From Leucoraja ocellata (taxonomy: Eukaryota), in the NCBI GenBank assembly GCA_036785375.1, contig JAWMAR010000541.1, positions 248,001-312,000 on the forward strand: a stretch of 64,000 bases of DNA, read 5' to 3'. Shown here in pieces: positions 1 through 64,000 of this stretch. A program made the translations under genes and the position numbers. The notes below the pieces were generated by a model that did not search any database, was not told where the DNA came from, and saw only the letters and a program-made list of their open reading frames with translations. Every line of letters begins with the position of its first letter. Position 1 is the stretch's first letter.

Positions 1-345
1 ATCCTTTCGCATCTCCTCAAAGTTAGCCTTTCTCCAATCAAAAATCTCAACCCTAGGTCCAGTTCTGACCCTCTCCATAATTATATTGAAACTAATGGTA
101 TTGTGATCACTGGACCCGAACTGTTCCCCAACGCATACCTCCGCCACCTGACCCGCCTCATTTCCTAACAGGAGATCCAGCACTGCCCAGTCTTTAATAG
201 TTACCTCTATGTACTGTTGCAAAAATCTATCCTGCACACATTTTACAAACTCCAAACCATCAAGCCCATTTACAGAATGTGTTTCCCAGTCTATGTGTGG
301 AAAATTGAAATCTCCCACAAACACTACCTTGTGCTTACTACTAAT
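1..345 (-). mobile_element. CR1 LINE ORF2 endonuclease-region fragment
   Basis: Reverse strand resembles the EN region of the CR1 at 6527-7174 (VGDFNF, LDLLLGNE, SDHN). Confidence 0.7.
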
Positions 346-1404
346 ATTCCTACACCCAAATGACAAAGAATTTTCTTTTTTCTCGGATGTATATCATAGT
401 TACTCTTGGATGATGAGCCATGATCATATTGAATGGCGGTGCTGGCTCAAAGGGCTGAATGGCCTACTCTTGCACCTATTTTCTATGTTTCTATGATTGA
501 CTACTTTATAATAGATTCTCGGCTAGTTTGATCGGTCACTGCATGCGAGTATGATGCAATTGCTATTTCTGATCTTGCAACATTGAAACTATCAATTAAA
601 CTACCTGACCCCAAGTTTAGTACTAAACAATGGCGATGTAATACTACTTTTCTTCAAGATCTCAATTTTGTTCATTTTATTTAAGATCAGATTGCTTTTT
701 TCTTCTTAACAAATTCTACTGAAGAAATATCCAATGAGGTAGTCTGGGATGTTTTCAAGGCATATATTCAGGGCCAAATTATTTCATACTCTGCAGGATT
801 AAAAAACAAACTCAAAATGAAAGACGTACATTGGCTGACGAGATTAAAGAAATGAATAAATAATATTCAAAAGCTCCTAGTTTAGAGCTCTATAAGAATA
901 GAGTTGAACTTCAATTGAAACTTGATTTCTTATTAGTATCACCGAATCCGAATCTGAATCTGATTGAGAATCAGCTAGTTAAAAAGTCAATTTTATATAC
1001 ATGGCGAAAATCTGGTAAATTACTCGCCAATCAGTTGAAAGCGGTAACCAAACGTCAGATTAAAGTGAGTAAACGAGATTGTACACTGACTGTACCCACG
1101 ATGAAATTAATCAATCCTGTCAGGAATTTTATACCTCCCTATATCAATCAGAACTTCTGACTGATTCCAATATAATGCACGAGTGTTTGAAGAAACTGAA
1201 CTTGCCAAATTTATCACAAAATGAGTCTGTTGTTGAATGAACCCATCACGGAAGAAGAAATACAGAAATCAATCCTCTCGATGAATTTTGGTAAAGCTCC
1301 CGGTTTAGATGGGTTTACATTAAAAATGTTTTAAAGTAATTCTCAAGTTGACTGTCTCCCTGGCTATGCAAGGTTTTATAAAGAAGCCTTTTTAATGAAT
1401 AGAT

Positions 1405-2558
1405 TACATAGAAAGCAGGTGCAGGAGTAGGCCATTCGGCCCTTCGAGCCTGCACCGCCATTCAATATGATCATGGCTGATCATCCAACTCAGTATCCCG
1501 TACCTGCCTTCTCTCCATACCCCCTGATCCCTTTAGCCACAAGGGCCACATCTAACTCCCTCTTAAATATAGTCAATGAACTGGCCTCAACTACCTTCTG
1601 TGGCAGAGAGTTCCAGAGATTCACCACTCTCTGTGTAAAAAATATTTTTTACTCATCTCCGTCCTAAAAGATTTCCCCTTTATCCTTAAACTGTGACCCC
1701 CTAGTTCTGGACTTCCCCAACATTGGGAACAATCTTCCTGCATCTAGCCTGTCCAAGCCCTTGAGAATTTTGCAAGTTTCTATAAGATCCCCCCTCAATC
1801 CTGTAAATTCCAGCGAGTACAAGCCGAGTCTATCCAGTCTCTGTTCATATGAAAGTCCTGCCATTCCAGGAATCAGTCTGGTGAACCTTCTCTGTACTCC
1901 CTCTACGGCAAGAATGTCCTTCCTCAGATTAGGAGACCAAAACTGTACGCAATACCCCAGGTGTGGTCTCACCAAGACCCTGTACAACTGCAGTACAACC
2001 TCCCTGCTCCTATACTCAAATCCTTTTGATATGAATGCTGCTAACATACCATTCGCTTTCTTCACTGCCTGCTGCACCTGCATGCCTACTTTCAATGACT
2101 GGTGAACCATGACACCCAGGTCTCGTTGCATCTCCCCTTTTCCTAATCGGCCACCATTCAGATAATAGTTTCTTTCCTGTTTTTGCCACCAAAGTAGATA
2201 ACCTTACATTTATCCACATTATACTGCATCTGCCATGCATTTGCCCAGTCACCCAGTCTATCCAAGTCACCTTGCAGCCTCCTAGCATCCTCCTCACAGC
2301 TAACACTGCCCCCCAGCTTAGTGTCATCCGCAAACTTGGAGGTATTGCCTTCAATTCCCTCATCCAGATCATTAATATATATTGTAAATAGCTGGGGTCC
2401 CAACACTGAGCCTTGCGGTACCCCACTAGTCACTGCCTGCCATTGTGAAAAGGACCCGTTTACTCCTACTCTTTGCTTCCTGTTTGCCAGCCAGTTCTCT
2501 ATCCACATCAATACTGAACCCCCAATACCGTGTGCTTTAAGTTTGTATACTAATCTCT
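1405..2558 (-). mobile_element. CR1 LINE 3' portion nested in the L1
   Basis: GVPQGSVLGP, KFADDTKL and LVRPHLxYCVQFWSP motifs plus the CR1 3' tail. Confidence 0.92.
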
Positions 2559-3279
2559 GTCCTTTAAGTCCTTTACTGTTTGATATCGCTTTGGAATGCC
2601 CTAATATTTTTGGTATTGTCCGCGGGAATAAGACACATAAGCTATCCCTTTATGCAGATGATCTGTTATTATTCATTTCTAACCATGAGAAATCTATTCC
2701 GGCAATAGTAGCATTACTTAATCAATTTAGTACTTTTTCTGGTTATAAACTAAATCTTAGTAAGAGTGAGCTTTTTCCATTAAACAATCTAGTTTTGAAT
2801 TATGGACAGTTTTCATTTAGATTGACTACCGAATGTTTTACTTATTTAGGTATTAAGATTACCAAGAACCACAAGGATTTATTTCAAGCTAATTTTACAC
2901 CTCTAATTGACCATATCAAACAACAGTTTACTAAATGGTCACCAATGTCCTTATCTTTGATCAGCCAAATCAAGGCTATTCAAATGTTTATCTTACCTAA
3001 ATGTTTGTATTTATTTCAGATGATACCAATTTTTATTGCTAAATCTTTCTTTAATATTATTGACTCCAAAATGTCTTCATATATGGCAGAATAAAAAGTC
3101 CAGACTAAGTAAAAAATACTTACAGAAAACAAAAAAAGATGGTGGTTTGGCACTGCCGAACCTTAGATTCTACTATTGGGCAGTTAATGCTCATTATTTA
3201 ACGTTTTGGACAAAAGATTTAGAAGATACCCAATGCCCAGGATGGATAAATCTTGAATGTGATTCTATGCAAGGGCTAT

Positions 3280-3912
3280 TAATAGACAATAGACAATAGG
3301 TGCAGGAGTAGGCCATTTGGCCCTTCGAATTTGAGGAAGGACATTCAGCACCTCCATTCAATCTGATCATCCCCAATCAGTACCCCGTTCCTACCTTCTC
3401 CCCATATCCCCTGGCTCCACTATTTTTAAGAGACCTATCTAGCTCTCTCTTGAAAGCATCCAGAGAACCAGCCTCCACCTGAGGCAGAGAATTCTCAGAC
3501 TCACCACTCTGAGAGAAAAAGTGTTTCCTCGTCTCCGTTCTAAATGGCTTACTTCTTAAACTGTGGCCCCTGGTTCTGGACTCCCCCAACATCTGGACCA
3601 TGTTTCCTGCCTCTAGCGTGTCCAAGCCCTTAACAATCCTATACGTTTCAATGAGATACCCTCTCATCCTTCTAAACTCCAGAGTGTACAAGCCCAGCTG
3701 CTCCATTCTCTCAGCATATGACAGTCCCGCCATCCTGGGAATTAACCTTGTAAACCTATGCTGTACCCCCTCAATAGCAAGAATGTCCTTCCTCAAACTA
3801 GGGGACCAAAACTGCACACAATACTCCAGGTGTGGTCTCACTAGGGCTCTGTACAACTGCAGAAGGACCTCTTTGCTCCTATATTCGATTCCTCTTGTTA
3901 TAAAGGCCAACA
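3280..3912 (-). mobile_element. 5'-truncated CR1 nested in the L1, GCTAT target duplication
   Basis: CR1 C-terminal ORF (3377-3985) and a CAATAGA-repeat tail. GCTAT lies at 3275-3279 and 3913-3917, and removing the insert restores the L1 frame (MQGL-SLASILGS). Confidence 0.88.
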
Positions 3913-4722
3913 TGCTATCATTGGCTTCTATTCTAGGGTCCTCGTAACCTTTTACAATTACGAGATTGAATAAATATATGACCAATCTAATAATAAGACA
4001 TACATTCCGAATATGGTTTCAATTTTGTAAGTTTTTTGGATTGAATGATTTTATCTTATCGAGACCCATCAAATCTATTTTTTTTCTTCCAACCTGCTAG
4101 TACTGATCAAGCCTTTCTGTTATGGAAGAGGAAGGGATTAGTAGCTTTTCATGATTTGTTTTTGGACGGTTGTTTTATGTCTTTTGAACAACTCTCCAAT
4201 AAATATCATTTACCTAACACACAAGTGTTTAGATATTTACAAATTAGACATTTTGTGAAGGCTACTCTACCCTTTCTTCCGTTACCACATCAAACCAAAA
4301 TCTTAGAAAATATTTACATTTCAACCCTTATCAGAAAGGCTTAATATCGACTATTTACGTTGATTTTGAAATTACAAATAGATACAATTAAAAAATTAAG
4401 AATGACTGGGAAAGAACTAGTTTATGGAGGTTTCATTTTCCTTTTTTCTCTTTTTCTTTTTTTCCTTTTTATCTTTTTTTTTATTTTTATAGATACACGT
4501 TTTCTTTTAAACACTTAATTATATTTACATAGAGACCGGGAAGTCTATATTCAATGTGTATTTTGACACTGGACTCATATTTAGGTTATACCTGTTATTA
4601 ATGTAATCCTGATCCCTATGTATCAACATCATTGCTATGTTTATCATTATTTTTGTTGTTTTGTTTTTGTTTTGAAAAACAACTAATAAAAAGATTTTAA
4701 AAGATAAAAAAAGAAAAAAAAA

Positions 4723-5385
4723 AGACCATTTGCCACCCTTCAGTCTTCCAGCACCTCTCCTGTATTTAAAGATGACTTGTAAATTTCAACCAGGGATCCG
4801 GCAATTTCCTCTCTAGTTTTCCACAATGTCCTCAGATATATCTGATCAGGCCCTGGACATTTGTCTACCTTCGTATACAATAGTACCTTCAGGAATTCTT
4901 TCACCGTAACAGTGACTGCTCCCAAAATACTTGCATTGGCTGCCCCAAGTTTCTCCGACCTCGTGTCTTTCTCCTCAGTAAATACAGAGGAGAAATACTC
5001 ATTGAGGACCTTGCCCATCTCCTGTGGCTCCACACAGAGGTGGCCACTTTGATTTCTGAGTGGTGTCACTCTCTCTCTACTTACCCTCTTCCCGCTTATA
5101 TATTTATAAATCTCTTTGGATTGTATTCATGCTATCTGCCAGAGATATCTCCCGGCCCCTTTTTGCCCATCTGATTTCCTTGTCATTTACTCCTTAGTTC
5201 TCTAAACTCCTCCAGGATCGTGCTTGATCCCAGCTGCCTATACCTGCCCCATGCAGCCTTATTCTTGACCAATGCTTCAATTTCCCTCATTTCAAGCTTC
5301 CTTATGTTTGCCTGCCTTGCCCTTCACTCTAACAGGGACATACATATCCTGAGCTTTTGTTCGCACACTTTCAAAAACATCCCAC
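4723..5385 (-). mobile_element. CR1 ORF2 fragment
   Basis: LNEYFSSVFT and KCPGPDQIY motifs. Confidence 0.8.
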
Positions 5386-5732
5386 TTGACTCCATCCCCA
5401 GCCTCGGAGCTGCTGCAGGATCCAGGCCAGGGGTGGAGTAGTGGAGGACAGAAGCTCATGCCCCCAGCTTCACCCCAGGATCTGGGTGGGGGTTGGGGGT
5501 GACCTTGAGCCCAGTCATTGGATGGGATTAGAGTTATACAGGCCCTTTGGCCCTTCATATCCATCCCTCCATCACCGATACAGGGAAAGGCAGGAGATTC
5601 CCTGAAGATTTGTGAGATTGTGTTACGGCATTGTGATATTTTAATTCCATTTACCATTAAACCAATGTTTGAGCTGATAGGACCTTAGACCAGGATGCAA
5701 CAGGCCTACATATTGCCCCATTTAGCCTGGTG

Positions 5733-5770
5733 TTAACTTGTCCCAGGCTGTGCTGGGGTATTGTCCACAT
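5733..5770 (-). CDS. mhc2b: Candidate MHC class II beta cytoplasmic-tail exon (DVDNTPAQPGTS*)
   Basis: Pyrimidine-rich acceptor CCCCACTTCAG 118 nt after the TM exon; phase-compatible; ends in TAA. A second candidate acceptor exists at 5481. Confidence 0.5.
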
Positions 5771-5888
5771 CTGAAGTGGGGAATGGGCAGAGACCCAGTC
5801 CATGTTGGGCCCAGACTCTCCAGCCAAGTAGCAGCACCACAAGTGTACATTAGTGGAGCCCAGGGCTAGAGGTCACACACCAGCTCAC

Positions 5889-6005
5889 CTTTAGCGTTCC
5901 TCAGCTTCATTATAACTCCAGCCAGCAGGATGAGCAGCCCAAACACAAAGCCCAGCGCTCCCACGATGATCTTGGTTCTCTCAGACTCGGTAGTGCTCTG
6001 CACAC
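5889..6005 (-). CDS. mhc2b: MHC class II beta chain, connecting peptide/transmembrane exon
   Basis: AG/GT-bounded, phase 1/1, 117 nt. Translates to VQSTTESERTKIIVGALGFVFGLLILLAGVIMKLRNAK with the beta-type GxxGxxxGxxxxxxG TM glycine pattern. Confidence 0.92.
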
Positions 6006-6439
6006 CTGTCAGGTGAAAACGGGGAAGTTAGTACAGTCCTGGTGAACTCTCTCCTTCCACACACCCCCACCCCACCCAAAAGTCTCCACCAAGTTTAAAT
6101 ACAACAGATTGTGGTCCAGAAAGGGAACACAAACAGTATCTGGAATGGACACTGGAACATGGAGAATTTGAATTTCCATACCACAAGTATCTTTGACAGA
6201 AGTTGCTCAGACTCCAGTGGAAGAAGGACAAGGAAATCAACTATCTGCAGTTAAAGTGGGTGAAGAATAGAGTGGAAGAGAGCAATGTTGTGGTTGCCCT
6301 GGGTAGTGAATGAATCAGGTCACTAATTGGAACACATTTGAGTAATATTTAAATGTAGGATGAAGGGACATTACAGAATACATAGGTGTAGAGAATATTG
6401 TCAAAACTAATGTTCCACAGGAAACCTCCATTCTTTTGC

Positions 6440-7775
6440 TGAAGTGAATCAGATTCAGTGCGATGCTTGTAATATGTGGGAGGTCAAGGGCACTGCTGGT
6501 GCCTCTGGCTGCTACAAATGTGACAAGTGCATCCAGGTAGAGCTCCTGAAGGACCGTGTTGGAAGCTGAACATCCAGGGATATTCAATATTCAGGAGGGA
6601 TAGACAGGAAGGGAAAGGAGGTGGGGTAGCGTTGCTGGTTAGAGAGGAGATTAACGCAATGGAAAGGAAGGATATTAGCTTGGAGGATGTGGAATCGATA
6701 TGGGTAGAGCTGCGAAACACTAAGGGGCAGAAAACGCCAGTGGGAGTTGTGTACAGGCCACCTAACAGTAGTAGTGGAGTTGGGGATGGCATCAAACAGG
6801 AAATTAGAAATGCGTGCAACAAAGGTAAAACAGTTATAATGGGTGACTTCAATCTACATGTAGATTGGGTGAATCAAATTGGCAGGGGTGCTGAGGAAGA
6901 GGATTTCTTGGAATGTATGCGGGATAGTTTTCAAAAGCAATGTGTAGAGGAACCGACGAGAGAGCAGGCTATTCTAGACTGGGTATTGAGTAATGAGGAA
7001 GGGTTAGTTAACAGTCTTGTTGAGCGTGGCCCCTTGGGCAAGAGTGACCATAATATGGTTGAATTCTTCATTAGGATGGAGAGTGACATAAATAATTTAG
7101 AAACAAGGGTTCTGAATTTTAAAAAAGGTAACTTTGAGGGTATGAGATGTGAATTGGCCAAGATAGATGGTTAATTGATTCTTAAAGGGTTGAAGGTGGA
7201 TATGAAATGGAAGGCATGTAAAGACTGCATGGATGAACTACAACAATTGTTCATCCCAGTTTGGCAAAAGAATAAATCAGGGAAGGTAGTGCATCCGTGG
7301 ATAACAAGGGAAATCAGGGATAGTATCAAATACAAAAGATGAAGCATACAATTTAGCCAGAAAAAAGCAGCCTACCAGAGGACTGGGAGAAATTCAGAGT
7401 CCAGCAGAGGAGCACAAAGGGTTTAATTAGGAAAGGGAAAATAGATTATGAAAGAAAACTGGCAGGGAACATAAAAACTGACTGCAAATGTTTTTATAGA
7501 TATGTGAAGAGAAAAAGATTAGTTAAAACAAATGTAGGTCCCTTGCAGTCAGAAACGGGTGAATTGATCATGGGGAACAAGGACATGGCAGACCAATTGA
7601 ATAACTACTTTGGTTCTGTCTTCACTAAGGAAGCCATAAATAGTCTGCTGGAAAAAGCAAAGGTTAAATGAGATGGAGGAACTGAGTGAAATCCAGGTTA
7701 GCCGGGAAGTGGTGTTAGGTAAATCGAATGGATTAAAGGCTGATAAATCCCCAGGGCCAGATAGGCTCCATCCCA
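6440..7775 (+). mobile_element. CR1 LINE, ORF2 endonuclease to RT-proximal region, running into the gap
   Basis: RRDR..GKGGGVAL, VYRPP, MGDFN, SDHN and KSPGPD motifs. Confidence 0.9.
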
Positions 7776-8093
7776 NNNNNNNNNNNNNNNNNNNNNNNNN
7801 NNNNNNNNNNNNNNNNNNNNNNNNNNNNNNNNNNNNNNNNNNNNNNNNNNNNNNNNNNNNNNNNNNNNNNNNNNNNNNNNNNNNNNNNNNNNNNNNNNNN
7901 NNNNNNNNNNNNNNNNNNNNNNNNNNNNNNNNNNNNNNNNNNNNNNNNNNNNNNNNNNNNNNNNNNNNNNNNNNNNNNNNNNNNNNNNNNNNNNNNNNNN
8001 NNNNNNNNNNNNNNNNNNNNNNNNNNNNNNNNNNNNNNNNNNNNNNNNNNNNNNNNNNNNNNNNNNNNNNNNNNNNNNNNNNNNNNNNNNNNN
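7776..8093. other. Assembly gap (318 N), probably hiding the beta2 Ig exon
   Basis: Run of N between the beta1 and TM exons; no Ig exon found in the sequenced flanks. Confidence 0.9.
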
Positions 8094-8336
8094 AGAATCC
8101 AAGCTCCCCACCATCTGTTCACATGGGTTTACAATGTATGTGCCCAGCCAGAGAATCCCACCAGGGGTCTGAGGGGAATGGTCAGATGATCAGAATTGTG
8201 ATCTGCAACTGTTTCCCAGCTCCATCACCAGCAGCAGAAGCTTCACCCACTCCCTGGTTGTGACTATTCCATGGAAACCCCATTCCCATGGTTGGCCCAT
8301 CTCACCAGAGAATCTCCCCACCCTTGCCCCGCTCAC

Positions 8337-8603
8337 CTCTCCGGGGCAGCACCTCTCTTGATAAATGGGAATGTTGTTCTCACACATGCTGATCGCACCC
8401 TGGTATATTGATTCTGCTGTCCCGTCCTTATTCCATCTGTCACGTTGCTCTGCATCCAGTCCTTTACTGCTACCACCTTCCTCTGGTCAAAGTCAAAGAA
8501 GTAGATGAGCTCGCCATCATAGTATGCTGATTAGTGTAGGTCCATTGCTTGGCTTCACTGCTGTTAAACAAACAGCCCGCAATCCAGCTTCCGCTGTGAG
8601 CCC
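8337..8603 (-). CDS. mhc2b: MHC class II beta chain, exon 2 (beta1 peptide-binding domain), frame disrupted by three 1-nt deletions as assembled
   Basis: CAG acceptor and GTGAG donor. Piecewise translation: GAHSGSWIAGCLFNSSEAKQWTYTNQ / YYDGELIYFFDFDQRKVVAVKDWMQSNV / DRWNKDGTAESIYQGAISMCENNIPIYQE / VLPRR. Both Cys, the NSS glycan site, WN and CxxN motifs are present. Length is 267 nt versus the typical 270. Confidence 0.9.
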
Positions 8604-9257
8604 CTGTAGTGGGGGTGCGGGGGGGGGGGGGGGGGGGGGAAGGGATACAAGATTACTCCCACACTGGACACTCTCACCCTTGGAACCATCTTTCTCTTCC
8701 CCTCGCCCCACTGAAGACATGTGCCCTGTCCTGACTAACACCTCTCACCTGCTGGTCAACAACTAACACTAGTCTTGGTGCCACCACCATGGCCCAGTCC
8801 CCGCGGCTAGATGGCCAATCCCGTACATGAGAGTCAGTAACATCTGCGGTAAATCAACCACAGAATGGAGACAGGGGCAGTCACACCCAGACCTGTAGGA
8901 AGTTCCCTGTAGAGGACAATGGGAAGCTGTGGGCAACAGCTTCCTTTCAGCAGACCTGGTCTTGGTGCCACAACCATCACAAGTGCTGGAGGATGAAGAC
9001 CAGGCCAGCGGTCAGTCAGCGGTTGCAACTGGTTCACAGATGGGAACTGTATCAAGGGATGCTGTCACTCATCCAAACTGATATTTTAAGGGGGCAAAGT
9101 GCTTTACAATGAGGGGACTAGGTGTTTGGTGGGGGCACAACTTGCTGGGAATGAGATCAATGTCTGGGGGAAATTAATGATCAGTATGCATGGGTCAAGT
9201 TTGATAGGAGTGGAATAAATCAGATTTGGAGTCAGCTGTACAGCACAGAAACAGGTC

Positions 9258-9450
9258 CACAAAAATGCTGGAGAAACTCAGCGGGTGCAGCAGCATCTAT
9301 GGAGCGAAGGAAATGGGTGACGTTTCGGGCCAAAACCCTTCAACGTCCCTCCCAAAACGTCACCTACTTCCTTCGCTCCATAGATGCTGCTGCACCCACT
9401 GAGTTTCTCCAGCTTTTCTGTCTAGCTTCGATCTTCCAGCATCTGCAGTT
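9258..9450. mobile_element. Short palindromic Penelope-terminal-repeat-type element
   Basis: Inverted arms AATGCTGGAGAAACTCAGCGGGTGCAGCAGCATCTATGGAGCGAAGG and its complement. Same family as the elements near 24075-24205, 24630-24855, 37625-37720, 38225-38345 and 39774-39996. Confidence 0.7.
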
Positions 9451-10811
9451 TATTGGCCCAACTTTGTCTGCACATTCTGCACAAATCCCAAATGCCTGCA
9501 CTATGTCCATAGCCGTCCAAACACTTCATATCCATTATATTATGTAATTGTATTTTAAATCTCATTTTACTCTTGTTTGTAGATTAATCAGTGGGGACAT
9601 GAGGCTTGCAGAGGAAACCAGGGTTCAGGGAACGAAGGTTGGATGGACAATAACAGAGCATGGACGGAGTGAGGGACAAGGGTGAGGCATGTTGTCTGTG
9701 CAAGGCTCCAACAAGCAAAATGCCCAGTTAGATTGGGGAATGAATCATTCTGGGCACATTTCCACAGACATGAAGTAGGTACAGAGATCTGACTGTGGGA
9801 TTGAGTATTTAATATTACCAGCCCACACTGTTCAGGCGACTACAACTACAGCTACAGTCACATCTGAGGCAGGTACAGCAATACTGCAGGGTGGGTTGGA
9901 ACCCACAAGGATCACTGAATACACCTGGGAAAGTCTGAGTCACGACCACTTGTGGTATCAAAAAATTACAGCTGGATTATTTGAGTTTTGTCTCAAATTT
10001 GGATTCTGGCTTGGGCAGCAGTAAAATTAGAGTGCTTGCTTCATAGAACCAGTGGCCTGGTTTTCAATCCTCAGTTGTTGTGTGGCGTTTGCATGTTCTC
10101 CCTTTCACCTTTAAGTCCCTCCCTTCTCTCTCGCTCTCTCCCTCTCCCTTCCCACTCCCCCCCCCCCTCCTCCTCCTCTCATCCCCCTCTCCCCTCCCCC
10201 CAAGACCTGTCGGGAACTTGATTCAATCCACTCTCATCTTGAATTCCAACAGATACAAGCTCAGCCTTAAAAGGCCACATACCCATTTCAGTTTAGTCTG
10301 GAACAGAACAGCCCTTCAGCCCACAATGTTTGCCCCAAACATAAACAGATTTTATCTGCCTGCACATGATCCATATCCCCTCTATCCTCTGCGCTTCCAT
10401 GTGCCCATCCAAAAGTCTCCTAAATGCCACCACCATTGTATCTGTTGTCACCACCATCACTGGCAACATGCTCCAGGCCTCCACTACTCACCAACAAACT
10501 TGCCTTGTATATCTCCATAAAACATTCTGCCTCTCACCTTAACCCTCTATTGTTGGACCCTGGAACAATCTCTGACTGTCTACTCTATCTATGCCTCTCA
10601 CAACTTTACTTCATTCTACACTAGGTCCAAGCCTCAACAACCAGTTTCTCACCAACAGACTCTACTAGCTTTGCCTGCCTCCAGACTTGTCATTCCACCG
10701 ACACTCCATGGCAACTACCCACAGCTGGACTGCTCCTGACAGTCCTCAGAGGCCTTTCCTTCATTCCCTTCTGCAATATGACAGAGCTTTTCTTCCATTA
10801 CCTCTATTCTA

Positions 10812-11372
10812 ATGCCCCTGTCCCACTTAGGAAACCTGAACGGAAACCTCTGCAGACTTTGCGCCCCACCCAAGGTTTCCGTGCAGTTCCCGGTGGTTTT
10901 TGTCGAAAGCAGAGGGAGAAGGGAGAAGGGAGGGAGAGAGAGAAGGGAGGGAATTAATGGCCACAGGGAGAACATGCAAACTCCCCACTGCAACTGAGAC
11001 TTCTATGTTCCGGCGATTATTTAAAAAAATTCAAAACCGGCCGCGACTAAAAATAGGTTGCCGTGGTGGAAGGTAAGACCTCCCTGGTGGAATAAAACTG
11101 GGTGGAAAAAAGGTCTTACCTTCCACTACCTGCTACCTCCGGCAACCACCTTCAACTAGCATGGCAACCGGCTTCAACTAAAAAATTACCGATTTTTAGT
11201 CGCGGCCGGTTTTGAATTTTTTGAAATAATCGGCAGATCCTAGAAGAAGCGGAAACCACTTTTAACCATTAGATAGACTGACAAAAACCTCCGGGAACCG
11301 CACGGAAACCTTGGGTGGGGCGCAAAGTCTCCAGAGGTTTCCGTTCAGGTCTCCTAAGTGGGACAGGGGCAT
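10812..11372. mobile_element. Non-autonomous foldback DNA transposon (MITE)
   Basis: About 80-bp terminal inverted repeats (ATGCCCCTGTCCCACTTAGG...) plus internal inverted repeats; TA on both flanks. Confidence 0.85.
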
Positions 11373-11799
11373 TACTCTATGGGAAGGATTCCTCACCACT
11401 CAGTGATGACCCCTACCCCACCAGTCCCACTCCTCTGCACTCTCCCAGGCAGCCGTCTCCCCTCTTTAGATCTTTAGGTTGTAACTATCAGTGTGACATC
11501 AACAGTCTCAACTTTTCCACTCACCTCACCTACTCCAACCTCTCCCCCTTCTGAATGTACAGGCCTAAGCTCACTCTGCACCAACCCCAACATTATATCA
11601 AACCCACCATCATGGGAGGTGCCGTGATAGACTGGTGAGCTGACCTCTACCATAGTGACACCAGGCACCAGCTCTCAGAGACCTGACTTGCCCTTGGACC
11701 ACAGACGACCATAATTCGAGTATTTCTGATTTGATCACTTTCAGCTGTCTGCCCTCTGCAGCCCTCCAACCTTGTCATTTCCCAGCCCCGCACGGCCCC

Positions 11800-13250
11800 G
11801 TTAACCTTCTCCCCAAACTCATAAACACACTGGCCTTGCGCACCCATTGTTCTGTCCCACTGAATTAATTTCCACACACCTCAACTCCATCTTAACTCCC
11901 CCCCCCCCCCCGACTCGTGTCCGAGACACCTCAGATCCCTTTTGTCTCTTCAATGACATCCATTTTCCAGCCCCCCCCCCCCCCCCACTCCCTCATCGTC
12001 ACTGTGGATGTTCAGTCACTCTCCCCCTCTATCTCCAACCAGGAAGGCCTTAAAGCCCTTTGTTTCTTCCTCGACCACAGAACTAACCAATATCCTCCAC
12101 TCTCCTCCACTGAGCGAAGTTGGTCCTTACTCTCAACAACTTTGACTCCTCCCATTTCCTCAAATCTAAGGCATAGCCACGCGCACTCACATGGGCCCCA
12201 ACTATGCCTGCTTCTCTGTAGAGTACGTCCAACAATCCCTGTTCCAGGCGTACACTGGCCTTATCCCCAAACCCTATCTCCACTACATTGTCGACTGTAT
12301 CGGGGCTGCCTCCTGCACTCAAATTCACTTGGACCATCTCCGACATCTCCCTTCCATTTCCTGATCTCACCATCTCCATCACTGGAGATAGACTATGGAC
12401 TGACATCTATCTGGACTACACTTCTTCCCATCCTGCCTCCTGAAAAGACTATCCCCTACTCTCAATCCCTCCATCTGCACCACTCCTTGCCCCAAGACAA
12501 GTTGTGTTCCATACAAGGACATCCCAGATGTTCTCATTCTTTAAGGAACAGGGATTCCCATCTTCCATCACAGGTGAGACCCTCAAGCAGGTCTCCTCAG
12601 TACCCCGCAGCTCCGCTTGTGCTCCCCCTCCCCCAACAGGGACAGAGTGCCCCTAGTCTTCACCTTTCACCCCATCAGCTGTTGCATACAGCATATAATC
12701 CTCCAACATTGTTGTCACCTCCAACAGGATCCCACCATTAGCCGCAGCCACATCATCACATCTTCATCCCTTTCCGCCTTCCGCAGAGACCATTCCCTCC
12801 GCAACTCCTGGGTTAACTCATCCCTTCTCACCCAAACCACCCCCTGCCCAAGTACTTTCCCCTGCAACCGCAGGAAATGCAGCACCTGTCCCTATAGCTC
12901 CCCCATCGACTCCATTTAACAACCCCGATTTTCTTTCAGGTGAGGCAGAGGTTTACTGCACCTCATCTACTATATCCGCAGTTCCAGGTGTGGACTCCTG
13001 TATATTGGCGAGACCAAGCACCGGCTCAGCGATTGTTTCACTGATCACCTCAACTCAGTCCACCTAGGCCTACGCGATCGCCCGGTTATTAAACACTTTA
13101 ACTCCCCTCATTCCCACACTGACCTTTCTATCCTGGGCCTCCTCCACTCTCTGAGGCCCAATGCCAATTGGAGAAATAGCACCTCATTTTGCTTAGGCAG
13201 TTTACACCCCAGCAGTATATAGATTTTTCTAACATTAAGTAACCCCTGTT
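11800..13250 (+). mobile_element. Degenerate Penelope-like retroelement (RT + GIY-YIG)
   Basis: Fragments TVDVQSL..SI...EGL, MGPNYAC, RVPLVFTFHP, TFPCNRRKCSTC, YIGETK and HFN. Confidence 0.8.
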
Positions 13251-13999
13251 TCCCCTCTCTCCATCCCCACCATCCCCCCCCCCCCCCCCCCCCACCACCA
13301 CCACATTAGCTCTCTGGTTAGTTTCACTGTCCATCTGATGAATTTGACTGATTATTTGCCTCCTTGACACCCTCCCCTCAGCCAACAATGAACCACTCTA
13401 CCATTCTGCTTCCATCTGTTGTTTTCACACCTTACCCTTCCATACCTCTAGACTTTCCATTGGTCTCAATCCAAAACGTCACCCAATCCATCTCTCCACA
13501 GCTGCTGCCTGTCCCGCAGAGTTGCTCCAGCATGTTGTGTCTATCTTAACACCAACAGACTGTCCAAGACAAATATCACGAGGACAACCTGCCTATATTT
13601 GTAATCAATTTCCTCAGTAATGAGCAAGTGTAGATTTCCTAATTAAATGTTGTAGCCAAAAAATTGCTTGTGACAACTTTTGAACAGGACGTCCCTATCC
13701 CTCTCCATCTCGGCGCTACATACTCATTCAGACGAAGCCTTTTCTTACAAAAGTAACACACCTCACATCACACATGCTGCGAGGTACATACGCCAAGGAC
13801 CCATATTCTGCCCTTGTGTTTTAAAGGGTGGATGTAGAATATAGATACACTGGTTTTCACCTCCCAAAATATCATAGGTTCTTGAGTGGCGAATAGAAAA
13901 TGTGATACTAATGTTTAACAAATGAGTGAGAACAAACTGACAACCAACTAATTAGCCTGATGTTTCTGAACAATGATAGAATTTACAATGTATACAATG

Positions 14000-14438
14000 C
14001 AGCGAATCGTCCGATCAGCAGAGAAGATTATTGGCTGCAACCTTCCCTCCAATGATGAACTGTACACTGCAAGGGCCTGGAAGTGAGCGGGCAAGATCAT
14101 CTCTGACCCCTCTCACCCTGGCCACAAACTCTTTGAATCACTTCTCACTGGAAGGTGACTCCGGATTGTCAAAGCTGCCACAGCCAGACATAAAAACAGC
14201 TTATATCCACGAGTAGTTGCTCTACTCAACAGCCAAAAATCTGTAGCCCCCTTTGATCCGGTATTTTGTTGGTTCACATGCTCGATCAATGGTGTTTTAT
14301 CATTAATGTTTTATATTATTAATGTTTAGTGTTGTCTGAGTCATTTGTAACTGTCACTGTATGTCATGTTGTTACTTGTGGGGGGAGCACCAAGGCAAAT
14401 TCCTTGTATGTGAATACTTGGCCAATAAACTTACTTAC
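14000..14438 (+). mobile_element. Rex1/Babar-type LINE 3' fragment (a second copy lies at about 40070-40470)
   Basis: Near-identical 3' ends at both sites (CAAATTCCTTGTATGTGAATACTTGGCCAATAAA plus a microsatellite tail). Confidence 0.7.
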
Positions 14439-14869
14439 AATGTATAAAATAGTTCGGGAGCGGGACAGGCTGGACGACAGGGGGCGTTTTCCCCGCGGCT
14501 GAAATGTCAAGTCCCGGGATGGTTTAAGAGAGTTGCCGAGACTTTCTTCACTCGAGTTACTGGACTTCTGGTACTGCGGGCTGCGGAAGTTTCAGGGCAG
14601 CGAGGAAAACAAGGAATACACTACTGTATCGTGCAGGGAGATGGTGCCCAAGATCAGAGGTAAGTTTACGGAATGGTGGGTTTTGTCAAGGGGCCGAATG
14701 CGACACTTCCATTACTAGTGTGGACAGCATCCCTACATCACCCTAAAGCCCGTGTCCTTCCACTACCAGCTCCGTGGTCGCGGAGACACGGAGCCGCGAG
14801 TGAGCGCTGAGACCCGGCAAGATGCCAGATCGGGACAGACCCATCACAGAAGTCACAGTCGCTACTCAC

Positions 14870-14966
14870 CGACTCCAACATCGTGCTGTCCAGGGAGCAG
14901 CAGGGAACAGAACAAGAGCGCAACCCTGAGCCACAGGGAGCGGAGCTGGGCGGCGCCGTCCTTCAT
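14870..14966 (-). CDS. mhc2b: MHC class II beta chain, exon 1 (signal peptide)
   Basis: Manual translation gives MKDGAAQLRSLWLRVALLFCSLLLPGQHDVGV plus 1 nt (97 nt, phase 1), followed by a GTGAGT donor. The leader is hydrophobic and TATA and CCAAT boxes lie directly upstream. Confidence 0.85.
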
Positions 14967-15042
14967 CACCGCTCACTGGGCACCAACTACAGCAAAGATC
15001 CGACAGCCTGGAGCTAAACAGCAGCGACAAGACCACACCCGC

Positions 15043-15136
15043 TTTATATACCGACCCAGCAGCACAAACCAATCACAGCCGGGTAGAGAGGGGCCAATCA
15101 CAGCCGGGCAGAGAGGGGCCAATCACAGCAGGGCGG
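15043..15136 (-). promoter_or_regulatory. Class II beta proximal promoter: TATA box, three tandem Y boxes (inverted CCAAT) and a GC box
   Basis: TATATAAA at 15050-15043. CTGTGATTGG on the gene strand three times (CCAAT on + at 15069, 15094, 15119; 25-bp period). GGGCGG at 15131-15136. Confidence 0.75.
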
Positions 15137-15147
15137 AGGTGGGCAGG

Positions 15148-16094
15148 TTCACAAGTGATAGGATGAGAATTAGACCATTCGGCCCATCGAGTCCACCGTC
15201 ATTCAATCATGGCTCTGCCTCCTAAACCCATTTTCCTGCCTTCTCCCCAAAAAAATTGACACCCGTTCTAATCAGGTCTATCTCTGCCTTAAAATCCCTA
15301 CTGACGGCCTCCACGGCTCTCTGTGGCAATGAGTTCCTCAGATTAAATACTTGTGACGAAAGAACTTCCTCCTCACCTCCTTTCTGAAGAAACATAGAAA
15401 TTAGGTGCAGGAGTAGGCCATTCGGCCCTTCAAGCCTGCACCGCCATTCAATATGATCATGGCTGATCATCCAACTCAGTATCATAGAAACATAGAAATT
15501 AGGTGCACGAGTAGGCCATTCGGCCCTTCGAGCCTGCACCGCCATTCAATATGATCATGGCTGATCATCCAACTCAGTATCCCGTACCTGCCTTCTCTCC
15601 ATACCCCCTGATCCCCTTAGCCACAAGGGCCACATCTAACTCCCTCTTAAATATAGCCAATGAACTGGCCTCAACTACCCTCTGTGGCAGAGAGTTCCCG
15701 AGATTCACCACTCTCTGTGTGAAATAAGTTCTTCTCATCTCGGTTTTAAAGGATTTCCCCTTTATCCTTAAGCTGTGACCCCTTGTCCTGGACTTCCCTA
15801 ACATCGGGAACAATCTTCCTGCATCTAGCCTGTCCAACCCCTTAAGAATTTTGTAAGTTTCTATAAGATCCCCTCTCAATCTTCTAAATTCTAGAGAGTA
15901 TAAACCAAGTCTATCCAGTCTTTCTTCATAAGACAGTCCTGACATCCCAGGAATCAGTCTGGTGAACCGTCTCTGCACTCCCTCTATGGCAATAATGTCC
16001 TTCCTCAGATTTGGAGACCAAAACTGTACGCAATACTCCAGGTGTGGTCTCACCAAGACCCGGTACAACTGCAGTAGAACCTCTCTACTCCTAT
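15148..16094 (-). mobile_element. Stacked CR1 3' ends: an older tail at 15148-15387 and a young CR1 3' segment at 15388-16094 with a duplicated terminus
   Basis: ORF 15574-16068 (YRVLVRPHLEYCVQFWSP...GEKAGTGY); about 98 bp of the 3' terminus is tandemly repeated. Confidence 0.9.
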
Positions 16095-16098
16095 TGCA

Positions 16099-16692
16099 AT
16101 GAAATCAATCAGTCAAATCTGGGGTAATGTGGGGGGCCCAATACGGGCACAAGAGATAAAGCTCCAGCGGATACTTCGCCTCCTCACGTCGGCCATCACA
16201 GCCTATGCTCGTAGCGTGCAGACTACGGAGATGAGTACACACCAGCAGGATGTGCTGGCGTTGATGTGTATAACTCAGTTTGAGTTAAACAACCTCCGGA
16301 GGGAAAACATAAGACCTGCCCTCAACCCAAAATTTGCTGGCTTGTGCAAAGCTCCAGCTATGGAGACAGAATCGTTATTATTTTGAAACGACCTCAACAA
16401 ACAGCTGAAGGATATGGAAGAGGCATCCAAAACCTTCAGTCTCATGAGGGCAGGCCCAGCGACAAGCAAACCTAGAACAATTCTAACACCCAAGCGGCAG
16501 CACACCACTGCATCCACCAGTCGGCGTCTGGAACATGGGACTGGTGAAAGCTTGGGGCCGCATTATCCCCAAAGACCTTTTTTAGGTCAGGGCCCGCCGC
16601 GGACCCCCTGGAAAATGCGCCTCCCCCCAACATCGCCAGCACGTCGACAAGGCAAAGCTCTAAGGAAAAAGAAATCACAAAGTCGTCAATAA
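16099..16692 (+). pseudogene. DIRS gag-like ORF1, C-terminal part (one internal stop at 16384-16386)
   Basis: ELNNLRRENIRPALN, LLF*NDL and an Arg/Lys/Pro-rich tail; homologous to the decayed copy near 47400 (KVPAVNQVIWG). Confidence 0.7.
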
Positions 16693-16694
16693 CC

Positions 16695-18621
16695 ATGGAG
16701 ATAGGTGGTTCCTACCAGCATACAGAGAATAAGGGTGCCTTACTAACAGGGGGAAGGTTACACTTGTTTAAAGAAGCATGGGGATTGATCACTAATGATA
16801 AATATATACTCAATAGCATTGGAGGATATAAAATTCAATTTATTTCAAAAACACCGCCAGTTCAACACCGGCCCGAAAGGGTATTTTTTCTCTCCAAAAA
16901 AGAACAACAGGAGGGACAAGCTGAACTGGTGAGACTTATAAACAAAGGGGTCATAGAAAAAACCAAACATGAGCCCTTGGAATTTGTTTCCAACATATTT
17001 ACAAAAACTAAAAAAGATGGTGGATGTCGCATCATCATTGACTTAACATCCCTGAATAATTTTGTTAAGTATATACATTTCAAAATGGAAACATTTGTGA
17101 CTGCTAGACAACTGATTTCCAAAGGATACTATATGGCAAGCATTGATCTCAAAGATGCTTACTATCTGGTACCTATACATAAGGATTATAGCAGATACCT
17201 TAAATTTATCTGGATGGGGGAGCTGTGGCAGTATAAAGCACTGCCTAATGGGCTTACTTCAGCCCCAAGATTATTCACTAAAATATTAAAACCAGCCATG
17301 GCAACATTAAGGAAACATAATCATATAGTCATGGCATATTTGGACGACATCCTCATAGTTGGGAAAACTATGGAATTGGCTGTAGCAGCAGTATCAGCTA
17401 CTAAACAGCTCCTAGAAGCACTAGGGTTCGTCTTACATCCAGATAAATCCAAGTTAAATCCATCCACGATAATGGACCACCTGGGTTTCACAATTAACTC
17501 AGTCCAAATGACTATTACCCTGCCAAGGGAAAAGATGATTGCATTAGTACAATCATGCAATAACTTAAAGATTAACAAAAAACCAACTATTCGACAAATG
17601 GCAGCAGTAATTGGGAAAATGGTAGCAGCATTTCCGGCTATCCAATTTGGACCTTTGCACTATCAAAATTTACAAAGAGCAAAGGTGAAGGCACTAAAAC
17701 AACATAAAGGTCATTATGACCGAGTCATGATTTTACCCCCTGAAGCAATATCAGAGCTACAGTGGTGGATACAAAATATTTGGCATAGTTGTAGTCCTAT
17801 TATTATTACTAATGCTACTTTAGTACTCCAAACAGATGCCAGTGCTAAAGGCTGGGGAGCAACTAACTCCATAACCAGCACAGGTGGTAGATGGACTAAC
17901 TTAGAATCATCATTACTATCTACACTGGGCATTAATTATTTGGAAATGTTGGGCGCCTTTTATGGTTTGAAAGCATATGTATCCAATATGCATCACTTGC
18001 ATGTTAGATTACAAATAGACAATACTACGTGTGGTGGCTTACATTAACCATATGGGCGGCATAAAATCTTTATCATGCGACAAATTGGTCAATACGATTT
18101 GGCAATGGTGTGTCGAAAGACATATTTGGCTTTCAGCTACCTATCTACCAGGTAAGCTAAATACAGTGGCGGACACCAGGTCACGCAAATTCAATGACAA
18201 CATTGAATGGATGTTAAATCCTAAAGCATTTGCTAAAATTGTCAAGCAATATGGAAAGCCAGATATCGATTTATTTGCATCAAGACTGAATCACCAATTA
18301 ACTACGTATGTCGCGTGGGAACCAGATCCAGAGGCAGCAGCGGTAGATGCCCTCACGCTGGATTGGGGAAAGTTCTTTTTCTATGCCTTTCCTCCCTACT
18401 GCCTCATCAGTCGGGTACTTCGCAAAATCCAGATGGATTCAGCATCTGGAATTTTGGTGGTACCCGACTGGCCTACACAGCCATGGTTCCCAGTACTACA
18501 TGACATGGTGGTGGAATCACCAATGGTGTTTCCCAGTCATCCAGGGCTATTGACTCACCCAGTGTCAGGCATAAGCCATCCATGCCATCAAGACATGAAA
18601 CTCCTGGGTTGCAGATTCTAA
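16695..18621 (+). CDS. DIRS reverse transcriptase / RNase H / N6-adenine-methyltransferase-like polyprotein (one +1 frameshift near 18030)
   Basis: RT: IDLKDAY, LPNGLTSAP, YLDD. RNase H: TDASAKGWG, INYLE, DNTT. MT: IDLFASRLN, YAFPP, PDWPTQPWF. The ORF track splits it into 16695-18047 and 18031-18621. Confidence 0.9.
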
Positions 18622-18647
18622 ACCGACCCTAACTGGACCTGGGATTA

Positions 18648-19592
18648 TTGCAACAAACCATCACCACCATGTCAGCATCCCTGAGAACATCTACAAAGAG
18701 GCAGTACCTAACCAACATCAAGAAATGGGAGAGGTACTGCCAAGAAACAGGGACTTCTTACGAAACAGCCACAGTAGCCAATGTTCTCGAGTTCCTGGCC
18801 TACTTACATCATCATGAGGATATGAGCTACAGTGCCATCAACACGGCACATAGTGCCCTCTCCAACTACCTCAAACCTGCAGGACATCAGCCCATGGGGT
18901 CCCATCCGCTGGTGGTCAAACTGATGAGGGGCATATATAACATCAAGCCCCCCAAGCCTAGATATACTCAAATTTGGGACATCAGTGTTGTGCTCACTTA
19001 CCTTCGGGACAGACCACCAGCAAGATCCCTCAGCCTTGAGCAATTAACATTAAAAACGCTCATGCTTATGGCACTAGTATCTGCACAGAGGGTCCAGTCA
19101 TTGCATAAACTTCGACTGGACGGCATGGAAACAACGTCAGACCAGGTAACATTCACTCTACAAGGTCTGATAAAACAAAGCAGGCCAGGAACATCCAACA
19201 TGCTAGTGGTATTCCGGGCCTACCCACCAGAACCACGATTGTGTGTGGTGACCCACCTCAAACAGTACATTGACACAACCCATAATATCCGAGGAAGTGA
19301 AAGAGCCTTATGGGTCAGCCACAAAAAACCACATGGGCGGGTAACGAGCCAGACCATTTCAAGATGGTTAAAACAGGTATTGGAAGCTGCTGGAATAGAC
19401 ATTAATGTTTACAAATCTCATTCCACCAGGGCAGCATCCACATCAACGGCAGCAAGGATGGATGTGCCTATTGACCTCATCCTGAACAAAGCAGGATGGT
19501 CGAGGGAATCCACATTCCGAACGTTCAATGACAAGCCTTTGGTGAAGCCTGATTTATTTGCAGCGAAAATATTAGAAACTGCAAATATTTAA
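18648..19592 (+). CDS. DIRS tyrosine recombinase (open frame; catalytic Tyr appears to be replaced by Asn)
   Basis: SAQRVQ, LIKQSR, HSTR and AGW motifs; C-terminal STFRTFNDKP where F-Y is expected. Confidence 0.9.
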   Translation: MQQTITTMSASLRTSTKRQYLTNIKKWERYCQETGTSYETATVANVLEFLAYLHHHEDMSYSAINTAHSALSNYLKPAGHQPMGSHPLVVKLMRGIYNIKPPKPRYTQIWDISVVLTYLRDRPPARSLSLEQLTLKTLMLMALVSAQRVQSLHKLRLDGMETTSDQVTFTLQGLIKQSRPGTSNMLVVFRAYPPEPRLCVVTHLKQYIDTTHNIRGSERALWVSHKKPHGRVTSQTISRWLKQVLEAAGIDINVYKSHSTRAASTSTAARMDVPIDLILNKAGWSRESTFRTFNDKPLVKPDLFAAKILETANI

Positions 19593-20092
19593 TTTAAAGC
19601 CCGGGGGAGCTATTTGTTTTTTGTTATTGTTAATAAATACCGTTTTGTTTTGAAAACAGATTCATTGGTTGATTACAATAACACTTCCTTCCTCAAGAGC
19701 TTTCGGCAGTGAGTGAGTAAAACTGTTACACGGTTTGAAATCACAGAGCTTTGAAATCTTCACGTAGTCACTCACGTGACTCCGAAGTAAAATAGTAAGA
19801 TTAAACGAGAACTTACCAGTTTGAAGTTTGATCTGTATTTTATGAGGAGTTACGATGAGGGATTACGTGCCCTCCGCTCCCACCCTCATTACATGGATCA
19901 AACTGATAATTGATGTCTCTTTATTCTTTACTATGTTACTTCAAATACGTGTGTCTGTCTGTGATTCCACACCGCTGCTTGGAAGCATGCCGCGCCTGCG
20001 CCCTGAGCGGGCTTCTTCACGTAATCCCTCATCGTAACTCCTCATAAAATACAGATCAAACTTCAAACTGGTAAGTTCTCGTTTAATCTTAC

Positions 20093-20806
20093 TATTAAAG
20101 ATGGGATAGCAGCACATTTGGAAAGTGGTGAAATCATTGGACAAAGTCAGCATGGATTTATGAAAGGTAAATCATGTCTGACGAATCTTATAGAATTTTT
20201 CGAGGATGTCACTAGTAGAGTGGATAAGGGAGAACCAGTGGATGTGTTATATCTGGACTTTCAGAAGGCTTTCGACAAGGTCCCACATAAGAGATTAGTA
20301 TACAAACTTAAAGCACATGGTATTGGGGGTTCAGTATTGATGTGGATAGAGAACTGGCTGGCAGACAGGAAGCAAAGAGTAGGAGTAAACGGGTCCTTTT
20401 CAGAATGGCAGGCAGTGACTAGTGGGGTACTGCAAGGCTCAGTGCTGGGACCCCAGCTATTTACGATATATATTAATGATTTGGATGAGGGAATTGAAAG
20501 CAATATCTCCAAATTTGCGGATGACACTAAGCTGGGGGGCAGTGTTAGCTGTGAGGAGGATGCTAGGAGACTGCAAGGTGACTTGGATAGGCTGGGTGAG
20601 TGGGCAAATGCATGGCAGATACAATATAATGTGGGTAAATGTGAGGTTATCCACTTTGGTGGCAAGAACAGGAAAGTAGACTTTTATCTGAATGGTGGCC
20701 GATTGGGAAAGGGGGAGATGCAGCGAGACCTGTGTATCATGGTACACCAGTCATTGAAAGTAGGCATGCAGGTGCAGCAGGCAGTGAAGAAAGCGAATGG
20801 TATGTG
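20093..20806 (+). mobile_element. CR1 RT segment of the same subfamily as 15388-16094 but on the opposite strand
   Basis: ORF 20118-20807 (SQHGFMKGKSCLTNL...YLDFQKAFD...KFADDTKL...QQAVKKANGM). Confidence 0.92.
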
Positions 20807-21410
20807 ATGTGGGGACACGGTGATGTGGGGACAGGGGGACAGGGTGATGTGGGGACAGGGGGACAGGGTGATGTGGGGACAGGGGGACACGGTGATGTGG
20901 GGACACGGTGATGTGGGGACAGGGGGACACGGTGATGTGGGGACACGGTGATGTGGGGACACGGTGATGTGGGGACACGGTGATGTGGGGACAGGGGGAC
21001 ACGGTGATGTGGGGACACGGTGATGTGGGGACAGGGGGACACGGTGATGTAGGGACACGGTGATGTGGGGACACGGTGATGTGGGGACACGGTGATGTGG
21101 GGACAGGGGGACACGGTGATGTGGGGACAGGGGGACACGGTGATGTGGGGACAGGGGGACACGGTGATGTGGGGACACGGTGATGTGGGGACAGGGGGAC
21201 ACGGTGATGTGGGGACACGGTGATGTGGGGACACGGTGATGTGGGGACACGGTGATGTGGGGACACGGTGATGTGGGGACAGGGGGACACGGTGATGTGG
21301 GGACAGGGGGACACGGTGATGTGGGGACACGGTGATGTGGGGACAGGGGGACACGGTGATGTGGGGACACGGTGATGTGGGGACAGGGGGACACATTGAA
21401 GTGGGGACAT
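20805..21410. repeat. G-rich minisatellite of mixed 16-bp and 24-bp units
   Basis: Units TGATGTGGGGACACGG and TGATGTGGGGACAGGGGGACACGG in irregular order. Confidence 0.97.
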
Positions 21411-21659
21411 GATGAAATGGGAATCAGGGATCACAGTGAAGGGGAGATCACGGTTCCTCCTTTTTTGATGTCAAAAGCCTTGATCAGACTTGTAATGTTC
21501 AAAATTCTAGATGATAACGTACTTGCACCTAAATGATGTTTGGCTGATTCTCCTCAAGATGATTCTTCCACCGCCCTTGAGATAGTTTAATGTGACTAAA
21601 TTCTTGTTATTACTCCATCTTTTGACGTTGGGAGACTCTTTCAATAGACAATATACAAT

Positions 21660-22430
21660 AGGCTCGGCCTTTAACACCATACACCCAATTAAACTCTATA
21701 ATCTGTTGGACATGAGCATTCACCCAGCCATGTGCCATTGGATCCTGCACTTTGTGACAAACAGACAGCAAAGAGTCAAGGTGGGTGAAAAACTCTCCTG
21801 CCCTCTGACTCTCAACACAGGAGCCCCCCCAAGGGTGCGTTCTGTCACCTCAGCTCTTCTCACTTTACACCAACAACCTCATATCCCAATGCAGCTCAGT
21901 TAAAATTTCAAATATGCAGATGACACAACAATAATTGGCCTAATCTCAGACAACAACGAATCACAATACCATCAAACAGTGGACAGCGCAGTCAAATGGT
22001 GCGCAGACAACAACCTCCAGCTTAATACATCAAAAACCTTAGAATCACCATAGACTTCATTCGCAAACAAAACCCCAAACCCCCGGTCCATGTCAACTCC
22101 CATCCCATAACCTCCACAAACTCATTCAAGTTTCTGGGCACCTATATCTGCAATAATCTTAAATGGCACATCAACGCAGACCAGCCCTCCAATGACAGAC
22201 AACACTAAGGACTCTTGATGTATATAGTGTCTTGTCTATGGTCTTTGTCTGTTCTTTTGCACTATGGTCTGTTGGTGTGATTTGTGATTTGTGATGTGGT
22301 GTGGATGCACTTTATTACTGTGATCTGTGTTGTTATTAGTGTTAATGTAAAGCAGCGTACCATCATGTACCGAACCCACATACCACCAACCCTGGTTACG
22401 TGACAAATAAAGATTCTATCTATCTATCTA
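21660..22430 (+). mobile_element. Rex1/Babar-type LINE fragment with a (TCTA)n tail
   Basis: SAFNTI, GAPQGCVLSP-like, KYADDTTIIGLI and FKFLG motifs. Confidence 0.75.
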
Positions 22431-23845
22431 GAAAATAGGTGCAGGCCATTCGGCCCTTCGAGCCAGCACCGCCATTCAATGTGATCATGGCCGATCATCC
22501 CCAATCAGTACCCCGTTCCTGCCTTCTCCCCATATCCCCTGACTCCGCTATTTTTAAGAGCCCCATATAGCTCTCTCTTGAAAGCATCCAGAGAACCTGC
22601 CTCCACCGTCCTTTGAGGCAGGGAATTCCACAGACTCACAACTTTCTGAGGGAAAGTGTTTCCTCGTCTCCGTTCTAAATGGCTTCCTCCTTATTCTTAA
22701 ACTGTGGTCCTTGGTTCTGGACTCCCCCAACATCAGCAACATGTTTCCTGCCTCTGGTGTGTCCAAACCCTTAACAATCTTATATGTTTCAATGAGATCC
22801 GCCCTCATACTTTTAAACTCCAGAGTGTACAAGCCCAGCCGCTCCATTCTCTCAGCATATGCCAGTCCTACCATCCCAGGAATTAACCTTGTAAACCTAC
22901 GCTGCACTCCTTCAATAGCAAGAATGTCCTTCCTCAAATTAGGGGACCAAAACTGCACACAATACTCCAGGTGTGGTCTCACTAGGACTCTGTACAAAAG
23001 CAGAAGGACCTATTTGCTTCTATACTCTATTCCTCTTGTTATAAAGGCCAACATGCCATTCGCTTTCTTCACTGCCTGCTGTACCTGCATGCTTACTTTC
23101 ATAGACTGATGCACAAGGACCCCCAGATCCCATTGTACTTCCCCTTTTCCCAACTTGACGCCATTTAGATAGTAATCTGCCTTCTTGTTTTTTATACCAA
23201 AGTGGATAACCTCACATTTATCCACATTAGACTTCATCTGCCATGCATCTGCCCACTCCCTCAACCTGTCCAAGTCACCCTGCATTCTCATAGCATCCTC
23301 CTCACAGTTCACACTGCCACCCAGCTTTGTGTCATCTGCAAATTTGCTGATGTTACTTTGAATGCCTTCATCCAAATCATTGATGTAGATTGTAAACAGC
23401 TGCAGTCCCAGCACCGAGCCTTGCGGTACCCCACTAGTCACTGCCTGCCATTCTGAAAGGGACCCGTTAATCCCTACTCTTTGTTTCCTGTCTGCCAACC
23501 AATTTTCTATCCATGTCAGCACTCTACCCCCAATACCATGTGCCCTATTTTTGTCCACTAATCTCCTATGTGGGACCTTTATCAAATGCTTTCTGAAAGT
23601 CCAGGTACACTACACCCACTGGCTCTCCCTTGTCCATTTTCCTGGTTACAGCTTCAAAAAAATTCCAGAAGATTAGTCAAGCATGATTTCTCCTTCGTAA
23701 ATCCATGTTGACTCGGACCGATCCTGTTACTGCTATCCAAATGTTCGTCTATCTCATCTTTTATAATTGACTCCAGCATCTTCCCCACCACCGATGTCAG
23801 GCTAACTGGTCTATAATTCCCTGTTTTCTCTCTCCCGCCTTTCTT
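22430..23845 (-). mobile_element. CR1 LINE RT and 3' end
   Basis: NYRPVSLTS, QHGF, GVPQGSVLG and LVRPHLEYC motifs. Confidence 0.92.
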
Positions 23846-24965
23846 CAACATCACAATGCTCCCCAAAATCATTTGGTGAAAAGAGTCTCTTTATCCGACA
23901 TGTTCTCAGGCCCCAACGAGCACCTGACTGATTTACCCAACATGTTCTCCCTTTGGAACGATTCATATATAATCATTCAGGGCCTTGGTGAGACTAAGCC
24001 TGGAGTATTGTGGACAGATTTGGTCTCCATCTGTAAGATGTACTAACCACAAGGAATGTGAAGGTGGACGTAAATGCAGTCTGCAGAAGAGGTCTCGACC
24101 CGAAACATCACCTATTCCTTCGCTCTATAGATGCTGCCTCACGCGCTGAGTTTCTCCAGCATTTTGGTCTACCTTCCATTTTTCCAGCATCTGCAGTTCT
24201 TTCTTAAACAAGGAATGTGAAGATTCACGATCCATGGATGATGGGTTGGTGTGAAAAGTGACTTAGTAAACTGGGACTGTATTCTCCAGTGGTTAGAAGG
24301 ATGATGGGTGGATTCATTAAACATGTTTTGAATTCTTCCACACAATGAGATATTTTTCTCCTGTTGAGGAATCTAGGACCCAGGAGGAACCTTCTCAGTC
24401 AAAGAGTTTGGCCATTAAAAAGAGTGAAGGAAGTATTTCTTCACCAAAAAGGTAATGAATCTTTGTAAATCTCTACATTGGAAGATTATGAACATCATGG
24501 AAATGAGGCAATTCAGTCATGAGAATCGTGATGTCCTGAAATGTATCCACATTACAAAGGAGTCTTGAGGCACGTACATCCCTGGGGCCTGACAAGTGTA
24601 TCTCAGACATTGTGGGGAGGTATGGAAGAAAAAGAACTGCAGATGCTGGTTAATACACAAAAGGACACAAAGTGCTAGAGTAACTCAATGGGTTACGTAG
24701 AATTCCTGGAGAACATGGACAGTTTGGGGTTGAGACCCTTCCTCTCCCCCCCTCCCCCTTCCCTGTCAGTCTGTAGAAGGGTTCCGACTCAAAATGTCAT
24801 CTATCTCCAGCGATGTTGTCTAACCTGTTGTGTTTCTCCAGCACTCTGTGTCCTTTAGGAATATTTACATCATCTTTTGTCAGATGTGAGGTACCAGAAC
24901 ACTGGATGGCAGTGAATATAGTATCGTTATTTAAGTAAGACACGCCAGGGAACTATTGACAGGTG

Positions 24966-25279
24966 AAGGGCCTGTCCCACTGTACGAGGTAATTCAATAG
25001 TTCTCCCGAGTTTCCCCTGATTTGAACTCGGAGAATTACGGTAATAGCCGCTCGTAGGTACTCAGGGCTCTCGTGGACATTTTTCAACATGTTGAAAAAT
25101 CTTCGAGTCTTCATGAGCTAACCACGTTTCCCGAGTACCTGCCGTTAGCGTTACGAGCCGCTAAGATACGACCCAAGCTCCAACGTACCCGCTATGTACA
25201 TTCTACGTACTTACGAGTTTGATTGTTTTTTAAACTTGGGAGAGCTCTTGAATTACCTCGTACAGTAGGACAGGCCCTT
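24966..25279. mobile_element. MITE with about 45-bp TIRs (AAGGGCCTGTCCCACTGTACGAGGTAATTCAA...)
   Basis: Inverted termini are visible; the CCTGTCCCAC core is shared with the 10812-11372 element. Confidence 0.8.
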
Positions 25280-26139
25280 GGGTCTAACATTGCTGTTGGC
25301 AGAGTTATTGGAGGGGATTCTGAGAGGTTCCAAGGAGGAACTATTTTCACACAGAGGATGGTGTATATGGAACAAGCTGCCAGAACAGGTTGTTGAGGCA
25401 GGTATAGTAACAATATTTAAAGGACATTTGGACAGGTACATGGATAGAATGGTACATGTATATGGGCCAAACGTAGGTAAATAGACTAGTGCAGGAAGAC
25501 ACCTTGGTTGACATGGATGAGTTAGGCCAAAGGGCCTGTTTATGTGCTGTACATAATTACAACTATGATTAACCAACAATAAACAGACAGAGATGGCGGC
25601 TGGTGGGTTAATTTGTGGGTTTATTGATACAGCATCCAATCACGGAGTATGTAGCCGTGGTCTGTGTAACAAGTACAGATCTCCCGGTGGAGACGCAGCG
25701 TCTGGAGGCTGAGACACCGGGGACGTCAGCAAGGAAATGTCTGGAGAAAGAAAAGGAGGTTAGTGAGGTTCAACCGGGGAGGAGGGGCATCTGCATTGGG
25801 CAACTGAACAACTGGAGGTAACTCACTGGGCAACAGGGGGCTCCACACCACTCTTGAAGATTCCTCCCCTGGTTTCCCAGTCCCTGTGATCCCTCCAGTC
25901 CCCAGGGTGTCTGCAACCCACAACTCTATCCACCTTCACAACCCCAGTGAGGACCCACCAGGCACCAGTCAGTCATCATTCAGCCATGTCAAGGTACCAG
26001 TCCTTCTAGAGCAGGTGGGGATCTTGGATCTGAGTAGTGTGAAGATGTCTGCAAAAACTCCAGCCAGTTGTTCTGCACAGTTTTTAAGATACACCATTGG
26101 GGACAGATGCTTTCTAAGGGTTCACCTTCCGGAAAGATC

Positions 26140-26655
26140 CTTTGATGTCGGCATCTTCCCCACCACCGATGTCAGGCTAACTGATCTATAATTCCCTGTT
26201 TTCTCTCTCCCGCCTTACATTGGTTACCCTCCAATACACAGGAACTGATCCTGAGTCTATAGAATATTGGAAAATGATCACCAATGTGTCCATGATTTCC
26301 AGAGCCACTTCCGTAAGTACCCTGGGATGCAGACCACCAGGCCCTGGGGATTTATCAGCCTTCAGTCCCATCAGTCTACCCAACACCATTTCCTGCCTAA
26401 TGTGGATTTCCTTCAGTTCCTCCGTCACCTCAGATCCTCTGGCCACTAGTACACCAAGAAGATTGTTTGTGTCCTCCCTAGTGAAGACAGATCCAAAGTA
26501 CCTGTTCAACTCATCTGCCATTTCCTTGTTCCACATCATAAATTCACCTTTTTCAGTCTTGCAGGATACAACTTTGGTCTTAACTAATTTTTTCCTCTTC
26601 ACATACCTAAAGAAGCTTTTAATATCCTCCTTTATATTCTTGACTAGCTTACCTG
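26140..26655 (-). mobile_element. CR1 ORF2 fragment
   Basis: LNRYFGSVFT and KSPGPGGLHPRVL motifs. Confidence 0.85.
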
Positions 26656-26849
26656 GGGTAGACTGACTCCTCCCCCCCTCCCCAATCTTTGCACATCCCT
26701 AATCTTTTCCACTCATCACTTTAATTGCATGTCTTGTGTTTTGTGACTGTTGCAGATCAATTTCCCTCCTGGGATAAATGAAGTTCTACCCTAGAATACT
26801 GCAATAATCCCTCGACACATTGCCACTGTATCAGTAATAATCTCTGGAT

Positions 26850-29305
26850 TTCTATCTGAGCCATGAGCAAATTGGCGTAGGGTCGAGAAGATTAAAGAGT
26901 TGAACACATGGCTCAAAGATTGCATTGGAAGAAGTGGGTTTGAATTCATGGGACATTGGCATCGGTATTGGGGAAGGAGGCAGCTGTTCTGATGGGACAG
27001 AGTTCACCTGAACCCTGCTGTGACCAGGGTCCTGACGAACCACATATCCTGGGCCGATTATAGGGCTTTAAACTAAATAGTGGGGGGGTGGGTGCACCAA
27101 TTTGGAAATGTATGGATGAAGTTAAAGGAGAAGGAGAATGCAGGTTACTGAAGTCTCCAGAAGTAATAGGACAGAAAGTTTAAGAAGGGATAAGAATCTG
27201 TCAGGCAAAATGCATTTCGTTGTCTCTGTACTGTACACTGACAATGACAATTAAAATTGAATCTGAATCTGAATCTGAAAATGGGGACCAATTTGAGAAG
27301 TGGGGTGGTGAATACTGAAATATATTTGAATGCACACAGTCTACTGAAGGTGGATGAGCTTATAGCACAGTTAGAAATTGGTAGATATGACATAGTGAGC
27401 ATCACAGAGACGTGATTGAAAGAGGATCATTGCTGAGAGCTGAATATCCAAGTTTACACGTCCTATCAAAAAGACCGACAGGTGGGCAGAGTGGGCGAGG
27501 TAGCTTTGCTGGTAAGGAATGAAATTCAACCTATAGCAAGGGGTGACAGGATAATAAGATGTAGAATCTCTGTGGGTCGAGCTAAGAAACTGCAAGTTCT
27601 TCTTATCAAGTCCACACACAAGATTAGTTCAGCCAGAGCTGAACACACTTCTCGGCATTTGCATACAATGGTGTCTGTCTTGCACTTCTTGTGCTTGGTG
27701 GTGGAAAGATTGGTGGAAACAGGGCCGCAACGTGAACGCTCTTGACCCCAACTGCACGGTTAAAAAGACACTGAAGGGAGTTATATACAGAGTCCAAAAG
27801 GAGCCAGCATATAGGGAACAAATCATATAAGTAGAAACAATCGGCATGTAAGAAAGACAATGGTGGTCATGGTGGATTTCTACATTCAGGTAGACTAGGG
27901 AAATCAGGTTGGTACTGGCTCCCAAGCGAAGTAACTTAAAGTGCCTATGAGATGGCTTCTTAGAGCAGCTTGCAGTCGAGCCCACTAGGGAAAAGCCATT
28001 CTGGATCTAGTATTGTGTAACAAACCGGATTTGATTAGGGAGCTTGAGGTAAAGGAACCCCTTTGAGGTAGTGACCATAATATAACATTCAGCCAGCAGT
28101 TTGAGAGGGAGATGAAATCAGATGTGTCGGTATTATTGTTGAATTTAGGTAACTACAGAGGGATGAGGGAGGAGCTGACTAAAGTTGATTGGAAAGGGAC
28201 CTCAGCAGTAATGATGGTGGAGCAACAATGGCAGAAGTTTCATGGAGGAACACGGAAAACACAGGATCTTTTCATCCCAAAGAGGAAGAAAGAGTCAAGG
28301 GGAGAATGAGGTGAGTGTGACAGACAAAGGAAGTCAAAGACAGCATAAGGTAAAAGAGCAGGTGTATAATATTGCAAAGATCACTTGGAAGCTGGAGGAT
28401 TGGGAAGCTTTTAAAACACAGCAGAAGGTAAATAAAAAAGCAATGCAGGGAGAAAAGATGAAATATAAAGATTAACTAGCCAACAATATTAAAGAGGATT
28501 GCAACTGTTTCTTCAGATATGTAAAGAGTAAAAGAGAGGCAAGAGTGGGCATTGGACCGCTGGATAATAAAGCTGGAGAGGTGATAATGGGGAATAAAGA
28601 AATGGCAGACAAATTGAATACGTTTTTTGCATCAGTCTTCACAGGTAGAAGACACCAGCAACGTGCCAGAATTTCAAGAGTCTGGGGCCAGAAGTGAGTG
28701 CAGTTCCTATTACTAAGGAGAAGGTACCTGGGAAGCTGAAAGGTCTGAAGGTGGATAAGTCTCCTGGACCAGATGGATTACACCCCAGGGTTCTGAAATA
28801 AGCTGTTTTAGAGATGGTGGTATTAGTAGTGATTTTTCAAGAATCACTAAAGTCAGGAGTGGTTCAAGAGGACTGGGAAATTACAAATTTCAATAAGAGA
28901 GCGAGGCAAAAGAGGGGAAACTTTAGGCCAGTTAGCCTGACTTAAGTAGTTGGTATGATTTTAGAGTCCATTATTAAGGATGTTTCTGAGTACTTAGAAG
29001 CCCATGATAAAATAGGCCAAAGTCAGCATGGTTTTGTGAAGGGGAGATCTTGCCTGACAAATCTGTTGGAATTCTTTGAGGATGTAAATAGCGGGATAGA
29101 CAAAGGAGAGTCAGTAGATGTTGTTTACTTGGATTTTACAAAAGGCAAGTGAGCCTGCTAAACATGACAAGACCCCATGTTGTCAGAAGGTTGGCTGGAT
29201 GGCAGAAGACAGGGTGGCGGTAAAGGTGGCTTTTTCTGGTTGGCTGCCAGTGAATAGTGGTGTTCTGCAGAGGATGCAGCTGGGGTCGTTACTCTTCACG
29301 TTGAA
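26850..29305 (+). mobile_element. Old degenerate CR1 (ORF1 end, EN and RT; resumes at about 31345-31580)
   Basis: Decayed EN and RT motifs (SDHN, KSPGPDGLHP, SQHGFVKGRSCLTNL). Confidence 0.8.
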
Positions 29306-29319
29306 TGGTAACTTCACGT

Positions 29320-31342
29320 TGACTACTGCCCTGTTGCCCTGACCCCAATAATAATGACGTGCTTTGAACGCCTGGTGAAACTTCACATTTCTGCCAGCCT
29401 CCCCTCATCGTTAGACCCCCTCCAGTTTGCCTATTGCCCCAACCGTTCTACAGAAGATGCCATCTCTACCACGCTGCACACAGTACTCACTCATCTGGAA
29501 AACAAAAACACCTACGCCAGAATCCTGGACATTGACCAGCTCAGCTTTTAATACCATCATCCCATAGAGACTTGTGGAGAAACTAACCCTGCTGGGCCTC
29601 AACACCACCCTGTTTCACTGGATCTTGGACTTATAACCATATAACAATTACAGCACGGAAACAGGCTATCTCGGCCCTTCTAATCCGTGCCGAACAATTA
29701 TTTTCCCCTAGTCCCATCTACCTGCACTCAGACCATAACCCTCCATTCCTTTCCCATCCATATAACTATCCAATTTATTTTTAAATGATAAAATCGAACC
29801 TGCCTCAATCACTTCCACTGGAAGCTCATTCCACACCGCTACCACTCTCTGAGTAAAGAAGTTCCCCCTCATGTTACCCCTAAACTTCTGTCCCGTAATT
29901 CTGAAGTCATGTCCTCTTGTTTGAATCTTCCCTACTCTCAATGGGAAAAGCTTGTCCACGTCAACTCTGTCTATCCCTCTCATCATTTTAAAGACCTCGA
30001 TCAAGTCCCCCCTTAACCTTCTGCGCTCCAGAGAATAAAGACCTAACTTGTTCAACCTATCTCTGTAACTTAGTTGCTGAAACCCAGGCAACATTCTAGT
30101 AAATCTCCTCTGTACTCTCTCTATTTTGTTGACATCCTTCCTATAATTGGGCGACCAAAATTGTACACCATACTCCAGAATTGGTGATTTTCTGACAGAG
30201 AGACCGCAGTCAGTCCGTGTTGGCAAGAACACTTCAGGCTCGATCACGCTGAGTACCGGCTCCCCTCAAGGCTGTGTGTTCAGCCTGCTGTTGTTCACAC
30301 TGCTCACACATGACAGTGCTGCCAGATTCAGGGACAATAAGATCATAAAATTTGCGGATGACACAACAGTGGTGGGACTCATCAGTGGAGAGGATGAAAC
30401 AATGTACAGGGAGGAAGTAAAACAACTAGTGGACTGGTGCAGCAACAACAATCTAGCATTAAATGCCGACAAAACAAAGGAGATGGTTGTCGACTTCACG
30501 AGAGCGCAGCCAAAACACACACCCCTCAACATCAGTGGCACCACAGTGGAGAGAGTGGAGAGCATAAAGTTCCTCGGAGTGCAAATTGCAGACAGTCTCA
30601 CCTGGTCCTAGAACAACACTGAGATTGTCAAACATCAGCGACTGCACTTCCTGAGGAAACTAAAACAGGCCTCACTCCCCACCAACATCCGCACGACTTT
30701 CTACAGGGGTACGGTGGAGTCTGTACGCACGTACTGCATGAACACGTGGTACTCCACCTGCAACTGCTCGGACAGGAAGGCTCTGCAGAGGGTAGTGAGG
30801 GGAGCAGAGAGGATCATTGGCGTCTCCCTACCCTCGGTACAAGAACTGTTCCAGAGCCGCTGTCTGAAAAAAGCTCTGAGAATAACTAAGGACAAACTGC
30901 ACCCCCTCCACACACACCTGGATCTCCTGCCATCAGGCAAGAGATACCGAAGCATCAAAGCCCGGACTACAAGACTGCTAAACAGCTTCCTGCCACAGGC
31001 TGTGAGGCTGCTAAACAGTCACTCTGTACTCACAGTCACCTGATTCTGCGGCTTTGCACTGACATTTTAATAACTCTGGCACTGGCCACTCAAATCAGCC
31101 GCCCCGGACATTTTAATGACTGTTTTTACTGTATTTTAATGTTGCAGTTTTACCTGCTTTTAATTATTTATACAGTTTCATCAGGGACTGGATTGTTTTT
31201 TATTGTTATAATAAGTGTGAAATGTTTAAGTTTCATGCGCGATGCTCCGGTATTCCCTGGGAAACGTCTTCTCATTTTGCACTGTACAACTGTTGCTTTG
31301 CAAGATGACATAAAGGTTGATTGATTGATTGATTGATTGATT
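29320..31342 (+). mobile_element. Rex1/Babar LINE with a (GATT)n tail, split by a CR1 at about 29632-30182
   Basis: [39 protein letters not shown] and LLPSGKRYRS motifs. Confidence 0.88.
29632..30182 (-). mobile_element. 5'-truncated CR1 nested in Rex1
   Basis: [16 protein letters not shown]...GRWD; same subfamily as 51581-52162 and 61501-62204. Confidence 0.9.
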
Positions 31343-31589
31343 GGTTAATGATTTAGATGATGAAATTGATGGCTTTGTGGCTAGGTTTTCTGATGAGATG
31401 AAGATAAGGGGAGAGGCAGATAATGTAGAGAAAGCAGGGAGACTGCAGAGGACTTGGACGTATTAGGAGGGTGGACAAAGAAGCGGCTGATGGAATACAG
31501 TGTAACTAAGTCTGTGGTCATGAACTCTGGTGTAGGAGTAAAGGCATTGACTATTTTCTAAATGAGGCGAGGATTCAGAAATTGGAGGA

Positions 31590-33077
31590 GCAAAGGAACT
31601 TGAAGTTGAATAAAGGGGACTATGAAGGCATGAGAGGGGAGCTGGCCAAGGTAGACTGGAAAGGGATCCTAGCAGGAATGACGGTGGAACAGCAATGGCA
31701 GGAATTTCTGGGCATAATCCGGAAGACGCAGGATCATTTCATTCCAAAAAGGAAGAAAGATTCTAAGGGGAGTAGGAGGCAACTGTGGCTGACAAGAGAA
31801 GTTAGGGATTGAATACAACTAAAAGAAAAGATGTATAACACAGCAAAGAGTAGCCGGAAGCCAGAGGATTGGGAAACTTTCATAGAACAACAGAAAGAAA
31901 CAAAACGGGCAATACAGGCTGAAAAGATGAAGTACGAAGGGAAGCTGGCCAGGAATATAAACAAGGACTGTAAAAGCTTCTTTAGATATGTTAAGGGAAA
32001 AAGAATAGCAAAGTCAAATGTTGGTCCCTTGAAGGCAGACACGGGTGAAATTATTATGGGCAACAAGGAAATGGCAGAAGAGTTGAACAGGTACTTCCGA
32101 TCTGTCTTCTGTGAACAGGTACTTCGGAGGGAATTAGGAGCAACACTAGCAAGTTTGAGGATGACACAAAGCTGGGTGGCAGTGTGAGCTGTGAAGAGGA
32201 TGTTAGGAGGTTGCAGGGTGACCTGGACAGGTTGAGTGAGTGGGCAGATGCATGGCAGATGCAGTATAATATAGATAAATGTGAGGTTGTCCACTTTGGC
32301 GGCAAAAACAAGGGGGCAGATTATTATCTCAATGGGGTTAGGTTAGGTAAGGGGGAGGAACAGAGAGACCAGGGTGTCCTTGTACACAGATCACTGAAAG
32401 TTGGCGTGCAGGTACAGCAGGCAGTGAAGAAAGCTAATGGAATGTTGGCCTTCATAACAAGAGGATTTCAGTATAGGAGTAAAGAGGTTCTTCTGCAGTT
32501 GTATAGGGCTCTGGTGAGACCACATCTGGAGTATTATGTACAGTTTTAATCCTAATTTGAGGAAGGACATCCTTGTGATTGAGGCAGTGCAGCGTCGGTT
32601 CACGAGATTGATCCCTGGGATGGCGGGACTGTCATATGAGGAAAGATTGAAAAGACTAGGCTTGTATTCACTGGTTTTTAGAAGAATGAGGGGGAATCTT
32701 ATAGAAACATATACAATTATAAAAGGACTGGACAAGCTAGATGCAGGAAAAATGTTCCCAATGTTGGGCGAGTCCAGAACGAGGGGCCACAGTCTTAGAA
32801 TAAAGGGGAGGCAATTTAAGACTGAGGTGAGAAAAAACTTTTTCACCCAGAGAGTTGTGAATTTATGGAATTCTCTGCCACAGAGGGCAGTGGAGGCCAA
32901 GTCACTGGATGGATTTAAGAGAGAGTTAGATAGAGCTCTAGGGGCTAGTGGAGTCAAGGGATATGGGGAGAAGGCAGGCACGGGTTATTGATAGGGGACA
33001 ATCAGCCATGATCACAATGAATGGCGGTGCTGGGTCGAAGGGCTGAATGGCCTCCTCCTGCACCTTTTTTCTATGTA
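31590..33077 (+). mobile_element. CR1 with an internal deletion near 32110-32130
   Basis: The pre-RT segment is joined directly to the late RT/C-terminal segment and tail. Confidence 0.88.
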
Positions 33078-33439
33078 ACTTGGGAGTGGTAGTGCTGGAT
33101 TCCTGAAACGTTAATTTGCAGGTTTTATTGGTAGAAAGAAAGTCAAATGCATTATTTTCCAAAAAGATTAGAATATAAAAATAGGGACGGAATGCTGAGG
33201 CTTTATAAGGCACTGATGAAGACACATTTGGAATATTGTGGGCAATTTTGGGCCCCATATCCAAGGAAGGATATGCTGGTGTTGGAAAGGGAATTATGCC
33301 AGGGATGATTGAGTTAATGTGTGAGGAGCGTTTGATGGCTCTGGGCCTGTTCTCCCTGGAGTTCAGAAGGATGAGGGGACGTCTGATTGAAACCTACCAG
33401 ATAATGTTCTTAGCAGGGGATGGGGATATGATGTGAGAG

Positions 33440-34180
33440 GAGTAGAATTAGGCCATTCGGCCCATCGAGTCTACTTCACCATTCAATCATGCCTGATCTA
33501 TCTTTCCCTCTCCCTCCTAACCCCATTCTCCTGCCTTCTCCCTGTATCCTTCGACACCCTTACTAATCAAGAAAACTGTCAATCTCTGCTTTAAACATAC
33601 CCAATGACTTGGCCTCCATAGTCATCTGTGGCAATTAATTCCTCAGATTCACCACCCTCTGACCAAAACAAATCTTCCTCATTTCCTTTCTAAAGGTACA
33701 TCCTTTTATTCTGAGGCTGTGGCCTCTGGTCCTGGACTCTCTAACCATTGGAAACATCCTCTCCACTTCCACTCTATCCAGGGCTTTCACCATTCGGTAG
33801 GTTACAAAAAGGTCCTCCCTCATCCGTCTGATACTCCGGTGAGTACAGGCCCAGAGCCATCAAACACTGATCATACATTAACACAATCATTCTGCAATTC
33901 TCATAAACCTCCTCTGGATCCTCTCCAACGGCAGCATATATCTGAGGAAGGATGGGGCCCAAAGCTGCTCACAATATTCCAAATGTGGGATTACCAGTGC
34001 CCTACATACTTGTTTTTATATTCCAGTCCCTTCAAAATGAATGTCAGCAATCCATTTGCCTCCCATATCACCAACTGCACCAGCAAATTAACATTTTGGG
34101 AATCCTGCACCAGCAGCCCAAAGTCCCTCTGCATCTCTGATTTCTGAATCCTCTCCCCATTTAGAAATTAATCTATGTCT
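33440..34180 (-). mobile_element. Degenerate CR1 3' fragment
   Basis: LDRVEVERMFP..ESRTRGHSLRIKG motif and CR1 tail. Confidence 0.8.
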
Positions 34181-34184
34181 TTAT

Positions 34185-34484
34185 TCTTTACTTTAGACTT
34201 CAGATTTTAGAGGTATAGCATGGAAACAGGTCCTTCAGCCACCGTGTTGCAACAACCAGCGAACGGGATTGTGCCACTGCACACTAGGGACAATTTACAA
34301 TTTTTACTGAGGCCAATTAACCTACAAACTTGTGCATCTTTGGAGTGTGGGGGGGAAACCAGAGGAAACCCTTACGGTCACAGGGAGAACGTACAAACTC
34401 CATACAGACAGCAACCATGGTCAGGATTGAACCCGGGTGTCTGGCGCTGTGTGGCAGCAACTCTACCACTGCGCCACTGTGCCA
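34185..34484 (-). mobile_element. tRNA-derived V-SINE/HE1-like SINE (other copies at about 37760-38046 -, 41735-41955 +, 53305-53545 +)
   Basis: A-box GGCACAGTGGCGCAGTGG, B-box GGTTCAATCC and the central TGTATGGAGTTTGTACGTTCTCCCTGTG domain. Confidence 0.75.
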
Positions 34485-37400
34485 CCCTCAACCCCATTCC
34501 ATCTACCAACGTGTATGATGATGTACTTGGCTTGCTTTTTGCCACTTCTTTTCCCAATCTCCCATTCTTTCCAAGTTCTTCTGCAGACTCCCTGCTTCCT
34601 CAATACTACCTGCCTCTCCACCTATCTTCATATCATCCACTAACTTGCCAAAAAGTTTGAGGGAGGGGCTTGGGGAAAGAGTGGATCAATAGTGAGGAGG
34701 GAGGGAGGGAGGGAGGGGTGGAGAGGGGATCCTGGCCAGATGGTCATAGTCACAGGGGGCAAATCTCCACTACCCTCAGATTAAAAAAATCCTCATATCC
34801 CCTCTCCATCTTTCACTAATTACTTTGTGTCTTCACCTCTGCTAACAGGCATCAGTCCTTTCTATTGACTCTCTCGGTCCCTCGTGAACTATTTTCCTCA
34901 ATGGTCTTCTTTCAATCTGGACCGTTGTAAAGGAAACAGCCCACATGTATTCAGTCTTCCTTCAGTACATCTCCCACCCAATGCCATCAAAGAGAGAGAG
35001 AGAGAGAGAGAGCCGCAAGAGAGGCAGGCAGCCAACCTCTCTCAATTTTTCAATTTCAATTTCAATTAAAAAAAACATTGGCATGATAAAATACATTGTT
35101 ATATTGCCAAAGTATAAAACATAACATACATATTTAAAATGCATAAATATAAATACAAGTATACAGTGCATGGGTAGATATGTCCCTGTACATATACTCG
35201 CAATAGGCCTATAGCCCTTTATTGATCGGTACACGTTCTTGCAGCTGACAGCAGTATAACACAATAGCAAGATTAGCAATTCAATATTAATTTCTTAGTG
35301 TGAATCAATGTCAATTAGTGTGTGTGCGCATATTGGTCATTCACCGTCTCTCAGGTTATGGCATGCTGTTACGTATTGTGCAGCAAGATGTGCCGTATTT
35401 CCTTCACCAAGGATTATTCTTAGTTTTGATCTCTCTCTCTCTCATAGATGAACTGAGGCCCAGGCCAATTTCAATTTTAGAAGGCCCCAAAACAAGATCA
35501 AGCAGAGACCCCTCAATTTTAGAGGCCCCCCAAAAAAGATCCCTTTGAAGCAGACAGGCATGAATGAGGGCCATGCCAAATGGCATTATCGTTGCCCCCC
35601 TCTGATAGGGCCTGCCTTTGCCTGCGGTTACCGATGGCAAGTCCCATTGTGATGTCATTGTCACACTCGGCCACTTTGGGAGCCCATTGTGATTGCTGCA
35701 TTGTGAGCGGCATTGTGACATCATCACTGGAAGCTCCTGGAAAAAGGCTCTCTGTGAAAAGCTGCTGTTACTGTTGCCAACACCCCATTGTGATGTCATT
35801 GTGGCACTCGGCAGCTTGAGAGCCCATTGTAATTGGTGCACTGTTTGTGGCATTGTGACATCATCACAGGAAGCTACTGGAAAAGGCTGTCTGTGAAAAG
35901 TGGTTTTTGCCTTTTTAAAAAACTTTAATCATGAATAACGTGAAATATACGATGAAATCTTAAGTGAACCTGATTACAGCGTGGAGGGGAAAATGTGAGT
36001 AAGAATATGTAAAAATTTAAGCGCTAGCACTTTGCGTTTTGAGGAAGATACAAACCATACATACAACGCACATACAAGATGGGACTTTTAGTATATAGAC
36101 GTACGGGGCAATTTTTTTTACACAGATTGGTAGGTCCCTGGAACGTTCTACTGGAAGTGGTGGTGGAAATAGATAAAATAGTGACATTTAAGAGCTTTTA
36201 GATGAGCACATGTATATACAGGGAATGGAGGATATGCATCATGTGCAGGCAGAAGGGAAGTTTAATTTGACATCAACTTTATGATCCAAAGGGCCTGTGC
36301 CTGTACTGCACCTGCTTTATATTTTATGTTCCTGATAACTGAACTGCTCCATCCCAGGCAAACTCCTGGTGAATCTCCTCTCCATCTTCTCCAGTGCTAT
36401 CAGATTATTTGTACTGCAAGATAACCAGAACTGCATGCACTACCCCAGCTGAGGTAGAGCATAACCAGACTAATGAAAGTCAGTATAGCATAGGGCTTCC
36501 TAACCATGTTAACTATGTGTACTGTCATGTCTAGGATCTATGGACGTACTGCAAGGTCCCTCTGTTCCTCAATACACCTTCATGGACAATGCCCTAGCCT
36601 CATTAATACTCACAAAAATATCACCTCACATTTGTCTGAATTAAACACTATCTGCCATTTATCAGCCCATTTAACCAACACCCTGGCATCTTTCTGCCAC
36701 CTGACTACTTTCCACACTACCAAATTGCTCTATCAATCTTCATCTCATCCACAAATTTACTGAACATTACACCCACATCCAAGTCATTGACATATATTAC
36801 AAGCCCGGATAGCAGCACCAATCCCTGTGGAACACCAGTACTCTAACACCACTAATAGAAACAATTCTCTACCACCACTCTCTGATTGCTGCTAATTTTG
36901 GACTCAGTTTGTCAATTTGAAGCATCTCCTATATTTATAGCCCCTATAACTGTCACATGCCATCTTTTCACTCTTAATCTAACCCTCAATGGCCCTCTAA
37001 ATCCAGCTTCTCTGTACTTGTCGCCTCTGTTTTTCCCCTCACTGGCACATGTTTAAGTTTCGGTTTAGGTTAGGTTTATTATAGTCATGTGTACTGAGGT
37101 ACAGTACTTTAATGATTCAATTCAATTATTCAATTTGCTTTGCTTTGCTTTGTATGCTATCCAATCAGATGAGATATGCCACAAATAAATACAATTCTGC
37201 CAATAATAAGTACAATAGATGGAGCAAAGGGGAAGATACAGAGTGCAGAATAGAGTTCTCACCATTGGAAACCTAGAAACATAGGTACAGGAGTTGACCA
37301 TTCGGCCCTCAGTATCGCCATTAAATATAATCATGGCTGATCATCTAAAATCAGTACCCCGTTCCCGCTATTCCCCCATATTCCTTGATTCCTTTAGCCC

Positions 37401-38589
37401 TAATAGTGCAACAGTGTTATAGACAAAGTCCGATGTCTTAATGGGGTAGAGGTGAATTGGACACTACTTAGCTTTAGGAAGGACTGTCCAGTAGCCTGAT
37501 AACGGAGGGGAAGAAGCAGTTCCTGAGTATGGTGCAGCGATTTAAAGCATCTGTACCTTCTTTAGGATAGGAGCAGGGAGAAAAAAGGAATGACTGGGGT
37601 AGAACAAGTCTTTGATTATGTTGAAGATAGACATAAAAAGCTGGAGTAACTCAGCGGGTCAGACAGCAACACTGGAGAAAAGGAATAGATGGTATTTCGA
37701 GCTGAGACCCTTCTTCAGATTATATTTGCTGCTTTTTTGAGGCAGCATAGTGTGGCTTTACTTTATTTTAGACATTACAATAGACAGCATGGTAACAGGC
37801 TCTTCTGCCAACAGAGTCTGCGCCGACTAACAGTAACTGTATACCAGCACTATCCTGCACACTAGGAACAAACTACAATTGACAGAAGCCAAATGAACCT
37901 ACAAACTTGTATGTCGTTGGAGTGTGGGTACAAACTGGCACAACCAGAGGAAATGCACGCGGACACAGGGAGAACATATAAACTCTGTAGTCAGGATTGA
38001 ACCCAGGTATATGGCGCTGTAAGGCAGCAACTCTGCCACTGTGTCGCGCTCATGTCAGTGGTGGAGTCAACGGTGGAGTACATTCATTGATGGAGTCAAT
38101 GATGGGGATTGATTGGGCTAATTCTCGTCATTTCTCCTTTGAATGCTTCCCATCCCACTGTGTAGATGTGGACTTACTGTAAGTAGATGCTCTCAATTCA
38201 CCTGGGCCAGGAACAACAAACCAACTGCTGGAGAAATTCAACATCATGAGGAGAATGAAATGGTTGACATTTTGGGTTGAAACCCTGTGTCAGCCTGCGT
38301 TTCCCCAGCAGCTTGTGTGTTGCTCCAGAATCCAGCATCTGCAGTCTCTTGTGTCTCTACCTCTGTCAGGTGTTCCCTTATTTAATGAAATTGGCCTTCC
38401 TATATTTAAACCTCCCTGGATTTCCATTTTCACTGAAGGTTCGGATAATCGAAGGGTCGGAGGGTGAACGGTGGAGCCCTGGTACCAGAGGGGTGAACAA
38501 GGAACAGCCTTGGGAGTTTCTGATGGAGAATCTCTCCCAGTGATGGGACTGGGCACAGACTGCGATCATCACAAGCCCCACACTCACCA

Positions 38590-38735
38590 CTAGATGCCCT
38601 GCTGCTGAGCCTGCAGCCGCTGCCTCTCTTTGATCAGTAAGATGATTCCCACCACGGAGCTGATGATTCCCAGAGTGATTCCCAGAGCACAGATCACAGT
38701 TCCAGGGCCGGACACTTCCTCAGGTACCTCGGGCT
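38590..38735 (-). CDS. mhc2a: MHC class II alpha chain, exon 4 (connecting peptide/TM/cytoplasmic tail)
   Basis: EPEVPEEVSGPGTVICALGITLGIISSVVGIILLIKERQRLQAQQQGI*. CCCCAG acceptor is in phase with exon 3, and the alpha-type CxxGxxxG TM motif is present. A GTGAGT donor 2 nt after the stop implies a separate 3'UTR exon, as in other class II alpha genes. Confidence 0.95.
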
Positions 38736-39773
38736 CTGGGGAGAGACGAATGAAGGGTGAGGATCCAACAGAGAGCCCGGGATGAACACATAGAGCAGAG
38801 AGCTGGGACACCAAGCCCACCTGGGTGGAGGGGAGCCAGTCCCACCCCAAATACACACTTACGTCAGCAAACCCTGGTCCCACACGTCAGTAATTCCCCG
38901 ATCTGTGTGAAATACAATATCAAACAGCAAACGTTCAACATTCTCACGGTACCAGCGATGTGAAAGCAGCATCCAGCCTGCCCTGCAACTACATGGCATT
39001 CCCTTCAGCTTTATATCCCGTTATCTAGTATAATTATTCAACTTATTTCCAGATTCAACACGGAATTCCAGATCACAGGAAATTGCTGCTTAAAAATCTC
39101 ACTTGTAATATATCCACCTCATCTAGTTCCTGACCCATGGCAGCAGAAACCACTTCACCTGTCTGCTGTGTGAGAACCCTTCATGATCAAGACCTCACCA
39201 CATATACCTGTCCAATCTTCTCTGCTTCAGAGACACATCCAACTTGTCCACACCCCACATGAGAGTGATGGAGGGTAGGCAATGTAAGATGGGCACCATC
39301 GGAACATATACACAGGGGGGAGCTGTCTGTGGTCACGGCAATTGTTGAACCAGAGCCCGGGAACATGTAAGTAAAGTTTGGACAAATCGGTGAAATAGAA
39401 GCAGATCACAGGAACTGAGGAGGGAGTGGGATGAGGGATGAGATCTACCTTGTTACAAGTGCAGGAAATGTGCACACCTGTGGGATACACTTCAGACTGA
39501 ACTGGAGCTATGTGGAGAGCAGAGCAGTGGGAATGGTCTGGGACTGATCAAGTGGGGAGTGTGTGGACAATGGGATTGGTCTAGAAATGATCAGGTGGAG
39601 AGTGTGGGCAATGGGATTCGGTTGGAAATGATCAGGAGTAGAATGTGGGGAATGGAATTGGTCTGGGGTTATTACAAAGCAATGGAAATGTGGTATTAAG
39701 TTTGCACTCCCAAATAGTGTAACCATGAGAGTTTTGGTGCATTTTAGTGTGAAGAAAACAAAGATAAGAATCT

Positions 39774-39996
39774 GTTCAAGTAGGAACTGCAGATGCTGGA
39801 AAATCGAAGGTACACGAAAATGCTGGAGGAACTCAGCGGGTGCAACAGCATCTATGGAGCGAAAGATGTTTCGGGCCGAAACCCTTCTTCAGACTCAACT
39901 AAGTCTGAAGAAGTGTTTCGGCCAGAAACGTCACCTATTTCCTTCGCTCCATAGATGCTGCTGCACCCGCTGAGTTTCTCCAGCATTTTTGTGTAC
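39774..39996. mobile_element. 223-bp palindromic Penelope-type element with a 15-bp TSD and two opposed hammerhead-like cores
   Basis: CAAAGATAAGAATCT at 39759-39773 and 39997-40011. CTGAAGA-AGGG-TTTCGG-CCC-GAAAC on - (39892-39868) and a decayed copy on + (39905-39929). Confidence 0.8.
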
Positions 39997-42510
39997 CAAA
40001 GATAAGAATCTAACTGGAATGCAGGTGGTGGAGAGAACAGTCAGGGTTGAAATCATTGATCATTAAGAAGGTTTTTGGCTGCAACCTTCCCTCCATTGAC
40101 GAACTGTACACTGCAAGGGCCAGGAAGTGAGCAGGTAAGATAATCTCTGATCCCTCTCATCCTGGCCACAAACTCTTTGAATCACTTCCCTCTGGAAGGT
40201 GACTCTGGACTGTCAAAGCTGCCACAGCCAGACATAAGAACAGATTTTTTTACACGAGTAGTCGTTCTACTCAATAACCAAAAATCTGTTGCCTCATTTT
40301 GCTCTGGTATTTTATTTAATTCACAAGTTTAATCGATAATGTTTTATTATTAATGTTTAATGTGCCATTCCTGTCACTGTATGTCGTTGTCACTTGCGGC
40401 CGGAGCACCAAGGCAAATTCCTTGTATGTGAATACTTGGCCAATAAACATATTCATTCATTCATTCATTAAACGTGCTAACAGAGGTTAATGAAGCTGCA
40501 ATGCGGGCAGAATGAGCCCTGGGGTTTATTTCACGGGGGATCCTGACTATATCTGCTGGGGAATGGTGCACATGCTGGGTCTCCTCCTTGACAAGTGAAA
40601 CTTACCCAATAGTGAAAGGCCTGGATAGAGTGGATGTGGAGAGGATGTTTACACTCATGGGAGAGTCTAGGAACAGAGGGCATAGTCTCAGAATAAAAGG
40701 ACATGCATTTAGAAAGAAGAGAGTGGTGAATCTGTGGAACTCTCTGCCACAGAAGGTAGTTGAGGCCAGTTCATTGGCTATATTTAAGAGGGAGTTAGAT
40801 GTGGCCCTTGTGGCTAAAGGTATGGAGAGAAGGCAGGTACAGGATACTGAGTTGGATGATCAGCCATGATCATATTGAATGGCGGTGCAGGCTCAAAGGG
40901 CCGAATGGCCTACTCCTGCACGTATTTCTATGTTTAAGATGAGGAGGAATTTCCTTGTCAGAGGATGGTGAGTCTGTTGGGTATTTTTAGGGCAGAGATT
41001 GACAGGTTCTTGATTAGTAAGGATGTCAAGGTGTATGTGGAGAAGGCAAGAGAGTGGGGTTGAGAGGGAAAGATAGTTCAGTCATGGTGGAGTAGACTTA
41101 GTGGACTGAATGGCCTAATTCTGATCCTATGACTTATGAACGATGAACAAATGCTGAGAGGTAACAGAGAACTTTAAACTAAGGAGAGGTTCTGATCAAA
41201 TGGACGGGTCAAATGGAGGAGTTACTTGTAGATCAAGCACTGATACTGGATGGTTGTCAAAATCAAGAATAATGTGAACTTCTCTGTCTGGGGAATTGTA
41301 CCTCACCAGGGTATATAGATTATACAGCTTCCTTATTTCTTCTTCTTCACCCTCTCAGTGTGTACTTTCCTTCCTTCCCCTCAGCCCACCCTTCCTTAAT
41401 TCCTTTTCCTCACACTGTCCTTTCCCTCTCCTTCCTTTCTGTCATTCCCTCAGTGTGTCCTTTCTCTCCGTCCCTCCACTCACTGTCCTTTCCCTCCCCC
41501 TTCCTCCCTTCATTCTGTGTGTCCTTCACCTCCATCCCTACACTCTCTCTGTGCACGTCGTTCCCCCAGTCTCCCTGCATGTCCTTCCCCCCGCCCTCCC
41601 ATTCACTCTCTCTCTCACTCTCTCTCTCGGTCCTTCCCCGTCACACTCAATGTGTCATTTCCCTCCCTCCCCTCGCCCTCTCAGTGTAATCTCTCGCTAA
41701 TGGCTGCTCACCAAGCTGCCCTGTAAACCCACCCATGAATGCATGGAGTCTGCATGTTCTCTCTGTGACTGTGTGGGTTTCCTCCGCATGCCCTGGTTTC
41801 CTCCCACATCCCAAAGATGTGCAGGTTAGTGTATTAATTACCCAAAGTGTGTGGGTGAATAGTAGAATTTGGTGTTACTGGGCACATGAGGGAGGGAATT
41901 AATAGCGTTGCTCTGACGCAGACTTGATGAGCTAATGGTCCTTTCATGTTATGAGAAATAAACAGGATATATATAGAATATTGAACCTCTATTCTATGAA
42001 TCTGAATCTCCCCTTCACCCCCCGCTGCCCTGCCCCACAGCTGAGCATCAGAAATTTGGAATGCCCCATTTTTCATGTTCCCTGTCACTGGCAGATATCA
42101 ATCCTGGAGCCCCTCACCTGGGTCATTGATAAGGTGGTGCCTTCCTGTCCCTCCCATTGACCAGGGCAAGGAGGTAATAGAGAGCGGTAGGAAGTTGAAC
42201 ACAGAATAGTATGGCACAGACACCATTAAGCCCATAGGGTGAATGTCATTCAGTCACATTTCCCAGTCCCCACTACAGCCCTGTGTTACAGTGTAAAGGC
42301 TGCATTGCCCAGCCCTGTCTGCCGGCACTCTGTGATCCACGGTCGGGTCTATCTGGAGTAAATGGAGCTGGTGATCATCTCCCGGTGACACCACAAAACT
42401 CAATATTGGACTGGGCACTTCCTGTCACAATCCACCACTGAATCCTGAGGCTCGTCCAGTGTTGGGAACACACCCAATGAAGTCACTACTTATACACCTG
42501 TGGCAGCATA

Positions 42511-44141
42511 CAGTGGTTTGCAAAAGTATTCATACCCCTTGAACTTTTCCACATTTTGTCACGTTACAACCACAAACGTAAATGTATTTTATTGGAATTT
42601 TATGTGATAGACCAACACAAAGTGGTGCATAATTGTGAAGTGGAAGGAAAATGATACATGGTTTTCAAATTTTTTTACAAATAAAAAAATGAAAAGTGTG
42701 GCATGCAAAAGTATTCAGCCCCCTTTACTCTGATACCCCTAAATAAAATTCAGTGCAACCAGTTGCCTTCAGAAGTCACCTAATTAGTAAATAGAGTCCA
42801 CTTGTGTGTAATCTAATCTCAGTATAAATACAGCTGTTCTGTGAAGGCCTCAGAGGTTTGTTAGAGAACATTAGTGAACAAACAGCATCATGAAGCCCAA
42901 GGAACACACCAGACAGGTCAGGGATAAAGTTGTGGAGAAGTTTAAAGCAGGGTTAGGTTATAAAAAAATATCCCAAGCTTTGAACATCTCACGGAGCACT
43001 GTTCAATCCATCATCCGAAAATGGAAAGAATATGGCACAACTGCAAACCTACCAAGACATGGCCGTCCACCTAAACTGACAGGCCGGGCAAGGAGAGCGT
43101 TGATCAGCGAAGCATCCAAGAGGCCCATGGTAACTCTGGAGGAGCTGCAGAGATCCACAGCTCAGGTGGGAGAATCTGTCCACAGGACAACTATTAGTCG
43201 TGCACTCCACAAATCGGGCCTTTATGGAAGAGTGGCAAGAAGAAAGCCATTGTTGAAAAAAAGCCATAAGAAGTCCCGTTTGCAGTTTGCCACAAGCCAT
43301 GTGGGGGACACAGCAAACATGTGGAGGAAGGTGCTCTGGTCAGATTAGACCAAAATTGAAGTTTTTGGCCCAAATGCAAAACGCTATGTGTGGCGGAAAA
43401 CTAACACTGCACATCACCCTGAACACACCATCCCCACTGTGAAACATGGTGGTGGCAGCATCATGCTGTGGGGATGCTTTTCTTCAGCAGGAACAGGGAA
43501 GCTGGTCAGAGTTGATGGGAAGATGGATGGAGCCAAATACAGGGCAATCTTGGAAGAAAACCTGTTAGAGTCTGCAAAAGACTTGAGACTGGGACGGAGG
43601 TTCACCTTCCAGCAGGACAACGACCCTCAACATACAGCCAGAGCTACTAGATCAGAGCATATTAATGTGTTAGAATAGCCCAGTCAAAGTCCAGACCTAA
43701 ATCCAATTGAGAATCTCTGGCAAGACTTGCAAATTGCTGTTCACAGACGCTCTCCGTCCAATCTGACTGAGCTTGAGCTATTTTGCAAAGAAGAATGGGC
43801 AAAAACTTCAGTCTCTAAATGTGCAAAGCTGGTAGAGACATACCCCAAAAGACTTGCAGCTGTAATAGCAGTGAAAGGTGGTTCTACAAAGTATTGACTC
43901 AGGGGGGCTGAATACTTTTGCACGCCACACTTTTCAGTTTTTTATTTGTAAAAAAATTTGAAAACCATGTATCATTTTCCTTCCACTTCACAATTATGCA
44001 CCACTTTGTGTTGGTCTATCACATAAAATCCCAATAAAATACATTTACGTTTGTGGTTGTAACGTGACAAAATACATTTACTTTGTAACGTGACAAAATG
44101 TGGAAAAGTTCAAGGGATATGAAAACTTTTACAAGCCACTG
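42511..44141 (+). mobile_element. Full-length Tc1-family DNA transposon (Passport-like), TA TSD
   Basis: TA|CAGTGG...CCACTG|TA termini, ITRs over 200 bp and a central transposase gene. Confidence 0.97.
42890..43897 (+). pseudogene. Tc1 DD34E transposase with two in-frame stops and a short in-frame deletion
   Basis: MKPKEHTRQVRDKVVEK...GRPPKL...LWSD*TKIE...FQQDNDP...LE*PSQSPDLNPIENLW...STKY*. Confidence 0.93.
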
Positions 44142-45843
44142 TAAGTATGAGCTCAGGCCCCACACACAAAGCATCAGGAAACAGGCTTGGTTGTTTCCCA
44201 CTTTACCAGGAGCACCCTCTTCCCAGTTTGTTGAGGCCAGTTCATTGGCTATATTTAAGAGGGAGTTAGATGTGGACCTTGTGGCTAAAGGGATCAGGGG
44301 GTATGGGAAGAAGGCAGGTACAGGATACTGAGTTGGATGATCAGCCATGATCATATTGAATGGCTGTGCAGGCTCAAAGGGCCGAATGGCCTACTCCTGC
44401 ACCTATTTTCTATGTTTACCACAGATTCCCTGGGACCTGACTGGGCAGCTTCAGCAGTGACCAAGACAGCTCACACCCTCCAAAGCCCATGAACTGAGCT
44501 GATGTAACTTAGCTGCTGAGATACTCAGTCAATGAATATCAGTGCAGACATCGTGAGAAGTCCTCCTTCACTGAGGGTGTCAGTATGGCCGTGACTGGCC
44601 ACTCGGGGTGGATGGGACCTTCGGGTTGGGAGGCACAGACATGCTCCTTAGTGCAGATTCAGAAACATCACATCCCATCCTGAGCCTTCTGAGCATCTGT
44701 GTACTCCAGGCTCAGGATCTCCATACTGTCCTCACCAGGTTATAGACACACTGTGTGAAAACCTTCTGCCATACTTACTGTGGAGGTCAAGGTCACATTG
44801 ACTCTCAATTTCCTTCCACGGGATCTTTCTAGGTGACCACATCCAATCCGTGCTATCAAGAAGGTCGTCCTGGCTTCCTGCTCACCAAGGAAGAATTTTG
44901 TCTTTCATTTCCGTAAGCTGGAAGTGATGTCGCAGGTGCTGCGATTTGGAGCATGGCCATAACAGGAAGAGTTTCCACTCCCTAATTGGAGTTCTTCAAG
45001 ACTGTTACTGAGTGGTGAAATAGGTCGGGGGGGACCAGTGGATTGGGGAGTTTCAATAAAGTCCAACACAGGTTTAGTCATCAATGGAGGAGCACATGGA
45101 CAATACATGACATGGAGTGAGAATTGGTTATAGGAAAGAAAGTACATAGTGGGAATCACCAGGCTGTTCCCTGGCAGGCAGGCTGTGAATTAGCAGTTCA
45201 GCAGGGACTGGAACTCTGGTCCAAATTATTTACAATCTATTTAATGCCGTGCTGTAATTGTTATATGGTTATATGGTATCAATGAAGGGGCCATATGGCG
45301 TGTTTCCAAGTTGTCCTGATGATAAATGAGTTGAGATTGCGAGACAGTAGGAGACTTCAGAGGATATGTACCCATTGAGAGTGGTGGACAACTTCTTTAC
45401 TGCAATATCACTTTTAGGAATATGTTTCTCTACATCAAAGCTGTTAAGGTCTTGCCATTAACTATTTATACATTTGAGCTCCCAAAGTACAACACCTCAT
45501 ACTCGATCGGATTAATGTCCATTCATCATTTCTCCACCCACTATATTCCACTGCATACTTTGACAGCCTTCCTCACTTCCACAACTCTGTCAGTTTTGGT
45601 GTCAAGTGCAAACTTACTAATCAAACCATCTATATTACATCCAAATGGTTTATACATATATCACAAACAACAGAGGTCTCACCAAAGATCCCTGTGGAAC
45701 TCCACTAGTCACAGACCTTGCCAGAATAACACCCTTTCACCACTACAATTCTATGAGTAAGCCACCATGGACAGTGGCATTTACAAATACAAGCCAGAAC
45801 CCCTTAATCTTTTCCCTTACCTCCCATAGCAGCCTGGGATAAA

Positions 45844-48800
45844 TTTTACTTCGGAGTCACACGAGTGATTCCATGAAGAAGACCCGCCAGTGCGCATGCA
45901 CGTCATTACGTCGTTCTCACGGCAAGGCATCAGACGTGCAGGGCTTCACACCCTGGCAATGGTAAAGTGAAACCTGTAGGTAAGATTTTTATTACTCACC
46001 AGGTTTGATGTTCATGCAGGAACTTCTCTTCACAGAAGTATCCTGCAGGAATTCACAAAGTCACTAGTGAACCGGCTATGGGCTGTGGGGAGACCCCGGT
46101 TCCGACTGCGAAAGCGGATAGTCGGGTAGAGTCGGAAATTTTGCGATTTAATCCACTGATAAGTTCAGTGGTTTCAAGCCTGCTGTGTGTTCCCAGGCCG
46201 GGTAAAACAAGCAGGTGGGGCATGGGGCTACCGCCAGTTGCTGACAGGAAGGTCAATGGCTCACAGGATAGTTGATATGTGTGGATGTGTCTCCAGGCAT
46301 GGGGTGGAGAGCACAGAGGTAATCAAACAACCATAGAACTCGGAAGTCGGGCTGAAAGGTTTCCCTTCCGAATATGTATGTATGTGTATGCATTGTGTTG
46401 GTTATTTTTAACCCTTCACAGGCACCAGCGCGGGCCTATGCTACAGGCCAAGCCAGCAGGACCTGGAACAGGTCTGCTTAGTGGGTGAGTGCTGGCCTAT
46501 GGTACAGGCCGCGTCAGCAGCACCTGGGACAGGGCTGTATAATGTGTGAGCGTTGGCCTATGGTACAGGCCGCGTCAGCAGCACCTGAAACAGGGCTGTA
46601 TAATGTGTGAGCGTTGGCCTATGGTACAGTCCGCATCAGCAGCACCTGGAAAGGGCTGTATAATGTGTGAGCGTTGGCCTATGGTACAGTCCGCATCAGC
46701 AGCACCTGGAAAGGGCTACATAGTGTGTGAGCGCACCAACTGCATTGGCACACGGAGGCTGTGAGGATTTAAATCTCCAGGTAATTGCCACAAACTTAGC
46801 TGAAGTTCGGGTTGTTTTGCTGTGGTGCTGTGCTGTGTATTTCTTCCAGGACAACGCAATGGACAAGATGACCAACGGAAAGAGGCAAGCCGCAATAAAA
46901 TCACAGTCGCCGGTCAGGAGTGGGGCGACTGCAGACTTGGTGCTGCAAAGCACAGAGCCAGCGCCAGTCGGGCGTAATGCCACCAGCAAGTCTGTTAGGT
47001 CCACTGACTAGCCAGAGTCAGGAGCGGAGAATTCCTCTCCGGGGCTGGATACTGTTTTTTCAACGGTTATCCCAAATGGAGCACCTCTTGCAGAGGTTGT
47101 TTCCCCAGGGCACACTCCAGGAGCGGTAGGCTGGAGAAGAGGCCTAGTAAGGGGCTGCTCGATAGCACCCTCATTGATGAGGCGTGTGCCATGGATCAGC
47201 TGAGTTCTGACCCCGACTCTGACCGTGAGTTCAATCCAGGCGAAGAATGGCAGCTGGCAGATGTCCCATCCCTGGCAGTACGATTCGCTGTCCCGTCAGT
47301 CAGGAGAGCCACTGGGAGATGAGTTGGCCCCCACGATAAATTATTTAGTCTCCCATCAGCTACAGGAGCTCACGATGGATGAGACCGCAAAGAAACACAA
47401 GACCCCGGGGAACTGCGAGTTACTTAAGGTGCCGGCAGTAAACCAGGTGATATGGGGTCAGATGGACATGCGTGCCCAGCAAATGAAGCTGCTGTCCGAG
47501 ACGCAGGAAGACACTGGAGGTCGACAAATCTGAGGAAAAGTATCCCTACAAAAGAGACGCAGATTCCGAGTTTGGACCAGCAACAAGCTGGCCGTCGACT
47601 CAGATGCGCAACTGGCGCTCTGTGGCAGGACCACGGATGAACAGAGCTTCATCAGTTTGGCGACAACGCATCCTATGTCTTCATCGGCAGTGGGCTGTTC
47701 ACTGAAGCTGGTGGTACCATAACAGCTGGGCACAGGTTCCACGCACCCTACCAGTCCTAATCAACAAGGTGGGTTTGGCACTCCGAACGTGGGTGAGTGG
47801 ACCATTCACAAGTTGGTAATATTTACACTTGTTTAAGCAACATACAAACGATAAAAGCTTTGCCATCTGCTTAGACACTATGATAGCATTCCAAGCTAAG
47901 GCTGGAATTAGAGCCAGAAATGTCATTTCAAGACAGGCTCTAAATTGGGCAGAGTTATCATGCAAAGCACCCATGCAATGATGGCAGGAGTGGCCAGTTC
48001 ATTATGCAAATTGGAGAATGTCGTTTAACTGTATTAATAATGGTAAAACATTGCAAAATGGGATAAATTATATTCCAAGGTTATTTAAACAATTATAAAA
48101 TTGGTGTTTTATCTCAAAGTTTGAAAACACGTGTTATGTTTTATGATTCTATTCATCTAGAGTATTGGCAAGATAGTAGCTGTGATTCAGCTGTGCAAGT
48201 CGGAATTAGCCATCTCTCTAATGAGCATGTGGTTGAATGTTAACAGGCTTATGCTATGACCAGCTGAAGCTACCCAAGTCACAATGATGAACAGTATTCA
48301 GCATTGCTCCAGCTAAGAGCTCTAAGATGTGAAAATTGGAGAGTTGCATGAGTTGCCAAGTCTTCAGTCTTGGTATAACCTAGGTATAGACGCTAGACGC
48401 ATCTCATGGGTAAAGGGCTATTGAGCAAATACATAATCTACAAGCCCAACTTCAAGTTGATACACTACGGTGGTGGCAGATGTTAACCACATGGCAGTCA
48501 AGTAAAATATCCGGTAATATTTACCTAATTCCTTGCCACGGGTGTATCATCAAGTTCCGATTCAGGACAATGCAGAATAGTGTTGAATCCCAAAGTATTT
48601 ATAAAATATGGTTCATGCTTTTCATTGATTGCAGAAATATGTGGTAACAGTGGTGACATAACAAGGAGGAATGTCCTTGACACAACAAGGAGGAATGTTT
48701 CTTTTATGCTTTCTCCTTTTTTGCCTCGTCAGACGGGTCTTGAAATAAAGTCAGCAAGATCTCGCTTTAGTTTTCGTACTATCTGTCTGGCTGTGCAGCC

Positions 48801-50215
48801 ATGCTTCCTGCTTCCGTCAGGCATGATAATACAACCATATAAGGTTACTTTAAAAAATGAAAACTTTGCTGGTTCAAACAGTGAGTTAGGAAACTAGCCT
48901 CTGTATAATAAATATTAGTGATTTACACATTCTGAATGCACATGCAGGTGCTCACTGCAGATTGCAGGGAGAGCACCAAAAAAGCAGTACATTCCTATTC
49001 AGGATATTGGAAAGGGGTTTGTTTCATGTTAATGTTACATTTAATATGGTACAGATTACTGACGTTTTCCAGTCGGGTTTTTTCAACCCCGGATATCGAG
49101 TTGCAAACGATGTCTCTAACACAAGTTTCTCCCAGTATACGTATACGTAGTATGGGATATTGACATTGGGTTAACAATTTTTCACCAGAGCCAGCTACAT
49201 CCTTTAGTCATGACACTAGGATCAGCACAGCGAGGCAGACATTGCAGAAGCTGCGCTTAGATAGGATGGAAATGGCTGCAGATGCCATTACGTTTTACAT
49301 TCTGATCTACACAAGCAGAGCAGACCAAGGGTGGCAGAATTAAAGATCGTATTGCGACATACCGCACAGACTAACGTCTATGTGTGAGGGCATGTTTGCT
49401 ATATTATATCGAGGCCACTCAGCAGTGGGTTTAGCCACAAACAGTCACACAAGGGATAGTCAGTTCAGACTATTTCAATGTGGCTGAAGCAGGTTCTGCT
49501 TTTATGCACGTATAGACACTGACGATTTTACATCTCATTCCATCAGGACGGCATCAACATCAGTGGCCAGGACAATGGATGTTCTCATCATCCATATCCT
49601 CGCGACTGCAGGATGGTCCAGTGAATACATTTCAAATTGTTTTTTTTACCATAGGCTGATTGCCGACCAGGGCTGTTTTGCCCATTCTGTTTTGTGTTCA
49701 CTTTAGCCTCCCCTGACATAGAGGGGTTGCTATTGATTGCTTTATTCACATGCCATTAATACATTTGAATCAATGTTATGCTTAATTCATTATTGATTAT
49801 TCACTCATTCTGAGTCAATCGATGCAGTGAGACGCTGGGATTTGAATCTGCGGCATGAAATCACAGAGCTTTAAACTCTTCACGGAATCACTCACGTGAC
49901 TCCGAAGTAAAATAGTAAGAATAAACGAGAACTTACCAGTTAGAAGTTTGATCTTTATTTTATGAGGAGTTACGTTGGTGATTACGTGCCCACCACGCCC
50001 AACCCTCTCTCCCATAAAGATCATATTGCCGTTCTCATGTTGCTGATCTCACTATGTTACTTCAAATATTCTGTTATCTGTGATTGCATACCGCTGCTTT
50101 GAAGATTGACGTGCATGCGCACTGTCAGGTCTTCTTCACGTAATCACCAACGTAACTCCTCATAAAATAAAGATCAAACTTCTAACTGGTAAGTGTCTCA
50201 CTTAATCTTACTATT
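45844..50215 (+). mobile_element. Full-length but heavily decayed DIRS1-like element in the alpha gene intron
   Basis: Left ITR TTTTACTTCGGAGTCAC...GTGCGCATGCACGTC (45844-45904). ICR at about 49878-49988 is complementary to both ends. Right ITR plus extension at about 50108-50215. gag, MT and YR remnants lie in between. Confidence 0.88.
46428..46733. repeat. 60-61-bp minisatellite (about 5 units) inside the DIRS 5' region
   Basis: Repeated GAGCGTTGGCCTATGGTACAGGCCGCGTCAGCAGCACCTG...GGGCTGTATAATGTGT. Confidence 0.9.
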
Positions 50216-50249
50216 CAACCCTATTTCAGAGATTTATTCAACTTTAAGC

Positions 50250-51330
50250 CAAAGATAGTGTGGAAACAAGCCCTTCGGCCCAATTTGCCCATGCCAACCA
50301 ACATGCCCCATCTACACTAGTCCCACCTGCCCGCATTTGGCCCATATTGCTCTAAACCTACCCTATCCATGTACCTGTCTAAATGTTTTTTGAACATTGC
50401 GCTTGTACCTGCCACAACTACCTCCTCTGGCAGCACATACCATATACCTGTTACCTATTGTGTAAAAAAAATGCCTCTCAAGTTATTAAATATTTTCCCC
50501 TTATGCCCTCTGGTTCTTGGTTCTCCTATTTTGGGTAAAAGACCATGCACTTACCCTATATATCCATCTCCTTATCTTATACACCTGCATTAGATCACCC
50601 CACTTTCTCCTGTGTTCCAAAGAGCAGTGGAAGAGCCTGCTCAACTACTCTCTATAGCTCAGTCCCTCGAGTCCTGCCAATATCTTCTCTGCACCTTTTC
50701 CAGCTTGACAACATATTTCCTAGAACATAGTGCAAAATTGAACAGAATGCTCTAAATGTGGCTTCACCAATGTATTGTACAACTGTAACATGGCCTTCCA
50801 ACTTCCATAATCAGTACTCTGACTTATGAAAGCCAATGTGCTAAAAGCCTTCTTAACCACCCTATGTCACCCTATCAGTGATGTTTCTTACAGGCAACTA
50901 TGTAGCTGCACTCCTAGATCCATCTGCTCTATAACATTTCCCAGAGCCCTAACATTCACTTTGTAGGTCCTGCCCTGGTTAAAATGCAACACTTAAAATG
51001 CAACACTATGTTTTAACTTTCATCAACTATTCCTCAGCCCACCTGGCCAGCCAATCAAGGTCCTGCTGCAATTTCTGACAACCATCGTCACTATCTGCAA
51101 TACCACCCATTTTAGTATCATCTGCAAACTTGCTAATAATGCCATGTTTGGGATAATCTCATCCAAATGATTGATATAGATAACAGACAGCAATGGGCCC
51201 ACCACTGAACTCTGAGGCACACCACTAGTCCACGGGCCTCCAGTCCAAAAAACAACCTTCCACCATCACCCTTTGCTCTCTTCTATCAAGCCAATTTTCT
51301 ATTTATTCACCTATCACTCCTTGGAACCTA
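50250..51330 (-). mobile_element. Old CR1 RT and 3' end
   Basis: PQSSVVGPLL..YINHLD and KFADDTK-like remnants plus a CR1 tail. Confidence 0.75.
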
Positions 51331-51580
51331 CACATCACATGGGATCCAAGTCATTAAGGCATTCTATACATCCGTTTTATTTATGGAGACTTGCATGAAC
51401 TCACCAACTTCTTTGCTGAATCCTCCAACTACAAAGTCTGTTTCATTTGGGAATATTGATACAAAGTGTGCAATTACGACCTCACCTCCATCTTCTGGTT
51501 CTACTCATGAATTGCCCCTGATGTCCATAATGGGCTCTGCCCTTTCCGTTTTCTTTTATTCTTAATGTACTTACAATAGA

Positions 51581-52162
51581 ATACAATTGAGTATAGAAGT
51601 TGGGATGTAATGTTAAAATTGTACAAGGCATTGGTGAGGCCAATTCTGGAGTATGGTGTACAATTTTGGTCGCCTAATTATAGGAAGGATGTCAACAAAA
51701 TAGAGAGAGTACAGAGGAGGTTTACTAGAATGTTGCCTGGGTTTCATCAACTAAGTTACAGAGAAAGGTTGAATAAGTTAGGCCTTTATTCTTTGGAGCA
51801 CAGAAGTTTAAGGGGGGACTTGATAGAGGTCTTTAAAATGATGAGAGGGATAGACAGAGTTGACGTGGATAAGCTTTTCCCATTGAGAGTAGGGAAGATT
51901 CAAACAAGAGGACATGACCTGAGAATTAAGGGACAGAAGTTTAGGGGTAACACGAGGGGGAACTTCTTTACTCAGAGAGTGGTGGCTGTGTGGAATGAGC
52001 TTCCAGTGGATGTGGTGGAGGCAGGTTCGATTTTATCATTTAAAAATAAATTGGATAGGTATATGGACGGGAAAGGAATGGATAGGGACTAGGGGAGAAT
52101 AAGTGTTCTGGAAGGGCCGAGTTGGCCTGTTTCCGTGCTGTAATTGGTATATGGTTATATGG
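51581..52162 (+). mobile_element. 5'-truncated CR1, CAATAGA duplication on both sides
   Basis: ORF 51610-52092 ([21 protein letters not shown]). Confidence 0.88.
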
Positions 52163-54264
52163 CAATAGACTTTCCAACTTAACTTAGTCCTGTCAGCCAG
52201 TGTTTTCTCATGACCCCTCTTTTCCTTTCCAATTTCTGTTTCAAGCTCCTCCTGACACTCTTTATACTCTTGACAGGCTCTGTGTCATTAGTTCCCATCA
52301 CTATCTCCAAAATGCTCCTCCACTTGACTGGTTACATTCCCTGAGATCCAGTGCTGCTCCTTCCTCATTGGTCTACTATATACTATAGTCAAAAAACTCT
52401 CCAGGACAAACCTCAAAAATGGTGTCCTTTAACTTCCCAAGTATGAAATCTCCTAGTATCATTACACCATTTTAACATATAGCTCTGGAAAATGCCTTTA
52501 TATCTGTCCCTCTATCTCCTGTTGACTGAATCCAGTATTTCAGATTTACAGATCTTTTCCACTCACCAGATCCCTCTGTTTTCTCCCTTTGATGTAATGG
52601 TTTCTTCATGTTGTTTCTAATCCCATTATGTTTGAATCAGGTTTCTGTGTGTTACTTACTCAAAAGGTAGGCAATGCATTTAAAGACGGGGAAAGAACAG
52701 GCGAGGAAGAGGATCTTTGTTGACTCTACAGGTGTGGTGTTATGAGGACAACAATAAATTGTGCAGAGAAGGAAAGGGGTTGAGAGAAGGAACGAGAGAG
52801 GATGAGTGAAAGGAGGCGAGAGACAGAGCTGGGGAGCAGAGAGAAAGGGAAAAACAGACAGGTATGAGTGGGACAGGAGTAATAGATGGAGATGGGGAAT
52901 GGCTGAGGGACAAAGAGTGACGAGACAGACTGCAATTGCGTTTTGCACTAACTTGTTTTTTTGCGCAGCCTTGCTTAATTTTTGAGTGTCATTTATGTAT
53001 AATTTATTTTTATATATAATTTGATTTGTTTGTCATATAAGTCTATGCCCTCCAGTTTATTAATGCTTTCATACCCATGTGAAAGAACACATATTTTGTG
53101 AGTCTGGTGCAAGCAACATTTTCATTGTACATCAGAGAGAATGGGCAGCAAAAGAAAGGTGATGAGAAGACAGAATTTCTCTGTGTTCATTTCTGTTTAG
53201 TCCTTAATTCCCATTTTGTTTTTAGCTGCCCATTCTCTCTGTTGTAGGCTGTCAAAGCCAATAGAAGTAATATTTTCCACTGATAAACCAAGGGGATTAA
53301 CTTTGGGTGACAAAGTGGTGCAGTGGGTAAGGCCACAGCCTCACAACTCTGGGTTCTACAAGAACCTGGGTTCAATCGTAACCTTGTATGTGTGGACTTT
53401 GAACTTCTCCATGTGACTGTGCGGGTATTCACTAGGTACTGTTTCACCGAACATCTCAAAAACATGTGGGTTGGCAGGTTTAGTGGCTGCTGTAAATTGA
53501 CCCAACGTGTGGGTGAGGGATAGAATCTGGGGTGAGATTAGTTAACAGACTAATTGGAGAGTGCGATCGCCCTTTAGTTGTAAGGAGAAAGAGTATCAAT
53601 GATGTAACTCACTGGTTTGGCTCAATCAATGAATGTGCATTACCAGTGAAGACTTTGTAGTGTTGGATGCCGTATCCCAATTTGCAGCAGCTCAGAGTAA
53701 ATCTCCCAGCAGGAAAGATTCATTATTATGGGCACTCTGTCAGAATACACTAAAATCCCAGGACTGAAATGGTCTGGAGACACTCAAGATGGACAACTGC
53801 CTGGGGAACAATCTAATCAGAACATCCACAATATGCAGTCAGAATAGGTCCTGAACATTGCCCAGGATGTGGCCGGGAATGTGAGCCTCGTCCTCATCTG
53901 TGGTTTCTGACAACCAAGCCCGTTTCATTACTGACTGGAATTCAATCATGGCAGAGACACAGTGCTCTCCTCATCACTGTGTGGACAACATGGACAATGA
54001 CAGCTCTATTTGCCATTTGTCAACGTCTAGACTTGTTTTACAATCGCCCACCCTGGTTAAACAGCACCAGCAACCCTCACTCCATGAGCAGACACATTCA
54101 CTGGTCTTGAACCCCAGGGTACACGGTGGTACCCAGCACTCCACCTACTTGTAGCTGGAACAGAAAGCTGAGGCCTTGCTACTGGACCAGGTGAATGCGG
54201 GACCTACCACCAACCAGTCCAACCCCGCATAGAGATCAGCCCCGTTAACCTGGTCCATACTGAC

Positions 54265-54546
54265 CCCAGAAGACAGTGGTTGGCCTCTCCAGACCCTCGT
54301 GCTCCACGTGGCAGGAGTACATGTCTCCCGGGCTCGGGATGAAGCTCAGGTAGGTGAACCTCTGGAAGGTGTAATCTCTCTTCGCGTAATACTCCGTGGT
54401 GTTGATTCCCTCAGTCACAGGCTCATCGTTCCGTTTCCACTTCATGTTGATGCGCGGAGGATAGAATCCGTCAGCCAGACAGATCAAGGTGTTGGGCTTA
54501 CCCCACTCCACGGGATCCTCGGGGTACATGGCAGCCTGAGGGGGCA
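54265..54546 (-). CDS. mhc2a: MHC class II alpha chain, exon 3 (alpha2 C1-set Ig domain)
   Basis: 282-nt AG/GT-bounded, phase 1/1 exon: VPPQAAMYPEDPVEWGKPNTLICLADGFYPPRINMKWKRN...YLSFIPSPGDMYSCHVEHEGLERPTTVFW. PNTLIC, FYPP and YSCxVEH are the hallmark motifs. Confidence 0.97.
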
Positions 54547-54969
54547 CTGTGGGCAGACAGGGTGAGAACAGGTTAACCAAGGTGGACTGGACACTGAAAA
54601 ACAGAATGCAATGTGTGTGGGTGGGGAATGTAGGCAGCAGAGACCAGGACTAGTTCACAACTAACTGGCAGAGCAGAAATGCAATCACAGATTTACAATC
54701 AACAGTGGAAGCTGATAAATGGTTGGTTTATTTGTGCCCCAGCACCTGCCCTGTGGTCTTCACCGGCAGTCAGTTCCATCAGTAAACCCTGGGGACAGTG
54801 GACGGGATGTGAACGGGTCACCTGGAGCTGGAGTGTGGGCTGGGGCAGGAACTTTGGTTGTGATATCATCGTCAACCCACATCAACCAATAAATAACCCT
54901 CAATCTAGGCTGTGGGCCGAGGAGCTTTATTCTACTGTTTCGTGACCCAAGTCACAGAACTACATGAAC

Positions 54970-55553
54970 TCCCCACTCTTCCACTTCTCTCCCCTCTTCC
55001 CCACCCTCACTCCCTCCCCCACCCTCTCTCTCCCCCTCCCTCTCTCCCCCCACTCCCTTACCCTACCCTCTCTCCCTCTTCCACCACTTCCCCTACCCCC
55101 CTCTCCCACCACTCCCCCTCGCTGCCCATTCTTCCACTTATCTCCCCCCCACCATCCTTCCCCATCACCCTCCCCCACCCCTCTCTCCCCCCTCCCTCCA
55201 CACTCTTCCCCTCTCCATCCTCCATCTCTCCTTCTCCCCACCCTCTTTCCCCCCCTCGCCCCACCCTCTCACCTCCCTTTCACCCTCTCTCCTCCCTTTC
55301 ACCCTCTCCTCTCTCCTCTCCCCGCTCTACTCCCACTCCCCACTGTACTACCCCTCCCTCTCCCCACCCTGCTCTCCTCTCCCTCCCCAATCTCTCCCTT
55401 TCCTCCTCCCCATCAGGTCTCCCTCTCCCCGCCTGTGTGTTGGGGGGTGGTTAGTGTGAGTGTTATGCCGCAGCCCACCCCCCCCCCCCCCACCCCCGCA
55501 AACCCCCGGGGAAACAGACCCAACGGGTCTGCACTTGGTCTAGTCTATATATT

Positions 55554-55616
<63 letters not shown>

Positions 55617-56593
55617 TGCGTGTGTGCATGCGTGTGTGTGTCAGATTCCATTTTCAGATTAGATTTTTGGCCTTTGTTCGCCAATACCACACGCTGAAAT
55701 GCCAAGATTGTTTCCATTTCGGTAGAGATTTCACTTTGACATTCGCTAATCCACACCTCATTAAATTTCAAGTTTAAGTACACATTTTTAATAAATCCTC
55801 CCCCCCCCCCAAAAATGTCAAAATGTTAAAATAAAACAGCTCTCAACCATAGAATGTTTGTGAACGTCCATCGTGTGATGTCACAATGCCCAATGCTCAC
55901 AGATGTCCAATCGGAATATATCTCATTAACATAAGCCTTTGCTCCAGTCCCAGCCCCAGCCCCCACCCCTGCAGCCTGTGTCACGTGTGTGGGAATAGAG
56001 AAAGAGGATTGAGGGTGATAGGGAATGGGGTATAGATGGACTGCCCCTACCCCTCCCCACCCCACTCTTTCCCCCTCCCCCACCCTCCACTCTTCCCCCT
56101 CCCTCCCCTTCCCCATCTCCTTCCTCCCCTCCCTCTCTCCCCCTCCCCTCGCTCCTCCCCTCCATCTCCCCCACCCCCATCTCCCTCCTCCCCTCCCTCC
56201 CCCACACCTCTCTCCCCCTCCCTCTCTCTTCCCCCACCCCTCTCTCCCCATCCCTCTCTCTTCCCCACCCCTCTCTCCTCCCCCTCTCCCTCCATCCCCC
56301 ACCCTCTCTCCCCCCACCCCCTTCCCCTCTCTCAATCTTCCACCCCATCCCCTCGCTCCCACCACTCCCCCTACACCTCTCCCCCTCCTTCCACATATCT
56401 CCCCCCACCTCCCTCCCCACCCCTCTCTCCCCCCCTCCCCACTCTACCGCCTCTCCCTGCTCCCCCTCCTCCACTCTTGCCCCTGTCTCCCCCTCTCCCT
56501 CCCCCCCTTCCCTCGGCACTCTTCCCCCTCCCTCCACTCTTCCACCTCTCCCTCCTCCTCCCCATCCCTCACCCCTCCATCTCCCTCTCCTCA
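54970..56593 (+). mobile_element. Tandem non-autonomous Helitron-like units with polypyrimidine interiors and a (TG)n tract
   Basis: Hairpin CAGACCC-AAC-GGGTCTG (55515-55531), then 8 nt, then CTAG (55540-55543), immediately followed by TCTATATATTAA. Confidence 0.6.
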
Positions 56594-56793
56594 NNNNNNN
56601 NNNNNNNNNNNNNNNNNNNNNNNNNNNNNNNNNNNNNNNNNNNNNNNNNNNNNNNNNNNNNNNNNNNNNNNNNNNNNNNNNNNNNNNNNNNNNNNNNNNN
56701 NNNNNNNNNNNNNNNNNNNNNNNNNNNNNNNNNNNNNNNNNNNNNNNNNNNNNNNNNNNNNNNNNNNNNNNNNNNNNNNNNNNNNNNNNNNNN
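56594..56793. other. Assembly gap (200 N)
   Basis: Run of N adjacent to a polypyrimidine tract. Confidence 0.98.
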
Positions 56794-56869
56794 ATAAATT
56801 GCAGACTTGATTTTTTAAATCTCAACATTTTGTAACATTGCTACCCAGCAGCAGAAGGGCCCGAGACTG

Positions 56870-57000
56870 TGAACTCACCACAGAGCCTTGGCGTTGGCTG
56901 CACCAAGCTTGAGTGCGTCCCTCAGCACGTGGTCCTTCAGTGTGGAGCGGGGCCAGTCGGCAACAGTCCCTGACACGTGGACATCTCGCTCTGCTGGTGT
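56870..57000 (-). mobile_element. Tx1-type LINE ORF2 C-terminal fragment
   Basis: CCRLA(R)STLKDHVLRDALKLGAANAKALW after one frameshift, resembling the Tx1 C-terminus. Confidence 0.55.
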
Positions 57001-57043
57001 CAGGGCGGCCGCTGGCCTTCCTCCACCATCTCCCTCCTTCCAT

Positions 57044-57106
<63 letters not shown>

Positions 57107-57129
57107 AAAGATCTAGCTCTGCCATAAGA

Positions 57130-57500
57130 TCTTCGCTCCCTCCTTCCCGGCGCCGTCAGCGAGTGACTGAGCGCGAGCGCGCGCTGCTCGGATGCAACGG
57201 TCGGTGCGCGCGGGGCGCGGGAGGAGGGAGGGAGAGGCTGTGATTGGTGGAGCGCGGGGCGCGGGAGGAGGGAGAGAGGCTGTGATTGGTGGAGCGCGGG
57301 GCGCGAGCGGCAGGATGCGGGGGGCGGGGCTGCAGCTGCGCCGGCAGCCAATCAGCGGCGGCCAGGAGGAGGAGCACGTGAGCGGTTTGAAAGAGGCGGG
57401 TGGGGCTGTGATTGGAGGAGAGCGGTGGCGCGAGGAGCCCAACGGTGGCGGTTGGCGGTTGGCGCGAGCGGCTGCGGGCGGAGGCGAGTGCGAGGCAAGA
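57130..57500. promoter_or_regulatory. CpG island with four CCAAT boxes, a GC box and an E-box
   Basis: Dense CG dinucleotides. ATTGG at 57243, 57285, 57411; CCAAT at 57348; GGGGCGGGGC at 57321; CACGTG at 57375. Confidence 0.55.
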
Positions 57501-57509
57501 ACGGGTTGG

Positions 57510-58075
57510 ACGAGGGCGAGGGGAGGGGAGGGTGAGGGGAGAGTGAGGGGAGGGTGAGGGTGAGGGGAGGGGAGTGGAGGGCGAGGGGAGAGTGAGGGGA
57601 GGGGAGGGGAGGGTGAAACGAGGGGAGGGTGAGGGGAGGGTGAGGGGAGGCGAGGGTGAGGGGAGGCGAGGGTGAGGGGAGGGGGAGGGGAGGGGGAGGG
57701 GAGGGTGAGGCGAGGCGAGGGTGAAACGAGGTGAGGGGAGGGTGAGGCGAGGGTGAGGGGAGGGCGAGGGTGAAACGAGGTGAGGGGAGGGTGAGGGTGA
57801 GGGGAGGGTGAGGGGAGGGCGAGGGTGAAACGAGGTGAGGGGAGGGCGAGGCGAGGCAAGAACGGGGAGGGTGAGGGGAGAGTGAGGCGAGGGGAGGGTG
57901 AGGCGAGGGGAGGGCGAGGGGAGGGTGAGGGGAGGCGAGGGTGAGGGGAGGCGAGGGTGAGGGGAGGGTGAGGGGAGGACGGGGAGATGGTGAGGGAGGG
58001 GAGAATGAGGCGAGGGGAGAGTGAGGCGGTGGCGAGGGGAGGGGAGGGGAGGGGAGAGTGAGACGAGGGCGAGGC
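57510..58075. repeat. G/A-rich low-complexity (GAGGGT/GAGGGG)n tract; related (TCACCC)n at 57043-57105
   Basis: Direct inspection. Confidence 0.9.
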
Positions 58076-58385
58076 GGCGCGAAGCCCGGGTGGGTGGAGG
58101 ATGTGGGCAACGGGGCGGCTGGTCCGGGGAATGTGTGGACCGATGGGGACGGCGGCATCAATATAAAGAGCGGGAGGTTGGATTTGGAGTCATCGATCTC
58201 TACAGCATGAAAAACAACACTTCGGCCCATCTTGTCCATGCCGAGCAAGTTGGAATATTGGGTTAGTTTTAATTAAGTTTAATATCAGTACTGGATGCCA
58301 CATATGCAGTGAACATACAATAACGGATTATTGGGGGGATGTTGTCTGTCATTGCCGATTGTCCGCAATAAACGCATATGGTATA

Positions 58386-59025
58386 GATTCAGATTCAATT
58401 TTAATTGTCATTGTCAGTGTACAGTACAGAGACAACAAAATGCATTTAGCATCTCCCTGGAAGAGCGACATAGCAAACGATTTGAATAAATAATAATAAG
58501 TGTCCGGGGGGGGGGGGGGTGATTGGCAGTCACCGAGGTACGTTGTTGAGTAGAGTGACAGCCGCCGGGAAGAAGCTGTTCCTCGACCTGCTGGTTCAGC
58601 AACGGAGAGACCTGTAGCGCCTCCCGGATGGTAGGAGGGTAAACAGTCCATGGTTGGGGTGAGAGCAGTCCTTGGCGATGCTGAGCGCCCTCCGCAGACA
58701 GCGCTTGCTTTGGACAGACTCAATGGAGGGGAGCGAGGAACCGGTGATGCGTTGGGTAATTTTCACCACCCTCTGCAATGCCTTCCGGTCGGAGACAGAG
58801 CAGTTGCCATACCATACTGTGATGCAGTTGGTAAGGATGCTCTCGATGGTGCAGCGGTAGAAGTTCACCAGGATCTGAGGAGACAGATGGACCTTCTTCA
58901 GTCTCCTCAGGAAGAAGAGACGCTGATGAGCCTTCTTGATCAGAGTAGAGGTATTGTGGGTCCAAGAGAGGTCATCGGAGATGTTGACTCCCAGGAACCT
59001 GAAGCTAGAAACACGTTCCAACCTC
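58386..59025 (-). mobile_element. Rex1/Babar LINE 3' fragment
   Basis: ERVSSFRFLGVNISDDLSW, FYRCTIESIL and LLPSGRRYRS motifs with a (GAATCT)n tail. Confidence 0.9.
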
Positions 59026-59143
59026 CAATAGGGAGGTTTCACTGCGGTGGGGTCACGACCCATGACCCGACTGTTGCTACACTACTCCAAATCAAAGACT
59101 ATAGAAGATCTATAAAGGATCTATAAAGACTCTATAATCTTTG

Positions 59144-60181
59144 TAGGTATGTTGCAAAACCTACCTGAAGCGTCGCTGAGAATCTGCCCCAGCCCGTGTG
59201 TGTGATTTTGACGCTGTTTTGAGGGGGCGGGTTTAAAACGCGATTTTTACTAGGCTGTTGCAATCGAAAATGTACAGCCTAGTAAATCATTAACGAAAAA
59301 TCGCTGAAAGACCCCGTCGCAAAAGGTCATATTAGTTTTTATGGCCTTGTATAATAGTCATAGTAGTTTGAAAATCACTCTCTCAACCCACGACCTCTCG
59401 CAGCCCCAGGGTTTTATAAAGCAAACAATTAAAGGTATGTACCTTATTTTTACATTAAAAAGGGCTTCTTAAGAACCCTTTATACAAAGTTTACTATAGC
59501 GAGTAGCTCATTTTGGCCCCATTATATCCCGCAGTATTTTTCTGGGTATTTGAGGCACAAATCTACCGCAATGTGAACGTTGTAAACCAGCGCATTCACA
59601 GGAACCCACTAGAAAGCCGATTTAAATGGACTTTAATTTACAGCAATTGAACACTAAATTCCTTCCATTTGGCCTATAAATTAATGTAAATGAGATTTCA
59701 AAATCATGTTTTATTGTGAATTATTTATGAATATTATTTGGACACTTAGGCTATTTAAAAACGTTAATCATTTATTAAGAAATGGATAGATGTTTAGATC
59801 TAGTAATTGAAGTTTGAAATTTGCTACACTTGGGTAGCTAACTAATTATTAGCTTTAATTTCAGGTTATCCAAGTTAGATTATTTTATGTTTGTTTCAGA
59901 ATGGTTCAATCTACGATAACTGAAAATTTCATTCAGTTCTCTTAATTTTTAAGAAGGTTATGGCCTTTTGACTGTCCACGATCACAGCTTTTTTGTTATG
60001 TCCATAGAAAATCAATAGGGAACAAGATGCTAATTTCCGAGTATGAAAATGGCCATAACTTTTTAAATACTTGAGATATGAAAGTGAATTAGGTGTAAAA
60101 TTAAACTTATTGTTATGCTTTATCTGATGGGATAAATTGCAGACTTGATTTTTAAAATCTCAAAATTTTGTAACATTGCTA
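59144..60181. mobile_element. Putative non-autonomous TIR (hAT-like) element; a second right end lies at 56794-56843
   Basis: Imperfect TIR TAGGTATGTTGCAAAA vs TAGCAATGTTACAAAA (13/16 match); AT-rich, no ORF; no TSD seen. Confidence 0.5.
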
Positions 60182-62460
60182 TACTATAGGCAAAAGCTCC
60201 AGAGACATAGGAAATCGCCTTGCCGACGAGGCAGCTGAGAAAGTTTTTAGGAGTCACCAAATTGTTGTGTCCCACATGATGAGGCATACTAAAAATTATA
60301 CTATCAATAAGTCTCCCACAGAAAAAGGAATGACAACCATCCAAGAAGTACTTCAAGTATAGGAGGATGCTCCTGCACAGGTAAAACAGCTGTGGCAGGA
60401 CTAGGGTTGTATGTAGCTTATGGGTTATGCCTGCCGGACAGACTTGCATGTCTGACAAGCTTGCGTTGTGGGTTATTGAATGTGTACACTTTGCAACTCA
60501 TTGTGGGGCCAAGGCCATAAGTGATATGCTTTTAGAGACCTGGTGGCATCCGAAACTTCTGGACTTGTCCCAGGGTATCAGCCAGCGCTGTCTGATTTGC
60601 CAGCAGCATAATCCAGGCAAGAGCTTGCCCTGTGAACCAGGTAAGACCCTTTCACCACCAGGTCCCTTTGAGACCTTGCAAATGGACTACATTGAGTAGG
60701 AAAGATGTCAGTGTCATAAGTATGTTCTTGTAATTATTGATGTTCTCAGTAAATGGATAGTTAGCGTTAGCGCCTCTCATGTGTGTGGTAGCATTATGTT
60801 TGTGAATAAATCAGACCAAGAGGAAATATAAAAGATTCAAGGGACTGAGTGGATGATGTTTGAAAGATTCTGTGTGTAACCGATTTTACAAAGGATGTGA
60901 GTTTATTGCAATAGACAGAATCGGGGTTGTAAAATGAGCAAATGCAAAGGTGTTGTTAATAAATCATGTATCTGGGGCGTTACTGCGCTGTATAAAACTG
61001 CAGTTGCCGCGTGCCTGCCACTGAGCTGGTCCCCTAACACCGCCAGTACTGTCTGTGTGTGAAACCATGTGGACAAATGAAATGGATTGAAGCATATCCG
61101 GCCACTAACAATAAGGCCTCTACCGTTGTAAAAATATTGTTACGCAAAATCATGCCGTGATTCTGTGTTCCTGCGCGTTTAAGTTCATATAACGGTCCTC
61201 ATTTTATTGCTGCTATAAACAAAGAAATGTGCCAGCAATTACAGATACATCAACAGTTCCATTGTCCTTAGGTCGCCGAATTAGTGGAACAAGCAAACCA
61301 GACTTTGAAAACCAAATTAGCAAAATTAGTGGCTTAACATGGTTAAAACTGCTTCCGTAGTTCTTTTTCAGATACGGACCACTCCTCCTGGTACAGCATG
61401 ACTAACGCCTGCGGAAATCATATGTGGTCGACCTTTACGGACGCCATGGAATGACCACGCCTCCGTGATGGTCCATTTCCACCAGATGACTGAGGAAATG
61501 GGTATAACCATGCATAGTTCCTTGAAGGTGGAATCTCATATAGATAGGGTGGTAAAGAAAGCTTTTGGTATGCTAGCCTTTATAAATCAGAGCATTGAGT
61601 ATAGAAGCTGGGATGTAATGTTAAAATTGTACAAGGCATTGGTGAGACCAAATCTGGAGTATGGTGTACAATTTTGGTCGCCCAATTATAGGAAGGATGT
61701 CAACAAAATAGAGAGAGTACAGAGGAGATTTACTAGAATGTTGCCTGGGTTTCAACAACTAAGTTACAGAGATAGGTTGAATAAGTTAGGTCTTTATTCT
61801 CTGGAGCGCAGAAGGTTAAGGGGGGACCTGATAGAGGTCTTTAAAATGATGAGAGGGATAGACATAGTTGATGTGGACAAGCTTTTCCCTTTGAGAATAG
61901 GGAGGATTCAAACAAGAGGACATGACTTCAGAATTAAGGGACAGAAGTTTAGGGGTAATATGAGGGGGAACTTCTTTACACAGAGAGTGGTGGCGGTGTG
62001 GAATGAGCTTCCAGTGGAAGTGGTGGAGGCAGGTTCATTGGTATCATTTAAAAATAAATTGGATAGGCATATGGATGAGAAGGGAATGGAGGGTTATGGT
62101 ATGAGTGCAGGCAGGTGGGACTAAGGGGGAAAAAAATTTGTTCGGCATGGACTTGTAGGGCCGAGATGGCCTGTTTCCGTGCTGTAATTGTTATATGGTT
62201 ATATGGAAATGACATCCTATGTATTAACGTTAACCCATGCTTTGCGAACTTCTCATTCGCAGGCCAGGGCTGCATATGGTGAGGTGCTAGCCCTCAAAGT
62301 TCCATCTAATATTGAGCTAGGTTGCTATGTGCTGGTCAGGAACTGGACGCATAGGAACCTCGACCAACGTTGGGATGGTCCTTTCCAGGTCCTCCTCACC
62401 ACTCCGACCGCTGCCAAGGTTGAGGGTCGCTCTGCATTGGTTCATCTGAACCACTGCAAT
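60182..62460 (+). mobile_element. Class I (gamma/epsilon-like) endogenous retrovirus pol remnant: RNase H end and integrase
   Basis: GNRLADEAA; HFATHCG...CLICQQHN (HHCC); GPFETLQMDYIE, IDVLSKWIEAYP, NGPHF; C-terminal RWDGPFQVLLTTPTAAKVEG. Confidence 0.88.
61501..62204 (+). mobile_element. Young 5'-truncated CR1 inserted in the ERV integrase, GGAAATG TSD
   Basis: Open CR1 C-terminal frame; GGAAATG at 61494-61500 and 62205-62211. Confidence 0.92.
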
Positions 62461-62654
62461 TTTGCTTGGGAGTTATATTCTTATAAGTTTATTTTTGAAT
62501 CTTAGTAAGTTTAGTTTTTGAATCCTTATTTTGCTTTATGGTAAAGAATATGCGACTGATTACTGGACTGACTGAAGGACATTTAAATTGAGTGAATAGT
62601 TGTTTAAGCTAGGAAAGTAAGAAATTAGCCTTTGCACATGCCAGATAAATTAAA

Positions 62655-63540
62655 ATAATAATGTTTATTTATATAGCACTTTTCAACAAAATCAATTTGA
62701 ACCAAAGTGCTTTACAGAGATTGATTAAACTAATTGAACAGATGAAATGTCAATAAATCCATACAAAATAAAAATAAAAAGAAAATAAAAGACACAGAAC
62801 AGTACACTATAGAAATCAACAAGAAACGTCCCCCCACAGCAGAATTCACTGTGAGGGAAGGCACTAAAAATATCCAGTTCTCCCCCTCATAGTCCACCCG
62901 AGGTCGGGGTCTATATGTGGCCTCCTCAGCCAACTCGATGTTTTCAGGCCCTCTTGCCGCGAAGCTAGATCATCGGCGTCGGGTGAACATTCTTCAGCGG
63001 CCTGGACTGAAGCGGCCGCTTCCTCCCTGAAGACTGCATTGTCCAAAGTTCACAGGCCGCGCCGGTTGGACCTCTGACTCTGGCGGACTCGGATACCAGG
63101 CCCCGCGGTGTTGAAATCCAGTGCCGCCCGCGGCTGGACGCTCTGCAGCCGCAGCTCAACGATGTTGGAGTCGGCGTTCACAGTGCCCCGGAGCTTACCA
63201 CAAGGCGACCCGGTAAGGCATCGCCCGCTCCGTGTTGGTGTTGGTGTCCCGGCATCTACACCGCTGGCGAAGCTGTAGTCCCAGCAGGAAATCGTCGCTC
63301 CAGCGCTGCTCCAGCTCGATGGTAGGCCGCACAGAGAGGACGAAGAAGCGGTTCGGAAGAAAACCGCATCTCCGACCAGGTAGGACTGGGATTAAAAGTT
63401 TCCCCCGTCCCCTCCCCCACCCACCACATAAAAGATTAGACCTCCAAAATAAAAATATACAGTAAAAAGGGTGAAAAGACGGACTGCAGGAGGAGCAACC
63501 ATACACAACGGCGCATCACCCCCGCAGTCCGCCATTTTGA
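62655..63540 (-). mobile_element. Non-coding LINE-tailed element (L2-like 3' end, GC-rich 5' part)
   Basis: The minus strand starts with AAAATGGCGG and ends GTAAAGCACTTTG...AAAGTGCTATATAAATAAAC(ATT)n. Confidence 0.55.
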
Positions 63541-64000
63541 ATGAGGCTATTCATCCTGCTATGTATCCTGATGCTACTACAGATGGAGGGAAATGAAGGA
63601 AAAATTTGACGGTGTGTCCAGGGGTAAACAAGCAGAGTGTTTCACCTCTGCAAAGGAGATGTGGTACAGTGCCATGGCCCGGATGCCTTTGGATCCTGGA
63701 ACGCCACCAAGATAACTGACACCTGTGGGAATTATCCTGTTGATATCGGAAGTGCAAGTTTGGCTTTTTCTGCAGGCGGAATCCCTTTGAAGACAACTCG
63801 GCAAGGACATTTGTTTGATGGACTAATCTATCGAAAAGCATTAGAGGTATACCCTTGGTTACAGAAGAACGGACAGGAGCAAAAGACACGGGAAAATCGG
63901 CCATTGGAAGAAAAAGACTCTAACAAGCCCATAATGAACTGTTTGGTAAAGGACAAATTATGTGTTACCCTGCTATGAAATCCGTTAGTAGCCTATTTGC

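Follow-up and report, generated by a model that had tools for sequence, protein, structure and literature searches.

In human germlines, inversions flanked by copy-number variants make up 77% of complex structural variants in the data of PMC5338099, where the delINV, INVdel and delINVdel classes combine an inverted segment, DNA lost at a breakpoint and joins with short microhomology; that source covers population data for events of at least 5 kb and attributes these classes to template switching or to repair of simultaneous breaks. A related arrangement is described for 5'-inverted L1 insertions and pseudogenes (PMC2912911, PMC12016303, PMC11702581, PMC4245944), in which the sense 3' arm starts where the inverted arm leaves off at its outer end, with small gaps and with microhomology at both junctions. 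Twin-primed L1 inserts are described as retaining discrete TSDs of 12-18 bp (PMC11702581), and in L1 germline insertions the inverted arm has a median of 751 bp and the sense arm of 571 (PMC12016303). LINE machinery carrying a retroelement of another order has a precedent in HERV-W, 135 of whose 213 copies are reported as L1-made pseudogenes, copied without the element's own integrase; they carry poly(A), TSDs of 5-15 bp and ends with the shape of a transcript (PMC5016936). Finally, the DIRS1-like elements of PMC3266345, PMC7192593 and PMC9210276 are characterised by gag, RT-RH-MT, a tyrosine recombinase (YR), an ICR complementary to the termini, an ATT end and no TSD; ATT is given as the commonest DIRS1 terminus (PMC3266345), and in Dictyostelium the RNA of DIRS-1 is reported to end at the DIRS end (PMC7192593).

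Here we describe a locus in the skate Leucoraja ocellata that shares features with each of these systems. The window, that is, the whole stretch of DNA analysed, is 64,000 nt long and contains runs of N only at 7776-8093 and 56594-56793, leaving none within 7 kb of the event. The locus is composed of the following features:

15147..15387, - strand: 3' fragment of an older CR1-family copy that hosts the 3' junction and is cut inside ORF2 (71% to the copy at 33433-33701)
15385..15387, no strand: TGA, the sole TSD candidate of at least 3 nt, repeated at 20805-20807 (chance level)
15388..15483, - strand: second copy of the CR1 3' end, 96 nt, with its own TTTCTATG-type tail (alignment, 2 differences/96 vs 15486-15581; hairpin z -2.4)
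15484..16103, - strand: CR1 3' piece, the non-inverted arm, with the ORF2 end (open frame), 3' UTR and tail (95.9% aa to P0003/P0006)
16095..16103, - strand: 9-nt CR1 linker remnant (F-I-A codons) after a 13-nt loss (linker relatives and compatible-run scan)
16104..20096, + strand: 5'-cut DIRS1-like element with gag remnant, RT-RH-MT, YR, ICR and right terminus (Pfam, relatives, ICR match)
19757..19869, + strand: ICR with circular junction, the right half equal to the right terminus (79/79) and the left half predicting the absent left end
20094..20096, + strand: ATT, the integration core, common to the DIRS end and a CR1 Ile codon (same break in two other DIRS copies)
20094..20805, + strand: CR1 ORF2 piece (RT domain), open frame, stopping ~5 nt short of the start of the - piece (alignment, Pfam)
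20804..21454, + strand: G-rich minisatellite with units of 16 and 24 nt, perfect at the outer junction, with 2-nt microhomology GT

The first-pass annotation had proposed that two pieces of one CR1 subfamily flank the DIRS element on opposite strands and are consecutive in ORF2. Self-BLAST and alignment confirm this, with positions 1406-2013 of the copy at 1405-2558 corresponding to 15490-16094 and positions 2044-2558 to 20805-20290; the overall structure is real and tighter than first described, the + piece ending at 20805 and not, as previously placed, at 20806. The inverted arm, comprising the DIRS and the + CR1 piece, spans 4702 nt, and the non-inverted CR1 arm 620 nt. The event is situated upstream of a TATA/CCAAT promoter and a leader-like exon, at a distance of ~250 nt, and the window contains an MHC class II alpha-like exon as well; haplotypes that carry the event may therefore coexist with others that lack it.

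The single-subfamily assignment of the two CR1 pieces is supported by nucleotide divergence, as they differ from the 1405-2558 copy at 27/513 and 45/521 nt and from older copies at 17-26%, and by a common closest protein, P0003, to which they are 95.5% and 95.9% identical; together these values rule out an origin from different subfamilies. The contrast between 5.3% and 8.6% (Fisher p 0.04) reflects a regional difference along CR1 that is also seen in other copies (18% vs 25%). Residues private to the two pieces number 11/389, and the five other copies of the subfamily in the window measure 92-1154 nt. The RT domain is recognised by Pfam (RVT_1, 9e-25), and relatives include named skate and ray records at 81-92% identity and CR1-type proteins of storks at ~50%. 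A CR1-type ORF2 RT, a 3' hairpin and a short-repeat tail point to a chondrichthyan CR1 LINE, a clade name that we take from the relatives and from the form of CR1 3' ends. The segment at 15388-15483, with which the interval first described begins, is a second 96-nt CR1 3' end that carries the same pre-tail variant as the main piece. This doubling was probably produced by re-primed reverse transcription; genomic slippage is disfavoured because it would not account for the two additional repeat bases in the second tail.

The element between the CR1 pieces encodes an RT (RVT_1, 6e-20), a YR (Phage_integrase, 2e-8) and a Dam-like MT (Pfam Dam, E 3e-4, below the cut-off), with RH assigned from collinearity with relatives. 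Its gag has six relatives at 61-91% identity, four of them named skate records. The RT search returned relatives of 60% identity at best. When reverse-complemented, the ICR at 19791-19869 matches 20018-20096 at 79/79 positions. Judged by its sequence, with gag, RT-RH-MT, YR, complementary ICR, circular junction and NTT end, the element belongs to the DIRS1-like group, from whose described members it differs in lacking the left end and half of gag and in having broken coding frames: the gag remnant is one codon short beside the junction and has a stop at 16384, RT-RH-MT is frameshifted near 18030, and the YR frame covers 18633-19592. The left ITR had been noted as missing near the event and present in a second copy, and this is borne out: the left end expected from the ICR lies at 45843 in the second element (5 mismatches/37), and scanning of both strands with up to 12 mismatches found none near the event. 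The left terminus has thus been lost by truncation. The DIRS is indeed cut in gag, as stated before; the boundary, however, falls at 16100-16104, and 16095-16103 is CR1.

At the right end, the earlier description of a DIRS end fused into CR1 coding sequence holds as to the join and understates its precision. The DIRS terminates in the ATT core (20094-20096); another DIRS copy, at 50216-50218, and P0128 break at the same point, and CR1 relatives read ESV-I-KDG at the insertion point. For the right end, this correspondence shows that the DIRS entered CR1 ORF2 by a recombinase-type insertion at ATT. The converse order, insertion of CR1 beside a DIRS end, is ruled out, as the junction coincides with the ATT at which two further DIRS copies end and matches the Ile codon of CR1. 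The DIRS has the same orientation as the + CR1 piece and contains an AATAAA at 19632, upstream of its right end. Comparison of its age with that of the CR1, by 0/79 differences between ICR and terminus vs 2/96 between tails, gave p 0.5, and a second comparison p 0.36.

At the inner junction, the nine nucleotides at 16095-16103 read F-I-A of the family linker LAFIAKGFE, which is present in 8/9 relatives at 80% identity or more, and the 10-nt compatible run in this region contrasts with 3/3957 and 2/5954 null positions. The ORF2 gap between the CR1 pieces is 27 nt when measured against other copies, the 1405 copy having 3 extra nt. With 9 of the 27 nt present at 16095-16103, the gap contracts to ~5 nt plus a separate 13-nt loss inside the - piece (~18 nt in all on this side), so the ~30 nt originally reported is correct for the 1405 copy and exceeds the real gap. 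The last 2-5 nt of the CR1 linker are common to DIRS gag, and the outer junction has a microhomology of 2 nt; both are in the typical twin-priming range, and end joining, or often chance, gives the same. In ORF2, only the ~5-nt gap separates the outer end of the inverted arm from the point where the sense 3' arm starts, and this geometry, with the gap and the microhomology, fits twin priming.

The outer side presents a different picture. The older CR1 host, whose fragment corresponds to positions 506-768 of the 33433-33701 copy, should continue beyond the event if the flanks rejoin, yet its remainder has no match in 20806-22428. By comparison, the host resumes in both testable nested CR1 insertions in the window (2/2; n = 2): at 40718-40936 it resumes at position 519 after 515, and at 31603-33078 position 80 is followed by 78, with a 6-bp repeat. 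A host that ended exactly at the event, or a deletion of target DNA, may still reconcile twin priming with the unrejoined flanks. Instead of host sequence, the minisatellite sets in abruptly at the junction, its first units being perfect, and decays at its right end only; its core motif is absent elsewhere in the window. No TSD longer than 3 nt was found in the registers scanned, and a 10-20 bp TSD is absent; the 3-nt candidate TGA has the size expected for CR1 and is also at chance level. An 8-nt left-flank match at 21456 was rejected as a distant TSD, with the host stopping after it and one such 8-mer expected by chance. Also set aside was an 8-nt word in gag that resembles the array and lies 23 nt away from the inner junction; there are three loci of this kind, and neither join makes use of it. 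The DIRS left end and the 5' part of gag are absent near 20.8-22.4 kb. The outcome named beforehand as contradicting twin priming, an inverted DIRS 5' half near 20.8-22 kb, was therefore not found in the window, and the same absence rules out a simple balanced inversion. Thus, ~18 nt are missing on the inner side, whereas the outer side lacks both the 5' part of the DIRS and the host remainder.

Taken together, formation of the inversion was accompanied by loss of DNA, an outcome that L1 twin priming as a rule avoids, and we consider the best reading, at about an even chance of being correct, to be a deletion-flanked genomic inversion, in place, of a DIRS-in-CR1 nest. A young CR1 would first have inserted into the older one by ordinary target-primed reverse transcription, its 3' end being copied twice (the tails and host are observed; the mechanism is the presumed part), and a DIRS1-like element would then have integrated in the same direction by its own recombinase at an ATT of the CR1 RT region, as its right end shows. 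Two breaks would have followed, one in CR1 ORF2 and almost lossless, the other between DIRS gag and the minisatellite. The latter would have removed all that lay between these two: the 5' part of the DIRS (~1.3-1.6 kb, judging from the second copy), the upstream portion of the CR1 and what remained of the old host. The 4.7-kb middle would have been rejoined backwards through short microhomologies, by end joining or replication template switching, and 13 nt and 3 nt would have been lost next to the inner junction. As the + piece ends ~5 nt from the - piece, the far-side loss must have been simultaneous with the inversion. An inversion with deletion at one end also accounts for the non-resuming host, the TSD of 3 nt or less, the abrupt array and the long inverted arm, and the 79/79 match between ICR and terminus is compatible with a DIRS at most as old as the CR1 tails. 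On the other hand, this reading requires three rare events at one place within ~1-2% divergence (2/96 in the tails; 11/389 residues). The lost DNA must by coincidence come from the 5' side and include every 5' part, no more than ~5 nt may be lost at the other break, and the DIRS must be co-oriented, all three of which are automatic under twin priming. The doubled tail also indicates irregular reverse transcription at the site, only two controls support the host argument, and the age contrast has a p of 0.5.

The original inference, that CR1 machinery delivered the DIRS by twin priming, is upheld in its geometry, single subfamily, ~5-nt gap and microhomology, and falters on the host, the TSD, the array and the arm length; inversion with deletion fits slightly better. 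Under twin priming, a donor elsewhere would hold a whole DIRS in CR1, and RNA started at the DIRS promoter and running on into the CR1 3' end would be copied in trans by CR1 ORF2 protein from two primers. Following a single false start, the tail would yield 620 nt, and an internal site primed by the minisatellite end would yield 4.7 kb; the cDNA ends would join through 2-5 nt, and the target would have lost DNA or the old CR1 would have ended there, with TGA as the TSD. We regard this donor history as a serious possibility whose probability stays clearly below one half. L1 insertions offer parallels, in the data of these sources, for deletions of 1-10 bp (22/32) and microhomology of at least 2 bp (71%; PMC11702581), for microhomology of 2-5 bp (~70%; PMC2912911), for inversion of trans-mobilised cargo (3/23 pseudogenes) and for a sense arm near the median of 571 (both PMC12016303), and the TSD candidate matches the 3-5 bp peak given for L2 and CR1 (PMC4245944). 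Every 5' part is missing, as 5' truncation predicts, the DIRS is co-oriented, and the doubled tail would derive from one template. However, the inverted arm is six times the L1 germline median, and the 5' inversions in culture described in PMC4245944 come from L1 in human cells and one Nimb-2 insert, with none from ZfL2-1, which has a 5-bp TSD. The would-be RNA must pass both the AATAAA and the DIRS end and has better minisatellite matches elsewhere than at the priming site used. A junction-peptide search found no chimeric DIRS-CR1 protein among four candidates of 143-455 aa, a weak test, and inspection by eye of 47 CR1 hits in the window found no second inverted-consecutive pair. A two-step history, in which a CR1 with a 5' inversion later received the DIRS in its inverted arm and then lost the DIRS 5' part and the arm remainder, would need only short CR1 arms and preserve the recombinase-type right junction; it is very unlikely, because the deletion must stop ~5 nt from the first junction and the far-side host still fails to resume. 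Least probable is an assembly artefact joining unrelated repeat copies: the region is repeat-dense and rich in arrays of G-rich units, and the window has two N gaps at other places, but the new junctions share 2-5 nt, too short for a repeat-driven misjoin, show small, biologically typical losses and lack the inverted duplication expected from a fold-back read. Recombination between two inverted CR1 copies is rejected, as it would leave whole chimeric copies at both breakpoints.

Set beside the described systems, the in-place inversion resembles the delINV, INVdel and delINVdel classes in its inverted segment, breakpoint loss and microhomology, with the difference that both breaks lie in nested retroelements, mimicking a 5'-inverted LINE, and that our case is read from one sequence without an ancestral allele. 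The locus shares with 5'-inverted L1 the outer-end adjacency, the 5-nt gap, the microhomology, a sense arm of ~600 nt and an intact 3' tail, but it belongs to the CR1 clade, has a microsatellite tail, lacks a 10-20 bp TSD, leaves its flanks unrejoined and has a 4.7-kb inverted arm that is mostly a foreign element. In contrast to HERV-W, it is a single copy with a hypothetical donor, and its cargo would need CR1's own 3' end.

Under the in-place inversion, the locus amounts to one rearranged nest of dead repeats: DIRS and CR1 would both be dead now and nothing would have been transported, a conclusion to which we assign an even balance of probability. When a deletion-flanked inversion cuts through nested elements, it can then be mistaken for twin priming, and flank rejoining is the test that separates them. 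Should the locus instead be a twin-primed retrocopy, as may be the case with a likelihood appreciably short of even, the DIRS would have lent CR1 a promoter and a LINE would have moved a recombinase-type retrotransposon on a read-through RNA twin-primed over 4.7 kb. In that event, 5' inversion would reach beyond mammalian L1 to CR1, here a LINE of a cartilaginous fish that is not an L1 and has short TSDs, contrary to the view that priming of a second cDNA needs an overhang longer than 5 nt; DIRS promoters would feed cargo to CR1, and a small family of DIRS-CR1 chimeric retrocopies would be predicted in skates.

The inverted DIRS-in-CR1 nest at 15388-20806 is bounded by a CR1 3' part on the minus strand (15484-16103) and CR1 ORF2 sequence on the plus strand (20094-20805). 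Self-BLAST bore out the first-pass annotation's description of two pieces on opposite strands, consecutive in ORF2, with a DIRS between: a colinear CR1 copy at 1405-2558 (the 1405 copy) is split over both, 1406-2013 matching 15490-16094 on the same strand and 2044-2558 matching 20805-20290 on the opposite strand. The two pieces differ from the 1405 copy at 27/513 and 45/521 positions, compared with 17-26% for older copies, and both share one close protein match, P0003 (95.5% and 95.9% identity), in agreement with the earlier assignment of both to one subfamily. The divergence gap between the pieces matches the regional trend. Matches at 81-92% identity between the CR1 piece and named proteins of Leucoraja erinacea, Mobula and Hypanus mark the window as skate DNA. 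CR1 fragments crowd the window (47 tblastn hits), and its N runs lie at 7776-8093 and 56594-56793 only.

In the DIRS1-like element between the pieces, Pfam recognises a reverse transcriptase, a tyrosine recombinase and, weakly, a Dam-type MT; its gag was identified through six relatives and is 91% identical to a Leucoraja record. The right half of its internal complementary region (ICR) is the reverse complement of its right terminus (79/79); the left end that the ICR predicts is, as originally noted, absent near the event and present at 45843. The right end is ATT at 20094-20096, which doubles as the Ile codon of CR1 ESV-I-KDG. A second DIRS (45843-50218) has the same ATT at its start and end, and the protein P0128 spans a third DIRS end with an identical break point followed by unrelated flank. 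ATT is the commonest DIRS1 terminus, and integration is described as recombination at that trinucleotide without a target site duplication (TSD) (PMC3266345). Since the break is common to other DIRS ends and integration at ATT is so described, the DIRS entered CR1 through its own recombinase, so a whole DIRS within a longer CR1 predated the present structure, here or elsewhere.

The inner junction had been placed at 16094 with about 30 nt missing; the gap is 27 nt, because the 1405 copy carries 3 extra nt, and comprises ~5 nt between the arms, 9 nt kept and 13 nt lost. Across it, fetched relatives (identity 80% or more) read LAFIAKGFE (8/9) or LAFIARGFE (1/9), and 16095-16103 on the minus strand supplies the F-I-A codons of this linker. 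The F-I-A idea arose from resemblance and was tested afterwards at that fixed position: the linker-compatible run of 10 nt is equalled at 3/3957 DIRS positions and 2/5954 random window positions, and a 9-nt run is reached at 10/3957 DIRS positions. The DIRS starts at 16100-16104, overlapping the CR1 remnant by 2 nt for certain and by up to 5, and just past the junction its gag is one codon short relative to 6/6 relatives (KVKSLNSQ in the nearest, AMKSI-SQ in the window).

At the outer junction, the plus-strand piece meets a G-rich array at 20805 with 2 nt of microhomology; the array has perfect 16- and 24-nt units at its start and decays at its right end only, and the rest of the window holds no further instance of its motif. 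At the other side lie two tandem CR1 tails (15388-15483 and 15486-15581, two differences in 96), which interrupt an older CR1; measured on an in-window reference of 768 nt, the cut falls at position 506. The upstream part of this host was not found in 20806-22428, whereas in both testable controls, each a young CR1 sitting inside an old one, the host picks up again within 4 nt, and one of the two has a 6-bp repeat. A TSD scan returned TGA as the sole candidate of 3 nt or more. The far-side DNA was lost with the inversion and not through later trimming, because the plus-strand piece ends within 5 nt of the minus-strand piece. Young CR1 3' ends at 15387 and 40936 fall at host coordinates 506 and 519, ~13 nt apart, both in a purine-rich stretch similar to the complement of the tail, possibly reflecting a site preference. 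The control CR1 with the 6-bp repeat (31603-33078, plus strand) has a ~250-codon internal jump (ORF2 aa 468 to 715), and the repeat lies at its ends.

Other features of the window are as follows.

10810-11374: non-autonomous element; 95-bp terminal inverted repeats, 96% identity
11896-13200, plus strand: decayed repeat of coding-like character; long open frames, no Pfam hit, possibly Penelope-like
14868-15140, minus strand: promoter-like block; three CCAAT boxes (25-nt repeat 15069-15138), TATA box near 15043
from 14966, minus strand: leader-like exon of 32 codons, ending at a GT donor
42509-44143: Tc1-type DNA transposon; terminal inverted repeats, transposase frame 42878-43345
45843-50218, plus strand: second, older DIRS; both ends at ATT, decayed gag and YR
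54248-54559, minus strand: Ig C1-set exon (Pfam 8e-24)
60385-62502, plus strand: integrase fragments; zinc-binding and C-terminal domains flanking a CR1

The event lies directly upstream of the promoter-like block; exons downstream of the leader-like exon were not found. Among solved structures the Ig exon comes closest to MHC class II alpha chains (E 3e-30), and no alpha-1 or further MHC exon appeared among 94 frames scanned. The second DIRS holds a 61-nt tandem array (46433-46733), and tblastn picked up neither RT nor MT in it. The integrase fragments suggest a decayed LTR-type element. A further CR1 is broken by 2.3 kb of mixed repeats between a 66-bp direct duplication (23776-23841 / 26151-26216, 65/66), far above normal TSD length, and an inverted 66-bp pair (27205-27270 / 58385-58450) is 97% identical and 31 kb apart.

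5' inversion is described mainly as a mammalian L1 trait, and an RNA is considered to need CR1's own 3' end if CR1 is to copy it. The original proposal, a twin-primed retrocopy carrying the DIRS, fits the inner-junction anatomy well: among twin-primed L1 inserts, 22/32 lost 1-10 bp between the arms and 71% show at least 2 bp of microhomology (PMC11702581), while 2-5 bp is given for ~70% (PMC2912911). The 620-nt sense arm also fits well, but the 4702-nt inverted arm fits poorly (germline L1 medians: inverted 751 nt, sense 571 nt; PMC12016303). The CR1 clade likewise fits poorly: inversions in culture arose from L1 in human cells and from a single Nimb-2 insert, with none for ZfL2-1, whose 5-nt overhang was considered too short (PMC4245944, summarising a 2008 paper). 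CR1 TSDs are described there as like the 3-5 bp of L2. Heaviest against twin priming are the flanks: twin-primed L1 leaves discrete 12-18 bp TSDs because its far end is shielded by the second primer (PMC11702581), and far-side DNA loss is exceptional, unless the old host ended right at the insertion point. By judgement, not computation, we regard this retrocopy as possible but somewhat doubtful.

For deletion-flanked inversions, loss of DNA is routine (PMC5338099), and an in-place genomic inversion of the nest with deletion is our best reading, held at about even chances, again by judgement and not computed. It requires, however, that CR1, DIRS and rearrangement converged on one spot within 1-2% divergence, and leaves the direction of loss to chance; also weighing against it, the doubled tail shows that reverse transcription was irregular at this site. 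Ages do not separate in-place inversion from twin priming. A protein search with 46 junction residues, a weak test because the DIRS part of such a frame lacks a start codon, found no DIRS-CR1 chimera among four candidates (three plain CR1 proteins and one DIRS end with other flank).

No report of a CR1 5' inversion or LINE-carried DIRS appeared in the titles and opening abstracts surveyed, from a collection with few subscription journals. Cross-order carriage is already known, 135/213 HERV-W copies being L1-made pseudogenes (PMC5016936), and twin-priming antisense chimeras are discussed for L1 (PMC13174262). The structure is real and the kinds of process are known; the mechanism leans modestly to rearrangement in place.
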